DNA of 64,000 bases from Spirochaetaceae bacterium (lineage in GTDB: Bacteria; Spirochaetota; Spirochaetia; DSM-2461), in NCBI GenBank assembly GCA_051531975.1, contig JAOPTT010000006.1, forward strand, positions 384,656-448,655, read 5' to 3'. Shown here piece after piece: positions 1 through 64,000 of this stretch (position 1 is its first letter; each line of letters starts with the position of its first letter). The translations under genes were made by a program, and so were the position numbers. Under the pieces are notes generated by a model, which saw nothing but the letters and a program-made list of their open reading frames with translations, had not been told where the DNA came from and did no database searches.

Positions 1-2
1 CT

Positions 3-647
3 GGTGCTGGTAAATCAACATATTTACGATCTTTAATACACCTAGAAGAGATTACTAGTGGTAAAATATTTATTGAAGATGAACTTTTTTTAGATAGAAA
101 ACATAATAAAACTATACATAGAGCCCCACAAGATCAGCAAAAAGCTATGCTTCTTGAAATGGGTATGGTGTTTCAATCTTTTAACCTATTTCCTCATAAA
201 ACGGTTCTTCAAAATGTTATTATGGCTCCACAGCTTATTCGTAAAAAATCACGTTTAGAAGCTGAGGCAGCTGGTAGTAAACTTATAGAGCGTGTTGGAT
301 TATCTGATAAGCTTGATGTTTATCCTAGTAAATTATCTGGAGGTCAAAAGCAACGTGTAGCAATTGCCCGTGCTCTAGCTATGGAACCTGAGATTATGTT
401 ATTTGATGAACCAACTAGTGCACTTGATCCTGAACTTGTAGGTGAAGTTTTACTAGTAATGAAAGATTTAGCTAAACAAGGTATGACTATGATCTGTGTA
501 ACCCATGAAATGGGATTTGCAAGAGAAGTAGCTGATCGTGTTGTATTTATGTCGGATGGAATGATTTTAGAAGAAGCAAGTCCAACTGTATTATTTGAAA
601 ACCCCAAACATGAAAAGACAAAAAACTTTCTTAAAAATGTGTTATAA
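3..647 (+). CDS. Polar amino-acid ABC transporter ATP-binding protein (5' end outside window)
   Basis: Frame is open from position 3 (GAGKST Walker A); [15 protein letters not shown] signature, [12 protein letters not shown]alker B/D-loop, VTHEMGFA switch (GlnQ-type). Confidence 0.95.
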
Positions 648-652
648 AATTA

Positions 653-693
653 ATTGTACATCAGACTTTAGAATTGTTTAACTGATGTACAAT
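653..693. terminator. Hairpin between convergent genes
   Basis: attgtacatcag (653-664) and ctgatgtacaat (682-693) form a perfect 12-bp inverted repeat between two converging stop codons. Confidence 0.55.
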
Positions 694-724
694 AATTTGG
701 ATGAAACAATTATTCAATATGACT

Positions 725-1546
725 CTAATTGATAAGTCTCTTTAATGAATCACTAGAAATTACTCCTGAGATTTTATTAAAATACCATTTGTTTTTTACC
801 TTAGTAATTATAATTGTTGATGGAATTGTTTCTACTTCAAAATATTCTGATAGCAAATTTTTATTATCTAGATAGATTGGGAAATTTATATTGTATGAAT
901 CTATAAATCCCTTTATATCAGCTTTTTCTGTATTTATTAAGTTAACTCCATAAAAATTTACATTTTTACCTTCCTCAGCATAAAAGCTTATCAAGTCTGG
1001 TATTTCAGCTTTACATGGAGGGCACCATGTAGCCCAAAAGTTTATGATAATTGGTTTACTTTCATCAAAATTTACGGAGGTAATTTCATTCTTCATATTT
1101 AGTATTGTTAATTCGCTGACTTCTAGTCTGTTTTTATCAGAAATTGAAGAGGGTTCAATATTATTAAAAATAATCAATATTGTAATAAAAAGAACAACAA
1201 CAATACTAGCAAATGAAATCAATTTTATATCTTCTCTATTCTTTAGAACTAATATGGTAAGATAAATAAGAGCACCTATGATTCCAGCAATCTCACCATA
1301 AATACCACCACTCATAAAAAGAAATGATGAGGGATCATCTATTATTGTTTTAAAATTAGAAATTATAGGAGTTAGTTTCCAAATTATAAATGTTAGAAAG
1401 ATAATATTTGATATTTTATTAATTATAAAACTTCTCTCTTTTTTATCTTTTAAATAAAATTGTAAAAAAATAACAGTTAGTAAAAAGGGTAATAAACTTG
1501 AAAAGAGAATTATAGGAACGTTTAGCCTTCCCAACGAAATAACCAT
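725..1546 (-). CDS. Membrane-anchored TlpA/ResA-like thiol-disulfide oxidoreductase
   Basis: Several N-terminal hydrophobic helices; C-terminal thioredoxin fold with INFWATWCPPCKAEIP and TIPST cis-Pro loop. Confidence 0.85.
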   Translation of the reverse strand: MVISLGRLNVPIILFSSLLPFLLTVIFLQFYLKDKKERSFIINKISNIIFLTFIIWKLTPIISNFKTIIDDPSSFLFMSGGIYGEIAGIIGALIYLTILVLKNREDIKLISFASIVVVLFITILIIFNNIEPSSISDKNRLEVSELTILNMKNEITSVNFDESKPIIINFWATWCPPCKAEIPDLISFYAEEGKNVNFYGVNLINTEKADIKGFIDSYNINFPIYLDNKNLLSEYFEVETIPSTIIITKVKNKWYFNKISGVISSDSLKRLIN

Positions 1547-1643
1547 ATTTTATTGCCTCTTTCTACATTATACATAATTTAATGTCCTCAAACTATGGTA
1601 AATATAATTAATTGTATTACAATTACCTCATAAGGGGATATCA

Positions 1644-2666
1644 ATGAAAGCTTTAGTAAAAAAAAGTCCTGGCGTAGGAATAAGTTTAGAAAATGTACCT
1701 ATACCAGAAATAGGTATTAATGATGTTCTAATTAAAATTTTGAAAACATCGATTTGTGGTACAGATGTTCATATATATAATTGGGATAGTTGGGCACAAA
1801 AAACTATTAAAACTCCTATGGTAATAGGTCATGAATTTGTTGGATCAATCGAAAAAATTGGTAGTAATGTTCATGATGTTCAAATTGGAGAGATAGTTAG
1901 TGGCGAAGGTCATGTTGTTTGTGGTGTATGTCGAAACTGTCGAGCTGGTAGAAGACATCTATGTAACTCTCCAAAAGGTATAGGAGTAAATAGAAATGGT
2001 GCATTTGCCGAGTATCTTGCAATACCAGTCTCTAATATATGGCATTGTAATCCAAAAATTGATATAGAGCTATTTAGTTGTTTTGACCCTTTAGGAAATG
2101 CAACCCACGCAGCTCTGTCATTTGATTTAGTTGGAGAAGATGTTCTAATAACTGGAGCTGGACCTATTGGACTAATGGCTATTGGAATTGCAAAAAAAAT
2201 AGGTGCTAGACATGTTGTCATATCAGATGTTAATCCATATAGATTAGAATTAGCAAAGAAGATGGGTGCTTCAGCTACAATTGATGTTAGAACACAGAGT
2301 ATTGAAGATGTAAAAAAAGAGTTAGGTATTCATGAAGGTTTTGATGTTGGTTTGGAAATGTCAGGCTCCCCTATTGCCTTTAAAGACATGATTAAGAATA
2401 TGTGTCATGGTGGTAAAGTTTCCATGCTTGGAATATTACCAGAAACAGCTATAGATTTTGAACAAGTAATATTTAACGGTTTAACTTTAAAAGGTATTTA
2501 TGGTAGAGAAATGTTTGAAACCTGGTATAAAATGTCTATGCTTATTGAAGGAGGGCTAGATATTAGTCCTATTATTACACATAGATTTCATTATACAGAT
2601 TATCAAAAAGGTTTTGATGTAATGAGATCTGGAAATTCTGGGAAAGTTATATTAGATTGGACATAA
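1644..2666 (+). CDS. tdh: L-threonine 3-dehydrogenase
   Basis: Zn-dependent MDR motifs [34 protein letters not shown]; adjacent to kbl. Confidence 0.97.
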
Positions 2667-2678
2667 GGAGTTTATTAA

Positions 2679-3863
2679 ATGTATAAAGATATAAAAAAAT
2701 ATATTGAAAATGAAATAAAAGAAATTAAATTAAATGGCATGTATAAAGATGAAAGAGTTTTAGCAAGTCCACAAGACGCTAATATAGTATTAGAAAATGG
2801 GAATAAAGTATTAAACTTTTGTTCAAATAATTATTTGGGTCTAGCTAATCATCCAGAAATAATTAAAGCAGCTAAGGATAGTTACGACTTGTCAGGATAT
2901 GGATTATCGTCTGTTCGATTTATTTGCGGTACACAGAAAGAGCATAAAATTTTAGAATCTAAAATATCAAACTTCCTAGAAACAGAAGATACTATACTGT
3001 ATAGCTCGTGTTTTGATGCAAATACAGGACTGTTTGAAACTTTATTATCTGCCCAAGATGCAATAATTAGTGATAGCTTAAATCATGCTAGTATTATAGA
3101 TGGCGTTAGGTTATGTAAGGCAAAACGATTTAGATATAAAAATTCAGATATGGCTGATCTTGAAAAAAAACTTATTGAGAGTCAAGATTGTAGGTTTAGA
3201 ATGATAGCTACCGATGGAGTTTTTTCAATGGATGGTTATATTGCTAGAGTAGATCAGATTTGTGATTTAGCAGAAAAATATGATGCTATAGTTATGGTTG
3301 ATGATTCCCACTCAGTTGGAGTTTTAGGTGATAGAGGCCGAGGAACTGCTGAATACTGGGGTGTTATGGATAGAGTGGATATTGTTACAGGAACGCTTGG
3401 TAAAGCTCTTGGTGGTGCTAGTGGTGGATATACTAGTGGACGCAAGGAAGTGATCGAGTTATTAAGACAAAGATCTAGACCTTATCTGTTTTCTAATAGT
3501 TTAGCTCCTGCAATAGTAAATACTTCTATAAAAGTATTTGATATATTATCAAAAACAACAAAGTACCACGATAAGCTTATGGAAAATTGTAGATATTTCA
3601 GGAAAGGTATTTCACAAATTGGTTTAAATGTTCTTTATGGAGAACACCCTATAATTCCAGTTATGTTAGGGGATGCAATTATAGCAAAAAGATTTTCTGA
3701 AGAATTATTAACTCGAGGTATATATGTTATAGGATTTAGTTATCCTGTAGTGCCAAAAGGTGAAGCTCGAATTAGAGTTCAAATTTCAGCAACACATAAC
3801 ATCGAGGATTTAGATTATACATTAAGTATGTTTAAAGAAGTTAAAGAGCTTTTAGAACTTTAA
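2679..3863 (+). CDS. kbl: Glycine C-acetyltransferase (2-amino-3-ketobutyrate CoA ligase)
   Basis: [40 protein letters not shown] (PLP lysine), [11 protein letters not shown]; in an operon with tdh. Confidence 0.97.
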
Positions 3864-3948
3864 TTAAACCAATATATTTATCAAGGATTATGCCATGAAG
3901 ATTTGATTCAGAGATTCTAACCTTCACGGCATCATTATATTTATAAAA

Positions 3949-3975
3949 AAAGCCTTCAGAATATCTGAAGGCTTT
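3949..3975. terminator. Bidirectional intrinsic terminator
   Basis: aaagccttcaga-ata-tctgaaggcttt perfect stem with A/T tails, between convergent kbl and the 3994-4503 gene. Confidence 0.85.
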
Positions 3976-3993
3976 ATATGTTATTTAATGTGT

Positions 3994-4503
3994 TTATTTA
4001 ACTGATTTTTTACCGTTAAAAGTTGCAGTCTCATGCATAGTAAAAGAATCCATCATTTCTTGAGTTTTAAAGTAAATATCACCATCAACAGTAGATGATT
4101 TATCTAATTTAAATCCCATAGCTTCAACATAAACATCACCCTTAAAAGTTCCACCTGTGATTCTAAAGTTCTCACTTCGAACAATCATTTTAGGTGCAGT
4201 AAGTGTAAACTGAGCAGTTATTTTATGATCCTCATCTTGAGCATATAAAGCAAGTTTTCGATCAATTTTTTCTTTGTGAACAAACTCACCTTCAACAACA
4301 AAGTCTTTAGAAACTTCTACATCTTTAAGTGTAGCAGCTAACCAGAAACCTTTATCTGACATAGCTTTTGCTAATGATTTTCCGTTATTAACAATAGATG
4401 CTGTTGTTAAAGCATCTGTCTCGTTTTGACCATTAGCAAAAAGGCTAGAAACACAAGTAAGCATTGCAATTAATAATAATAATTGCTTTAAATTTTTTTT
4501 CAT
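3994..4503 (-). CDS. Exported protein with a flavinylation-like DALTTAS motif, downstream of the ndh2/apbE locus
   Basis: Signal peptide ending LFANGQNE, then TDALTTASIV; C-terminal GDVYV/GDIYF beta-helix-like repeats; GGAG RBS. Confidence 0.6.
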   Translation of the reverse strand: MKKNLKQLLLLIAMLTCVSSLFANGQNETDALTTASIVNNGKSLAKAMSDKGFWLAATLKDVEVSKDFVVEGEFVHKEKIDRKLALYAQDEDHKITAQFTLTAPKMIVRSENFRITGGTFKGDVYVEAMGFKLDKSSTVDGDIYFKTQEMMDSFTMHETATFNGKKSVK

Positions 4504-4684
4504 AAATTATTCTCCTTTATTAATGAAAACTAAATACATTATAATATATAATTATATAAAAACAAATATAAAAATAATAATTCCTACTAATTTTATGTGA
4601 TAAGTAGTTACATAGTAAAACTAATGACGCATTAAATAGTTAATAAAACAAAATTTCATTCAGATAAAGCATATGTTTATCATT

Positions 4685-5662
4685 TTAATAAAGTCTTTCT
4701 AATAACTTTGGAACAATATCAAGTAGTTCTCTTTTAGCACTACTTTCTGGTAACCGATTAATAACAGTTATTGATCGGTTATTATATCTTATAGCTAATG
4801 TTCTAGTTTTATCTATAGCACCACTTTTTTTAATTAACTCAATAATATTATTAACATTATCTTTAGTAATACCTTTTTTGAAAAGATCATTAATTTCTTG
4901 TTTATATTTAGAATCATCTCTTAATGCAAATATTACAGGCATACTGTAATAGCCTCTTAATAAATCAGATTTCAAATTCTTTCCTACAGTAATTTCATCA
5001 CCAGTAAAGTCTAATAAATCATCCACAATTTGAAATGACATACCTAATTGATAACCTGCATGTGCTAATCGCTTAATTGTTTTTTTATTAGACTTAGTTA
5101 TATATGCTCCAGCACTTAAAGCAATTGCAAATAGTGCTGCAGTTTTACCAGAAACAATTCTAAGATACCCCATAGGAGTTATATTTGTATCATATTTATG
5201 ACTATACTGAGATATTTCACCTAAACAAATTCTACTCACTACTTTAGCCAATGCTACAGCTAAATCCTTAGGAATTTGAAGCTCTGTTAAAAGTAAAAAA
5301 CATTTGCTTAAAAGATAATCACCCATATATATAGCATAATCTTTTGAATATTTAGATTGTATCGACTCTTGACCTCTACGTTTATCTGCATCATCAATTA
5401 CATCATCATGTAATAATGTTGCAACGTGTAGAGTCTCTAGAGCCGTTGCTAGTTCAATTAAATCAGAGCTTTTATCTTTTTCTTTACCAAAATGGCTACC
5501 TATTAGAAGCATAGCAGGTCTTAACATTTTACCACTGCTTAATAATAGATAATCTAAAGAACCGTTAAGGTAATTATTACCAGATTTTAGATTATTAGCC
5601 ATATTGGTTTTAACTTCTTTTAATTGGTTTTGAATAAGTTCATTTGTAAACCATTTAGACAT
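4685..5662 (-). CDS. Polyprenyl (heptaprenyl-type) diphosphate synthase, DmkB-like
   Basis: GKMLRP, LLHDDVIDDADKRRG (FARM), GKTAALF, FQIVDDLLD (SARM); start moved to the ATG at 5662, which has a GGTGG RBS. Confidence 0.92.
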   Translation of the reverse strand: MSKWFTNELIQNQLKEVKTNMANNLKSGNNYLNGSLDYLLLSSGKMLRPAMLLIGSHFGKEKDKSSDLIELATALETLHVATLLHDDVIDDADKRRGQESIQSKYSKDYAIYMGDYLLSKCFLLLTELQIPKDLAVALAKVVSRICLGEISQYSHKYDTNITPMGYLRIVSGKTAALFAIALSAGAYITKSNKKTIKRLAHAGYQLGMSFQIVDDLLDFTGDEITVGKNLKSDLLRGYYSMPVIFALRDDSKYKQEINDLFKKGITKDNVNNIIELIKKSGAIDKTRTLAIRYNNRSITVINRLPESSAKRELLDIVPKLLERLY

Positions 5663-5678
5663 TTCACCACCATTTTTA

Positions 5679-7514
5679 TCAGTCAGTATATAGATACCAC
5701 TTTTTAACAAATTTTAATTTTCTCCATCTTTTACTTAAGAATGGTAGTACATAATAATCTAAACCAAATGTTGATCCACTTCCGCCAATTGTTGCAATAC
5801 CAGCAGCTATAAACCATAACATTTCTGGAGGTGCCATTCCTGAAACCCAAATCATTCCACCCATGATTACAGAACCTATTGATGCTACAGCAGAAAATAG
5901 ACCACCAAGTAGACATAGTCCAATTATCATTTCAGCAATTATCATAATTCCTTGGAAAATTGCGGCCAAAGCTGTAAATTCACCATTGTAATAATAAAAT
6001 ACAAGACCCATAGACCACTCTACAATCTCTGTAATAAAATATGGTACTGGAAGAGGTTCTGCCCAAACAACACCCTCTTCTAATAAAGATGCTCCTGCTG
6101 TTGCAAGCCTTGAAGGTAATAAAAATACATGACTAGGATCTTCTATCATTCTTAGAAATTTTTGCCAACCTTCTAAGAACCACATACCACCTAAAAACAT
6201 TCGAAGTGGAACTAACCAAAAGTTAGGAGATCGTTTTGCAAAATATCCACCTAAGAAACTTCTACGGTCTTCAACATGGAAAAACTCATGCATCCAGTAA
6301 GTCCATAATTTATGGAATCCTGCTACTTGCATAAAATATACAAAGTTTACAAAGTGTTTAACAAACATAGCAAGAAATCCAGAAAGTACATATTGGTGTT
6401 TTTTTGTATTTACTTGAGCAACACCATAACGACCACCTATACATACCATTGCACCATGGAATTCAGGTTTATATGATTTTAAGTCACCTTCATTAATTGT
6501 AGATATAATATTTTTTGATACCGTAGTTGCTGAATGTTCTGCATTTTCTACCATTTGAGGAACTGGACGTTCTTCTCCTTCAGGAATATAGAATACATTA
6601 TCTCCAACAATAAAAACGTCTTCTTTGCCTTTAGCTCTTAAAAATTCATCGGTTTGAACTCTATTTCGACCTAGTTTTTCAATATTTTTATCATCTATAG
6701 CGTTCATAATATCTGAACCTTCTACACCGGCAGCCCAAATTACTGTATTGGAATCAATTTTACCTGCTCCACTAATCTCAATATAGTCAGGTTCTACACC
6801 TTCTATTGTAGAGTTCAACATTATTTCAACTTTCATTTTTAATAATCTTTTAGTTGTTTTATCAATTAATCGATCATCAAAATTAGGTAATACTTTTGGT
6901 AATAAATCAGCTACAATTAATCTTACTTCTTTTTCTGGTATTGTAAATGTATGACATAGTCTCTCACGCCATTCAGCAAGTTCACCAATCATTTCGATTC
7001 CTGTAAAACCACAACCAATAACAACAAATGTTAAAAGTCTTTTACGAACAAATGGATCTGTTTCAACACTTGCTTTTCCAAAAACTTCCCACATATGATG
7101 TTTTATTTTTACAGCATCCTCATAGGACCATAATGTAAAAGCATTTTCTTCTGCACCTTTAGTACCATAAAATGTAGGTTTAGATCCTGTTCCTAAGACT
7201 AGATAGTCGTATTTAGTACATGTAACTTTTCCATCTAATACCTTTCTATCAAAATCAATAGAATGAATATCGTCTAATATAACGTCTACATTTCTACCAG
7301 CAAATACTTTGTCGAAATTTATTCGTACAGCATCTTCTGGTATTCTACCTGCAGCAACTTCGTGTAGTTCAGTTAACATTGTATGGTAATTATTTTTATC
7401 TATAAGAGTTATTTTTACTTTTTTAGGGTCCTTAAATTTCTTAGCTAATTTTTTTGCAGTAAGGATTCCACCATAACCACCACCAAGAACAACAATATGT
7501 TTTGCTTGATCCAT
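5679..7514 (-). CDS. Type II NADH dehydrogenase with a C-terminal DoxX-like membrane domain (EET-type Ndh2)
   Basis: Two Rossmann motifs (GGGYGG, GCGFTGIE); C-terminal ~190 aa of multi-pass membrane domain (PNFWLVPLRMFLGGMW...FGLDYYVLP). Confidence 0.9.
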   Translation of the reverse strand: MDQAKHIVVLGGGYGGILTAKKLAKKFKDPKKVKITLIDKNNYHTMLTELHEVAAGRIPEDAVRINFDKVFAGRNVDVILDDIHSIDFDRKVLDGKVTCTKYDYLVLGTGSKPTFYGTKGAEENAFTLWSYEDAVKIKHHMWEVFGKASVETDPFVRKRLLTFVVIGCGFTGIEMIGELAEWRERLCHTFTIPEKEVRLIVADLLPKVLPNFDDRLIDKTTKRLLKMKVEIMLNSTIEGVEPDYIEISGAGKIDSNTVIWAAGVEGSDIMNAIDDKNIEKLGRNRVQTDEFLRAKGKEDVFIVGDNVFYIPEGEERPVPQMVENAEHSATTVSKNIISTINEGDLKSYKPEFHGAMVCIGGRYGVAQVNTKKHQYVLSGFLAMFVKHFVNFVYFMQVAGFHKLWTYWMHEFFHVEDRRSFLGGYFAKRSPNFWLVPLRMFLGGMWFLEGWQKFLRMIEDPSHVFLLPSRLATAGASLLEEGVVWAEPLPVPYFITEIVEWSMGLVFYYYNGEFTALAAIFQGIMIIAEMIIGLCLLGGLFSAVASIGSVIMGGMIWVSGMAPPEMLWFIAAGIATIGGSGSTFGLDYYVLPFLSKRWRKLKFVKKWYLYTD

Positions 7515-7527
7515 TCTATAATCTCCT

Positions 7528-8535
7528 TTATTTTACATTAAGTTTAAATGACGAATCAGTTAACTTAAAATCATTTTTTATCTTTTCTGAAATATATATA
7601 TCTTTATTTTTTGTGACATATATTAATGATACTCCACCTATTTCTTCTGCTAACTTAAATCCCTTATCAATATCCATTGAAAAGAAAATAGTAGATAAAG
7701 CATCAGCATCCATACTTGATTTGGTTATTACAGATATAGAGGATATATCAGTAATAACTGGGTATCCAGTTTTAGTATCAAATATATGATGATATCTCTG
7801 ACCATCTAATTCAAAAAACCTTTCATAATCTCCACTTGAAACAACAGTACTATCTTTTAAACTTATTATTCCAATATAACTATTTCTTTCATCAAAGGGA
7901 TCCTGAATACCTACATTAAATGGTTTATTACCTTTTTTTTCTCCTAAAACTAATATGTTTCCACCAATATTAATTATGGCACTTGTTACACCATTAGATT
8001 CTAATAAAAGTTTTAATTGATCTGCTGCATAGCCTTTCGCAATACCACCTAAATCAAGAGACATTCCTAAAGGTATAAAAACTGTGTCTTTATCTAGTAT
8101 AATTTTTTTATAATCAATCATTGGTAAAACTTCATTTATTTGCTTTTGATCTGGAACCACTGTTCCACCTTTACCAATATTCCATAATTTCACTAATGGT
8201 TCAATTGATATATCAAAAATACCCTCAGATAATTCACCATAAAAAATACCTTTAGTTATAACATTCATGGTATCGGTAGATATTTGAACCTTTTTCACTC
8301 CTGCATTTATATTAATAAGAGATATATCACTACTTTCTATAGAAGTTGACATATTCTTTTCAAATTCATCTAATAACTCAAAACATTCTTTTAATAAATC
8401 TTTTGAGCCATGATCTTTTATACTAATAGATACCACTGTACCTAATACAAAATAACTTTCTTCATATGAATCATTTTTACTACAACTAGAAAAAAAAATT
8501 GCAATTATGAATAAATATATAATATTTTTTTTCAT
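7528..8535 (-). CDS. apbE: FAD:protein FMN transferase (ApbE/FmnB family lipoprotein)
   Basis: Lipobox FSSC; LDLGGIAKGYAAD, NIGGN, SSGDYER, YHHIFDTKTGYP, ADALST motifs. Confidence 0.95.
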   Translation of the reverse strand: MKKNIIYLFIIAIFFSSCSKNDSYEESYFVLGTVVSISIKDHGSKDLLKECFELLDEFEKNMSTSIESSDISLININAGVKKVQISTDTMNVITKGIFYGELSEGIFDISIEPLVKLWNIGKGGTVVPDQKQINEVLPMIDYKKIILDKDTVFIPLGMSLDLGGIAKGYAADQLKLLLESNGVTSAIINIGGNILVLGEKKGNKPFNVGIQDPFDERNSYIGIISLKDSTVVSSGDYERFFELDGQRYHHIFDTKTGYPVITDISSISVITKSSMDADALSTIFFSMDIDKGFKLAEEIGGVSLIYVTKNKDIYISEKIKNDFKLTDSSFKLNVK

Positions 8536-8757
8536 GCTTCATAATATACTTAATTATATTGGATGTCACTATTATAATCCTACAAATTGAGTCTGATATA
8601 AATAGAGATTTCATCTATCAATCTTTCTTTAATAAATTCATCAATTGATGATAATTTTTACTCTAATTACAATTTTTTATTACATTATTATTAACAAAGT
8701 AATTTGATCAAAAACTCTTGATTTATCATTCAGGGAAAAGTTATGTTATAAAAGCTT

Positions 8758-9213
8758 ATGAAAATATTTTTATTAACACACTTAAAAGAATTATCCAGAA
8801 AAACAGGAACAGGTAAAATTGCTAAATCAATATTAAATAATTCATGCAATATTATTTTATGGAAAAGAAAAGAACCACCTTCAGAAATAATAGATCTCGA
8901 TCCTAATAATACAGTACTTGTTTATCCAGGAGATGAGGATGAATGTGAAAATATCGAAAACATTACAAATTTCATATTACTTGATGGTACATGGCAGGAA
9001 TCAAATAAGATATATAATAAAAGCCCCTATTTAAAAAACTTTAAATCTATAAAATTAGATAGTTCAATCATTTCAGAATATGCTCTTCGACGGAACCAAA
9101 AAGGTTTTGGTCTTTGTACTATTGAATCAATAATTGAAATATATAAATTAAAAGAAGATCAAAAAGTAGTTTTAGAACTTAAAGAAGCCTTTTATACATT
9201 CAATAAAAACTAA
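8758..9213 (+). CDS. DTW-domain protein (tRNA aminocarboxypropyltransferase-like)
   Basis: LLTHxKE...TGTG, ILLDGTW, LRR...GLCTIE motifs. Confidence 0.85.
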   Translation: MKIFLLTHLKELSRKTGTGKIAKSILNNSCNIILWKRKEPPSEIIDLDPNNTVLVYPGDEDECENIENITNFILLDGTWQESNKIYNKSPYLKNFKSIKLDSSIISEYALRRNQKGFGLCTIESIIEIYKLKEDQKVVLELKEAFYTFNKN

Positions 9214-9224
9214 TAATTTTATGA

Positions 9225-11657
9225 CTATTTTAACCAAAATGGTAATTTACTATTAAGATTAACGAAAGGGGTGTAAATCTGTGCTCTCCACTTTTCATTT
9301 GTTAATCTATCATCTATAGGATGTTGAAATTCATAATAACTAAATGTATATCCAGTTGCTATTCTTTTACCACCATGCTCATCATTTAATGCTACAAACA
9401 TCCTTTTAGGCAAACCTGTTCCTATTTCCAGTACTTTGCCCTCGTCTAACTGTGTGAATACATCGGCTATTATTGGCATTTCTGATTGTTCACCGATTTT
9501 AGATGAAATTATATCAGCTAATATATTGGGCACTTCAGAAATATAATCATTTTGATTATTAGAAATTGGAGAATTAGTTAACTCTAGATTAACAATTTCA
9601 GTTAAGTTTGTTACCACCTCTTGTAATCTAGAAAATTTAATAATATATATTGGATTTGATTCTATCAATATTGAATAGTTATGGATTTCAGTTATTAAAA
9701 TATTTAATGTTTTAAAGAACTCTATGTTGGGTTCCACAAAATGAATAGGTCTTGGATAAAGGATCGTATCAAAGGTTAATAGCTCTTCTGGTTCAAAGCT
9801 TGTTAATGACATTACTTGTTTTACATATAAGATTGTATCATGCCTTAATTCTGCCCATGAGCCGTGAGCTGATAACAATGATTTTTTATTCCATCTACCT
9901 TTCTCTGTAAAATAGAAAGAGGAGTTCTGCTCAAATTGAGTTAGTTGTTTTATCAGTTCTAAATTTCTACTGTAATATGATTTAGACCATAATAGGTCCG
10001 ATGAATCTGTATATTTTAATAGTTCATCGGAAATTATACTTTTATATTCTTCCCAGTATATTTTATCCTTTGAACTTTGTGTTAATAGATTAAAAGCAGT
10101 TTTGCTACCAAATGCAGCCATAATATCTAAACCGCTAACCCAAGATCTACCACTTAATTTTGGTACTGATAATTTTGAATGAATATCTGAATCAATTGTA
10201 AATCTTGAACCAAACAATCTAAAATTATTAGATTTACCTTTAAAAGTATCCGATTTCAGGAAATCTACAATCTTTATATCATCTAGTATTTCTTTTGGTA
10301 ATAGATTCAAAGTGTCATAAAAACTAAGATCTGCAGACTCCCCTATTAAATATGTTATTGGATCAAATAATGATTTCCATAAATTATGTAATTCATCACT
10401 TTCTATTAACATATTATTTAAAACGATGGCCATTTTAGTATTTAAAATATCTAGATCTGTTGGGACTTTATTCTTTTCTACCTTTAAAGTCATGTTTGTC
10501 TGTGCAAACCAAACCATAGTTAAAAAATATGCTTTTAGTTCATCACTTTTTGTATAATGTCCTCTTGGAATATATTTTGAATAATCCTGGTTATACTTTA
10601 AAACTGGGGATAATTGTGGTTTTGCATGGTTTATAATAAGATTGTACTCTTCTATTATTTCCCTAGATTCATTTTTTAATAGATCATTATTAACATTATC
10701 CTCTGAACTATAGTTTAGTAATAATTTAGGAATATTAAAATAATTTAACATATATTGGCTTAATTCAGATTCAAGTTCTAAGTTTGATATTGAATCTATA
10801 AATCTATCTATAAATATTTCTAATTTTGGAATCATGTTAATTTCTTCTGATTGTAAAAAGTTATTAAATAAAATGTGCTGGGTATGAGTTAATAGATCAG
10901 TTGTTAAAAAAATTGAATTATCTCTTTGTTTACTATCTTTTTGATAAATGGAAACCATATCATCTGGACTTGTAGCTGTTATTTCATATTCTGATGGTTG
11001 AATAGTTTGAAATATTATTCTATTAAGTTCAATATCTTGTTGTTGTAATTGGTTTAATATGTAATTTCCATTATATGGGGTAAAAAAACTACTCTTTATA
11101 TCTTTTGTATAATTGAATGATGTTTTAGTTGCTTTTTTAAGGTCATCATAAAATATTAAATTTGCCCCCCATACTAAACCTTTAATTTTGTTATAGTTGG
11201 TAACATAAAAATAGTTAGTATCTTTTTTAAACTGAAAATGATCATTCCATATCTCGCCTTCAATACGCACTTCAGATTCTATAGGTATAATAGTTCCAAT
11301 AGGAATGTCTGAAATATGTTTTAATTTTTTTAGATCTGAGTTTGAATATAAATCAATTTCATCATATAAACTAACACCATTATTTGCTACAACGGCATAT
11401 TTAATTGCTACTAGTTTAGATTCTTCTATATTTTTAAATACTAAATCATCATATTTTGATTCACCTATATTGAGATCAAAAATTAATTCAGGTTTTATTA
11501 CTTCTTTAGGCTTCTCTTCTAAAATAGCAATAGCCTTTTCTTCTATCACTTCATCAGATAAAATATTGATATCAACTATATCTTTTATTAATTCATCATT
11601 TTTATTACAAGAAACAATTATTATGCATAATAATATTACTACGATTATTTTTTTCAT
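9225..11657 (-). CDS. DUF3160-like lipoprotein
   Basis: Lipobox IIVSC after MKKII start; DYSKYIPRGHYT, YFLTMVW, GSWAELRHDTILYVKQ, IIADVFT, SYYEF...RLTNEKW motifs recognised as DUF3160. Confidence 0.8.
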   Translation of the reverse strand: MKKIIVVILLCIIIVSCNKNDELIKDIVDINILSDEVIEEKAIAILEEKPKEVIKPELIFDLNIGESKYDDLVFKNIEESKLVAIKYAVVANNGVSLYDEIDLYSNSDLKKLKHISDIPIGTIIPIESEVRIEGEIWNDHFQFKKDTNYFYVTNYNKIKGLVWGANLIFYDDLKKATKTSFNYTKDIKSSFFTPYNGNYILNQLQQQDIELNRIIFQTIQPSEYEITATSPDDMVSIYQKDSKQRDNSIFLTTDLLTHTQHILFNNFLQSEEINMIPKLEIFIDRFIDSISNLELESELSQYMLNYFNIPKLLLNYSSEDNVNNDLLKNESREIIEEYNLIINHAKPQLSPVLKYNQDYSKYIPRGHYTKSDELKAYFLTMVWFAQTNMTLKVEKNKVPTDLDILNTKMAIVLNNMLIESDELHNLWKSLFDPITYLIGESADLSFYDTLNLLPKEILDDIKIVDFLKSDTFKGKSNNFRLFGSRFTIDSDIHSKLSVPKLSGRSWVSGLDIMAAFGSKTAFNLLTQSSKDKIYWEEYKSIISDELLKYTDSSDLLWSKSYYSRNLELIKQLTQFEQNSSFYFTEKGRWNKKSLLSAHGSWAELRHDTILYVKQVMSLTSFEPEELLTFDTILYPRPIHFVEPNIEFFKTLNILITEIHNYSILIESNPIYIIKFSRLQEVVTNLTEIVNLELTNSPISNNQNDYISEVPNILADIISSKIGEQSEMPIIADVFTQLDEGKVLEIGTGLPKRMFVALNDEHGGKRIATGYTFSYYEFQHPIDDRLTNEKWRAQIYTPFVNLNSKLPFWLK

Positions 11658-11664
11658 GTTGTAT

Positions 11665-14600
11665 TTAATCATATTTTACAATAATTGGTGAATAGATTTT
11701 ATGTGTTTTATTATTAATTTCAACTTTAAAACATAGTTCATAACGCCCTACTTTTTGTGGAATTTTAAAATGTGTATTTAATCCTTCTTTAGTTTGTAAT
11801 ATTTTATTTTTTGAATCCAAAATAAACCAATTGGCATTTTCCCAAGATGATGCTGAAATTACTGCATTAGTTTCTATTCTATCAAAACTATTTAAATCTT
11901 CAAAATAACTAGGGACATCTATTGTTATAATGTTATCAATATTCTCTGCAATAAGTATTCTACTAATTCCTTTTTGAAATTCTATATAGTCATCTTCAAT
12001 ATATTTCTTCTTTAATATTTTATATGAATTATATGATTCTATAACTTCCCAAGTAAAATCAACTTCAATTTTTGAATCAACTATAATAAACATATTTATA
12101 TCTGATTCTGCTCTCATACTGATAGTGTCTTTATTAAAACCGAGAATTTCTATAGCACCCTGGAGATAATTAGGTAACTGTGGACTTTTAACTTTACTAA
12201 AAGATATGTTTTTTGAGTCAGTATTTATATTAGAAATAAATTGTTTAATACCTATAACATTTAAGGTATAGGTTTTCCAAACACCAAAATCACCTGATGT
12301 TGAAATACCTCTATATTGTATAGTGTGTAATCCTTTCTGAAGTTCTATAACATTTTTATATGTATTAATAATATTATTAGTAAAACTATACTCAATTTTG
12401 ATTAAATCAATATTACTACTTTCTAGACTTAATGTATTATCTACTTCATTAAATTTAACAACAATAGTTTCAGTAAGATCCATATCATAGTCACCAATAT
12501 TAATAATACAGTTCTTCACTACTCCTATATTACCTGCATTATCTATTGATCGAAAACTTACTAAATAAGATCCTAGAGTTGAAAACAAAATTTCACTTTT
12601 ATATGTTATATATTCAGATCCATTAATAGAGTACTCCATTTTGTTTATACCGGATATTTTATCAGTACCACTTAAGTTTAATAATGTCCTGTTATCTTGA
12701 ATGTTAATATTATATTCTATCACAGGAAGTTCAAAATCAACTTTAACATTTAGTAACCTTACATCCTCAATTAATCCCATAGTGTCTTTTGATCTATATA
12801 ATATATTATGACTACCATTTAATAAAATTATAGGCTTAGTTATTTCTTCCCAAATACTTTTTTTGTTTATGCTAACTGAAGATTTTGATTCTATATCTTT
12901 ACTTGTAAATGTTACTTCAGGAATTGATTTGTAATAATCATTTAATCCATCTGGTAGTTCTGGATATATATCGTAAGTTGTATTTGGTTTATATATATTA
13001 TTTCTACCTGAGTAACATTCAACTTCACCACTGTTATTTAATGCATAAATATTTTTATCATTTGATATAATAGAAATAAAGTTACCACTGCTATTCCATA
13101 TCTTATTTAGTGTATATAAATTCCAAGAATTTAAACCATAACTATCAATTGTAAAAAGTTTGTCCGATGTTAAAATAAGTTCAGAAATCTCCATGTTTGT
13201 ATATAATTGTGTTTCATCTAAACGATTCACAAGTAATAACTGACTACTGTTATATATAACTAAAAACTTATCATTTATTACAATTTTACCATTTGTGATT
13301 CCAGAATCAAATTCTTTAATAATGTTGTTGTCTCTGTATTCAATATATTTACCATCAAAATTTAGAGTTGATTTAATATCATTATATTCTGTTTCAAAAG
13401 AACTACTTTTGTTAATATTTACCAAACTATCTGATGTTATTACATATTCAAAAGTGTCTAATGAAAATTTTATATAATTATTTTCTGATTCTAATAGAAT
13501 GAAGTTTCGAATGCTAGAATAACGTTTTATCTTAGGTATTTCCGTTAATAATTCACCGTTTTTAATATTGTATATTCTAAAGATACCATCTGATAAAGAG
13601 AATATATAATTTGAGGATAATATTGGATTACTAAAATGTCCAACCGACCTAAGTTTTACAATGCCATTATATTTATTTATGCAATACAATATATCATCTG
13701 ATATTGAATAAACAAAATCTCCTGATGAAAGTAAAAGTTCACTATTATTATTAGATTCAGATACCCACTTCAGATTATATTCTGCAGGTGAAATAGTATT
13801 ACTATATCGATTGTTATTTATTGGACCTTCTCTTTGATACCACCCATCATCATCAATAATTATAGTTAATGTTGAAATTAAAAATTTATTAAATATGTCG
13901 TTAACTCGAATGGAAAAATTGAATGTTCCAATTTCTTTTGGGATACCAAATACATTCCCAGTTAAAGAATCTAATTGCAGACCTTCTGGTAGATAACTAT
14001 TATTAAATAATTCAAATAGAATAATTTCATTTTCACTGTTTACAATTATTTTATCATTATATAAATTTTTCAGCTTTCCATTTTTTAACTTATTACTTTC
14101 TAACTTAAGCTGTTTTCCAACAGTAATATTTAAAGTCTTTTCTTTTATTAAAAAACCATCATTACCACTTAATATTACTTTATAATTTCCAGGCTTTATG
14201 TCGGGTCCAACTGAAATACTCAATAGAGTTGAGCCATTTAGTTTTACACGCTTATTTAAAACTGTGACACTAATGCCGATATTATCATTTATAATATTTA
14301 TATCAACACTGTTAGAGTATCCACTAATGTATAGTTTACCTTTGATAGTTTCATTAGGTAATAAATAAAAATTATTTTGAAAAGCATATAGATTAAAATT
14401 TTCAGTTATATAAGTATATTTTATACTATTAGATACGTTTTCTAATGTTTGAACTTTAACAATACCATCGACCTCATTAGTTCCAGCACTAAAAGTTAAA
14501 GTGTCATTTTTATAGTTTAAAACATCACACTCTTTATTATCCATATAAACTCTAGATTGTGGATTAAAACCAAATCCATAAATTATATTATCGTAAATAG

Positions 14601-17600
14601 TACTAATATGGGGTTTTACAATGTTTTTAACTACTTCCACAAAATACTCAACATCTATTTCATTTACTTTTAATTTTATTGAATATACATCAGGAATAGT
14701 ATTTTCTGGTATGTATATTTTTGTTGAAATAATATCTCCATCTATACTATTTGTAACTATCCAATTAATTGGAGAATTTTCTATTGATATGTTAATTTCA
14801 TCATTAAAACGGTTAATTCTATTAATTCTACTATAAAACCAAGAAAAGTTTTTTGGGTTTACTTTAGTTTTATATTTTAAATGTTCAAGTTTAATACTAG
14901 GTTTAATAAGTTCAACATCTTTTATTGTATATAGCGCATCAGAGTTTAATATTTTCAATTCTCCACTGTTTTGTTTGGACAACTTAGGAGCATAAATTTT
15001 TAAAGTTTTACTATTTGTATAATTAACAATACATAAAGTATCATCGATATAAGCTTTAGTACTTTTAGTAAATCCTGAACCTTTAACAAAAATAGTCGTA
15101 TTATCATCTATATGCCAAGTTTTAGGGCTGAAGTTTGTAACAATAGGACTAGGTTCTTTAACAATAATTTCCAATTTAAAACTTCTGAATACATCCACAT
15201 TATTTACATTTTTTATGATACCACTAATATAATAAATTCCTGGTAATACATCTGTTTTAGATTGATTAAATAATAGATCTATTTGGTAAGAACCTTCTTC
15301 TTTAAGACTTAATCTTTTATGTTTTATATTTAAGTCTAAAAATGATGGAGAACCGGATATTATTACTTCTGTGTAATCGTCTGTTAAATTAGTAGTTTCA
15401 GGTATAACATCAATATACAAAGTTGAATTATCTCCAATTGTTAATTCATGCTCCTGGTACTTTATTAAAAAGTTATTATCTGGATTATATACCTTACTTT
15501 CTATTTCAAGTAAAACTACATTTGAAACAGGTCCAAATTCATTTTCAACGTTATATGGAATAATGGAAAACTCATAGATATCTCCAGGATTCAGTGTTGA
15601 TAAAGATAATGATGTTAAATAACCTAAATCTATGGACTCTATAATATCTGTTGTTAAGTTATTTATTGTTAAATAGAAACCCTTAGATCTGTTAGGATAA
15701 TTATCTGAAAAAGAGATATTTACATATTGTTCATCTCTGTTAATTACTAAATCATCTATTGCTTCTAATTCATTAAAATTATTATTAAGGATTATTGATC
15801 CAGAGATATGTTTATAGAATTCTGGGTTTATTCCATCGTTTAGACCAACATATAGATAATACTCATTATTTGATAAAATTGTTAAGTTGGTTTTAATATC
15901 AAATTCACCTGATTCATTTAATATTACATCCCCTATTTTTAAACCTGTAAATGAACCTATTTTAGAAGAAGCATATACTGTAATTATAGGTTTAGACTCT
16001 GTATAAATTTTGACCTTACCTGAAACAGTATAATTAGTATTTAATTCCTGGTGTTTATCTAGAACTGTTAATATATCCAATTCGGGATTTTTATTAATTC
16101 CAACTGCTTTTATACTATAGAGACTCTCTTTTTTAAGATTGTCTACTTCTAATCTCCAGTTACCAGGAGCTGGGTCTTTTACTGCTAAGAGAATTTTATT
16201 CGATAGTCTTTCTATTATTATATTGTCATCACCTTCTCTGAAAACTTCACCGGTAGGACTAACTACGGAAATATGTGGATCTCCTTCAGTATATTCAAGG
16301 CAAAATATGATTCGTTTATTAACTCTATTACTTCTTTTTTGAATTCTATTAAAAGTTCTATATACCAAACGATTACTATTTGGTTCACTTGAGTCTAATA
16401 GTGTATACTCTTCAACATCACCTACATCAAAATATCCATCGGAACCTATAAAGAATCCAACACTACCTAAAATATTAAGTTCTATATAACCCTTAAAACC
16501 TTGTCTATCATCATTAAAATCACCAACTTCTATTCCAAGACGACCAAGTGACATAGGATCCTCAGGAAAGCCAAATAGAATGTCTTGTACTGATACATCA
16601 ACATAAGCTTCACCACAAAATCTTGTTTTATCATCTTCATCAAATAGATGAGCTCTTATTGTTCCTTCTAAATAAATTTTATTAAAAAAGTCAATTTCTA
16701 ACCCTGCGATCAACTCTAAACCGTAACTCTTAGTATAGATCGCTGTTGAATATGCAGTAAATAGCCCATCTAAATATTCAAGTTCACCTTTTAGTGCAAA
16801 ATCCAAATTAGTAGTATTTAACCAAAAGTCAGATTTACCAGTAACTGTTTTTTCTACATTAGTAATAGTTACACCTAATTCTATTCTCATTCCACTAGTA
16901 AACTTATCTCTTATATATTCTTCTAAATCATCACCAGGGGGTCCAAATGCTAAACCACCTCTTAAACCGGTTAATAAAAGACCTGTAGTACCTAAAGGTA
17001 GACCTCCAATATCCGCTTCAAACCCAAAATAAGCATACTTAAGACCTATTGGATAATCAGGATTTGAAATATTGACAAGGGATATTTTTGCTTCAACTTC
17101 ACCTATACTTGCAACAAAAACTTTACCTGAAGCACTAATCTCATAATCATCACCCGAAATAGCTAACAATGCACTCATATCTTTAAAAGTTAGTGCCCCT
17201 GTATTAATATCAGGAAGCTCAAACTCTCCTCCTGATATACTTAGACCATTTGAATCTATCTTAACATCATTTAATACAATAGAAGCAGAACCTAATGCAA
17301 CTGGTAAAACTAACTCAGACTTTGAACATGAAATTTGGTTATTATCTGAATCAATTTCAGGGGAATATAGAGATATTTTACAACCTAATAAATCAATATC
17401 AAGCTTTTCAACATTAACATCTCCGTAGAATTTCCCTGTATTGTCTATCCCACCGTCAGTTATATCAATTTTTTGATTTCCTAATGATGAAGGTAGAGTA
17501 ATAATACCTTTTGTAAATGAAAGTCCATCCTTATCAAAGCTAATATTATTAATGACACACTTCATATCAGCATACTCAATTTCTAACTCTTCTAAGGTAA

Positions 17601-20600
17601 TCTCTGATTCAATGATTTCTCCATCCCAGTCTATAAATATATAACCTCTAGTTTTGGTATTGCCTAATACTCCAACAAACCCATCCTCGATGGTTAAAGT
17701 TCCTTGAGCTGCAATACCTCGACTATCTACAGATAAGTCCTCTAGTTCCAATGTTAGGCCATCTACAACCTCATATTTAAATAGCTCTCCGGAAGTTAAG
17801 CCTATGTTCATGGAAGTAAAACCATTATTTGCTGAATAAACGATATCTCCACTTAATTTTGAATTAGTTAATTCAGAAGGCAGATTAGTATCTACTAATT
17901 GCAAATCACCACTAATGTTAAATAGTAGATCATTATCAATATCTGTTAATACACTAAGTTCACCATTAGTTAGGTGTAGTTTTTCAAAGATAATGGTATC
18001 TATATCAGATCGACTTATATCAACATCTATAGTTCCGTCAGAGTGTATTGTGAAATTATTTATTAATAATTCAGTATCCCCAAAAGATTCAGGTAATATA
18101 ATACTTCCACTAATAGTAGTTTTAATATCATTATTATCAGGAGCAAGTAGTGATATTGTTCCATTTTTAAGTTTATATCCGGGGAATATTTCAAACTGTT
18201 CTGTTAAGGAATAGGTTAAATCGCAACTTTCAAATCCACCAAAACTATTTATAGTTAACTCATTAGTAATTATCTTCGAACCTTGTAATTTTTCAATTGA
18301 GAAATTTTCATCAAATTCTATAACAGCACTGTTCAGTGAAAAGCTAATACTTTCTAAAATATTATTAGAATTAATAGATTCAATATTTGGTGTTATTGAT
18401 ATATTTGAACCTGATTTTAGTATTAAATTATCTACTAATTGTTTGTCTTCAGTGATTGTTAATTCTGAATCAAAAACTAAAATATTACCTAAGGAATCAA
18501 ATTGACCATTTACTGAGAAGATCTCTCCACCAATTCCTGGAAATGTTTCTGGTAAAATAATATTCCCACCAAGAGTAAAGTTTATTGGTGTATCTTCTAC
18601 GTAATTAATACTAAATACAAAGTCTGATATTGTTGAATCTAATACTCTTTTTTCTGATGATTCATACATTGCATTTAATGATTTAATTTTATTATTAGTG
18701 AGGTTATATTTAAATTCAGATATTACTAAAGTATCTGCTTGCATATCTTCTATAAGAAAAGTATTACCTAGGACTAAAACTCCACTCAGATCAAAATCAA
18801 TATCATCCTCAGTAATAGAAGTCCTAATATTTCCACTAAAAAGTAACTCTTTATTAGCTGTTAAAGATAAGTTCTCTCCCTCAAAAGTTGCATCTAACTC
18901 TTTAATTCTATAATCGTTATTAATTTGAAGTTTATGCACAGTGATAACTGGTGGGCTATCTTCACCATTAAATAGACCTGTTAATGGAAATATACCTCCA
19001 AATGTAAATCCCTCAGTTTCAGAGTATGAACCTGTTGTTATTGTAAAATTGTAATTTTCAATATCAACTTCAATATTATTAAAAAAGATCTCCTCTATTG
19101 AAAACTCTTTTGATGAAAAATCTAAACTTAAATTTTTAAAACCAGTACTCTCAACCGAAATGTTATCTAACCAATCTGTTGGAAAATATATTAAACCCTG
19201 ACCTATATTTATACCATCATTATCAATATTTATATCTGATATTGTGGTTACCCATCCATCTGCAATTTCAACTTCTATATCTTCTAGTTGTAGCTCAAAA
19301 ATTATTTCTTTTGTATTCATATTATAATTAAATTTATTTATATCAACATAAAAATCCCTAAGTTCTTCAACAAAAAAGTCACTAGGAAATTGTACAGATC
19401 CTTCTATTTCTAAATTATTTTCATTTATAATCAGATTATTTATATATAAATCTAAACCAAAAATATTTAATGGTTCTGAATTTGAATAAACAATATTAAA
19501 AGCTCCACTACTAAAAATTTCTATATTATTGAAACTTATAATTTCTCCACCAAAGATATCTCCATCAGGTAGTTTTATTGTTGAATTACTAATTTTAATT
19601 GATTCTGAAGTTAATTTTATAGTTTTAAAATCAAATGCCATATCAAATATAGTCAAACTAAGATTATTAATAGTTGTATTTGATGTAAAAGAGATTTTGT
19701 CATTATCTTTAGTTAATTTAATGTCATCCAAATAAATTGTTGTATCACTGAAATCTTCTGGTAAAATAACATTTCCAGATAATGTAATGCCATCAGATTC
19801 AAAAGAGATACTATCAATATCCATATTCCAACCTGCTATTGATATGTTTTTACTTTGCTTAATGTTTCCTGAATATATCTCTTCTCCTAATTTATTTAAT
19901 AATACATTTTCGATTTTAATACTGTTTTCTGCATCAATTTCTACAATACCACTTTGAATATAAATACCTTCATCAGTAAAAAAATAATCAATAATACTTA
20001 TTGAAATACCATTGTTATAAATTGTAATAGGTACAGTAATAGTTTTACTTAAAACTATCCATGATGATGTTATTTCAAATGGTGAATTACTAAAATTAAC
20101 TACTTTATCTGGATTTAGGTTTTCTGGAAGATATATAGAACCAGTGGAAAACATTTTTTCATTGTCAAAATATATTGTATCGGACTGTACTTTAAATCCA
20201 TTATTACTAGTAAATACAACCTTAGAGTTACTATAAAGTTCTGATAATAGTTCACCTTTATTATTAAAGTTTATATCGTTAAATTGAATGTCAAAATTTT
20301 GACTTCTATTAAATATCGATATGTTATCAAAGATTAACTCATCGTTGATTATATTTATTCCCTTAGTTATAGCATTAAATCCATAGACAGTAATTTCTGA
20401 TTCCATTGAAGTAAAGTTAGATAAAATTATATCTCCATTATATTTCATGTTAAATTCATGTAATTTTATCTGTTGTTTATCACCTAATAAAATTATCTCA
20501 ATTTCAGTATCACCACTTATTCCTAAATCAGTTATTTTAGGTTTATAAATATTAAAGTTCCAATTATTGTGGGAATAATTTATTGAATTTTCTAATATGG

Positions 20601-23600
20601 TATATGTTGTGTTTATTTGATCTGATTCAAGATCCATAATATTTAGTGCATTATTTGGGGAACCTTCTGGTAATAATATTTTACTTTCAGGAATAACCAG
20701 TATTCCATTATTATAATATATTTCAGAAAATTGTAGATCGAAACCACTTCGTAGTTTTAGTTTTGATATATTTTCATCAACATATCCAAACTGTATAAAT
20801 CCAACATCTAGCTGTTCATCAATTCTCATATTCGAATTAAAAATATCAATTTCTATGTTATTAAAAAACTTGGATAGATTTACCGATAGTTTTTTTGCCA
20901 CTAGGTTATTATCTGTTAGGACAATCTCTTTAATTTTGTATATTTCATTATCAGAATAGTTAATAGTGAGTTCATCAAAACTATAACCATCTTGTATTAT
21001 GTTCTCTAATGTAAAACTTATTACCGTATTATATATTTTTGATGTAAGACCCTGTTGAAATGATGATAGATCAATATCGCAATTTTCTAATAAAAATCCC
21101 TTATTCGTTATTTTTATATTGTGCTTTTTTGCATATAAAAAGAATCCACTTTTTGATTGATATGTTATATCGTTATCAATATTTCCCTGTGCATTTGGGC
21201 TAATGCCATTCCCATTAATTTGAAGATTATTAAAATATGATCTATTTTCATTAGAAATTATTTCTCCACTAGCCTGTATATGGTTATCATCAAATGTTAA
21301 CTTGTTTATATAAAAACTAATTTCATTATTATGTTTTATATAAAATGGTGTTATGTCATCTGGATTATTTATTACGACCCCATTTCTTGAGATAATCAGA
21401 TTTTTTAAATATACATTTATAGAGTTTCCATTTTCATCAACAGCTGTCTTCTCATCTTCAAATAAAAGTTCTGCATCTTTAATATGTAAATTATCAGCGA
21501 CTAATTCAGAATCTAAAACTTTTAATTTTACTTCTTCTGGACCCCATTTTAATAATAATTCATCATCAATTTTAGATGATATAAAAGACCCATCATGTGT
21601 TAATAATGAATTAGATATATTAATTGTTGAAATATTATCTATAAAACTAGTAATATTCAGGTTTTCATAATTTATAAAGTCGGTAATTGCTGCTGTTATT
21701 AATAATCTACTATTAAACAATTTAAAGATTGAAACGTTATTTAATATCCAAGATTTATTTATATTAACTTTTGAATTTATTGTTACTGGAGTTGATACTT
21801 CATATATTGAACTATTAATAATGGGATTTATTGATGAACTTAAATGTATATTTTCAAATAGTAATTTAAGTTCATCATTCTCTGTTGTAAACTTTATAAA
21901 TCTATTTATTAAATTAACACCTAATAAGGAATCGATATATAATCCACTATAAAAATCTTCTTCCATGGATGACTTAATATTAAACCCGTTAATATCTATA
22001 TCACTATAGGCATCAAAATTTTCACCATAATCAAATGTTTGGTTAAACTTTAAGTTAGTAAGTTCTAAGTTATTAATTTTATTGATATAACCTGGAACTA
22101 CAATTGAAGCTGCTGATTTTTCATTTGAATTAAAGTGTTGTTCACCATAAACTTTGAATCCATCAATGTTATATATGAAATCAACATAATCTAATTCATT
22201 ATCATTTATATCATTATTAAATGTGAAACTCTGACTACTGATATTTTGTAGTACTGGGATAGTATCTGTAAAAGTCGATATTGAAACTTTGTATTTCTTA
22301 TTTAGAACTAAACCATCAATATTATAACTTCTAATTTTTTTATCTAGTAATATTGAGTAAAATTTATCTTCTTGGTTTATTATTATCTTTTGTGACTCTA
22401 TATTTCCTATAACATCCCAAGTAATTATGGATGACAATGTATCAAGATCTTTTTCGATATCAGTTATATTTATTATTGGTAAAGATCTATTATATTTTAA
22501 TTTAAATAGATCTTCAGTCTGTTTATCCCCATAATCAGTAGCTATAACCTTTACATATTTGTCACCAATTATCTCATCCTTGGTTAAAGCTAATCGTATA
22601 AAACAACTATTTCCAACTCTTGTTATTAAAACATTACCTTCAATAAATGTATTGTTATCGTTACTAATATAATATTCATATTTTTTTACACCTGTCATAT
22701 CTGTAGGTTTTTGCCAGTTTAATTCTATCTCTCCATGAGAATATTCTTGATCTGAGTCTGGATGTGTTTGTGATTGAATTAATAAGTTTTGAGGTGGTGT
22801 CGTATCAATTCTAAATTTATGATCTAACGAAAACTCACTCTGTTGTTTACTATTTGTTAAAGCTCTAACTTTTAAAAAGTAATACTCATCAGTTAAGTTA
22901 TCTTTTAAACTATTTAAATTTAATAATGTTATTCCTCCATCAAAATTAGTTATTTCACTATCTATTATTAACTGTTCTGGTGCCAATATACCTTTATATA
23001 ATTGATATCTATATTTATTAACAAAGGCTAAGGAATTATTAGAGTTATCAGGAGATATCTTAAAGGTAATATTATTCAAAGTCGTAACATCAGTAATATA
23101 ATTTGCCTTTAGATATCCAGTTACCTTTGGTGGCAATATAGTTTTATTATTAATTCTGATAGTTTTATAGGTATAATTTTCTGATCTATTACCAGCATCA
23201 TCAAATAAATAGACATATAGATAATAAAGTCCTCCTCCATCTTTAAAATCTAATACTGAATTATTGTTATATTTTGTATAATTATCTTTGTTATAATTCA
23301 TATTAGATGGTAAAAGTTTTGTAAGGAAATATTCGTATCTTGGTATATCAATATCTTTTGAACTGTTTGTGAGAACTAGTTGTAAATTATTAGATGCTGT
23401 TATGCTATCTTCTAGAAGTGATGTTTCACCATTATTATTTTCAAACAGTGATATCTCTACTGTTTGAATGTCTGGGGATATTCTATCAATAATAAACTGC
23501 TTAACAAAATCTGTTGAAAATCCAACCTTGTCTGTCAATCTTACTGTTACATTAAACTTCCCATCGGGGATATCAGCAGAAAGAAAAATAGGTTCTGAAA

Positions 23601-26301
23601 TTATTAATTTATTAAATTCATCATCTGTTTTATATTCTAATTTATCCTCATTCAGTTCTAATCTATCTACACCTATAAACGTTATTGAACTATTGGCTTT
23701 AGTATCTTCTAAATTATTATTAAATTTTAAATCAATAAAGTTTATTACTGGTATTGTTGTATCCTTAATAAAATTAAATGATCTGATTGTTTTGTTTTCA
23801 ACTTTATCAAAAGCTGCAATATTTATTGTATTTACCCCATCTACAATATTATGATCTGATAGTTTTATTGGGCCTATTATTTGCCTAAAGTCTTCAATGT
23901 TAAATGAAAACTTAATCTTTGATAAATGTAAATCGGTAGCTATTAAACTACTATCTTTTAATGTGATATATTCTGTAATAAATATTTCATCTCCTAAAAT
24001 TGGGTTTTCAGTTATAATTTTTGGGGCTATTGAATCTATATTAACTATCTGATTTTTTGTTATTTTATTTCCAACAGAATCTGTGGCTGTTATCTGAACT
24101 TCATTTATTCCATTATTAAAAATATCTAAAACATATTCATTATTTATATTTTTAACATATGTGACTTCTTTATTATTAATAAGACAAATAACATCATTTA
24201 CTAATATATTGTCAGAGACATTAAACTTATAATAATAATGACTATATAATTTTATTGGCGTTGTAATTTCGTCTATTGTTGGTCTTACATTATCAATTTT
24301 TATCTCTTTTGTAACATTTAAAATATTACCAGAAGTATCTTTAATATTTAATTCAACTTCAAAAATACCACTTTCTGAAAACTTTATTAAAAATTTATTA
24401 TTATCTATTTGAGTCGGTTTTTTTAAAATTTTATTTATATAAATATCATGGTTATCAATTTTTATATTGTCAGAAATAGTGTATATATAGTCAAAAGTTT
24501 TATGGTAAGAATCGGTAATATTATCTATAAGAGCGGGAGGTGTATTATCAATAAATATTTGTTCATTTATAGTACTTCTATTTCCAGAATAATCTTTTGA
24601 AAAGATTTCTATAAAATTTATTCCTTCGTAATTTATTAAAACTGAATAGCTATTTAACCCATTATAAATTGGTATAACTTCAATTCCATTTTGTAAAACT
24701 TTGACAATACTAATCTTATTATTATCAGTAATAGTAAACTCATAATTAAACTGTTTATAATAACCTAATGGTTTGGTTTTAACTTCAATATTTGGTGGAG
24801 TATTATCTAATCTAATTGTTTGGTTGAAACTATTTTTATTCCCAGCCATATCTTCAATATTAACTAAAATTTCATTATCGCCATCGACATATACATTATT
24901 TAATTTATTATTTAACAGTACAGAATAAATATCGCCTATAATACTAGGAATAACCGGCATATTGTTTACGTATATTATGTTTTTTAATATTTGATTATTA
25001 TCAGATATTTTATATTTAAACTCATAAAACACCTGACTTTCATCTGAATTATCTAATATTTCAATTAAGGGTTGTACAGTATCTATGTTTTCAACTTTAT
25101 ACATTATAACACCGGAGTTAAGCCCAACACCATTAACAGCTCTAAAATATATATCTTTGTTTTCTGATATATTTATCTTATAACCTTCAAACCAATTTAC
25201 ACTGTCATAACTATATTCTGTTAGGACTATTCCAGATTCCAGGTCTCTTGATTTTGCTGTAATTACTACAGATTTATTTGTCCAATTTTCATTACTGCTA
25301 ATAACCTCAATTGTAGGAACTGAATTATCTATATTTGAGACTGAGTGATTAACGTAGGTAGTTAAACCAGATCCATTCCTAGTTTTAAAATAGACTATTT
25401 TATTTTCCGTAATAACCGGAGATCCAGTTTTCCATTTATCCTTAGAATGATATCTATATAGTGTTTTTACAATACCGGACTCTATATCTGATGTAACTGC
25501 TGTAAGTATTACAGGTTCTGATGTATTCTCTATAATATTTTGTTTTATAGTTAATGATGGAGATGTATTATCGATAGTAAATTCTTTGTTATATACTGTT
25601 CTGTTTGAAACTTGGTCTAAGGCATGAACTGTTATTTTATAATCACCGTTACGTTCATTAGTAGTTAAACTATTAATATATTGTGCGAGTTTAAGTTTAT
25701 AATTATCGTCTTCTGTTATGGATACTTTTGTACAATTATTATAACCAACTATTAAATTAGCTGCACTAATATTATTTAAGTATTTAACTTGTCCTTTAAG
25801 ATTTGTAAACTCAACTTTATAAAACAGTTCTTTAAGACTTGTACCAAGATCAGGACAGCTACTTGTATAATTTGCAGTATCATTTATTGAAACCTCTAAA
25901 TTAGGTGTTGAGTTAAAATATTTTGATGAACCAATATTATCAGTTATTGCTGGTTTAATATTATCTTTATAAACCTTAAGTGTTCCAGATTTTTCAATGT
26001 TAAAATATTCATGCTTTATTTTATAGTTAAGATCTGTTGTAGTACTACAGTAAAAGTAATGTTTAAAACTACCCGTAGAGTAAGGAAATGGAACACCCTT
26101 TTTTCTAGACCTACTATATCCATCAACATATACTCTGTAGTGTCCACCAGTAACACTAAACTTCACTAATATCTTAACATTATCTTTAAAATATAAATCA
26201 TCACCAATAGCTTCAATACTATGACTGTTTATTTTATCAGAAAATGTATATTGAATACTAATAGACATAATGATTAAAAGAATAACAATCTTCTTATTCA
26301 T
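11665..26301 (-). CDS. Giant (~4880 aa) secreted multidomain surface protein
   Basis: Uninterrupted ORF with signal peptide (start at 26301, GGAG RBS); tandem Ig-like repeats (D.AGN...IDNTPP), FN3-like segments, a long beta-rich repeat region, IPT/TIG-like, putative Ig (LPEGLQLDS.TG..FGIP), PQQ-like propeller and C-terminal YRS.D..G domains. Confidence 0.85.
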   Translation of the reverse strand: MNKKIVILLIIMSISIQYTFSDKINSHSIEAIGDDLYFKDNVKILVKFSVTGGHYRVYVDGYSRSRKKGVPFPYSTGSFKHYFYCSTTTDLNYKIKHEYFNIEKSGTLKVYKDNIKPAITDNIGSSKYFNSTPNLEVSINDTANYTSSCPDLGTSLKELFYKVEFTNLKGQVKYLNNISAANLIVGYNNCTKVSITEDDNYKLKLAQYINSLTTNERNGDYKITVHALDQVSNRTVYNKEFTIDNTSPSLTIKQNIIENTSEPVILTAVTSDIESGIVKTLYRYHSKDKWKTGSPVITENKIVYFKTRNGSGLTTYVNHSVSNIDNSVPTIEVISSNENWTNKSVVITAKSRDLESGIVLTEYSYDSVNWFEGYKINISENKDIYFRAVNGVGLNSGVIMYKVENIDTVQPLIEILDNSDESQVFYEFKYKISDNNQILKNIIYVNNMPVIPSIIGDIYSVLLNNKLNNVYVDGDNEILVNIEDMAGNKNSFNQTIRLDNTPPNIEVKTKPLGYYKQFNYEFTITDNNKISIVKVLQNGIEVIPIYNGLNSYSVLINYEGINFIEIFSKDYSGNRSTINEQIFIDNTPPALIDNITDSYHKTFDYIYTISDNIKIDNHDIYINKILKKPTQIDNNKFLIKFSESGIFEVELNIKDTSGNILNVTKEIKIDNVRPTIDEITTPIKLYSHYYYKFNVSDNILVNDVICLINNKEVTYVKNINNEYVLDIFNNGINEVQITATDSVGNKITKNQIVNIDSIAPKIITENPILGDEIFITEYITLKDSSLIATDLHLSKIKFSFNIEDFRQIIGPIKLSDHNIVDGVNTINIAAFDKVENKTIRSFNFIKDTTIPVINFIDLKFNNNLEDTKANSSITFIGVDRLELNEDKLEYKTDDEFNKLIISEPIFLSADIPDGKFNVTVRLTDKVGFSTDFVKQFIIDRISPDIQTVEISLFENNNGETSLLEDSITASNNLQLVLTNSSKDIDIPRYEYFLTKLLPSNMNYNKDNYTKYNNNSVLDFKDGGGLYYLYVYLFDDAGNRSENYTYKTIRINNKTILPPKVTGYLKANYITDVTTLNNITFKISPDNSNNSLAFVNKYRYQLYKGILAPEQLIIDSEITNFDGGITLLNLNSLKDNLTDEYYFLKVRALTNSKQQSEFSLDHKFRIDTTPPQNLLIQSQTHPDSDQEYSHGEIELNWQKPTDMTGVKKYEYYISNDNNTFIEGNVLITRVGNSCFIRLALTKDEIIGDKYVKVIATDYGDKQTEDLFKLKYNRSLPIINITDIEKDLDTLSSIITWDVIGNIESQKIIINQEDKFYSILLDKKIRSYNIDGLVLNKKYKVSISTFTDTIPVLQNISSQSFTFNNDINDNELDYVDFIYNIDGFKVYGEQHFNSNEKSAASIVVPGYINKINNLELTNLKFNQTFDYGENFDAYSDIDINGFNIKSSMEEDFYSGLYIDSLLGVNLINRFIKFTTENDELKLLFENIHLSSSINPIINSSIYEVSTPVTINSKVNINKSWILNNVSIFKLFNSRLLITAAITDFINYENLNITSFIDNISTINISNSLLTHDGSFISSKIDDELLLKWGPEEVKLKVLDSELVADNLHIKDAELLFEDEKTAVDENGNSINVYLKNLIISRNGVVINNPDDITPFYIKHNNEISFYINKLTFDDNHIQASGEIISNENRSYFNNLQINGNGISPNAQGNIDNDITYQSKSGFFLYAKKHNIKITNKGFLLENCDIDLSSFQQGLTSKIYNTVISFTLENIIQDGYSFDELTINYSDNEIYKIKEIVLTDNNLVAKKLSVNLSKFFNNIEIDIFNSNMRIDEQLDVGFIQFGYVDENISKLKLRSGFDLQFSEIYYNNGILVIPESKILLPEGSPNNALNIMDLESDQINTTYTILENSINYSHNNWNFNIYKPKITDLGISGDTEIEIILLGDKQQIKLHEFNMKYNGDIILSNFTSMESEITVYGFNAITKGINIINDELIFDNISIFNRSQNFDIQFNDINFNNKGELLSELYSNSKVVFTSNNGFKVQSDTIYFDNEKMFSTGSIYLPENLNPDKVVNFSNSPFEITSSWIVLSKTITVPITIYNNGISISIIDYFFTDEGIYIQSGIVEIDAENSIKIENVLLNKLGEEIYSGNIKQSKNISIAGWNMDIDSISFESDGITLSGNVILPEDFSDTTIYLDDIKLTKDNDKISFTSNTTINNLSLTIFDMAFDFKTIKLTSESIKISNSTIKLPDGDIFGGEIISFNNIEIFSSGAFNIVYSNSEPLNIFGLDLYINNLIINENNLEIEGSVQFPSDFFVEELRDFYVDINKFNYNMNTKEIIFELQLEDIEVEIADGWVTTISDINIDNDGINIGQGLIYFPTDWLDNISVESTGFKNLSLDFSSKEFSIEEIFFNNIEVDIENYNFTITTGSYSETEGFTFGGIFPLTGLFNGEDSPPVITVHKLQINNDYRIKELDATFEGENLSLTANKELLFSGNIRTSITEDDIDFDLSGVLVLGNTFLIEDMQADTLVISEFKYNLTNNKIKSLNAMYESSEKRVLDSTISDFVFSINYVEDTPINFTLGGNIILPETFPGIGGEIFSVNGQFDSLGNILVFDSELTITEDKQLVDNLILKSGSNISITPNIESINSNNILESISFSLNSAVIEFDENFSIEKLQGSKIITNELTINSFGGFESCDLTYSLTEQFEIFPGYKLKNGTISLLAPDNNDIKTTISGSIILPESFGDTELLINNFTIHSDGTIDVDISRSDIDTIIFEKLHLTNGELSVLTDIDNDLLFNISGDLQLVDTNLPSELTNSKLSGDIVYSANNGFTSMNIGLTSGELFKYEVVDGLTLELEDLSVDSRGIAAQGTLTIEDGFVGVLGNTKTRGYIFIDWDGEIIESEITLEELEIEYADMKCVINNISFDKDGLSFTKGIITLPSSLGNQKIDITDGGIDNTGKFYGDVNVEKLDIDLLGCKISLYSPEIDSDNNQISCSKSELVLPVALGSASIVLNDVKIDSNGLSISGGEFELPDINTGALTFKDMSALLAISGDDYEISASGKVFVASIGEVEAKISLVNISNPDYPIGLKYAYFGFEADIGGLPLGTTGLLLTGLRGGLAFGPPGDDLEEYIRDKFTSGMRIELGVTITNVEKTVTGKSDFWLNTTNLDFALKGELEYLDGLFTAYSTAIYTKSYGLELIAGLEIDFFNKIYLEGTIRAHLFDEDDKTRFCGEAYVDVSVQDILFGFPEDPMSLGRLGIEVGDFNDDRQGFKGYIELNILGSVGFFIGSDGYFDVGDVEEYTLLDSSEPNSNRLVYRTFNRIQKRSNRVNKRIIFCLEYTEGDPHISVVSPTGEVFREGDDNIIIERLSNKILLAVKDPAPGNWRLEVDNLKKESLYSIKAVGINKNPELDILTVLDKHQELNTNYTVSGKVKIYTESKPIITVYASSKIGSFTGLKIGDVILNESGEFDIKTNLTILSNNEYYLYVGLNDGINPEFYKHISGSIILNNNFNELEAIDDLVINRDEQYVNISFSDNYPNRSKGFYLTINNLTTDIIESIDLGYLTSLSLSTLNPGDIYEFSIIPYNVENEFGPVSNVVLLEIESKVYNPDNNFLIKYQEHELTIGDNSTLYIDVIPETTNLTDDYTEVIISGSPSFLDLNIKHKRLSLKEEGSYQIDLLFNQSKTDVLPGIYYISGIIKNVNNVDVFRSFKLEIIVKEPSPIVTNFSPKTWHIDDNTTIFVKGSGFTKSTKAYIDDTLCIVNYTNSKTLKIYAPKLSKQNSGELKILNSDALYTIKDVELIKPSIKLEHLKYKTKVNPKNFSWFYSRINRINRFNDEINISIENSPINWIVTNSIDGDIISTKIYIPENTIPDVYSIKLKVNEIDVEYFVEVVKNIVKPHISTIYDNIIYGFGFNPQSRVYMDNKECDVLNYKNDTLTFSAGTNEVDGIVKVQTLENVSNSIKYTYITENFNLYAFQNNFYLLPNETIKGKLYISGYSNSVDINIINDNIGISVTVLNKRVKLNGSTLLSISVGPDIKPGNYKVILSGNDGFLIKEKTLNITVGKQLKLESNKLKNGKLKNLYNDKIIVNSENEIILFELFNNSYLPEGLQLDSLTGNVFGIPKEIGTFNFSIRVNDIFNKFLISTLTIIIDDDGWYQREGPINNNRYSNTISPAEYNLKWVSESNNNSELLLSSGDFVYSISDDILYCINKYNGIVKLRSVGHFSNPILSSNYIFSLSDGIFRIYNIKNGELLTEIPKIKRYSSIRNFILLESENNYIKFSLDTFEYVITSDSLVNINKSSSFETEYNDIKSTLNFDGKYIEYRDNNIIKEFDSGITNGKIVINDKFLVIYNSSQLLLVNRLDETQLYTNMEISELILTSDKLFTIDSYGLNSWNLYTLNKIWNSSGNFISIISNDKNIYALNNSGEVECYSGRNNIYKPNTTYDIYPELPDGLNDYYKSIPEVTFTSKDIESKSSVSINKKSIWEEITKPIILLNGSHNILYRSKDTMGLIEDVRLLNVKVDFELPVIEYNINIQDNRTLLNLSGTDKISGINKMEYSINGSEYITYKSEILFSTLGSYLVSFRSIDNAGNIGVVKNCIINIGDYDMDLTETIVVKFNEVDNTLSLESSNIDLIKIEYSFTNNIINTYKNVIELQKGLHTIQYRGISTSGDFGVWKTYTLNVIGIKQFISNINTDSKNISFSKVKSPQLPNYLQGAIEILGFNKDTISMRAESDINMFIIVDSKIEVDFTWEVIESYNSYKILKKKYIEDDYIEFQKGISRILIAENIDNIITIDVPSYFEDLNSFDRIETNAVISASSWENANWFILDSKNKILQTKEGLNTHFKIPQKVGRYELCFKVEINNKTHKIYSPIIVKYD

Positions 26302-27451
26302 AGGAAGTTCTCCCATGAACTAATTGATAAATATTGTTCCTTTTGATTAATGTATAATCTTTGTAAAATACCGGAATGATTTCACTTTCAAATAGATAAA
26401 ATTCTTTACCTGTAAAAAATACATCTGTTCCTTCAAAATTATGAAGATAAAAGTTTCCTATAAGTTTAAAATTGATATCTAATTCAGAAAACAGATGGCT
26501 TGTTATAATTTTAGTTTTATCTAGATTTGAATATAACTCTACTTCAACACTGTTATTACTTTTCTTTAAACTATAGAAATTATTTATAACCTTAATTTCA
26601 ACAGGTAAAACATCTCTGATAATATAATCTGTTACTGAATAAGAAAACTCATCATAGTTGATATTTATAATTTTGTTATCTATAAAAAAAGCCTCTTTTT
26701 CACCTTCAATAATCTGCAAAAAATCATTTACAGAAAACTCTTTAACTTCAGTTATTTTTATATATTTAATCTGATTCTTAATAATTTTTACTAGATAAGC
26801 TTCATTATTTATATTGTTTTCAACAATCATAATACCGATGTGTTCAACATATGTTGGATGAATCCTAGATATAAAAAAATCTTTTATATAATGACCTTCA
26901 ATTGGAAATTTATTTATTGTAGAGAACTTTTGATTAATAAAATTATTATCAAAATAGACAGAGTATATAGAATTTGAATTATTAAAAATAACTTGAGCAT
27001 TTTCACCAATATCTGAAATAACTAATAAGTTATCAATTGGACCAGAACTATCAATAGGTATAACTAAATCATCTCTAATAATTAGATTATCATTTTTTAT
27101 ACTAATTACATTAATTGAATATTCATCTTCTTTTATACCTATAAAAAAGACCATATCCCTATTCCTAGAAAAATGTATAACTTCAACTTCAGTTATAGAA
27201 TCAAACTGATGATAGTTAAAATCAAGGTAATAGTCTAAAAACTGTTCAGAATTTTTTAGTTTTTGTTTAATAATTAGATTGTTATCTTCAATACCAAAAA
27301 AATAGTCAGACCCACTTTCAGATGAAATCATAACACTATCTGTAATGTTATTAATATCTAATAAATTGTATCTATTTTCAAAATTATTATCTAAAGAAAA
27401 CAGACTAATCAAACAAACTTTAAATAAAATTAGTACAACTATTCTTCTCAT
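26294..27451 (-). CDS. Hypothetical exported protein, first gene of the giant-protein operon
   Basis: Signal peptide; stop overlaps the start of the giant ORF. Confidence 0.75.
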   Translation of the reverse strand: MRRIVVLILFKVCLISLFSLDNNFENRYNLLDINNITDSVMISSESGSDYFFGIEDNNLIIKQKLKNSEQFLDYYLDFNYHQFDSITEVEVIHFSRNRDMVFFIGIKEDEYSINVISIKNDNLIIRDDLVIPIDSSGPIDNLLVISDIGENAQVIFNNSNSIYSVYFDNNFINQKFSTINKFPIEGHYIKDFFISRIHPTYVEHIGIMIVENNINNEAYLVKIIKNQIKYIKITEVKEFSVNDFLQIIEGEKEAFFIDNKIININYDEFSYSVTDYIIRDVLPVEIKVINNFYSLKKSNNSVEVELYSNLDKTKIITSHLFSELDINFKLIGNFYLHNFEGTDVFFTGKEFYLFESEIIPVFYKDYTLIKRNNIYQLVHGRTSYE

Positions 27452-27612
27452 CTTGGCCTACCTATAAATCTCTATAACTTACACATAGGCTGTTAATATC
27501 TATTAATTCAAATCCAGATTAGACTGACAAATATAATTCTAGATTAATGAGATGTTTAATTTTTATTCTTGAAAAAAAGTTTTAATCTACTAAACTGTAA
27601 TTAGGGGAAAAT

Positions 27613-28140
27613 ATGAAAGAAGTTAAATTTGTACACTCGATGATACCTGCCATTCAAAATATATCATCATTTAAGTTTTTATCAGAAACCGAAATGATAG
27701 ATATGATTAGTAAAAGTTCTATTCTAATGTATGGTGAACATGAAAAGATTATTAACCAGGATGATGTAGACCAAAACCTTTTTGCAGTTATTAAAGGGTG
27801 TGTAAAAGTTACTGTAGAAGAGAATGATAAGGAAGCATATATATGTACCCTAGGTAAAGCAGAGATATTTGGGGAAGCTGGAATGTTTATGAATGTTAAA
27901 AGATCCGCCAATGTTATCGCTGCTGAAGATTCAATAATATTAAAAATTGATAGACATAGTATGTTAACGTTCATCAAGAATAACCCAAGTGCTGGGAATA
28001 AAATATTTATGGTCATGATCCATGGACTTCTAAGTAAATTAAAAGAAGCAAATAGAGAATTAGCCTACGAAAGAAAAGAAGATATTGACCAGAATGATGT
28101 AGACGATTTAGTTGCAAATTTATTAAATAACAAGGAATAA
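27613..28140 (+). CDS. Cyclic nucleotide-binding domain protein (CRP-like, no evident HTH)
   Basis: IKGCVKV, LGKAEIFGEAG...KRSANV phosphate-binding cassette. Confidence 0.88.
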   Translation: MKEVKFVHSMIPAIQNISSFKFLSETEMIDMISKSSILMYGEHEKIINQDDVDQNLFAVIKGCVKVTVEENDKEAYICTLGKAEIFGEAGMFMNVKRSANVIAAEDSIILKIDRHSMLTFIKNNPSAGNKIFMVMIHGLLSKLKEANRELAYERKEDIDQNDVDDLVANLLNNKE

Positions 28141-28270
28141 TATAACTAAAAAGATACTTCCTCCTCTATAATTAAAAAGCCCAAACCGTAAAACTTCTAA
28201 AGACACTTTCATTTACCATAACCTGTAAACTTCCAAAACTATTACACTCATAATCCCTCACCTGCAGCTA

Positions 28271-28308
28271 CCACAACACCCTGCAAGCGAGTCCACATAG
28301 GGTGTTAC
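28271..28308 (-). ncRNA. Degenerate group IIC intron domain V-like remnant (copy 1)
   Basis: Minus strand reads gtaacaccctatgtggactcgcttgcagggtgttgtgg, homologous to the copy at 32638-32676. Confidence 0.5.
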
Positions 28309-28558
28309 CCTTGTCCCAAGGGTCAGGCTATCCACTTAAACTCCTCACCAAGCAAGCTTGCCTCCGGGGTAACGTTTCTATCCTTAACACAAAAGGTGGG
28401 ACTTAAAGAATAGTAAGTATTAAGGGATTGATTTAATTCAAACTGGTTTAAAGAGTACTTATGTCAATAAACATAAACAAATGTATTAGGAATATTAGTA
28501 ATTAATGATTGTACAAATTGTAACAGATAACTACTAAAACCTTAAGTAAGGTCTTTTT

Positions 28559-28713
28559 AGAGTACATATCTTGCGCAAATATAACTAAAGATATGTATAC
28601 GTAAGATGGTTTGTAGAGTTAATATTTTAATTATCTAGATTACATTATCGTTATTAAAATAATAATCTGTTAGTAGAATAAGATATATGAAAAACTAGTG
28701 ATTTGGTATGTTA
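28559..28713 (+). repeat. 155-bp direct repeat, copy 1 (upstream of the NACHT gene)
   Basis: Aligns without gaps to 32891-33045 with 6 mismatches by manual count. Confidence 0.95.
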
Positions 28714-28881
28714 TATTTATAAAGGGTACAGCCTAAGGACATCAGTGTCACCTTATATTATTTTATTTAAATCTACTCAGTTAACTATTATTTTGATTAT
28801 TTTAATTGAGCATCATACTTTATAATATAATAGTATAAATTAAATAGAAAACAATATATTATTGCTTATTTGGAGGTACTA

Positions 28882-30666
28882 ATGCTTGAAGAAGAGGTTA
28901 TGATATCTGAAATTACTGCTAATGTTATTATTTCACAATTAGAAGTTATGAAAACTTGGTTAAGTGGTAATATTAAAGATTTTTGGGTTAAAAATTTGCA
29001 AAGTTTTAATAGATATTTAACTAAAACATATGAAAAAAATAAAATGACGAAAACCCTTTTGTATAAAGATAAAGCTGTTAATATAAGTGACATTTATATT
29101 AATATCGATTTATCTATAAAAAATAAATCAAAAGTAATAAAAGACACAGAAGTTTTAGATAAAATAGAAGCAGGAAAAAAAATCCTAATCACAGCAAGCG
29201 CAGGTTCAGGTAAATCCTTCTTTGCAAAATTTCTTTTCCTGTCATGTATCGCACGTAAAAATATAATTCCAATCATGATTGAGCTTAGAAATGTAGTAGA
29301 TTTGTGTGAATCAATAATTAGTATTATTACAACTGAACTACAGGATGGTGGAATAAAAATAAGTCTATCTCAAACAGAAGAACTAGTTAACACTTGTAAA
29401 TTCTTAATAATACTTGATGGTTATGATGAGGTTCCTGCAAAACAACTAGAAACATTAAATTCAAATATTATGCAGTTTACTTCTAGAAATACTTCTTGTC
29501 CTTTAATAATTACTAGTCGACCTGATGAACGATTAGAATATTTTAGTCTATTTGAAATATATAAAATAAAACCTCTAAATTTAGATCAAGCGGTAAAGTT
29601 AATAAACAAAATTGATTATCATGAAGACGTTAAACAAAAATTCTTATTAAAGTTAAAATCGGGTAAATTTAACAAACAAAGTGATTTTATTAGTAATCCA
29701 TTATTATTATCAATTTTACTAATGACATTTGAAGAGTTTGCTGATGTACCAGACAAAATGCATATTTTTTATGAAGATGCATTTGATACTTTATATTATA
29801 GGCATGATGTATCAAAAGGAATGTTTCGTAGAGAAGTAAGATCAAAACTAGCTATAGATGATTTTAAAAGTATTCTTTCTTGTATATCATCATCTGGATA
29901 TGTACGTGGAAAACTAAATTATTCAAATACAGAACTAATAGAATATATACGAAAAGCTAAAAAAATAACTGGGATTAACAATTTAAGTCCCGAAAAATAT
30001 AAATTTGACTTATTAACAACAGTTTCACTATTTATACAAGATGGATTGAGATATACGTATAGCCATAGAACCTTTCAAGAATACTTTGCTGCATTATTTA
30101 TAATTAACTTTTCATTTGAGAATAAAATAAAATTGTACTATAAATATATTGAAAGAGGTTCATGGGATAGTGCCTTATTATTAGCTTTTGAAATGAATAG
30201 AGACACTGTAGAAACAGAATTTATATTACCAGAACTTGAAAAAGTATTAAATAAATATGAAAGTGACCCTCTTGGATTATTGGAACATTGGTTTATTAAT
30301 ATATCTTTTAAATGGATTAAATTAGAAAATGGAAAATATAAGCAAAGTTATCGTATTGTGCCACGTAAAACAAATTATGGATTCACATTATTTATTGAAG
30401 AAGCATATCCAAAAGATAAAATTAAGGGTGCACTTTCATACCATAGATTACTTACAAAAAAAAGATTTAAAGTTATTTTCCCAAACTATAAAGACAACAG
30501 ATTTATATCATTTAGAAATCTCAAAGAAATTGATAAAAAAATATTAAAAGATACTGGAATATTAGAATCTACAATTTATAGAATAGAACATATGAAATTA
30601 GTATTGAAACATATAAAACAAAGACATAAACATCGATCTATTAGTAATATTGAGAATTGGTTGTAA
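28882..30666 (+). CDS. NACHT-family STAND NTPase (bacterial NLR-related)
   Basis: Walker A ITASAGSGKS, Walker B LIILDGYDE, IITSRP, NPLLL, winged-helix YSHRTFQEYFAA; ATG at 28882 with GGAGG RBS. Confidence 0.92.
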   Translation: MLEEEVMISEITANVIISQLEVMKTWLSGNIKDFWVKNLQSFNRYLTKTYEKNKMTKTLLYKDKAVNISDIYINIDLSIKNKSKVIKDTEVLDKIEAGKKILITASAGSGKSFFAKFLFLSCIARKNIIPIMIELRNVVDLCESIISIITTELQDGGIKISLSQTEELVNTCKFLIILDGYDEVPAKQLETLNSNIMQFTSRNTSCPLIITSRPDERLEYFSLFEIYKIKPLNLDQAVKLINKIDYHEDVKQKFLLKLKSGKFNKQSDFISNPLLLSILLMTFEEFADVPDKMHIFYEDAFDTLYYRHDVSKGMFRREVRSKLAIDDFKSILSCISSSGYVRGKLNYSNTELIEYIRKAKKITGINNLSPEKYKFDLLTTVSLFIQDGLRYTYSHRTFQEYFAALFIINFSFENKIKLYYKYIERGSWDSALLLAFEMNRDTVETEFILPELEKVLNKYESDPLGLLEHWFINISFKWIKLENGKYKQSYRIVPRKTNYGFTLFIEEAYPKDKIKGALSYHRLLTKKRFKVIFPNYKDNRFISFRNLKEIDKKILKDTGILESTIYRIEHMKLVLKHIKQRHKHRSISNIENWL

Positions 30667-30715
30667 ATTAATAAGTTAGAATCAAGTAAGATCTAATGTG
30701 ATAATTAAAATATAA

Positions 30716-30757
30716 ATCGGGTAGCCAGAGGTTTCTCTCCTCAAGCCCCCACACCAC
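30716..30757 (-). ncRNA. Group IIC intron 3' end (domain VI and the 3' edge of domain V), left part of a split remnant
   Basis: Minus strand reads gtggtgtgggggcttgaggagagaaacctctggctacccgat, typical of a class C intron terminus ending ...ctacccgat. Confidence 0.7.
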
Positions 30758-30786
30758 CATTCTATTACCCACAAATCTGACAACTA

Positions 30787-31100
30787 TTATTCTTTTGACT
30801 CTTGTTTCAAAATGGCAATGTTTACTATTTGTAAATCATTGATTATATTCTGAATCTTGGCATAATTAGCCACCATCTTCCTAACTTCTATTAGTTGTTT
30901 ACGAGGTATATAGACTGTATGAGTTTTTGATTAATATCTTTGTAGGTCAACCGATATGCTTTACTTTTAGATTTTACAGAGCAAATGCATCCAGCTCTGT
31001 TACATGTAGAGCAGACACTTGTAATTGAACCTCTAAGAAAATCCGAACATCCTTCAATTTTACCCAACAGTGATTTTCGTTTTTTTGACAGTTTAATCAT
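30787..31100 (-). pseudogene. Small IS passenger gene (DUF6788-like, Cys cluster), frameshifted
   Basis: LRGSITSVCSTCNRAGCICS...AYRLTYKD; one extra A in the caaaaactc run restores ...QKTHTVYIPRKQLIEVRKMVANY... to a stop at 30787. Confidence 0.6.
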
Positions 31101-31178
31101 TACTAATCCTTACTTTATAGGCAGACGTTTTATATACTTATATTTAGTAAGATTCAACTACTATTCAGGAGGGGATAA

Positions 31179-32630
31179 ATGAGCTGGTCTGACGATGATT
31201 TTAAAGAGATCGATCTAGGTGACAAAAGATTGAATGCAATAATAATCAGGTTATGTGATACTCTCTCCGAATTACCAGAGAGTCCAATAAACCAGGCATG
31301 TGTAGATTAGACTGAGACAAAGGCTACTTATCGTTTATTTCATAACGAAAATGTTGATGCAGACCAAATTATGGCTACTCACCGAAATAAAACTGTAGAA
31401 AGGGCAAGTAAACTAAGTACTGTTCTTGTTATTCAGGATACTAGCTATCTTATTTACACCAGTAATACAAAGACAATAGGATTAGGGACAATATCACTGA
31501 AGAAGGGAGAGAATATCGATAAAATATATTCTCAAGGTCTAGTTATGCATACATGCCTTGCCTTAACTACTTCAGGGACTCCTTTGAGGCTAATCGATCA
31601 GAACATATTTGCTCGACAACTACGTCCAGAAAATCAGCGTCGATCAATGGGAGGAAAGTACATTCAAGATGTTTTACCAGTTGAAAGAAAGGAAAGTTTT
31701 CGTTGGATAAAAGCTTTACAGAAAACGATGAAAACTTCTATTGGTGAGAAGACTGTAACTGTATGTGACAGAGAATGTGATTTTTATGATTTTTTAAAGC
31801 AGCAAAAAACTATTGATACATCAGTTTTGGTACGTGCATTTCAAAATAGGACAATTAATCGGAGCAGTAGATATGCCCAATAAGGTGTACCGAAACTGTG
31901 GGCTTTTATGGAATCTCAACCAGATGCAGGATCATACACTGTAGATATTACTGCAAGAAAGAAGAATAGATACTGCAAAGGTCGAATGGCAAGGAGTGCA
32001 GAAATGCCTGGTATGTTTGCTCCATTTAGAATGAATCCCCACGAAATAATCCCAAGCATAATTCCGAACTACTTCCCGATATCATGATATATGCAATTCA
32101 TGTACTAGAACAGAACCCGCCTGAAGGAGAAAAACCCATAGAATGGATGTTACTTACAAACATACCTGTGACTACCTTGGAAGAGGCATCCGAAAAGGTT
32201 CGCTGGTACTGTTTGCGATGGCGAATAGAGATGTTTTTCAAATTTTAAAAAATCTGGATTTCATGTAGAGGCATACAGATTGGGAACTGCAAACCGTTTA
32301 ATTCGTTATCTAACAGTCATGAGTATTGTAGCATGGAGATTGTTCATGATCACATTGATCGCACGAACTGATCCTTTAATACCATGTTCGGTATTTCTTT
32401 CAGATAGCAAGTGGACGGTATTGGTCCTCAAAGTATTTCGTAATAATATTCTTCCAAAGGAACCACCGACTGTTGCAGATGCTGTTAAATCAATAGCCAT
32501 GCTCGGAGGATATCTGGACAGAAAGAACGATGCTCCACCAGGAATGTTTGTGTTATGGCGAGTTTGGAAGAGATTGATAGATCTAACTGAAGGCTGGAAC
32601 TTAGCATGTAGAATTAATACTTGTGGGTAA
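31179..32630 (+). pseudogene. IS4-family transposase pseudogene
   Basis: MSWSDDDFKEIDLGDKRLN start; in-frame TAG at 31308 and TAA at 31881, later frameshifts; motifs VLVIQDTS, KESFRW, VCDRECD, EWMLLTN, LGGYLDRKNDAPPG. Confidence 0.9.
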
Positions 32631-32637
32631 TAGAATG

Positions 32638-32676
32638 ATCACACCACCCTGCAAGCGGGTCCGCACAGGGTGGTAC
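32638..32676 (-). ncRNA. Group IIC intron domain V-like hairpin, right part of the split remnant
   Basis: Minus strand reads accaccctgtgcggacccgcttgcagggtggtgtg, which joins 30716-30757 once the IS is removed. Confidence 0.7.
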
Positions 32677-32890
32677 TTTTTCATTCCTACTATCTTTAAT
32701 ACCAACAAAAAATACCAGTACAATTATTCTTTTCATCTTGGCTTACTATAAATCTCTATAAAACCCTATCCACTTAAATTCCTCAATAATAAAGCTTGAA
32801 TCACGGGTACTGTTACTATCATTAAAATAAAAGAAGGGACTTCAATGATATTAAGTATTCAGGGATGTATTCAATTCTATCTGGTTTAAA

Positions 32891-33045
32891 AGAGTACATA
32901 CCTTGCGTAAATATAACTAAAGATATGTATACGTAAGATGGTTTGTAGAGTTAATATTTTAATTATCTAGATTACATTATCATTATTAAAATAATAATCT
33001 GTTAGTATAATAATATATATGTAAAACTAGTGATTTGGTATGTTA
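32891..33045 (+). repeat. 155-bp direct repeat, copy 2 (upstream of the TPR-MBL gene)
   Basis: Matches 28559-28713; weaker homology extends upstream (32766-32890 vs 28328-28458). Confidence 0.95.
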
Positions 33046-33094
33046 AATGTACAAAAAAATTAAAATTACGTGAACAAAAGTTTTATCTGATATC

Positions 33095-35350
33095 ATGTGC
33101 GAAATTAAAAGACGAATATTCTGTAGGGAGCATATTTTGAATAAAGAAAATACAATTAAAAAAATAAAAGAATTTTTTTTAACAGAATTAGTTAAGTTAA
33201 ATCGGGATGAAGATAGAATTAAATTATATGATAAAATAATCAAGTTAGCGAAAGATGCTGAATTAGAATCTTATACGCTCTGTTTTGAAGGTTTCAAAGC
33301 CCATTTAAAAAAGGAATATGATAAAGGTATAGAATTTTTTATTCAAACAGTAGCTATTGATGAAACATTTTTATATCCATACATTGGTCTGGGAAATATA
33401 TATTTCGATAAAGAAAGTTATGATGAAGCAATCAATAATTATAATAAAGCAATAAATATAGATAACACAAATGCTACACCAAAGTATAACCTAGGACTAA
33501 TATATACTGAAAAACAAGAATATAACGAAGCGATTAAATACTTCAAAGAATCAATAGATATTGATAATACAAATATATATCAATGGAATGATCTTGGTAA
33601 TGCATATCTAAATATAGAAGACTATACTGAAGCAATTATATGCTATAAGAATTCAATTAAACTAGATGATAAATTCCCATATCCATGGTATGGATTAGGG
33701 AATGTGTATTTAGATTTAAATAATTATAAAGAGTCAATTATATCATTTATGAAAGCAATAGAACTCAATGACAAATTTTCAGATTCATGGTTTGGTGCTG
33801 GAAATGTATATTTTAAAACAAAGCTATATGAGGAATCAATTGAGTATTTTGAAAAGGCAATTGAACTTGATGATAAAGATATATATAAAAATCAAAAAAC
33901 AAATGAATTATTAGAAAAAATTAGAATTTCAACAAAATCAGCAGCTTCTGTTAAAAGTATATCTGAAAATGGTAATAGAATTGGAAGAATACTTGAAAAA
34001 ACAGCCAATATATTTAAATATTCAGAAAATAAGAAAAGTGAGTTCTTAGATTTTATTCAAGAAGAAAAAATTAAATCGACTGATTCAGAATATAATCTAG
34101 AGGTTCTACGTCGCTGGAACTCCTATACTCCTATAGTAGCTAATGACTACCATATTAGTAAAGGAGGAGGTTATTTCATAAAAGCTGGCGGGTATGGTAT
34201 TGTTATTGACCCTGGTTTTAACTTCATAGATAATTTTAAGGGAGCAGGTCATAATTTTAATGAAATTGATGTGGTTATTATATCTCATGCTCACAATGAC
34301 CATACTGCAGATTTGGAATCAATTCTGACTCTTTTATATAAATATAATGATAATATAAAAAAATCGGATGATCCACTAAAAGAGGATACAATCTACAGAA
34401 TCATTGAAAAAAAACAAATAGAAAATAAAGAAGATATAAATAAAGAAATAAGACCTAAGGATATAGAAGATGAGTTCGATAAATCAGGGAGACGCAAGAT
34501 AATTAATATTTTTATGCCTCAGAGTGTATTTAAAAAACATGGAGGTTTGTTTGATCTATTTGAAAGAGCCGACTATCGACCTCGGATTATAGAAAAAGGT
34601 AGAACAGGTATTGAGCTGCTCCCTGATTGTCCTTTAAAAATGGATGTACTGACAGCAAAACACTATGATATTTTATCTGATTATTCATCGGTGGGTATGG
34701 TTTTATATACTGATAATAGCGCTATTGTTTATACAGGAGACACTGGTTGGAGTAATGATATTGAAAAAGAATACAAGGATATTGCTGAAAGTATAAAAGA
34801 CAAAAAATCTGTTCTTATTGCACATTTAGGTGGATTTAAAGAATATGAGAATGAATATGCAAAATATGTCTTGGAAGAAGATTTTTGTAAACAAGAAAAA
34901 TCATATTATAAAAATCACCTAGGTAGAATTGGCGTTGCCAAAGTTGCTGAGATTATAAAACCAACTTTATGTCTAATTTCAGAATTTGGAGAAGAATTTA
35001 AAGGACGTCGTCAGGAGATAGCAGAAATCTACAATGATGCATTTAATATTAAAGATAATACTGAAGATAATATTAATATAAAATTCCTACCAGCAGATAT
35101 TGGACTTATATACCATCTTGAGGATAGTATTACAGATAAAAAAGACAAGGTTAAAGCTATACAAAATATAGATATTGATAATTACAAAACTCCTTTAGTA
35201 GAAGATAATTATGCATTTGTAGATAAGGACAAGATTGAAACTATTCTATTAAGAGATGACTATTCACTTCATTATTACCATAAAGATTTGGTAAAACCAG
35301 AAGAGCTTATCCAGATACTACAAAAAGAATATAGAGATAGTATTAAATAA
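33095..35350 (+). CDS. TPR repeat / metallo-beta-lactamase-fold hydrolase fusion
   Basis: About six TPRs (W.GLGNVY...Y.EAI..Y.KAIELD), then IVIDPG, ISHAHNDH (HxHxDH), YTGDTG, LIAHLG. Confidence 0.9.
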   Translation: MCEIKRRIFCREHILNKENTIKKIKEFFLTELVKLNRDEDRIKLYDKIIKLAKDAELESYTLCFEGFKAHLKKEYDKGIEFFIQTVAIDETFLYPYIGLGNIYFDKESYDEAINNYNKAINIDNTNATPKYNLGLIYTEKQEYNEAIKYFKESIDIDNTNIYQWNDLGNAYLNIEDYTEAIICYKNSIKLDDKFPYPWYGLGNVYLDLNNYKESIISFMKAIELNDKFSDSWFGAGNVYFKTKLYEESIEYFEKAIELDDKDIYKNQKTNELLEKIRISTKSAASVKSISENGNRIGRILEKTANIFKYSENKKSEFLDFIQEEKIKSTDSEYNLEVLRRWNSYTPIVANDYHISKGGGYFIKAGGYGIVIDPGFNFIDNFKGAGHNFNEIDVVIISHAHNDHTADLESILTLLYKYNDNIKKSDDPLKEDTIYRIIEKKQIENKEDINKEIRPKDIEDEFDKSGRRKIINIFMPQSVFKKHGGLFDLFERADYRPRIIEKGRTGIELLPDCPLKMDVLTAKHYDILSDYSSVGMVLYTDNSAIVYTGDTGWSNDIEKEYKDIAESIKDKKSVLIAHLGGFKEYENEYAKYVLEEDFCKQEKSYYKNHLGRIGVAKVAEIIKPTLCLISEFGEEFKGRRQEIAEIYNDAFNIKDNTEDNINIKFLPADIGLIYHLEDSITDKKDKVKAIQNIDIDNYKTPLVEDNYAFVDKDKIETILLRDDYSLHYYHKDLVKPEELIQILQKEYRDSIK

Positions 35351-35440
35351 TATTTGTAATGAATTAAAAGTTATTATATCTTATAATAAACTAGTGTTAA
35401 TAATTAACATTTATTTATGTTAAAAAAGGAGGTAAAGAGT

Positions 35441-35557
35441 ATGGTTTATATAAAGCCCGAAGTTTTGGCAAAAAGTACTATATATATGGCAGAATGCCGT
35501 CCAAATAGTAAGCCAAGTGGAAGACCTTGTAACCCACCAGGTCCAGGTGGAAGATAA
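35441..35557 (+). CDS. Putative RiPP precursor peptide, 38 aa (MVYIKPEVLAKSTIYMAECRPNSKPSGRPCNPPGPGGR), absent from the ORF track
   Basis: Strong AAGGAGGT RBS; YxxP leader motif; two Cys in a Pro/Gly-rich C-terminal half; directly upstream of a radical SAM/SPASM gene. Confidence 0.85.
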   Translation: MVYIKPEVLAKSTIYMAECRPNSKPSGRPCNPPGPGGR

Positions 35558-35565
35558 AAATTTAC

Positions 35566-35600
35566 GGTGACGATTGTAATTTAAATAAACAGTCGTTACC
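35566..35600 (+). promoter_or_regulatory. Stem-loop between precursor and maturase
   Basis: ggtgacgattgt pairs with acagtcgttacc over 12 bp including two G-U pairs. Confidence 0.55.
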
Positions 35601-35620
35601 AACTTACTATGGAGACAATA

Positions 35621-37090
35621 ATGTTTTTCAAACTAAAATCTAATGTTATGTTTAGAAATTATGAATCCTTTGGATATATAACAGATAATAGGAATTTTGG
35701 ATATAAACTAGAAAATACCGAAGATAATAATATTGGAGACAAAATTATTTCTCAAAGTGGATCGTTATTTTATTCAGTATTAGATAAAAAACCACAATCG
35801 TTAGATGAATTAACAGCAAAAATTTATCGCTGCTTTAAAGATATTGACTTTGGAATTATATTGAATGATTCTAAAGAATTTTATTTTATGCTTGAACGTG
35901 ATGGATTTATTATTTCAGGTGAGACACAAGATGAATGTATAAAAAAAGATATCAAATTTTCTTACAAAAAATTAAAACCAGAAATATTAAGAAATGTTTC
36001 GAAATTGATTGAAGTACAACAAGAAAAATTAACACAGGATTTTTTTGAGGAGTATTTTAAAGGAAAACCTCAACTTACAAGTATTCATATGGAAATAATA
36101 AGTAAATGCAATGAAAGATGTATACACTGTTATATCCCTCATGATAAGAAAGTAAATGTTATGGAATCTGATTTATTTTATGATATACTAGAACAATGTA
36201 AGAAAATGAAGCTATTACATATAACTATCACTGGTGGAGAACCAATGATGCATAAGAATTTCTGTAATTTCTTAAGAAAATGTAATGAATATGGTTTCTC
36301 AGTTAATGTTCTAAGTAATTTAACATTACTTAATGAAGAAATAATTACAGAAATTAAGCAAAATCCTCTTTTAGGTGTTCAAGTATCACTATATTCAATG
36401 GATTCAAGTATTCATGATGAAATAACACAAGTGACAGGAAGTTTTGAAAAAACAACAAAATCAATTTTGAAACTCATAGAAAATGATATTCCTCTACAAA
36501 TAAGCTGTCCTATCTTAAAACAAAATAAAAACTGTTATGATAATGTTAGAATGTGGGCACAAAAACATAAAATTCATGTCGGAGCTGATTTTGTTATATT
36601 TGGAAAGTATGATAATAATACAGAAAACCTGAGTAACCGTTTATCAATTGATGAAATAGGAGAAGTAATAACTGAAATATCAAATAAAGATATAAATTAT
36701 TTAGATCAATTAAAAAAAGAAGCTGAAGAAAAAAAAGATATATCAGCTAACGATAAAGTATGTAGTATTTGTCATTCTTCATTATGTATCTCAGAGAATG
36801 GGATTGCGTACCCATGTGCAGGTTGGCAAGGTTATATTTTAGGTAATTTAAATGAAACCTCACTTAATGAGATTTGGACTAATTCAAATAAAATCGAATA
36901 TTTAAGGGGTTTATGTAAAAACGATTTTCATAAATGCCTAAAATGCTCAGACAAAGAATATTGTACTATGTGTATGGTGAGAAATGCAAATGAACATCCA
37001 AATGGTGATCCATTAGTTGTTAATGATTTTTTCTGTAATATAGCTAAACTAAATAAAAAAATAGTACTAGAAAGAAATATACTCATTTAA
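35621..37090 (+). CDS. Radical SAM/SPASM peptide maturase with an N-terminal PqqD/RRE-like domain
   Basis: CNERCIHC (CX3CX2C), TGGEP, SPASM cysteines CSIC...AYPC and CLKC..KEYCTMC...FC; ~100-aa N-terminal extension (D..EF..ML..DGFI); start at the ATG at 35621 with GGAG RBS. Confidence 0.9.
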   Translation: MFFKLKSNVMFRNYESFGYITDNRNFGYKLENTEDNNIGDKIISQSGSLFYSVLDKKPQSLDELTAKIYRCFKDIDFGIILNDSKEFYFMLERDGFIISGETQDECIKKDIKFSYKKLKPEILRNVSKLIEVQQEKLTQDFFEEYFKGKPQLTSIHMEIISKCNERCIHCYIPHDKKVNVMESDLFYDILEQCKKMKLLHITITGGEPMMHKNFCNFLRKCNEYGFSVNVLSNLTLLNEEIITEIKQNPLLGVQVSLYSMDSSIHDEITQVTGSFEKTTKSILKLIENDIPLQISCPILKQNKNCYDNVRMWAQKHKIHVGADFVIFGKYDNNTENLSNRLSIDEIGEVITEISNKDINYLDQLKKEAEEKKDISANDKVCSICHSSLCISENGIAYPCAGWQGYILGNLNETSLNEIWTNSNKIEYLRGLCKNDFHKCLKCSDKEYCTMCMVRNANEHPNGDPLVVNDFFCNIAKLNKKIVLERNILI

Positions 37091-37461
37091 ATAATTCTCA
37101 TAGAATTGGAATAACCCTTAGTATTGACTCAACTATAAATGTCAAGCCATTTTATGTTTCCTACAACGCGGTTCGTTCAGTGACCTCTTTATAGTCGATT
37201 TCAATCCATTGTTTCTACAAAGCAAAGTCATAATTGACAATATAGGGTATTATTTAAAAATTATAGGATTATGCAATAGCAAGAGATTCTTGTAAATAAT
37301 ATTTAATATAAAGCTTTATAGCTCTAAATTTTTCTTAGTAAGTATACATGTACAAACTCCTTAAAGTACAGATTTTTGTCCGCATCTCCATATGGGGAAA
37401 AGCATTTTCCATTTCCAAAGTTTACAGGGTAGTATGAATAACCTGGAAACGGCAAGTCCTT

Positions 37462-37641
37462 TTACTCACCTAATATAAAAAAATAATCCTCCTTCCTTTG
37501 TATCATGCTATAAGAATCTCCACTAAGGGAGAAAACTCTAGCATGGTGTAAAAGTTGATCTAACATGGCCGTTGTCATTATCTCATCATCCATAATTTCA
37601 GACCACTGATCGAATCCTGTATTTGATGTAATAATAATCAA
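37462..37641 (-). pseudogene. istB: IS21-family istB helper ATPase, C-terminal fragment
   Basis: Minus-strand translation LIIITSNTGFDQWSEIMDDEIMTTAMLDQLLHHARVFSLSGDSY matches the IstB C-terminal consensus; no start or Walker A upstream. Confidence 0.8.
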
Positions 37642-37752
37642 TGTTGTGGATATAAATCAGGTCTCCAGAGCTTTATCCTATGAAACTGTTGATTTAGCAA
37701 CTAACAGGGTAAATTGAATATTTATATCCAAGTGCATAATTCTGTAATTTCC

Positions 37753-37860
37753 CAAATATAACTTTAGTTATGTATACGATTGTTGGATTATACAAGTAAT
37801 ATAAATGAATACTAAATATATAACAATCTAGAATATAAAAAGGCATACGATAAACTAGGG
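37753..37860 (+). repeat. Degenerate third copy of the leader repeat (upstream of rmuC)
   Basis: caaatataactttagttatgtatacg (37753-37778) matches 28576-28601 at 23/26; downstream ataacaatct and aaactaggg echo ataataatct and aaactagtg. Confidence 0.6.
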
Positions 37861-38008
37861 ATATAATTTAGGTGAATTATATTTGGGAATTGATTTATAT
37901 GGTAATGGTTATGTAACACACACAAATTTTGTTTTAATAGTTTTCTGTGAGTTGCCTTTCCAGATTGATATGTAGAAAACATCAGAAATTATATTTATTG
38001 GAGTTAAA

Positions 38009-39691
38009 ATGGTTGAAGGAATTATTTATGTTGTTGTAGGTATACTAGTAGGATCTGTGATTGGTTGGTTATCATGCAAATTAATACAGAGTAAATTATA
38101 TTCTAATAAAACAAGCAATGATCTTAATAAAATTCTAGTATTAGAAAAGGAATTATCAACTAACCAGGCTAATTTAATTACAACAAAAGAAGCTCTAGAT
38201 GATCAAATAAAGATTACTAGTGAAAAGCAGATTGAAATTGATTTAATAAAAGAAGATATCGCAGAAATAAGAACTAAAATAACACAAATGAATGCTGAAA
38301 AAGAATACTCAGATAAAAAGTTGAAAGATAATATAAAAGTAAATGAACAACTTGACCAAGAGTATAAATCCAATATTGAGATAATAAATAATGCTAATAT
38401 TATAATCTCAACGAAAGATGGAGAAAATAAAGCATTAAGTTTAGAAATAGAAAATTTAAAAGCTTATTTATTTGATAAAAAGAATGAGATTACAGAGATA
38501 AAAAATGAAATTAAAGAGATTACTAATTCTGCTAATATTCAAAATATTGATCTTGCAGCATCCCTAGCTGAAAATAGTTCGTTAAATGATAAACTCAAGA
38601 ATCAAAAAAAAGAAATTGAAGAAATTGGAACAAAATTTAAACTAGAATTTGAAAATATTGCTTCTAAGATTCTAGAGACAAATACAGAAAAGTTTACAGA
38701 GATAAACAAAACTAATATTAAGGGAATACTAGATCCCCTTTCCACAAATTTAGAACAGTTCAAAAATAAAATTAATGAAACTTACGATAAAGAATCGAAA
38801 GAGCGATTTTCATTAGGTGAAAAAGTAAAAGAATTAGCTAGTTTAAATAAGATAATCAGTGAAGAAGCAAAAAATCTTACAAACGCACTAAAAGGTGACT
38901 CGAAAACTCAAGGACGTTGGGGTGAAATGATTTTAGAAAGTATTTTAGAACGTTCAGGTCTAACCAAGGATCAAGAATATTTTGTAGAATATCAGCTAGA
39001 AGATTCGGAAGGTAATCCCTTAAAGTCTGAATCTGAAAATAAAAAAATGCGTCCAGATGTGGTTATAAAATACCCAGATAATAGATGTATTATAATTGAT
39101 TCAAAGGTTTCACTAAATTCTTTTGTAAGATATATGTCTTCCGATAATTTAGAAGAGCAAAAGAAAGAACTAGATGACCATATAAAAGCTGTAAAAACCC
39201 ATATTATTTCATTGAGTAAAAAGGGTTATGATGATTATGACCAATCATTAGATTTTGTAATGATGTTTATTCCAAATGAACCTGCATATATGGCTGCACT
39301 TAAAGGTGATCCTGATTTGTGGAATTTTGCTTATGATAAAAGAATCCTACTAATAAACCCTACAAATCTAATAATATCATTAAAACTAATAGTTGATTTA
39401 TGGAAGAGAGAATATCAAAATAAGAACGCACAAGACATAGCTGAAAGAGGTGCAAAACTTTACGATAAGTTTGTTGGTTTTTTAACTAACTTTTCAAATA
39501 TTGAAAAATATTTAGATAAATCTAAGGAGGCATATAACTCCTCCTTAAAACAATTAAATACAGGTAACGATAATTTAATAATTCAAACTACAAAATTAAA
39601 AAATCTAGGAATAAAAAACAAAAAATCACTACCAGAAAATTTTATACAAAAAAACGATCAAAATATGTTGATTGATAATAAACAAAATTAA
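38009..39691 (+). CDS. rmuC: RmuC-family protein with N-terminal TM helix and coiled coil
   Basis: LTNALKGDSKTQGRWGEMILE, RPDVVIKYP...IIDSKVSL (PD-(D/E)xK-like), LDFVMMFIPNE. Confidence 0.93.
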   Translation: MVEGIIYVVVGILVGSVIGWLSCKLIQSKLYSNKTSNDLNKILVLEKELSTNQANLITTKEALDDQIKITSEKQIEIDLIKEDIAEIRTKITQMNAEKEYSDKKLKDNIKVNEQLDQEYKSNIEIINNANIIISTKDGENKALSLEIENLKAYLFDKKNEITEIKNEIKEITNSANIQNIDLAASLAENSSLNDKLKNQKKEIEEIGTKFKLEFENIASKILETNTEKFTEINKTNIKGILDPLSTNLEQFKNKINETYDKESKERFSLGEKVKELASLNKIISEEAKNLTNALKGDSKTQGRWGEMILESILERSGLTKDQEYFVEYQLEDSEGNPLKSESENKKMRPDVVIKYPDNRCIIIDSKVSLNSFVRYMSSDNLEEQKKELDDHIKAVKTHIISLSKKGYDDYDQSLDFVMMFIPNEPAYMAALKGDPDLWNFAYDKRILLINPTNLIISLKLIVDLWKREYQNKNAQDIAERGAKLYDKFVGFLTNFSNIEKYLDKSKEAYNSSLKQLNTGNDNLIIQTTKLKNLGIKNKKSLPENFIQKNDQNMLIDNKQN

Positions 39692-39702
39692 TTAGGGGTT
39701 AT

Positions 39703-40173
39703 ATGAAATATATATTACAAGCTAAAAGTAGCTCAGGGAAACCATACAAAGTAGAGATTGGTGAAAGTAATGGTTTAATGACTGCTAAGTGCAGTTGTCC
39801 TGCTGGTGTATGGGGAAAGTTATGTAAACATAAAATGAACCTATTAAAAGGTGATCAGACATTTTTATTTGATATTTCAGAACTAGATACACTAAAAGAA
39901 GTTGAAGTAAAAGTTAGAAATAGTTCCTTGTATGATTTAATTGAAAAAGTTGATATTTCGACTAAGTGCGTGAAAATAATAGAAGCAAAGAAGAAAAAAG
40001 ATCAAAAGAAACTATTAGATAAAATGACAACAAGTAATATTGAACTAGAACTTGATACATTTAAATTAGCGTATTCAGATATTGCTGAATTAGAGATAGA
40101 ACTTGCTTTTAATAAATATGTTGTTTCACGTTATAAATCAGATGTTGAGACTAAATTTAAAGTAGGTTTTTAA
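39703..40173 (+). CDS. SWIM zinc-finger protein
   Basis: SSSGKPYKV...CSCPAG...LCKH (CxC-xn-CxH). Confidence 0.85.
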   Translation: MKYILQAKSSSGKPYKVEIGESNGLMTAKCSCPAGVWGKLCKHKMNLLKGDQTFLFDISELDTLKEVEVKVRNSSLYDLIEKVDISTKCVKIIEAKKKKDQKKLLDKMTTSNIELELDTFKLAYSDIAELEIELAFNKYVVSRYKSDVETKFKVGF

Positions 40174-40197
40174 TTTATTGGAATAGAGGATTATAAT

Positions 40198-41058
40198 ATG
40201 ATGGATTTGAATAATAAAATTGATATTGAAAAATATAAAGAAATACAGAGACGATATACTGAAAAAGTTACAGTTATAGTTAATAAGGGTAAAGAAAAAG
40301 AAAGACATGAAGTTGTGACAGATTTACCAGAACCTAGTTTCAAGGAATGGAAAGTATCAGTTATTAACAATGATGGTTTAGGTAATATTTTAATAAGTAA
40401 GTGTGTATATGGGGAATCACGCTCTACAATAAAAAAGAAGTTATATTCATCAGAGTCATGGACTATTCTTTGTGATTGCCGTAATAAGGGTGAATTTGGT
40501 TTGTTTTGTAACCATAAGAAGGAAATTGCTCAGTTAAATTTTAATAACATAATAGGTTGGAATCCAGTTATACAAAAATATGTGGATAGTTGTAAGAATG
40601 ATATAGTAGATAAAAATCTTATATACTTACCAACTGATATTACAGAACCTTATATCAGATATTTAAAAATGAATAAGTTAATAGGCGATGTGAAGACCGA
40701 GGAAAAAAGCAAAATCATTTTAGACATTGGTTTACTTGGGTTTACTAGTCTACCTCAATTTAAAAACTTTATATTATACTTCTCTCTCAATAAATCATTA
40801 AATAAAGAGAGTGATATTAAAATAGAACCAGCTGATATCCATCAGTATATAAAATCACCAAAATTTAATAACTTCATCGATTTAAAACAATTTGTTGATA
40901 TGAGATTAGGACAAACTATAAGGTTTAACATACTTAATGAAAAGTTAGAGAAATTAGAAAATAAATTGGGTGTAAATATAGAAGAATTCGAGACAATTAA
41001 AGAAATTAAATTAGATTTTTGGAACTTCGGAGATGATATTAATAAGCACTATATTTAA
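40198..41058 (+). CDS. Hypothetical protein with a SWIM-like zinc finger
   Basis: CDCRNKGEFGLFCNHK motif. Confidence 0.65.
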   Translation: MMDLNNKIDIEKYKEIQRRYTEKVTVIVNKGKEKERHEVVTDLPEPSFKEWKVSVINNDGLGNILISKCVYGESRSTIKKKLYSSESWTILCDCRNKGEFGLFCNHKKEIAQLNFNNIIGWNPVIQKYVDSCKNDIVDKNLIYLPTDITEPYIRYLKMNKLIGDVKTEEKSKIILDIGLLGFTSLPQFKNFILYFSLNKSLNKESDIKIEPADIHQYIKSPKFNNFIDLKQFVDMRLGQTIRFNILNEKLEKLENKLGVNIEEFETIKEIKLDFWNFGDDINKHYI

Positions 41059-41087
41059 GATTAGAAATATATACTAAAGAGGTAGCA

Positions 41088-42398
41088 ATGAGTTATATCA
41101 TCATCATAGAAGCGTTAGTTATACTAATATTATTTGTTTTATTAGTAGTAACATTGATTGGTAAGTTTAAGATCAAAAAGAAATATTCACCTATTATTGA
41201 TATGGAAAAAGAAGTCAATAAAAGGTTAAAAGAAAAAAAATATGCTGAAATGGAAATTGAAGATCTTAGAACATCATATAAAGAGAAAAGAATAATATAT
41301 GATCAATTAGTACAAGAAGCAGCAATATATAATGAACAAATTGAATTAGCAGAGTTAGGTTTTTATTCTCCACAATACTCTTATGATACATCTGAAAAAA
41401 TTAAAGATACCATTGATAATGTAAAAAATAAACAAAAGTTAATGATAAAAGATAAAAGTGCTATTTATTGTAATACAGAGTGGACTGTAGAAGGTAGTAA
41501 AGCTAAAGGTAGAACAATGACTAATAGAAATATTAGGATGACAGCTAGAGCTTTCAATAACGAATGTGATTCAGCCATTTCCAGTACGAAATGGAATAAC
41601 GTATCAAGAATGGTTTCTAGAATTGAAAAAGCTTTTAGTGCAATTAACAAACTTAACGATTCCAATAAAATATATATTTCACCTGAATATTTATCTCTAA
41701 AGTTGGAGGAGCTAACCCTAACTCACGAATATAAAGAAAAAAAACAAGAAGAGAAAGAAGAACAAGCAGAATTAAAACGTCAAATGAAAGAAGAAGCTAA
41801 AATAGTTAAAGAAGCTGAGATAGCTGAAAAAGAGCTCTTAAAACAAGAAGAACTATTAAATAAAATAAGAAGAGAAGTAGAAGATGCTACAGGTGACAAA
41901 TTAAATCAACTGCAAAAACAAATTAACGATTATGAAGACGAAATAGAAAAGAACAAACGAAAAATATCATTAGCTCAACAAACTAAAAGAGGTGTAGTTT
42001 ATATAATTTCAAATATTGGATCATTTGGAGATAATATATATAAGATTGGAATGACTAGAAGAGAGGATCCAATGGAAAGAGTAAAGGAATTAAGCAGTGC
42101 TAGTGTTCCTTTTTCATTTGATATTCATGCTAAAATTAAGTCGGAAGATGCTCCAGCGTTAGAAAAATCACTACATAAGATATTTAAAGATAAACGAGTC
42201 AATTTAGTAAATAATCGTAAAGAATTTTTCAATGTTAACTTTGATAAAATCAGAAAAGAAGTTGATCAATTAGAGCTTAATGCAGAAATATTTGAAACAA
42301 TTGAAGCTAGGGAATATCGTGAAACCCAGGCATTACGTAAGGAAAAAGTATTAATTGAAAATGAGAAGAATACTGTAGAACTACCACAAAGCATCTAA
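41088..42398 (+). CDS. TM-DUF4041-T5orf172 (GIY-YIG-like) nuclease, PD-lambda-1/SNIPE-like architecture
   Basis: N-terminal TM helix; WTVEGSKAKG...RAFNNECD (DUF4041); GVVYIISNIGSFG..YKIGMTRR.DP.ERVKELSSASVPFSFDIH and RKEFF. Confidence 0.9.
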   Translation: MSYIIIIEALVILILFVLLVVTLIGKFKIKKKYSPIIDMEKEVNKRLKEKKYAEMEIEDLRTSYKEKRIIYDQLVQEAAIYNEQIELAELGFYSPQYSYDTSEKIKDTIDNVKNKQKLMIKDKSAIYCNTEWTVEGSKAKGRTMTNRNIRMTARAFNNECDSAISSTKWNNVSRMVSRIEKAFSAINKLNDSNKIYISPEYLSLKLEELTLTHEYKEKKQEEKEEQAELKRQMKEEAKIVKEAEIAEKELLKQEELLNKIRREVEDATGDKLNQLQKQINDYEDEIEKNKRKISLAQQTKRGVVYIISNIGSFGDNIYKIGMTRREDPMERVKELSSASVPFSFDIHAKIKSEDAPALEKSLHKIFKDKRVNLVNNRKEFFNVNFDKIRKEVDQLELNAEIFETIEAREYRETQALRKEKVLIENEKNTVELPQSI

Positions 42399-42454
42399 AA
42401 AGGCAGGGATTTGCTAGGAGAAATTATTATATTATTTAACAATGGGGGAATCAA

Positions 42455-43396
42455 TTGCCATACGACTTAACTAAAAGATTAGTAATTGGGTTATCATCAA
42501 GTGCGCTTTTTGATCTACAGGATGCTGATTATATCTTTAGAACTAAAGGTGAAGAAAGCTATAGAGAGTACCAATTTACAAATAAAAATATCCCACTAAG
42601 TAAAGGTGTTGCTTTTCCTTTTATTAGAAGATTATTGCAATTAAATAAGTTAAGGCCAGATGATCCTCTGGTTGAAGTTATACTTATGTCTAGAAATGAC
42701 CCTGATACAGGACTAAGAGTAATGAACTCAATAGAGCATTATGGCTTGGGTATTACTAGGGCTATTTTTACACAAGGAAGATCTCCTAAAAAATTCATAC
42801 CAGCTTTTGATATAGAACTATTTTTATCTTCTAGTTCCACTGATGTAAATGAAGCTACTCTCGCAGGTTACCCTGCAGGTCAAATATTAACAAACTCAAC
42901 GATAAATATAGTAGATGATGAAGTTGATAAAGAATTAAGAATTGCATTCGACTTTGATGGTGTTATTGCTGATGATGAATCTGAAAAAGTTTTAAAAGAA
43001 CATAATAATCTTAATGAATTTCATGAACATGAAATATTGAATAATGATAAATCACATAATCCAGGTCCATTAAAAAAATTTTTAGAAAGGATTTCCTATA
43101 TACAGAAATTGGAACTTGAAAAGAAAAAGGTAGATTCTTCATATATTCCAATGTTAAGGATTTCAATAGTGACAGCTAGAAATGCACCCTCACATAAGAG
43201 AGTTATTCAAACAATGAGAGATTGGAATATAATGATAAATGAAGCTTATTTTATGGGTGGTATTGCTAAAAACAATGTTCTTGAAGTACTTAGACCTCAT
43301 ATTTATTTTGATGACCAAAAATTACATTTAGATCCAAGTTCTAAAGTCTTTACTTCAGTACACATCCCTTTTGGGGTTACAAATTCAAAATTATAA
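42455..43396 (+). CDS. 5'-nucleotidase (cytosolic IMP/AMP-type HAD family)
   Basis: LVIGLSSSALFDL, LRIAFDFDGVIADDESE, VTARNAPSH.R, PHIYFDDQ; TTG start with GGGGG RBS. Confidence 0.9.
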   Translation: MPYDLTKRLVIGLSSSALFDLQDADYIFRTKGEESYREYQFTNKNIPLSKGVAFPFIRRLLQLNKLRPDDPLVEVILMSRNDPDTGLRVMNSIEHYGLGITRAIFTQGRSPKKFIPAFDIELFLSSSSTDVNEATLAGYPAGQILTNSTINIVDDEVDKELRIAFDFDGVIADDESEKVLKEHNNLNEFHEHEILNNDKSHNPGPLKKFLERISYIQKLELEKKKVDSSYIPMLRISIVTARNAPSHKRVIQTMRDWNIMINEAYFMGGIAKNNVLEVLRPHIYFDDQKLHLDPSSKVFTSVHIPFGVTNSKL

Positions 43397-43438
43397 AAAT
43401 GAAATTAAAAAGAAATTAACAAAGGAAAAAACAACAGA

Positions 43439-44560
43439 ATGAAAAAGGTATTGTATCTAGTAATTATAGCAGTTAGTTTATTTGGATTTTCATGTTCAAG
43501 TAAGAAAGAAGTAATATCACAGGACATGGTTGTGATAACTGATGTTATGGGTAGAGAAGTTTCTATTCCTGTTCGTCCAGAGCGTATAGTAATTGGAGAT
43601 CATTATTGGGAGACCTTTATGGTTGGTGGTGACGATGTATTTGATAACGTTGTAGGCTGGAGTGCAACAACTTGGGTAAAGTGGAGGAACAGTATCTATA
43701 AAGAGTTTGCTAAGGCTGTTCCTCGTTTATATGAATTAGTAGATGTAGGACTTACATTTAATCAGACATTTGATATTGAAAAGTTTTTATCGTTAGATCC
43801 AGATTTATTAATCCTTCCTGTATATCAATATGAACCACTAGATGCAGGTATAAAAGAAGCTATAACTTTTGCAGGTGTTCCAATTGTATTAATAGATTTT
43901 TCAGCAGGAACTAAAGAACTTCACAACAGAAGCATCGATATCTTAGGGCAAATATTTAATCAAAATGAAAGAGCAACAGAGATAAATAGTATTTATAATA
44001 AGTATCTAGGTATTATTGAAACAAGATTATCAGAGTTAACAGAACAACCTACAGTTTATCTTGAAAAAGGTTCAAAAGGACCTGCAATATTTGACGAAAC
44101 ATGGGGAAGTTCAAACTGGGCGCCAGTACTAACAAGAGCTGGTGGTTTTAATATCTCCCAAAAAATAATCAAAGGTGTTGGAAATGCTGATAACGAATTT
44201 ATGTTAACAGAAAACCCAGATTTTATATTTTTTACAGGATCCACATGGCCAACAAAAACCGAAGCTATTCAATTAGGTTTTAATATTAACAAAGCTGATA
44301 CTAAAAAAACTGCTATGCGATATGTAGATGAAAGAGAAGGATGGAATCAATTAAATGCTATACAAAATAAAAATGTATATGTAATGCATCATGGATTCAT
44401 AAGATCTGTATTGGATTTTCTACCATCAATTTATATAGCTGAAAAGATTCATCCAGAACTGTTTACAGACTTAAATGCAGAAGAGATAGCTATGCAATTC
44501 TTTAATGACTATTTACCAGTTGATTTTCATGGATCTTGGCTCTGCTCATTATATGAATAA
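43439..44560 (+). CDS. Iron-siderophore/cobalamin-type ABC substrate-binding lipoprotein
   Basis: Lipobox FSC; ITDVMGREV.IP..PERIV, LDPDLLI, ENPDFIF, W..LNAIQNKNVY. Confidence 0.88.
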   Translation: MKKVLYLVIIAVSLFGFSCSSKKEVISQDMVVITDVMGREVSIPVRPERIVIGDHYWETFMVGGDDVFDNVVGWSATTWVKWRNSIYKEFAKAVPRLYELVDVGLTFNQTFDIEKFLSLDPDLLILPVYQYEPLDAGIKEAITFAGVPIVLIDFSAGTKELHNRSIDILGQIFNQNERATEINSIYNKYLGIIETRLSELTEQPTVYLEKGSKGPAIFDETWGSSNWAPVLTRAGGFNISQKIIKGVGNADNEFMLTENPDFIFFTGSTWPTKTEAIQLGFNINKADTKKTAMRYVDEREGWNQLNAIQNKNVYVMHHGFIRSVLDFLPSIYIAEKIHPELFTDLNAEEIAMQFFNDYLPVDFHGSWLCSLYE

Positions 44561-45506
44561 AAATATAAGGTTTTTAACTATAATTTCAATATTAATTGTA
44601 ACACTTTTAGTCTTTTCATTCATTGTTCTCTTTATGGGGATAAATTTTGAGAATCAAAAAGTAGCAGCAATAATATTCGGAATACGTAAAAAACAGTTAT
44701 TAGGGGCTATCTCTATTGGAGGTGGCTTAGCTATAGCTGGTACAGTACTTCAAACCTACTTCAATAATAGTTTAGCATCCCCTCATACATTAGGAATTAT
44801 CTCATTATCAGGTGTTGGTGCCGCCCTATCTATTGTATTTGGATTATCTACAGTTTATCAGTTTGGTTTTGCATTAGGTGGTGCCCTACTCTTATTTATT
44901 TTGATCTCATATTCTAAAATGAAACACTCTAATATTATCTTTATAGGTATTTTTTTAAACTTTGTAGGAGATAGTCTTATAATGTGGATAAAATATTTAT
45001 TTGCGAAAATTGAAGATTACGCATCAATTGACTATTGGTTCTGGGGAAGTTTAGAAAAGATAACATCTAAGTCACAATGGTGGCTGCTCATATTAATAAT
45101 ACCAATATTAGTGATCATATTTAAATCATCAAATTTTCTAGATCTGATATCCCAGGGAATTGAACATCAGAAAAATATCAGTTTTGATAGAAAAAGATTT
45201 AATATACATGAGAGAGTATTAATTTTAATGACTGCAATAATAGTTGCAATCTCAACAATAACAACAGGTAAAATAGGTTTTATCGGATTAATGGCACCTC
45301 ATATAGCTAAAAAAATTGGATATGGGTTTGAGCATAAAAAATTACTTATAATCTCTCTGTTAGTTGGAGCAAATATTCTAACAATTAGTCTATTTTTACA
45401 AATACTACTTAAAAACATAGAGCTAGGAAAGTTTCCAATAGGTCTACTACTATCAATCCCAGGTATTATTACATTCTTTTATATATTAAGAGGTAATAAC
45501 AGGTGA
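44553..45506 (+). CDS. FecCD/BtuC-family ABC permease
   Basis: GGLAIAGTVLQ..FNN.LASP.TLGI, WFWGSL, GKIGFIGLMAPHIA; start at 44553 overlaps the upstream stop. Confidence 0.88.
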   Translation: MNKNIRFLTIISILIVTLLVFSFIVLFMGINFENQKVAAIIFGIRKKQLLGAISIGGGLAIAGTVLQTYFNNSLASPHTLGIISLSGVGAALSIVFGLSTVYQFGFALGGALLLFILISYSKMKHSNIIFIGIFLNFVGDSLIMWIKYLFAKIEDYASIDYWFWGSLEKITSKSQWWLLILIIPILVIIFKSSNFLDLISQGIEHQKNISFDRKRFNIHERVLILMTAIIVAISTITTGKIGFIGLMAPHIAKKIGYGFEHKKLLIISLLVGANILTISLFLQILLKNIELGKFPIGLLLSIPGIITFFYILRGNNR

Positions 45507-46192
45507 TCTACATAGATGAAATAAATATTAATTACAAAGAAAAAAAACTACTAACAAATACAAGTCTAAAATTAGACAATGGAATATTTTACTGTTTTAT
45601 TGGTAGAAATGGATCTGGTAAAACTTCACTATTCAACTATTTTAAAAAAAATTATTCTAACAAGTTTAATATTAGGATGCTAAAGCAGAATCAGAACATT
45701 GAATCTTCATATGGAATATCTCTATGGGATTTTTTAAAATCATATTGTATCTTTGAACGTATATTGGAATGGGAACAGCTTATCATTAAATATTTAACAA
45801 AGTTTGATCTATATGATAAAAGATTTCAATTAATTGATAGCTTAAGTGGTGGAGAAAAACAGAGAATGTTCTTGGCTCAAATACTTTTAGGTGAATCTGA
45901 ACTGATACTCTTAGATGAATCTTTCTCCAACTTAGATATTGGACATAAAATTGAATATTACGGTTTATTCAAAGAAGAAGCAAAGTGTCGTGACATACCT
46001 ATAATACTAATTGAACACGATTTAAGGTTTGCATTGGAATTTTCAAAGAACATACTTTTTTGTCATACAAAAGGACAATCACTAGAAGCTTATTTATCAG
46101 ATTCAACAGAGTTGCCTATGATTATTAAACAGGAGTTTGGAATATCAATTTCATCAGAAAACAGATATCTTTTGTTAGATAAAAATATATAA
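45503..46192 (+). CDS. ABC transporter ATP-binding protein
   Basis: GRNGSGKT, LSGGEKQR, ILLDE, IEHDL. Confidence 0.9.
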   Translation: MIYIDEININYKEKKLLTNTSLKLDNGIFYCFIGRNGSGKTSLFNYFKKNYSNKFNIRMLKQNQNIESSYGISLWDFLKSYCIFERILEWEQLIIKYLTKFDLYDKRFQLIDSLSGGEKQRMFLAQILLGESELILLDESFSNLDIGHKIEYYGLFKEEAKCRDIPIILIEHDLRFALEFSKNILFCHTKGQSLEAYLSDSTELPMIIKQEFGISISSENRYLLLDKNI

Positions 46193-46550
46193 CATCTAAA
46201 TACACAAAAAGTAATTGTTAAAATCAAATCCACCCAATAGAACCAAGATCACCAAATGAGCTTGGTTCTACGAGATCTTTGGGAATTTGTCATCTATTAT
46301 TCAGGTGTAGTATAAATATTTCTGACAACTCAAAATCCTATCCCAACTACTCCATCACTTGCTTCTTATTATGTCTTTTACAATCCGATATGGTTTAACT
46401 CAAGATTAACCCCACAGACTAAATCATTAACTAATAAAAGCAGATGAATCTTTGAAATGAATCCCAAATACAACTATCTAATTGAACCAATTAGTTCATA
46501 TAATATAGAAATAAAATATGATTATTAGACAATTAGATTTATGTATTCTT

Positions 46551-46748
46551 TCAATATATTGGATTTATAGATATTAAGGGGATGCCTAGATCACGTAACT
46601 GCTTTAATAAACCATGTAGTGCTACCTGATCTTTTACATCCCCTGATAATACCGTTTCATCTTTATTATCTAGCTTCATAGCCATTCCATAAAACCTATC
46701 AGAACAGCTAATATTTAGGTGACCTTTAACTTTTATCTGATAATTCAT
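46551..46748 (-). CDS. Small conserved protein typically linked to MalT-like LuxR regulators
   Basis: MNYQIKVKGHL...TVLSGDVKDQVALHGLL..LRDLGIPLISIN; overlaps the upstream gene's stop. Confidence 0.7.
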   Translation of the reverse strand: MNYQIKVKGHLNISCSDRFYGMAMKLDNKDETVLSGDVKDQVALHGLLKQLRDLGIPLISINPIY

Positions 46749-47373
46749 AAATCCCAAGCCATATAAACCATACAATTTGTATCATTCCAAAAATAATAGC
46801 TGTAATAGCTGCTAAAGGAGGTATCGTAGAAAGAACTCCTGCACAACCGACAATTATTCCTATTATATTAAGAGCTTTTGGTAATTTTTTTATTTTAAGG
46901 GCAGCTATACTAACCAGAAGAATCCATAAACCTCCAACTATTTCATTTCCACCTCCAATTCCATCTGCAATAGATTCTATGGCGAGCCAAACTGTTCCTG
47001 CCTGTTCGGGGTTTTCAGAATAAAGATTAATAACTGTTTCCATTCCAATATTATGGATCATACCAGCAGCAATAACTAAAGTACTCCAAATGAGTCCTAA
47101 ACTAGTTGCTATTAGCATAATAACTTGTGATCCCTCTTTTAGACGATTATAAAGAGCAAGTGATAGAATAATCATAAACACACCAAAAAAAACATAAATA
47201 ATTAAATTCAGTATATAAATGGTTGTCTGGTTATCAATAAAAAAAGCTACTTTTTTTACAGAGCTGTCAATTCCTGAATAGTCTAATAGGAAAATAAAGA
47301 ATAACATTCCAATTATGTATGCAGCCCCTTCATATAGTGCGGCAATCCCACCCAATTTTTTTAAATTTTTCAT
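46726..47373 (-). CDS. DUF4386-like integral membrane protein
   Basis: About six TM helices, GGGNEIVGGLW motif; AGGAG RBS. Confidence 0.7.
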   Translation of the reverse strand: MKNLKKLGGIAALYEGAAYIIGMLFFIFLLDYSGIDSSVKKVAFFIDNQTTIYILNLIIYVFFGVFMIILSLALYNRLKEGSQVIMLIATSLGLIWSTLVIAAGMIHNIGMETVINLYSENPEQAGTVWLAIESIADGIGGGNEIVGGLWILLVSIAALKIKKLPKALNIIGIIVGCAGVLSTIPPLAAITAIIFGMIQIVWFIWLGIYELSDKS

Positions 47374-47424
47374 AATAAATCTCCTTGATATATATAAAAT
47401 ATAAGTCAGGTCAAGAGATATTTA

Positions 47425-47445
47425 TAGACACTAAAGTGTTGTTTT
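47425..47445 (-). promoter_or_regulatory. 21-bp putative operator, copy A
   Basis: tagacactaaagtgttgtttt is the exact reverse complement of 50083-50103; palindromic core acact-aa-agtgt. Confidence 0.7.
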
Positions 47446-50013
47446 TTATTTGAGGATTTTAAGTTCTCTAGCTCTGCTTATGGCTAGAGTCCTAGTTTTT
47501 ACACCAAGTTTTCCATAAATTCTTCTATTATGGCCCTTAACTGTATCCAGAGCAAGAAATAGTTTATCGCAGATTTCTCTGTTGGATAATCCTTTTGAAA
47601 GGAGATTAAGAACCTCAATCTCTCTTTTACTTAAAGACTCAACTAGGGTTTGATTTTCTATATCAAATAATGGAAGTATTTTACTTATAAATGAGTTTGT
47701 TATTCCAACTGTTTCAGCTTCTAACAATAAATCGTACATCATTTTACCTTCATCGATAAATATTCGAATGAAATTTTCTGTTTCTGCTAATTTAAATACC
47801 TTCTGGAGAGTATCAAAAGCAGTTTGTTTATCCCCGTTTATATAATGAGCAACTGTTTGAAGAATCTGAATATTCAAACTATGTTTTTCATTCTTTAATA
47901 TTTCCAAAACTTCTAATGGTTTATGTGCTGCAAGTAGAACCCTTGCTTTAGAAATTGGAAGGTTGTGCTCCCTAGCAATTTGTAAAGCAGATTCGAGATC
48001 ACCTTGTTTTATATTTAATTCTACCATCATCTCTATTAGATCTGGAATTCTGTGAGTATAATTATCCTGATATACGGTGTCTTTTACAACTTTTAGCATT
48101 ATTGAAGCTTCATCTAGATCACCTGTCACTATTTTTAAACGGATTGAAAATAGGTCGGCAATGATAAAACGGTCAATAACTTTTTCAAATTTTCGTGCTA
48201 GATTAACACCTCTTTCACAATATTCATTGGCTTTTTCTAAGTTGTTCCACAGATAGTGAATTCTTGCCAAACCTAAATAAACATCACATAAAACTGGTAA
48301 TGGTTGTTTACCTACCTGTTTAAGCACATTGTTATATGTTTCTGCTGCCTTATGAAGTCTGTTCTCCATTTCCTGTATAAAACCAAGACCAGCTTCTGAT
48401 AATATTGCAAAAAGATAATTTCCAGATGTATTACCAATTGATATAGCTGTATTATAACTCTTTTCTGCATTTCTATAATCACACTTAATTTCATAAGACT
48501 GTGCTAATGTCCAGTTTGATACAGTCCTAGAAGACATATTTTTAGGGTGTAGGTATTTAAGAGCCTTTAATGATTGTATATAAATAGTTTCATCATCATA
48601 TGTAGTAACTGCTAATATCGCCCTTAAAGAGGCTATACGGCCTATTAGATCTTTAACATCATCTGTAATAATGTCTCCAATAGCCTGCTCTGCAGCCTGT
48701 AATTTTTCTTCAATACCTGTAATTATTCCAATTCCAATTAAGGCCGATGCATATGTTATCCAGAGTAGAGGTTTTTCATCCTTAACTTTAGTGGGAAGAG
48801 ACTGTAACCAATCTATAATAAGTTTAACCGTCCTCTGATCGTGCCGGGGTATTCCATTCCCTTCAAGAAGATATATTGTTCTGTCTATATCCCCGGCTAT
48901 TGTGGATTGTTTAAATGACTCGATATAAAATCCATTCTCTTCGTACCACAAACTGGCTCTAATATGTAACTCATTAGAAACTATTTTACTCTTTATTAAT
49001 CGATGTTTAAGAAGTTCTGCAAAAAGATGATGATATCTATACCACTCTCTTTCATTATCCAATGGGATAATAAACATATTTAACTGTTCAAGTTTTTCTA
49101 ACATATCCTGCCCAGAAGTTGTGTGGTTCAGAATTATCCCATCACACAGTGATCCACACATACGATCAAGTATAGAAGTTTGAAGAAGAAAAGTTAAAAC
49201 CTCATCATTTTGCAAATTCAATACCTCTTCTATAAGATAATCGAGGACAAAGTTGTGGCTTGCACCAAATGTCTCAATGAAATTAGAAGAGTTATCTTTT
49301 CCCTCTATGGATATAGCTGCCAGTTGTAGGCCGGTGATCCAACCTTCTGTTTTACTTTCCAATATTGAAATATCACTCTGTATAAGATTTAGTTTCATAA
49401 CCTTATTTAGAAAATCTGTGGTTTCTAAAGCAGTAAATCGCAAATCAGAAGCCCTAAGTTCTATCATTTTCCCAGTTGCTCTTAATTTTGCTAGTTGTAA
49501 ATTAGGATCTTCCCTTGAAACAATAGTAAGGTGCATTTTATTAGGCATATTTTTTAATAAATAGTTAATAATATTATCAATTTCTTTGGAATCCACAACA
49601 TGATAATCATCTAGAATAAAGATAAAGTCTTCAGTTATTAGTGCTATTTCATTTATAATCTTAGACAGAGATATATCAGTTTCCGGAGGATCTGGTGATT
49701 GAAGTTCCATTAACAGTTCCAATCCTATATCTTTATATACTCTGTTTATTCCGCAGACAAAATAAGTCAAAAATACCAGAGGGTCACTGTGTTCTTCGTC
49801 TAACGATAACCACATTACAGGTCGGTTTAACCCCGAAACCCATTCACTAACTATAGTAGTTTTTCCAAATCCTGCAGAAGCAGAAATTAGAATAAACTTA
49901 GCTTGTTGTCCATCATTCAGTTTCTTAATTAAATGAGGTCTTGGAATAGTTTTTGACTGAAAAGGAGGTATATACAGCTTTGTAGTTAAGATAGGTATGG
50001 GCATTTGTTTCAT
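47446..50013 (-). CDS. MalT-like STAND/LuxR transcriptional regulator
   Basis: TKLYIPP, ASAGFGKTT Walker A, ILDDYH, TEGWITGLQL, WYRYHHLFAE, TPR region, C-terminal LuxR HTH (LSKREIEVL...TVKGH.RRIYGKLGV); start at 50013 has an AGGAG RBS. Confidence 0.95.
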   Translation of the reverse strand: MKQMPIPILTTKLYIPPFQSKTIPRPHLIKKLNDGQQAKFILISASAGFGKTTIVSEWVSGLNRPVMWLSLDEEHSDPLVFLTYFVCGINRVYKDIGLELLMELQSPDPPETDISLSKIINEIALITEDFIFILDDYHVVDSKEIDNIINYLLKNMPNKMHLTIVSREDPNLQLAKLRATGKMIELRASDLRFTALETTDFLNKVMKLNLIQSDISILESKTEGWITGLQLAAISIEGKDNSSNFIETFGASHNFVLDYLIEEVLNLQNDEVLTFLLQTSILDRMCGSLCDGIILNHTTSGQDMLEKLEQLNMFIIPLDNEREWYRYHHLFAELLKHRLIKSKIVSNELHIRASLWYEENGFYIESFKQSTIAGDIDRTIYLLEGNGIPRHDQRTVKLIIDWLQSLPTKVKDEKPLLWITYASALIGIGIITGIEEKLQAAEQAIGDIITDDVKDLIGRIASLRAILAVTTYDDETIYIQSLKALKYLHPKNMSSRTVSNWTLAQSYEIKCDYRNAEKSYNTAISIGNTSGNYLFAILSEAGLGFIQEMENRLHKAAETYNNVLKQVGKQPLPVLCDVYLGLARIHYLWNNLEKANEYCERGVNLARKFEKVIDRFIIADLFSIRLKIVTGDLDEASIMLKVVKDTVYQDNYTHRIPDLIEMMVELNIKQGDLESALQIAREHNLPISKARVLLAAHKPLEVLEILKNEKHSLNIQILQTVAHYINGDKQTAFDTLQKVFKLAETENFIRIFIDEGKMMYDLLLEAETVGITNSFISKILPLFDIENQTLVESLSKREIEVLNLLSKGLSNREICDKLFLALDTVKGHNRRIYGKLGVKTRTLAISRARELKILK

Positions 50014-50082
50014 TATACTCCTGTTTCTGCTTTCATTCACATAAAATATACTAATATTAAAGTATAAATTTTATGTAACATC

Positions 50083-50103
50083 AAAACAACACTTTAGTGT
50101 CTA
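50083..50103 (+). promoter_or_regulatory. 21-bp putative operator, copy B
   Basis: aaaacaacactttagtgtcta, about 58 bp before the ATG at 50161, followed by TATAAT. Confidence 0.7.
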
Positions 50104-50160
50104 AGTATAGAAGGACACAGAGTATATAATTAGAAATATATAACATTATAGGAGATTTTA

Positions 50161-50814
50161 ATGATAAAAAAGACATTGTTGGTTTTGCTGATATTAACAG
50201 CTTCAACTATTTTTTCTAATAATATTGCAGTTTTAAATAGAGCAATGGACAAGATAAGTATTGATGATAATAAGTTTAGTTTTGAATTAACTACAAAGAC
50301 AATAGAGGATGATAAAACAGATATTATTACTGTATCTTTTAATCCCCAGGATAATCCACAATACCAACTTCTTTTGAAGAATGGTGAAAAACCAACACAA
50401 AAAGAGATTAAAGCTTATTATAAAGAACTTGAAGAAGAAGATGAATCCGGAATGGATGGCATGTTTGGTGATGATAACTATGTTTTTATTTCTGAGGAAG
50501 ATGGAATAATGCAATATAGTTTTGATACAGTGCTTGATTTCATGCCTGGAAAAGCTTCAAAGATGACAGGTCTTATATGGGTCGATGAAAAACTAGAAAT
50601 AATCACAAAAATAAAGTTAATAAATGAAGAGAAAATGAAAATAGCTTTAGGTATATCATTGTCAGAGTTTGTTTTAGAATTTAGTTTTGAACCATTTAAT
50701 AATGAGTTATGTGTAATGACAAGTACAAATATGGATATGAAGGGAAAAGCTGTCTTATTTGATTTTGAAATGAGATCCATAAGTCGAATGTATAATTACG
50801 CTTTAGTTAACTGA
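50161..50814 (+). CDS. Hypothetical exported protein
   Basis: Signal peptide, GGAG RBS, beta-rich mature part. Confidence 0.75.
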   Translation: MIKKTLLVLLILTASTIFSNNIAVLNRAMDKISIDDNKFSFELTTKTIEDDKTDIITVSFNPQDNPQYQLLLKNGEKPTQKEIKAYYKELEEEDESGMDGMFGDDNYVFISEEDGIMQYSFDTVLDFMPGKASKMTGLIWVDEKLEIITKIKLINEEKMKIALGISLSEFVLEFSFEPFNNELCVMTSTNMDMKGKAVLFDFEMRSISRMYNYALVN

Positions 50815-50923
50815 TGGATTATCTGGTTTTTAGCTATTATGAATTCCTAATATGATTTTAAAATTTATTTGCTTTGTTTTTAGCTCTTTTTGTGATAAAA
50901 ATTATTTAATAAAAGGAATAAAA

Positions 50924-51484
50924 ATGAAAAAATCTATTTTTTTAGTATTACTAATTTCAATATCAATTAATGCTTATTCAGAAATTCTGAAGATACATTT
51001 TTCTAATGAAGAGTTTGCTGAGAATACATATGTTATTAGATATAATCCAGATGATCAGAAATTAGTAGAACCATTACAATTGGAGTCACATAGGTATAAC
51101 TATTGCATCGAAGATAAAGATAAACAATATGTCATAAAATACATATTGTTTTCTGAAACCCCTGAAATTGAAAAGCATGATATTGAGTTTACAGTTTTAT
51201 CATCAACAGTGTTATTTAATATTCATGGTACTGATGAGTTCGAAAGTAATTCTACAATGTTCAAAGCTGAAGATGTAAAAAATGAATTTAACGCTGACAA
51301 AGGTTTTACTAATTTTGCATATGATATTAAGTCAGATTATGCTGGTGAATATAAATTTATTATGACAAATTTTTTATATAAAAAAGGTCTTGGTATTATG
51401 TGCCAAACTATTCAGTTTAATGATATGGAATTTGCTAAGACAGAGAAATTCTTTGAAATTTTCCATGGTTTTAATTTCTACTAA
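50924..51484 (+). CDS. Hypothetical exported protein
   Basis: MKKSIFLVLL signal peptide with AGGA RBS at 50924. Confidence 0.7.
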   Translation: MKKSIFLVLLISISINAYSEILKIHFSNEEFAENTYVIRYNPDDQKLVEPLQLESHRYNYCIEDKDKQYVIKYILFSETPEIEKHDIEFTVLSSTVLFNIHGTDEFESNSTMFKAEDVKNEFNADKGFTNFAYDIKSDYAGEYKFIMTNFLYKKGLGIMCQTIQFNDMEFAKTEKFFEIFHGFNFY

Positions 51485-51598
51485 CAAGAATATATTAGCT
51501 ATGTCAATTTACCTTGTTACTAAGCTAAATTTACGATTACTTAGTATTGTTCAAAAGATAATTAATTATAATAATGTAGACTACAAGTAGGAGTTTCT

Positions 51599-52120
51599 AT
51601 GTATACTGAATACCAAAATAAAGAAATTAAAAAAATGAATATGATTCTTAACTTTACTTGGATTGGGAGCTTTATAGTTAACTTCTTTTATTTCAATATT
51701 GTATCAAACAGGACAGATATAAATAGCCAATTTAATATTGAAATTTTTAAGGAGGATATTGTTATCATTTACTTAATAATTATCTTAATTTCTCTGTTTA
51801 TCTCATTAACTCTTTATAAAAGGTTATTCAGTGATAAACATTTTATAGATTCCAAATTTTCAAAATTACTTCAGAGCTATCAACAAAATTCAGATAGGAT
51901 TGTAACAAATTCAGAAACTAAAATTAAAGTTGACCTAACTGTCATCTATACAAGTTATACGATCTGTTTAGGACTAATACATTCAGCATCATTATACGGA
52001 CTTGTTTCATCAATAAATTTAGAAACTCCGTATCCATTTTATCTGTTTATCTTGATATCATTAACAGGTACAGTTTTATTAAAACCAAAATTAAAAAATC
52101 TTATTGAACTAGTAGGTTAA
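51599..52120 (+). CDS. Hypothetical membrane protein
   Basis: About four TM helices, AGGAG RBS. Confidence 0.7.
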   Translation: MYTEYQNKEIKKMNMILNFTWIGSFIVNFFYFNIVSNRTDINSQFNIEIFKEDIVIIYLIIILISLFISLTLYKRLFSDKHFIDSKFSKLLQSYQQNSDRIVTNSETKIKVDLTVIYTSYTICLGLIHSASLYGLVSSINLETPYPFYLFILISLTGTVLLKPKLKNLIELVG

Positions 52121-52264
52121 TCTTACACACTCACCTACTAGACAAAATAAATCGATAGAATCGAGTTGGGCTTTCTCGCATTTCTTGCTTGTGATAAATA
52201 ACAATAACCTGATAATATTAAAAACTTATTAACATTTTTTAATGTATTTATAAATGGAGAAACT

Positions 52265-53131
52265 ATGAAAAAATTATTCTTAATATCACTACTATTAATA
52301 TTTACAACCTTATATTCAAATAACTCTGATCAAGAGAAATATCAGAAACTTCTTCAAAGTAATAAGATGGATGAACTGTTTACTCACCTACAAGAATGGG
52401 ATAAAAATAGTGAAAAAGATGTAGAATTATATATCGCTTACTTTAATTATTATCTGAGACTTGGACAATCATCTAAAACAATTATAGGACCTCTTGGAGA
52501 AGGAGGTTATGGTTTATATGAAAAGCAATTTTATGATAAAAAACCGACTGAAGTAGCCTTACATTATCTTGATGAAGCTTTAGTATTCGCTCCAAATAGG
52601 TTAGATATTCACTTTGGTAAGTCAAATATATTAGCTCAAACTTATCAGTATGAGAAACTAAGGGATTCAATACTTATTTATCTTAATTATTCTAAAGATA
52701 TTAAAAGTGATTGGTTATGGGCGAATAATAATAGTTTCAAAAAACATGGTTGGAATGTTGAGGACGCAATGATAAGTTCTACAACTGATTATATAAATTA
52801 TATGTTTGAGTATTTTGATAATAGTAAAATCTATATCAAAGATATAGTTGAAGCTTATTTGGATATATATCCTCAAAATATTACAGGATTAAATGTTGCA
52901 GCTCGATATTATGACCTTAATGATGATATTACAACTAAGATAATGTTATTAGAAAAAGCGTATAAAATAGATCCATCAGATTATATTATTATTGGAAATT
53001 TAGCATATACGTTTGAAAATATAAAAGATTATGACAACGCGAGATTTTATTATAATCTGATGTCTGAAATTGATAATGAAAGTTCGAAAAAATATGCAAC
53101 AGATGGATTAAAAAGAATAGAGAATAAATAA
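52265..53131 (+). CDS. Exported TPR-containing protein
   Basis: Signal peptide; PNRLDIHFGK and KAYKIDPSDYIIIGNLAY TPR-like helices. Confidence 0.75.
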   Translation: MKKLFLISLLLIFTTLYSNNSDQEKYQKLLQSNKMDELFTHLQEWDKNSEKDVELYIAYFNYYLRLGQSSKTIIGPLGEGGYGLYEKQFYDKKPTEVALHYLDEALVFAPNRLDIHFGKSNILAQTYQYEKLRDSILIYLNYSKDIKSDWLWANNNSFKKHGWNVEDAMISSTTDYINYMFEYFDNSKIYIKDIVEAYLDIYPQNITGLNVAARYYDLNDDITTKIMLLEKAYKIDPSDYIIIGNLAYTFENIKDYDNARFYYNLMSEIDNESSKKYATDGLKRIENK

Positions 53132-53231
53132 TAATTGTAGGTAGTTAAATGCTTTACCCCAAAGATTGTCTAGACTAAGAATAACATACCATTATATAGA
53201 TATTAGTATTTAGATGTTTTATATTAGTTAT

Positions 53232-54194
53232 ATGAAAAATATATCAATATTTATAATTCTAATGGTTTCAAATAGTCTCTTTTCTGATAACTTACCTACT
53301 TCATTTCCTGTTAAAGGTTATTATAGGATTACTTTAGCATACGGTAATCAAAAAGAACCTTTTACAGGTAAGAAGTTTTTTCATGATTCAATAGATATCG
53401 CTGCTTATCGAGGAGCTGTTATTTTAGCAAGTGGAGATGGAGTTGTAGAAGAAATTGGAGTTAATACTAAATATCTTGGTAATTATATTCTAATCAATCA
53501 CAACAATGGTTTTAAAACTAGATATGACCATCTAGAGGATGTTTTAGTAATAAAGAATCAGGAAGTGAATAAAAAAGAAGTTATTGGAACAATGGGTAGT
53601 TCTGGAAGATCAACTGGACCACATCTAGGTTATTCTGTTGTAAATAATACTATTCCAATTAACCCAGAGTTTTTATGGAGTATAAAATTTAATAATGATA
53701 TAAATATAATATTTGATAACATAGCAGAACTAGAAGGATCCCAAAATCTATATAGTGATTATATAATTGAAAATGATGATATTTTTATATTTAAAGATTC
53801 CAATATTATAGATGTTGAAGAAATATTATCAAATAATGTAGATCCAAATAAAATGGGTATTATAGTCCATAAAAATAAGATTGGTGATATTACTTCTATA
53901 GAATTACAAAATGATCTGTATATGACTAATAGAAATATACAGATAGGTAGTTCAATTCTTGAAGTTTTACAAAATTATGGGAAATCATATTTTATTAAAT
54001 CGGTAGAAAATCGTAGTAATGACTTTTTATTAAGATCAGCTGGTTTTAATTATATTAAAGATGATTGCAAGATAACTTCTATGTCCTACATCATAAAAGA
54101 AGCTATAACAGTTGATGATTATGAGTTAAGACTAAACTTCATTTTTGAAAACTCTAGAGTTCAACAGATTCATTATTATAAATATGTAAATTGA
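53232..54194 (+). CDS. Exported M23-family metallopeptidase with a C-terminal extension
   Basis: FHDSIDIAA (HxxxD), TRYDHL, GTMGSSGRSTGPHLGY; the HxH motif reads HLG. Confidence 0.8.
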   Translation: MKNISIFIILMVSNSLFSDNLPTSFPVKGYYRITLAYGNQKEPFTGKKFFHDSIDIAAYRGAVILASGDGVVEEIGVNTKYLGNYILINHNNGFKTRYDHLEDVLVIKNQEVNKKEVIGTMGSSGRSTGPHLGYSVVNNTIPINPEFLWSIKFNNDINIIFDNIAELEGSQNLYSDYIIENDDIFIFKDSNIIDVEEILSNNVDPNKMGIIVHKNKIGDITSIELQNDLYMTNRNIQIGSSILEVLQNYGKSYFIKSVENRSNDFLLRSAGFNYIKDDCKITSMSYIIKEAITVDDYELRLNFIFENSRVQQIHYYKYVN

Positions 54195-54364
54195 ATATAG
54201 ATATAATATTGATTTTAATGATGAGTATATGAAGAAGCTTGAATCTGATGGAAGTTATTATTAGAAATATTTTTACTCTTATTAGATGATATCTAGAACA
54301 TTGATTAATAATAAAATAGTAACCATATCTATTCTGATATGGTAAAGTATAAAAGAGGTTAAAT

Positions 54365-54850
54365 ATGATAAAAAAGAACTTTGTTTTTATATTTGTTTTA
54401 ATGATAATTACTACAGATTTAATATTTTCTGGAGACTTTTTAAGAGTAAATTATAAAAAGCAATCGTTAGCATATAATGAATCAAAATATTTCACGATTG
54501 AAATAGAAAATCAATTTACAGAATCTATCGAGGACATTTCAATTATCGTACTAGATGATGATGTATTTAAAGTTGAAATATTAGATGAAAATGATTTTTC
54601 ACTATTCCCTAAAGAAGATTATACCGTTGGAATAAATATCGTTTCAGAAAAGAAAACATTATTTACTGAAAGTAGATCTATACTACTTGAAATAGAGACA
54701 GATAAAAAAAATATACAAAAAAGAGTCTATATAAATATTATTGCTGCTCCATACATTTGGCCAATTTGGGGAATACTGCTAGGGACAATAATGATCATGG
54801 TAATAATATTTGTTTACCGTAAATTAGAAAAAGGAGAAAGCCGTGATTGA
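54365..54850 (+). CDS. Hypothetical protein with signal peptide and C-terminal TM anchor
   Basis: GAGG RBS; hydrophobic N- and C-terminal segments; overlaps the next gene. Confidence 0.7.
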   Translation: MIKKNFVFIFVLMIITTDLIFSGDFLRVNYKKQSLAYNESKYFTIEIENQFTESIEDISIIVLDDDVFKVEILDENDFSLFPKEDYTVGINIVSEKKTLFTESRSILLEIETDKKNIQKRVYINIIAAPYIWPIWGILLGTIMIMVIIFVYRKLEKGESRD

Positions 54851-55241
54851 AAAGGTACATGAACATATATTAGAGGAACTAAAAATTAATGCACGAGCAG
54901 ATACACATTTTATTCTAGCAGCCATTACTCTTAACTTAATAACACTAGCAATCAATTCGTCCATATCAGGAACTGAGTTTAAAAATGTAATAACCATGAT
55001 AATTTTTTCCTTTTTAACAATAGTAATAAGTATTATAGCTGAGATTGGATTAATTAAAGGTCGCCAAGCAAGTCGTAAATTATTAATTGGTTTAATTGAT
55101 ATATACAAAGATAATGATGTATCTAAATACTACAACGTAACATTATTAGATCATTATAAATCGAGATATAATTTATTTATTATTATAATATTATTTACAG
55201 GAATAATTTCAGTTATTGTACCATTTATAAATATTAACTAA
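54843..55241 (+). CDS. Small hypothetical membrane protein
   Basis: GTG start with AGGAG RBS; three TM helices. Confidence 0.7.
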   Translation: MIEKVHEHILEELKINARADTHFILAAITLNLITLAINSSISGTEFKNVITMIIFSFLTIVISIIAEIGLIKGRQASRKLLIGLIDIYKDNDVSKYYNVTLLDHYKSRYNLFIIIILFTGIISVIVPFININ

Positions 55242-55326
55242 ATAAAACAGCTTGATGGATGTTAGTAAATTTATAAATTAGTAGAAATCGGACCTCATCA
55301 TCTTCTTGATATGTTAAGAGATTATG
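55217..55326 (+). repeat. Duplicated gene-junction fragment, copy 1
   Basis: Exact 23-bp and 36-bp blocks shared with 58048-58146. Confidence 0.9.
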
Positions 55327-55484
55327 CATATAAGGACTCTACCTATCAATAGACAAACTTCTCCCTGATTTTTTACTTCTGTTATTTAAGTCTGCACAAT
55401 TTTTTGATCAATAAATTAAAATATATTCTAAATCTCATCAGGTTTCAATCTCTACTTTTTTGATGTTTATGATATAATTAAAGT

Positions 55485-56183
55485 ATGAACAAAATAATTA
55501 TTAAAATATTGTTTATAATGTTTATATCAACCAATCCACTATTTACCGAAGAATTAAATATTGTTATACCATTTGAAAAGAGTACTACATTATATAAAAG
55601 GACAATGGTTTTATTTAAAGAAATTGAAAACCTCACTGAAGGTATTGAATTTAAATTTACTAATATCCCTTTCCTTCGCGCAAAAAGTCAACTTATAGCA
55701 GGTGATATTGATGGGGACTTTCCAAGATTCCGTAATGTTTATGAACCTTATAAGAATGTTATTATTATTGACCATCCTATACTAAATGCAGATTTTCACG
55801 GTTTTCATAAAAAAGAGCTTAATTATAGTGGAATTGAGTCTCTAAAGAACATCAGAGTAGTAATACTTAGAGGAAATGTTATTATGAAAAAATTTATTGA
55901 TGATAATGACCTTGAATCAATTTATGTTGATCAATCATCCCAAGGTATTAAAATGATAATTCATGGAAGAGCTGATTTTTTTATAACAAGTAAACAAACA
56001 TACTATGCCCTTTCAGATTCAGACAGGTATGAAAATTCAATTAAAATTTCTGGACCTCTTTTTTCAGAAGGTTTATACCTTTTTTTAAATTCAAAACATT
56101 TAAAATATGTATCTGAACTTGAGAAAGCTATTAAACAATTATCTGACTCAGGTCGTATTAAGCAGATCTATTCATTAAACTAA
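55485..56183 (+). CDS. Stand-alone substrate-binding protein (family 3/PBP2-like)
   Basis: Signal peptide; IPFLRA...GDIDGD..R, KMIIHGRADFFI, LYLFLNSKH. Confidence 0.8.
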   Translation: MNKIIIKILFIMFISTNPLFTEELNIVIPFEKSTTLYKRTMVLFKEIENLTEGIEFKFTNIPFLRAKSQLIAGDIDGDFPRFRNVYEPYKNVIIIDHPILNADFHGFHKKELNYSGIESLKNIRVVILRGNVIMKKFIDDNDLESIYVDQSSQGIKMIIHGRADFFITSKQTYYALSDSDRYENSIKISGPLFSEGLYLFLNSKHLKYVSELEKAIKQLSDSGRIKQIYSLN

Positions 56184-56277
56184 AATATAATATTTCCACG
56201 ATTCTTGATAATTATATATTAAATATCTATTGATATAGTTTGCTCATTTTTAACCTATCAATCAGAGTGGAAGATAA

Positions 56278-57870
56278 CTAAAAGTTCCTTGATTTATTAT
56301 TTAACTTTTTTATTCTTATAGATACTCCAACTACTAATAGATATAAAAGCAGTGAAAACAGAAAGATTCCAGCTCTATAATAGATAAGCAATAAATCTCT
56401 ATCTGTTTCAACAATATCAATTTCTATATGTGTTGATTGTTCTGCATCAATATAACCTGTAAAAAAGAAATTTATTGAGATCATTTCACTTATTTTAAGC
56501 TGCTCCTCTATCTCTTTAATATAACTATAACCATCTAGCTTATAGTCTGGTTTAAAAGGTTCATCAAAATATTCAATATATAACTGCTCTTTGTCCATTT
56601 CAAAACTATCGTCTGTAGTTGAAGGGTAGAATTTAATATAATTATTTGTATAAATGGCTTCAGTAATTGTTGAGCTTAATTGATTTTTTATAACATCTAC
56701 CTGATTCTCAATAAATGTATCAAGGTCTGTTTCTGCCTGGGGTATATCTACCCATAGCTCATTGTTTAAGTATCCATTCCACTGATTTAGAGCATCTAAA
56801 AAATTATCATCTTCTAAAAATAATAAGAAGTCACTTTTATGGAATTCTTTAGAGAAAGAGAAGTTCATTTCATCCATATAGTAATATTTTAGTGTATTAA
56901 ACATTAGAGTACCTTGTAACTCTTTTAACTTTTGTAATCGATAATATATTTGAGCCAAATCTAATTCAATACCGTTATTATCTGGTAGTAAGACTCTATA
57001 ACTCTGGACCATATCGTTAACTATAATAGAATCTATATTCTTGACCTGTATATACTGCCCTTTGGTAAAACTTTTTGTAAGTAATGACTCATAGCTATCT
57101 TCAACAATACTTTCTGAACTTATACTATAAACTGCTAGTAATTTATTTAATGACCAACCTCCTTCATATACCAATCCCGAAAGAAATAGGTTAAAAAAGA
57201 GAAAAATTGAAAGCATAACCCACTTCCCTCTCTTTTTTATATTTGAACCATCAATACTGTTATATCCCATATTAAGTGCTATTACACTTCCAGCATAACT
57301 CTCATATCCCTCTATAGAAACTTTATCGCCATCCTTCACCCTCCAATTCTTTGGTAAAGTAATTGAATATTCTCCCATATGAACAATGTTTGAAGTAGTA
57401 AATTTTTCAGCTGTACCTTCAAGTTTTAAGATCTTACCATTGTTCTTCTTATTAGAAGATTTTAAGAAAGTTAAAGTTGCAAGTAGTAGGAAAAATAGAG
57501 ATATATACCATGCATATATAGTGATATCTAACATCTGTATATATATTTCTCTATCTAAATTTAGTGATAAGTTTATGAGAGATCCTGTTATAAAAAGTGA
57601 TGATAAAAACCTTATATTAAACGATACGTACTGAGTCTCATTCTTTGTTAAATCTCTTATAACAGTTGTAACATTGATATCTTCATTTTCTTCATCTTCA
57701 TAATCATCATCTTCTTCTAATGTGGAATAATCTTCTTGGACATCTTTTTTAGTACTTTTATCTTTATTTTTAAGATGCTGGATAGCACCGTTAAATGACC
57801 CAGTTTTTTTATATGCTTTAGCAAAAGATATTAAAACAACAATAAATATAAATAATATGATCTCTAACAT
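56278..57870 (-). CDS. Hypothetical multi-pass membrane protein
   Basis: 530-aa ORF with about five TM helices and an acidic cytoplasmic stretch; GGAG RBS. Confidence 0.7.
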   Translation of the reverse strand: MLEIILFIFIVVLISFAKAYKKTGSFNGAIQHLKNKDKSTKKDVQEDYSTLEEDDDYEDEENEDINVTTVIRDLTKNETQYVSFNIRFLSSLFITGSLINLSLNLDREIYIQMLDITIYAWYISLFFLLLATLTFLKSSNKKNNGKILKLEGTAEKFTTSNIVHMGEYSITLPKNWRVKDGDKVSIEGYESYAGSVIALNMGYNSIDGSNIKKRGKWVMLSIFLFFNLFLSGLVYEGGWSLNKLLAVYSISSESIVEDSYESLLTKSFTKGQYIQVKNIDSIIVNDMVQSYRVLLPDNNGIELDLAQIYYRLQKLKELQGTLMFNTLKYYYMDEMNFSFSKEFHKSDFLLFLEDDNFLDALNQWNGYLNNELWVDIPQAETDLDTFIENQVDVIKNQLSSTITEAIYTNNYIKFYPSTTDDSFEMDKEQLYIEYFDEPFKPDYKLDGYSYIKEIEEQLKISEMISINFFFTGYIDAEQSTHIEIDIVETDRDLLLIYYRAGIFLFSLLLYLLVVGVSIRIKKLNNKSRNF

Positions 57871-58047
57871 TCTGAATTTCTCCGATTAAATGATTTTGAC
57901 ATGTTATATAAATATAGAACCTATACTAAGACATTACAACAAAGTGTTCATCATCAATTTTACAAAAATTACTGTATCAAACTGATTCATATCATTAGGA
58001 TACCCAATTCACACTAATTTTTAAAGGTGACTAAATGTGATATAGAC

Positions 58048-58146
58048 TGTACCATTTATAAATATTAACTTAATGGATGTTAACAAAAATGAATAATACA
58101 GTAAAAATCAGACCTCATCATCTTCTTGATATGTTAAGAGATTATG
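58048..58146 (+). repeat. Duplicated gene-junction fragment, copy 2
   Basis: Shares exact blocks with 55217-55326. Confidence 0.9.
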
Positions 58147-58532
58147 GTAATAAAGTAGTACATCACACTCACCCATTTGGTGCTTCTGTAAAAGAGGTTA
58201 CCAATATAGTAATGAGTTCAACAGAATCATTTGTGATGGTTCCAAGAGTTGATTCTATCTGTGAAACTTGTAGCATGTTAGAAGATGAAATCTGCCAGGC
58301 TAAGATAAGAGAAGATCTTTTAATGAGTGAATATAACGATGACCTAGATGATAAACTGTTTCAAGTTATGAAGCTTAAACCATTTATGAAGTTAACATTG
58401 CTAGATTTTACACTAATTATTGATGGAATGCTTGATACAATACTGGAGCAGTTTACAAGCCCTGATAATAATAAAGGACTTAGATATATTGGTACAAAAA
58501 AAGCTATTAGTGATATCTTATATAATAATTAA
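58077..58532 (+). CDS. DUF1284-like metal-binding protein
   Basis: IRPHHLLD and DSICETC...C...D motifs. Confidence 0.65.
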   Translation: MLTKMNNTVKIRPHHLLDMLRDYGNKVVHHTHPFGASVKEVTNIVMSSTESFVMVPRVDSICETCSMLEDEICQAKIREDLLMSEYNDDLDDKLFQVMKLKPFMKLTLLDFTLIIDGMLDTILEQFTSPDNNKGLRYIGTKKAISDILYNN

Positions 58533-58548
58533 AATATAAGTCTTGGAC

Positions 58549-59424
58549 CTACTCTATATTTTTTGAATGAAAATAAGGTTTGCATGCTTCTAATAATTCT
58601 ATTCTTCTATAAATACCTACTTTTTTGAATATATTATTAAAGTGTTGCTTAATTGAAGGAACAGAAACATTAAAGTGGAAAGCTAGTTCTTTATTGGTAG
58701 AGTTCTTTTCACAGAAGTACTCTATAAGACTATATTCTCTAATTGTAAAATCAAAGTCATCAAGATTAATACTGTTGCTATAATATAGTTTTATTTTATC
58801 ATCATTATTTTTTAGCTCTTCTGATAATTCTAACATCTGTTGTTTTAGATCAATCTTTTGTTGGTTTAGAAATACTATTTCAGATTTTAATTTTTTATCA
58901 TTTTGAATAATTTTAAAAAATTCATCCTTAAATAATATAAATAAAAACAGTATAAAAAAACATAGAAAAATGAAAACACTTAAAAGATCAGTTTCTGATA
59001 GGGATTTATCTCTTAAAATTGAAATTTCAATAATAGAAAAAATATAAATTATAGTTAACAACGATTTTATAATAATTTTTCTCTTAAAAAAGTTATATTT
59101 ATAAAGAAGTAATGTCATTATTATATATAAGTTTAATCCATAAAATGAATTATATAATACTAATATTGCAGCTGTAGAATAAAGCAGTAGTGGTACTATG
59201 TGGAATATTTTAATTATATAATATGTCTTATTAAAAGTTAGGATAAAAAATACAACAAAGAATATTACAGGATAGACAGTAATTGAACTAATTATTTCAA
59301 TAAAACTCATTTTTCTTGTAATAATCCCTGCAACTATATTTAAACATATAGTTAAAATACCAATTATAATATATAGAAGAGAAATTCTTTGTTGTATTTT
59401 ATATTTTGAAACTATATTGCCCAA
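58549..59424 (-). CDS. Membrane-bound LuxR-type HTH regulator
   Basis: About five TM helices, a coiled coil, then FTIRE...TNKELAFHFNVSVPSIKQHFNNIFKKVGI.RR.EL. Confidence 0.8.
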   Translation of the reverse strand: MGNIVSKYKIQQRISLLYIIIGILTICLNIVAGIITRKMSFIEIISSITVYPVIFFVVFFILTFNKTYYIIKIFHIVPLLLYSTAAILVLYNSFYGLNLYIIMTLLLYKYNFFKRKIIIKSLLTIIYIFSIIEISILRDKSLSETDLLSVFIFLCFFILFLFILFKDEFFKIIQNDKKLKSEIVFLNQQKIDLKQQMLELSEELKNNDDKIKLYYSNSINLDDFDFTIREYSLIEYFCEKNSTNKELAFHFNVSVPSIKQHFNNIFKKVGIYRRIELLEACKPYFHSKNIE

Positions 59425-59978
59425 GGTTCTTCTGTAGCTCCATCAGTATCTAATATTTTATCCATTTCAGTACATATTATACTGTTATTCTCTTTGATTA
59501 TATCTGCTTTTATAGTCTCATAATTCCAAATTGAACTACTTAGAGGATTGTACTTGTTAGTGATTCTATCTACATCTAAATCTCTTTTATAGTCCGATAC
59601 CATTGCTAAGATTAGTAAGTTCATACCTTTTTGAATAATGTTTTTATCACCACCATCAAAATGGTTAATAACATCTAACCTCTTTTCTAGATATTCATTG
59701 TCTGAAAAATTGTGAATAAATAACTCTTTCCCTGAAGTTGCAGCTATTAAAAAAGCACTCATGTTCATCACTGCAGTTCTTGATGGATTATTACTGTTTG
59801 CTAAAAAAGGAATCATTCCAATTAATTTAAATATTTTATTTTTTAATAATTTATTTTCTACCTTTGCTGAGTAATTGAATTGCTTAGTTACAATGTTTAC
59901 TAATTCAATCCATTTATCCTCTAATACTACATTTGAAATCTGATTGTTGTTAATTTTACATGTATTTTCTTTTGTCAT
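59412..59978 (-). CDS. Hypothetical protein co-transcribed with the membrane LuxR gene
   Basis: AGGAG RBS; overlaps the downstream start; LIGMIPFLA and KYNPL..G/SIW motifs. Confidence 0.7.
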   Translation of the reverse strand: MTKENTCKINNNQISNVVLEDKWIELVNIVTKQFNYSAKVENKLLKNKIFKLIGMIPFLANSNNPSRTAVMNMSAFLIAATSGKELFIHNFSDNEYLEKRLDVINHFDGGDKNIIQKGMNLLILAMVSDYKRDLDVDRITNKYNPLSSSIWNYETIKADIIKENNSIICTEMDKILDTDGATEEPWAI

Positions 59979-60173
59979 CTAATAATCTCCTAAAAAAATA
60001 CTACCATAGCAATTTAAATAATAGTATATAAAACGTATGATGAATTTTCATCATTCTCCATAACTTGTTTTGTGGTATTAAGTTATGAACAACATAACTT
60101 TGGTTATGTTACCATTAGAATGTATTTTTAGTCCATTAAAGCTTAATTATAACTTAAGATATGTAGAACGATA

Positions 60174-60551
60174 ATGAAAACAAGTATATTTAAACGTAAA
60201 AATATATACAAGGTTTTAGTAATAATGTCTAAGAAAACTTTTGGTATAAGTTCACATCAAATCTTATTAATTATCATGATAATGATCGTTAGCACTATTG
60301 AAGGTGAAGAGAAAGTTAAACTAGAAAGTGGTAAGACAGCTATTCTATATGATGATAAGACTTGGGCTATTATGGATTTTAACGACTTAAGTATTAATGA
60401 TCTAAATAGTAAAAATAAGTCTAAATTACGTAAGAATATAGAAGCTACTGAATCTGAAATTGTAATTGCGTGTGAAATGTTTGAACAGGGTTGGCTCTAT
60501 ACTATGCCTACTCCTAAAAGTTCTAAAGCTGTATGGGAAATCAGACGGTAG
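60174..60551 (+). CDS. Hypothetical exported protein, possibly truncated
   Basis: Hydrophobic leader, LESGKTAILYDDKTW; ends abruptly next to the TA module. Confidence 0.45.
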   Translation: MKTSIFKRKNIYKVLVIMSKKTFGISSHQILLIIMIMIVSTIEGEEKVKLESGKTAILYDDKTWAIMDFNDLSINDLNSKNKSKLRKNIEATESEIVIACEMFEQGWLYTMPTPKSSKAVWEIRR

Positions 60552-60627
60552 AAGCCACCTATAACATAATCCGTTTGCTCTATTATTTATTTATCTTACT
60601 CTCTAGATCAATGTATGAAAAGAGCTT

Positions 60628-60918
60628 TTATATTCGATCTTTCCAATATTCTGGATCTCTATGAAGATGCATAACTCCCAAAATTAATAATTCATCTTCT
60701 GTATGAGAATAAATTACACCATATGGAAATCTATTTGTTCGTGCTCTTCTAGTATTAAGGGATAAATTTGCCCATGCTTCTGGAAAATCTAGAATTCTCT
60801 TTATTGTACGTTTTACTTCATTTGCAAACTCGAACCCTAGACCTTCACTCTGTTCATTAAAATATGAAACAGCATCATTTAATTCAAGCTCTGAAACTCT
60901 TAAAAAGTTTACTTTCAT
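60628..60918 (-). CDS. RelE/ParE-family type II toxin
   Basis: ELNDAVSYF..QS.GLG.EF...RRA...RFPY.VIY...ILGVMH..R.P.YW. Confidence 0.9.
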   Translation of the reverse strand: MKVNFLRVSELELNDAVSYFNEQSEGLGFEFANEVKRTIKRILDFPEAWANLSLNTRRARTNRFPYGVIYSHTEDELLILGVMHLHRDPEYWKDRI

Positions 60919-60919
60919 A

Positions 60920-61141
60920 TTAAATATCTAACGATGAAAATACATCTTCCATTGAGACTTTTTCAATAAGACCATTCTTGGAAGCTTCTAATCTGTTTTC
61001 AGCTTCTACAGCCCACTTAGCATCTATATCTGCCCTACCTTTGTAGTTAAAGCTGGATAAAAGTAGCTCTACTAATTGTGCTTTATCTAGCGGTGATAAG
61101 TTAACAGCTTCTTTATACAGTTCATCTCTTGAAATTACCAT
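60920..61141 (-). CDS. Addiction-module antitoxin
   Basis: LSPLDKAQLVELLLSS...IDAKWAVEAENRL; directly upstream of the toxin; GAGG RBS before the ATG at 61141. Confidence 0.88.
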   Translation of the reverse strand: MVISRDELYKEAVNLSPLDKAQLVELLLSSFNYKGRADIDAKWAVEAENRLEASKNGLIEKVSMEDVFSSLDI

Positions 61142-61332
61142 AACAACCTCTTTTGGTTTAATCTTATCAGAATAAAAATACATAGTCAAAAACGAACTAC
61201 CTAATTTCTTTCCTTTCTAAATATCATCCTATTTTAAATACTCTTTTCTGTCTTTTAATTTCTTTAACTGTTATGGCCAAGAAATTAAGACACAAATGTT
61301 GCTTCCATTAATCTTATAAAGAATTCTTGGGT

Positions 61333-61392
61333 AAGTCCTGTTGGGTCATACCATCTGGTATTGTAGTAATATAAGCCTATTTACTGATCCCA
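61333..61392 (-). pseudogene. RHS repeat-associated core remnant
   Basis: Minus-strand translation WDQ*IGLYYYNTRWYDPTGL. Confidence 0.6.
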
Positions 61393-61440
61393 GAATATTC
61401 AATCGCCTACTTTCTTATGTCTAAATATTTTAGTATATTT

Positions 61441-62280
61441 TTATTTCAAGAGTTTCTCAGGGTTGATGTATTGTCCTTCAAGAGAAATTCTATACTCCAA
61501 ATAAGATGAAACATTATCATCACTTTTAGCTAAAGATCCTATTATATCTCCTTGTTTCACAAAATCCTCTACTTTAAAAGTTGTACCAGAAACATTTATA
61601 TATTCAGTTATAACCCCCCATTCATGTTTTATAACTATTTTTTGATTAATAATACTAATAATTGTACCAGAAGATGTAGAATAAACTTCGGCTCCTATAT
61701 TATTTATTATTCTCACTCCTGATTTATTAATTTTATTTCCATAATCAATTCTTTTTAATTTTTCATTATTTCTAAATGGACTAATTATTGGAAATTTTTC
61801 TAAATTAACTTTCTCGTCCGAAACAATATGATCTAAAAAAATACTTAAACTAAATGTAGATTCTTCTAGTAGATCATCTGTGTATATGTTATTAAGATAT
61901 TCGTCCATGATTACAGAATGTAATTTTTTCATGTTAAGTTCTTTGCTTGCATTCAATTCTTTAGGATTTAAAGTGTCAGTAAAAGCATTTACTGGAAACA
62001 AAAAAATAGAGACAATTAGGAATGTATATATTAAATATGAACTAAACTTCGTAATCCTACTCTGTTTGGATATCTTATTATCTACTATTTCTAATATTCT
62101 CTTTTTTATACTCAATTTATTCCTCCACTTAGCATCTAGTATATTTTTATTGTATTTGAAATTATTTGTAAATGATAATAATGCCATACCATATTCATTT
62201 TTATTAATCGGATCATTTCCCAACGTATGCATATCAGTTTGTAGAATCTCTTCTAGTGATAACTGTATAATCAGCATCAT
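61441..62280 (-). pseudogene. N-terminally truncated BlaR1/M56-like protein fused to a degenerate M23 domain
   Basis: EYGMALL...SIKKRILEI (M56 C-terminal half), a TM helix, then an M23-like fold lacking the His ligands; no HExxH-containing N-terminus. Confidence 0.55.
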
Positions 62281-62341
62281 TTACAACCTGATCTAAGATA
62301 CCTTTTAAATGTTTTCTAGTTTCTGAAAAGTTTACTACTCA

Positions 62342-62614
62342 CTAAACAGCGTTCATTTTTATATCACCCTCAACATATCTATGTATTAATCCAGATATTA
62401 GGGTTTGATAAGGTATTCCCATTTCCATTGCTTTTTTTTGAATACCGTTATAATCATGTTCATATAATCTGATTGTTATACTTTTATTTTTTTTGAAAGT
62501 ATTCTTCGCTGTTTGCTGGAAATAATCTAACTCTTTTTCTGTTGGTGTTCTTAAATCAAGTTCATCATTATCTATAGCATCAATAATCATCTGTTCTTCT
62601 TCATCAAATTTCAT
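62342..62614 (-). CDS. Antitoxin (BrnA/CopG-like RHH)
   Basis: KNKSITIRL...IQKKA.E.GIPYQTLISGLIHRYVEG. Confidence 0.85.
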   Translation of the reverse strand: MKFDEEEQMIIDAIDNDELDLRTPTEKELDYFQQTAKNTFKKNKSITIRLYEHDYNGIQKKAMEMGIPYQTLISGLIHRYVEGDIKMNAV

Positions 62615-62618
62615 TTTC

Positions 62619-62900
62619 TTACTCCTTCTCCTTCTCTGTACTATATTCTCTTGTTGCTTTTCTACTAGGGATTATTGTTTTAAGGAATATATAATCCTCA
62701 TCCTCAACAAAAGGAACAATATAAATATAACCTTCAATTATTACATAAAAAAGTTTCTGATTAGTATATAGTTCTTTGTTTGAATGATCTGTAATCTTCC
62801 AAACATCTCTTCTCTTAATATGAAAACAAACCTTTTCAAATGATATATCACGTTCACTCTTTAGAAACTCATTTTTTTCAGGATTCCATTCAAATCTCAT
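62619..62900 (-). CDS. BrnT-family toxin
   Basis: FEWNPEKNE.LK.ER.ISFE...YIVPFVE...FLKTIIPSRKAT; toxin-first gene order. Confidence 0.88.
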   Translation of the reverse strand: MRFEWNPEKNEFLKSERDISFEKVCFHIKRRDVWKITDHSNKELYTNQKLFYVIIEGYIYIVPFVEDEDYIFLKTIIPSRKATREYSTEKEKE

Positions 62901-62908
62901 ATCTTAAT

Positions 62909-62925
62909 TGTACATCGATTGTACA
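62909..62925. promoter_or_regulatory. Putative TA autoregulatory operator
   Basis: tgtaca-tcgat-tgtaca immediately upstream of the brnT-like start. Confidence 0.45.
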
Positions 62926-63071
62926 TACATATCAATTTCTCCAATTCTGGATATAGCTTAATTTCTTTTATATGGTATTTTTTTATGAAACTTTTAATTT
63001 CTTAATCATTATTTCTATGTATTAATTCTTATATTCTGAATCAATACAAATCATAGCACTAAAGATTACAT

Positions 63072-64000
63072 ATGAATAAAGTGAGAATATATTTAATATT
63101 TATAATTCTAATTTGTAATTTCTTCATCTTTTCAGAAGAGAAACAAATATTAGAGTTTAACAATAAACCTATAACAGATGTTTTAATGGTATTAGCTGAT
63201 TTGAGTGAAAAAAATATTATTGTAGATAATACCGTTGGTGGGAACTGTAGTTATTATTTTACTACTACTGATTTAGATGAAGCATTAAAATTGTTTTTAA
63301 CAAGTCAGAATTTATATATGTTTGAAATTGATGGAGCACTGTTAGTCTCTAAAATATTTAGTATAAATGATGGGGAACTTATTAGTCTGAATTGCACCGA
63401 TGTGGATATTAAGCAGGTATTAGATCGATTAACAGCTGACACTGGAATTACTATATTGTACGATAACTTACCTAGGACAAATATAAATCTAAACATTAAA
63501 AAATTAACACTTAAAGTTGTATTAGAAATTATTATTAAGAAGTTTACTGATTATAATATTGAAGAAGCTAAAGACTACTTTTATATTAAAAAGAATGTAT
63601 CATCTAATAAAAAAGATGTCATAAATAAGACAAATGGAATAATTGTTAATAACTTAGGGTTTTATTCAGTGAACTTAAAGAAAGTACGATTTTCTGCTGT
63701 TATTGGGGAGTTTTTTAGTAAAGAAGATATTGAGTACTCTATACAAGGTAGAAACGATAATATAATTGATCGGTTAGAATATAAGGATAAAACATTTGAT
63801 GAAATGTTAAACCTTCTGCTTGAAAGTGGAAGCTGCGATTATGTTAAATCAAATGACATATATTACATCTTTGATATTAATAAAAATGAAATAGCAAACA
63901 GACATATAGAGACACAGATTATTAAATTAAACAGTATAAATGTGAAAGAACTACTTAAACTAATGCCTGGAAGCTTTATGAGTAACAATGTATTAAAGGT
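63072..64000 (+). CDS. Secretin (type II/III secretion GspD/PilQ-like), N-terminal part, runs off the window
   Basis: MNKVRIYLIF signal peptide, then EFNNKPITDVLMVLADLSEKNIIVDNTVGG...LDEALKLFL and further N0/STN-like repeats; not in the ORF track because no stop lies within the window. Confidence 0.75.
   Translation, partial: MNKVRIYLIFIILICNFFIFSEEKQILEFNNKPITDVLMVLADLSEKNIIVDNTVGGNCSYYFTTTDLDEALKLFLTSQNLYMFEIDGALLVSKIFSINDGELISLNCTDVDIKQVLDRLTADTGITILYDNLPRTNINLNIKKLTLKVVLEIIIKKFTDYNIEEAKDYFYIKKNVSSNKKDVINKTNGIIVNNLGFYSVNLKKVRFSAVIGEFFSKEDIEYSIQGRNDNIIDRLEYKDKTFDEMLNLLLESGSCDYVKSNDIYYIFDINKNEIANRHIETQIIKLNSINVKELLKLMPGSFMSNNVLK

What the first reader, a model, noticed from the sequence alone, without database searches (positions are those of the whole stretch)
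35441..37090. Unannotated 38-aa precursor plus RRE-radical SAM/SPASM maturase: candidate new RiPP class inside a defence-like island
Seen: AAGGAGGT RBS, then MVYIKPEVLAKSTIYMAECRPNSKPSGRPCNPPGPGGR, followed 63 bp later by a CX3CX2C/SPASM enzyme with an N-terminal RRE-like domain. Established: YxxP leader motifs bind RREs, and rSAM-SPASM enzymes install thioether (sacti/ranthipeptide) or C-C crosslinks. The core is unusual: two Cys (C19, C30), no aromatic residue after Y15, and Pro/Gly/Arg rich; I cannot match it to a family I know. No protease or exporter is adjacent and the neighbours are defence-like. Inference: an intracellular modified peptide, possibly linked to defence or signalling.
Basis: partly seen in the sequence, partly recalled or inferred. 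Interest (0 to 1): 0.88.

Follow-up and report, generated by a model that had tools for sequence, protein, structure and literature searches.

The report
Mobile radical-SAM peptide cassette, uncharacterised family
A real but unannotated 38-residue peptide gene sits beside the radical-SAM enzyme that most likely cross-links it, and this two-gene unit, with an almost unchanged peptide, travels between bacterial phyla on plasmids, transposons and phage-defence islands, though its chemistry and role are unknown.

Summary

**The peptide is a real gene.**
- The same leader-plus-core peptide lies upstream of the enzyme in 73 of 80 homologous loci.
- Core residues 16-33 are invariant in 18 distinct versions, although their codons differ.
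- A complex model docks leader residues 3-16 on the enzyme's N-terminal domain (ipSAE 0.74; best control 0.01).

**It matches no named family.**
- Neither protein reaches any Pfam or NCBIfam family-specific threshold.
- Six literature searches found no description.

**Context.**
- The window's clade has no conserved neighbour: no protease, exporter or immunity gene. The TPR-MBL gene is not a partner.
- The clade mixes at least five phyla at 55-70% identity.
- It sits on conjugative plasmids beside Tn3-family genes, near integrases, and in defence islands (12 of 24 loci).
- Sister clades add a UvrA-like ATPase plus a second rSAM, or an amidohydrolase.

**Reading.** The most likely chemistry is thioether links from the two invariant cysteines. 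This is inferred, not shown. A defence role is suggested by context only.

This scan found the same cassette earlier on other DNA (e1-2457450).

**Verdict:** a new family of a known kind.

The parts
35426..35433 (+). Ribosome-binding site AAGGAGGT, 7 nt before the precursor's ATG
   Evidence: Read directly. It lies inside the longer ORF that starts at 35417, which argues for the start at 35441; homologous peptides also start M-x-Y.
35441..35557 (+). Precursor peptide gene, 38 aa. Leader is about residues 1-16 (M-x-Y-x-K-P-x-V-L-A...). Core is residues 17-38, with invariant A17, C19 and C30.
   Evidence: Translation. Found upstream of the enzyme in 73 of 80 loci. Core residues 16-33 are invariant with 2-5 codons each, except the single-codon Met16, in 18 distinct versions. 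P6, A17, C19 and C30 are invariant across 46 peptides of three classes. It is the only copy in the window's own genome. The only contig of an RNA-library run from the same sample that laid on 34900-37400 covers 35413-35738 (weak, because DNA carry-over is not excluded).
35566..35600 (+). Intercistronic hairpin: 12-bp stem, 11-nt loop
   Evidence: -16.6 kcal/mol, z -3.57, 0 of 200 shuffles fold as well. A 10-16 bp hairpin follows the precursor stop codon in all 31 same-clade loci folded, with differing stem sequences; z is -3 or lower in 27 of 31.
35611..35614 (+). GGAG ribosome-binding site of the maturase gene
   Evidence: Read. Homologues start at MFFK.
35621..37090 (+). Radical SAM/SPASM peptide maturase, 489 aa from MFFK. 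The N-terminal RRE-like domain is about 35621-35953. The radical SAM core with CX3CX2C is about 36074-36598. The SPASM domain with seven conserved Cys is about 36761-37036.
   Evidence: Pfam Radical_SAM and SPASM. AF2 model pLDDT 93.8, pTM 0.92. Structural matches to CteB, anSME, ChlB, SuiB and SkfB at Z 25-27; the SuiB alignment spans residues 6-478, including the N-terminal domain. Cys conservation. Leader docking on residues 21, 28-29, 40-54, 75-98 and 139-145.
33095..35350 (+). TPR + metallo-beta-lactamase-fold protein. It is an upstream neighbour and not part of the conserved unit.
   Evidence: Pfam TPR repeats plus Lactamase_B_2. No MBL domain among the 127 scanned neighbours of 24 same-clade loci; TPR-only proteins are adjacent in L005, L006 and L012.

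Best explanation
This is a genuine two-gene RiPP cassette from a family that has not been described. The 38-aa precursor is translated from its own strong RBS. Its first ~16 residues (nearly invariant M-x-Y-x-K-P-x-V/I-L-A) act as a leader that lies as a beta-strand against the RRE (PqqD-like) domain at the N-terminus of the adjacent radical SAM/SPASM enzyme. That presents the 22-residue Pro/Gly/Arg-rich core to the active site. The enzyme then most likely joins each of the two invariant cysteines (C19, C30) to a carbon of another residue, forming sacti/ranthipeptide-type thioethers at -2 Da per link. A conserved hairpin between the genes probably keeps precursor mRNA in excess over enzyme mRNA. 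No protease, exporter or immunity gene belongs to the unit, so the product probably stays in the cell with its leader attached. The unit is horizontally mobile cargo: conjugative plasmids beside Tn3-family genes, integrase-bearing elements and defence islands. It therefore probably acts in conflicts between hosts, phages and other mobile elements. My odds by step: the peptide is the enzyme's substrate, about 0.9 (shown by co-conservation and docking). The family is uncharacterised, about 0.75. The chemistry is thioether, about 0.5 (inferred). The product is intracellular and unprocessed, about 0.5 (inferred). It has a defence or conflict role, about 0.3 (context only).
For: The precursor lies upstream on the same strand in 73 of 80 loci. 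The core is under purifying selection: residues 16-33 are invariant at protein level with 2-5 codons each, except the single-codon Met16; pairwise codon differences are 2048 synonymous against 1249 non-synonymous. P6, A17, C19 and C30 are invariant in 46 peptides of three classes. The complex model gives ipSAE 0.74 (runs 0.73, 0.74, 0.77) against a best control of 0.01. That mark was reached by 116 of 157 solved complexes and 2 of 215 mismatched pairs. Partner pLDDT is at least 47 and contact agreement at least 44%. Peptide residues 8-10 pair with enzyme strand 45-48. The architecture is RRE + rSAM + SPASM. The best sequence match in the PDB is the thioether-forming SkfB at E 1e-13. CteB ties for the top structural score at Z 27.2. 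The hairpin is present in 31 of 31 loci folded. No gene cluster other than the enzyme is shared among same-clade loci. Mobility: 0 of 40 related genomes carry the enzyme, 9 of 401 genomes of the phylum carry the peptide, and phyla are mixed in the enzyme tree. Seven conjugative plasmids carry the enzyme; the unannotated peptide was confirmed in the three records fetched, and Tn3 transposase plus resolvase lie next to it in the E. coli record. PADLOC hits at E<=1e-20 occur in 12 of 24 same-clade loci, 31 of 127 neighbour proteins, and in the window itself.
Against: No chemistry is shown. anSME, which oxidises Cys to formylglycine, ties with CteB in structural score, and SuiB, which forms a C-C link, is Foldseek's top hit. 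The fold therefore does not choose the reaction. The docking pass may reflect likeness to solved leader-RRE complexes such as SuiB-SuiA and CteB-CteA. The core's position in the active site is not confidently modelled and the partner's own pLDDT is low. Pfam PqqD does not hit the window's enzyme at E<=0.1; it is precomputed for only 11 of the 120 listed homologues. The defence association is guilt by association. At the locus level it is not significantly stronger than for the sister clades (12/24 against 7/21, p 0.37). The protein-level test (31/127 against 12/148, p 2e-4) counts non-independent genes. No genome-wide background rate was measured. Ten or so same-clade loci lie among ordinary metabolic genes. 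The expression evidence is one 326-nt contig of depth 3.4 from an RNA library of the probable source sample.
Confidence: 0.6

Rival explanations
1. Same cassette, different chemistry. The enzyme does not make thioethers. It might oxidise one or both cysteines (anSME-like formylglycine, -18 Da per Cys, giving a reactive peptide aldehyde), make C-C or C-O cross-links, or epimerise residues.
For: anSME ties with CteB at Z 27.2, SuiB (Lys-Trp C-C link) is Foldseek's best hit, and the epimerase EpeE also matches. In the window's clade both cysteines are followed by x-Pro (C-R-P, C-N-P), which recalls the C-x-P-x-R site of sulfatases; that motif is recalled, not tested here. No NCBIfam thioether-maturase model reaches its cut-off.
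Against: anSMEs have no RRE and act on folded-protein targets (recalled). The C-x-P pattern is not kept in the sister classes (C-G-D, C-P-A), whereas the two cysteines themselves are invariant. The core has no aromatic residue for streptide-type links. The best sequence match is the thioether enzyme SkfB.
Confidence: 0.25
2. The product is an exported bacteriocin or signalling peptide that uses general host export and processing. The defence and mobile neighbours are then incidental cargo sharing the same hotspots.
For: Most characterised rSAM-SPASM RiPPs are secreted antimicrobials or signals (established knowledge). Mobile islands collect many kinds of cargo. The sister clades also sit near defence genes in 7 of 21 loci.
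Against: No exporter, peptidase or immunity gene is conserved next to the pair in 24 loci. The core is nearly invariant across phyla, unlike the diversifying cores usual for bacteriocins. There is no double-glycine or signal-peptide feature in the 16-residue leader.
Confidence: 0.2
3. The pair is a stabilisation (addiction-like) module of mobile elements. The modified peptide, or the unmodified one, is harmful to cells that lose the element.
For: In the E. coli IncF plasmid the pair lies directly after the Tn3-family resolvase gene. That is the place where toxin-antitoxin pairs lie in Tn3-family transposons, according to the title and abstract of PMC7157771 seen in the listing. Seven of seven plasmid records are conjugative. 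ParA/ParB or integrases are adjacent in several loci.
Against: There is no evidence of toxicity or of differential stability. An enzyme-substrate pair is not a known addiction design. Many loci are chromosomal islands without plasmid or transposon genes.
Confidence: 0.1
4. In this genome the TPR-MBL protein works with the cassette as a three-gene system, for example as a hydrolase that processes the peptide or as a sensor.
For: Same strand, 90 bp upstream. TPR-only proteins lie directly beside the enzyme in L005, L006 and L012.
Against: No MBL domain among the 127 scanned neighbours of 24 same-clade loci. The cluster that links these proteins rests on TPR repeat similarity only. The peptide has its own RBS, and the RNA-library contig starts after the TPR-MBL gene.
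Confidence: 0.08
5. The small ORF is not a substrate but a regulatory upstream ORF or a chance ORF.
For: It is unannotated in public records. A hairpin follows it, as in attenuators.
Against: The amino-acid sequence is conserved with synonymous codon change over phyla. The profile finds it at E 1e-18 in the window's own genome and nowhere else there. The docking passes its controls.
Confidence: 0.03

Closest known systems
CteB/CteA (thermocellin) and SCIFF-type ranthipeptide cassettes
   Same: A short precursor lies directly upstream of an RRE + radical SAM + SPASM maturase. CteB has the top structural score (Z 27.2, rmsd 3.6 over 316 residues). The core is cysteine-based.
   Different: The precursor has two cysteines, not six, and matches no NCBIfam or Pfam peptide model. 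The enzyme is far below the cut-offs of PapB, StsB and other thioether maturases. The core is Pro/Gly/Arg-rich. The unit is a free-standing mobile pair in defence and mobile-element contexts.
SkfB/SkfA (sporulation killing factor, sactipeptide-like thioether)
   Same: Best sequence match among solved structures (E 1e-13). Structural Z is 24.9 over residues 12-458, including the N-terminal domain. One enzyme makes a Cys-to-carbon thioether on a short peptide.
   Different: Identity is about 19% in the structural alignment. The NCBIfam SkfB model scores 57 bits against a cut-off of 300. The skf operon has export, immunity and other genes (recalled); here there are none.
SuiB/SuiA (streptide, Lys-Trp cross-link)
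   Same: Foldseek's best hit (E 1.8e-17), aligned over the whole length including the RRE. The solved complex shows leader binding like that modelled here.
   Different: The core here has no Trp or any aromatic residue, so streptide chemistry is not possible.
Anaerobic sulfatase-maturing enzyme (anSME)
   Same: The radical SAM + SPASM core matches at Z 27.2. It acts on a cysteine followed by x-Pro (recalled).
   Different: anSME has no RRE, and its substrates are sulfatase proteins, not a dedicated co-encoded peptide.
Prokaryotic viperins (pVip), the known radical SAM defence enzymes
   Same: Radical SAM core similarity (PADLOC pVip E 5e-18 over residues 159-307). Both occur in defence islands.
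   Different: Viperins have no SPASM domain, no RRE and no peptide substrate. The NCBIfam viperin model scores 54 bits against a cut-off of 180.

Membership tests
RRE-dependent radical SAM/SPASM RiPP maturase with cognate precursor | CX3CX2C radical SAM cluster motif | tested here: met
   C167, C171 and C174 are invariant in 99 of 99 aligned relatives. Pfam Radical_SAM E 4e-18.
RRE-dependent radical SAM/SPASM RiPP maturase with cognate precursor | C-terminal SPASM domain with the seven-cysteine motif for two auxiliary clusters | tested here: met
   Pfam SPASM E 2e-7, above its cut-off. C385, C403, C443, C446, C452, C455 and C476 are each kept in 95-98 of 99 sequences.
RRE-dependent radical SAM/SPASM RiPP maturase with cognate precursor | N-terminal RiPP recognition element (PqqD-like winged helix) that binds the leader | tested here: met
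   The model has four short beta-strands and three to four helices in residues 6-113. The SuiB alignment spans 6-478. The leader docks on strand 44-47 and helix 81-97, ipSAE 0.74 against 0.01. Against: Pfam PqqD gives no hit at E<=0.1 on this protein and is recorded for 11 of 120 homologues.
RRE-dependent radical SAM/SPASM RiPP maturase with cognate precursor | Co-encoded short precursor conserved together with the enzyme | tested here: met
   73 of 80 loci. Five of the seven misses lack upstream DNA.
Sactipeptides / ranthipeptides (thioether RiPPs) | Cysteine sulfur linked to the alpha, beta or gamma carbon of another residue in the mature peptide | not testable with these tools
   Needs MS/MS and NMR of the product. 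Only the two invariant cysteines are shown here.
Sactipeptides / ranthipeptides (thioether RiPPs) | Enzyme belongs to a curated thioether-maturase family (AlbA, SkfB, StsB, PapB and others) | tested here: not met
   All are below their cut-offs: SkfB 57 against 300, StsB 58 against 625, PapB 53 against 340, AlbA 51 against 850 bits.
SCIFF (six cysteines in forty-five) ranthipeptide precursors | Precursor of about 45 residues with six cysteines that matches the curated peptide model | tested here: not met
   Two cysteines in 38 residues. No NCBIfam or Pfam hit even at E 10.
Anaerobic sulfatase-maturing enzymes | Stand-alone rSAM-SPASM without RRE that acts on the C/S-x-P-x-R site of sulfatases | tested here: not met
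   An RRE domain and a dedicated peptide are present. No anSME model is among the 25 best NCBIfam hits. The core has C-x-P but no Arg at position +4.
Anti-phage defence system | Recurrent placement among known defence genes | tested here: inconclusive
   12 of 24 same-clade loci and 31 of 127 neighbour proteins hit PADLOC at E<=1e-20. The window has PD-Lambda-1 and PDC-S08. But sister clades show 7 of 21 loci, locus-level p is 0.37, and no genome background was measured.
Anti-phage defence system | Protection against phage when expressed | not testable with these tools
   Needs plaque assays.
Anti-phage defence system | Matches a model of a known or candidate system | tested here: not met
   Only generic pVip hits on the radical SAM core (E 5e-18, residues 159-307) in PADLOC-DB v2.0.0.

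The most novel reading that the evidence does not exclude
The pair is a self-contained, horizontally mobile immune or conflict module of a new type. A radical-SAM-cross-linked, leader-retaining, Pro/Arg-rich peptide is made inside the cell and directly blocks an invader's or the cell's own machinery. One candidate target is translation, by analogy with proline-rich antimicrobial peptides that plug the ribosome. Another is DNA transactions, as hinted by the UvrA-like ATPase tied to the sister clade. If so, it would be the first radical-SAM RiPP defence system, and its near-invariant core across phyla would reflect a universally conserved target.
Probability: 0.2. Interest if true: 0.9.

Novelty: new variant of a known kind. 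Interest (0 to 1): 0.68.

Why it matters
Radical SAM/SPASM RiPPs are a well-known kind, but this family has unusual properties for one:

- It is only two genes.
- Its core is almost frozen across at least five phyla.
- It has no export, protease or immunity genes.
- It lives on plasmids, transposons and defence islands.

That combination points away from the usual secreted-antibiotic role and towards an intracellular function in conflicts between genomes. Chemical (small-molecule or peptide) immunity is only beginning to be recognised in that area.

The family is also easy to test. The unit is 1.65 kb. Natural versions exist on E. coli conjugative plasmids. The expected mass shifts are simple.

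The sister clades give further handles on the target of the products. One is tied to a UvrA-like ATPase and a second radical SAM enzyme. The other is tied to an amidohydrolase.

Finally, the precursor gene is unannotated in the public records examined. Standard annotation therefore hides the system.

Tried and rejected
1. **Curated families.** Pfam and NCBIfam scans of the window's peptide and of seven relatives at E up to 10 gave no hit.
2. **ESM Atlas.** No usable hit for the peptide. Only generic 'radical SAM/SPASM' clusters for the enzyme.
3. **First structure job.** The 30-sequence alignment was too shallow (pLDDT 54). It was replaced by a 99-sequence alignment.
4. **Literature.**
   - Searches used these term sets: SPASM/RiPP/UvrA; SPASM/anti-phage/defence island/precursor peptide; core motifs as text; Tn3/radical SAM/passenger gene; radical SAM/RiPP/phage defence; ranthipeptide/Bacteroid/mobile element.
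   - None described this family.
   - The one paper opened (10.64898/2026.08.04.741601, passages only) concerns grasp-with-SPASM graspetides on Porphyromonas ICEs, a different system.
5. **Phage records.** 0 of 50,697 matched by tblastn at E 1e-40.
6. **E. coli complete genomes.** Megablast with the plasmid version found no match.
7. **Rfam.** Nothing on 26000-47000.
8. **Promoter scan.**
   - No + strand site ahead of the peptide at the tool's thresholds.
   - A TATAAT at 35382-35387 is visible by eye, but it has no good -35 element.
9. **TPR-MBL as a partner.** Rejected, because it is not conserved.
10. **Auxiliary-cluster ligands.** I tried to read an open coordination site from Cys conservation. 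C300 is kept in 85 of 99 sequences and C393 in 60 of 99, so no conclusion was possible.
11. **RNA-library coverage.** Beyond 35413-35738 there is none. Contigs cannot show absence of transcription, so I draw nothing from it.
Full report
**1. The observation**

- AAGGAGGT lies at 35426-35433.
- An ATG at 35441 opens a 38-codon ORF that ends at 35557. Its translation is exactly the peptide quoted, with Cys19, Cys30 and no aromatic residue after Tyr15.
- The next gene has a possible start at 35609. All homologues begin at the MFFK that starts at 35621, and GGAG precedes it at 35611-35614. The spacer is therefore the stated 63 bp.
- The enzyme has CX3CX2C (C167/C171/C174), Pfam Radical_SAM (E 4e-18) and SPASM (E 2e-7).
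- No NCBIfam model reaches its cut-off. The best, heme b synthase, scores 92 bits against 500. The thioether maturases SkfB, StsB, PapB and AlbA score 51-58 bits against cut-offs of 300-850.

**2. Is the small ORF a gene?**

*Relatives of the enzyme.* A word-indexed search found 2837 proteins with E<=0.001 among the 7999 candidates scored. The 120 best are 51-70% identical, apart from the window's own protein. Of these, 590 encode a relative, and 80 loci were kept.

*The peptide recurs.* In 73 of those 80 loci a short ORF with the same leader lies upstream on the same strand. A motif scan found 72 and the ORF list found L001. Of the seven without it:
- five have no upstream DNA, or under 310 nt of it (L012, L013, L051, L063, L066);
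- two have upstream DNA but no match (L055, L079).

*Selection on the peptide.* I extracted 33 peptides of the window's type. Eighteen are 38 aa long and all differ in DNA. In these, residues 16-33 are invariant or nearly so at protein level. Each position except the single-codon Met16 uses 2-5 different codons. Pairwise codon differences are 2048 synonymous against 1249 non-synonymous, and the non-synonymous ones fall mostly in the leader's variable positions and near the C-terminus.

*One copy per genome.* A profile of 46 peptides finds one copy in the window's genome, at E 1.4e-18, in this place.

*Expression.* The only contig of an RNA-library run from the same sample as the probable source that laid on 34900-37400 covers 35413-35738. 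That is the peptide gene, the hairpin and the first 118 nt of the enzyme gene. This is a weak hint only: depth is 3.4 and DNA carry-over is not excluded.

**3. Peptide classes and gene sets**

The peptides share the leader but fall into three core types.

| Class | Core (as printed by the tools) | Conserved neighbours | Loci among the 80 |
|---|---|---|---|
| A (the window's) | ...M-A-E-C-R-P-N-S-K-P-S-G-R-P-C-N-P-P-x-P-G-G-R | none | 25 counted in the tree |
| B | three cysteines, C-G-D-G-P-C-G-R-P-C | UvrA-like ATPase of about 780 aa, then a second radical SAM/SPASM enzyme of about 350 aa without RRE | 15 |
| C | G-S-Y-A-A-G-C-P...C-x-x-C | Amidohydro_2 protein of about 250 aa | 29 |

- Across all 46 aligned peptides P6, A17, C19 and C30 are invariant, and M1, Y3 and K5 nearly so.
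- In a FastTree of 76 enzymes, classes B and C are each well-supported clades (support 100). They arise from a short-branched grade of class A.
- Two database proteins of about 825 aa fuse a second rSAM-SPASM module to the N-terminus of the RRE-bearing enzyme.

**4. The enzyme and leader recognition**

*Model.* With a diverse 99-sequence alignment (from the representatives, aligned) AlphaFold2 gives pLDDT 93.8 and pTM 0.92.

*Structural matches.*
- Foldseek's best PDB hits are SuiB (E 1.8e-17), CteB, anSME, TigE and SkfB.
- VIA-align gives CteB Z 27.2, anSME 27.2, ChlB 26.7, SuiB 26.5 (aligned over residues 6-478, so including the N-terminal domain) and SkfB 24.9 (residues 12-458).
- A profile search of PDB sequences puts SkfB first, at E 1e-13.

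*Cluster ligands.* The seven SPASM cysteines are each kept in 95-98 of 99 relatives.

*Complex.* A model of enzyme plus peptide, using alignments for both chains, passes its controls.
- ipSAE is 0.74 (runs 0.73, 0.74, 0.77) against a best control of 0.01.
- That mark was reached by 116 of 157 solved complexes and 2 of 215 mismatched pairs.
- Partner pLDDT is at least 47, and the runs agree in at least 44% of contacts.
- Confident contacts involve peptide residues 1 and 3-16, and enzyme residues 21, 28-29, 40-51, 53-54, 75-79, 83-94, 98 and 139-145.
- V8-L9-A10 pair with strand 45-48. K5 and P6 pack against helix residues 87 and 91.

This is the classical leader-RRE mode. Because such complexes are solved (SuiB-SuiA, for example), the pass shows likeness rather than independent proof. 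The core is not confidently placed.

**5. The hairpin**

A 12-bp stem at 35566-35600 follows the precursor stop (-16.6 kcal/mol, z -3.57, 0 of 200 shuffles fold as well).
- All 31 class-A loci whose intergenic region I could delimit have a 10-16 bp hairpin at the same place. Stem sequences differ. z is -3 or lower in 27 of 31.
- The four exceptions are the window under this cruder mononucleotide shuffle, L020, and two loci with long inserts.
- In the plasmid versions a T-run follows the hairpin.

I infer that it sets the precursor-to-enzyme ratio by partial termination or mRNA stabilisation, as in many bacteriocin operons. That comparison is established knowledge, not tested here.

**6. Mobility**

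- The enzyme was not found in any of 40 related genomes searched (E<=1e-50).
- The peptide profile hits 9 of 401 genomes sampled from the phylum, the window's own genome included.
- Class A enzymes of Bacteroidota, Bacillota, Thermodesulfobacteriota, Pseudomonadota and Verrucomicrobiota intermix on short branches. The window's nearest row is from a Bacillota MAG (support 91).
- Seven of 72,556 plasmid records carry the enzyme at about 51% identity: five E. coli, one Salmonella, one Photobacterium. All seven are typed conjugative.
- In all three plasmid records fetched, the unannotated peptide lies 75-78 bp upstream.
- In the E. coli IncF record the pair follows a Tn3-family transposase and resolvase. 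A fragment of the resolvase gene is repeated downstream of the pair.
- Four IMG/VR contigs carry it. One has Mor-family regulators and DUF2730, which I recall as Mu-like features. Three have tyrosine integrases.
- No GenBank phage record matched.

**7. Defence context**

*The window.* The pair lies in a stretch (about 27.6-43.4 kb) with these genes:
- a cNMP-binding protein that hits TIR-effector models;
- a NACHT ATPase;
- a Tn5 transposase fragment;
- the TPR-MBL gene;
- RmuC;
- PD-Lambda-1 (E 2e-153);
- PDC-S08 (E 9e-133).

- Thirty-one proteins in 12 loci hit PADLOC at E<=1e-20.
- The hits include a CBASS cyclase with a TIR-STING effector, a type III-A retron, a UG5 DRT with SngABC, Shedu, an AbiLi hit, an AriA-type ATPase, type I and IIG restriction systems and several PDC candidates.
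- Others lie beside integrases, ParAB or relaxase-like genes. About ten lie among metabolic genes.

*Control.* I scanned 148 of 186 neighbours of 21 class B and C loci, leaving four loci out whole. Twelve proteins in seven loci hit.
- The protein-level contrast is 31/127 against 12/148: odds ratio 3.7, p 2e-4. Genes within a locus are not independent.
- The locus-level contrast is 12/24 against 7/21: p 0.37, not significant.
- No genome-wide background was measured.

The association is therefore real as a description. As evidence of function it is only suggestive.

**8. What it is and how it most likely works**

*Shown:*
- a conserved precursor-maturase pair;
- a leader motif that the model docks on the RRE;
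- two invariant cysteines and an invariant alanine in the core;
- a conserved intercistronic hairpin;
- no other conserved gene;
- horizontal spread.

*Inferred:*
- The enzyme cross-links the cysteines to carbon atoms (thioethers). Reasons: the cysteines are the only universally conserved reactive residues, the core lacks aromatics, and the closest sequence relative among solved enzymes is a thioether synthase. The fold alone cannot exclude anSME-type oxidation or other radical chemistry.
- The product stays in the cell with its leader on, because no protease or exporter travels with the pair.
- It serves in host-phage-mobile-element conflict, from context only.

**9. Comparison with the known, and novelty**

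It works like CteB, SkfB or SuiB-type RiPP maturation. It is not a member of any curated family of those enzymes or of SCIFF precursors.

PADLOC-DB v2.0.0 has no model for it beyond generic viperin-core similarity. Six full-text searches found no description. Subscription-journal RiPP atlases and their supplements were not searchable, so a prior listing as an unnamed cluster cannot be excluded.

An earlier report of this scan (e1-2457450) described the same cassette on another genome and reached the same general reading. I reproduced its claims independently on this window's data.

I rate it a new variant (family) of a known kind. It stands out for its minimal gene set, its frozen core and its mobile, defence-island lifestyle.

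Noticed in passing
L004:537-973, L017:5363-6006, L081:4953-5218: In three class-A loci (a Pseudodesulfovibrio MAG, Sodalis sp., and an IMG/VR contig) a 266-644 nt insert sits between the precursor and the maturase. The inserts share a conserved 5' module (a hairpin, then a stretch containing TTTGAC and an AAGCCTCTG...CAAGAGG inverted repeat) and a conserved 3' part. No Rfam family matches. It could be a small mobile element or a regulatory RNA.
   Followed up: partly
L081:1-58 and L081:1018-1089: Two type II hammerhead ribozymes (68.6 and 46.5 bits; gathering score 37) on the IMG/VR contig that also has Mor-family genes and the cassette.
   Followed up: no
L035, L037, L049, L053-L061, L063, L065, L076 (class B loci): Sister clade with a fixed four-gene order: three-cysteine precursor, RRE-rSAM-SPASM, a UvrA-like ATPase of about 780 aa (NCBIfam UvrA 707 bits, below the 1147 cut-off), then a second rSAM-SPASM of about 350 aa. 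I recall that UvrA paralogues give self-resistance to DNA-binding natural products, so the product may target DNA.
   Followed up: partly
29 class C loci, e.g. L073:5798-5917 plus the downstream gene: Sister clade, mostly Treponema and Clostridia. The precursor has G-S-Y-A-A-G-C-P...C-x-x-C, and an Amidohydro_2-type protein of about 250 aa always lies after the maturase. Some loci add another rSAM upstream.
   Followed up: partly
P0005, P0006 (database proteins, about 825 aa): Natural fusions of an RRE-less rSAM-SPASM module to the N-terminus of the RRE-bearing maturase. These are Rosetta-stone support that the two enzymes of class-B-like loci act together.
   Followed up: no
L085:6088-8832 (E. 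coli IncF plasmid): The cassette lies right after a Tn3-family resolvase gene. A 38-aa fragment resembling the middle of that resolvase is repeated about 280 bp downstream of the maturase. This suggests insertion or recombination at the resolvase region.
   Followed up: partly
window 11665-26316 (-): A single ORF of 4883 aa, flanked by a DUF3160 protein at 9225-11672. Not examined.
   Followed up: no
window 27613-43396: Defence-like island around the cassette. It holds a cNMP-binding protein that hits TIR-effector and Pycsar models (27613-28140), a NACHT ATPase (28870-30666), a Tn5 transposase fragment (32280-32630), RmuC (38009-39691), two ORFs with no Pfam hit (39703-40173, which hits PADLOC PDC-S62 at E 1e-5, and 40198-41058), PD-Lambda-1 (41088-42398) and the PDC-S08 5'-nucleotidase (42455-43396).
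   Followed up: partly
window 31000-33000: GC content rises to 0.36 against about 0.27 around it, at the Tn5 fragment and the small ORFs. This is probably a remnant of a foreign insertion.
   Followed up: no
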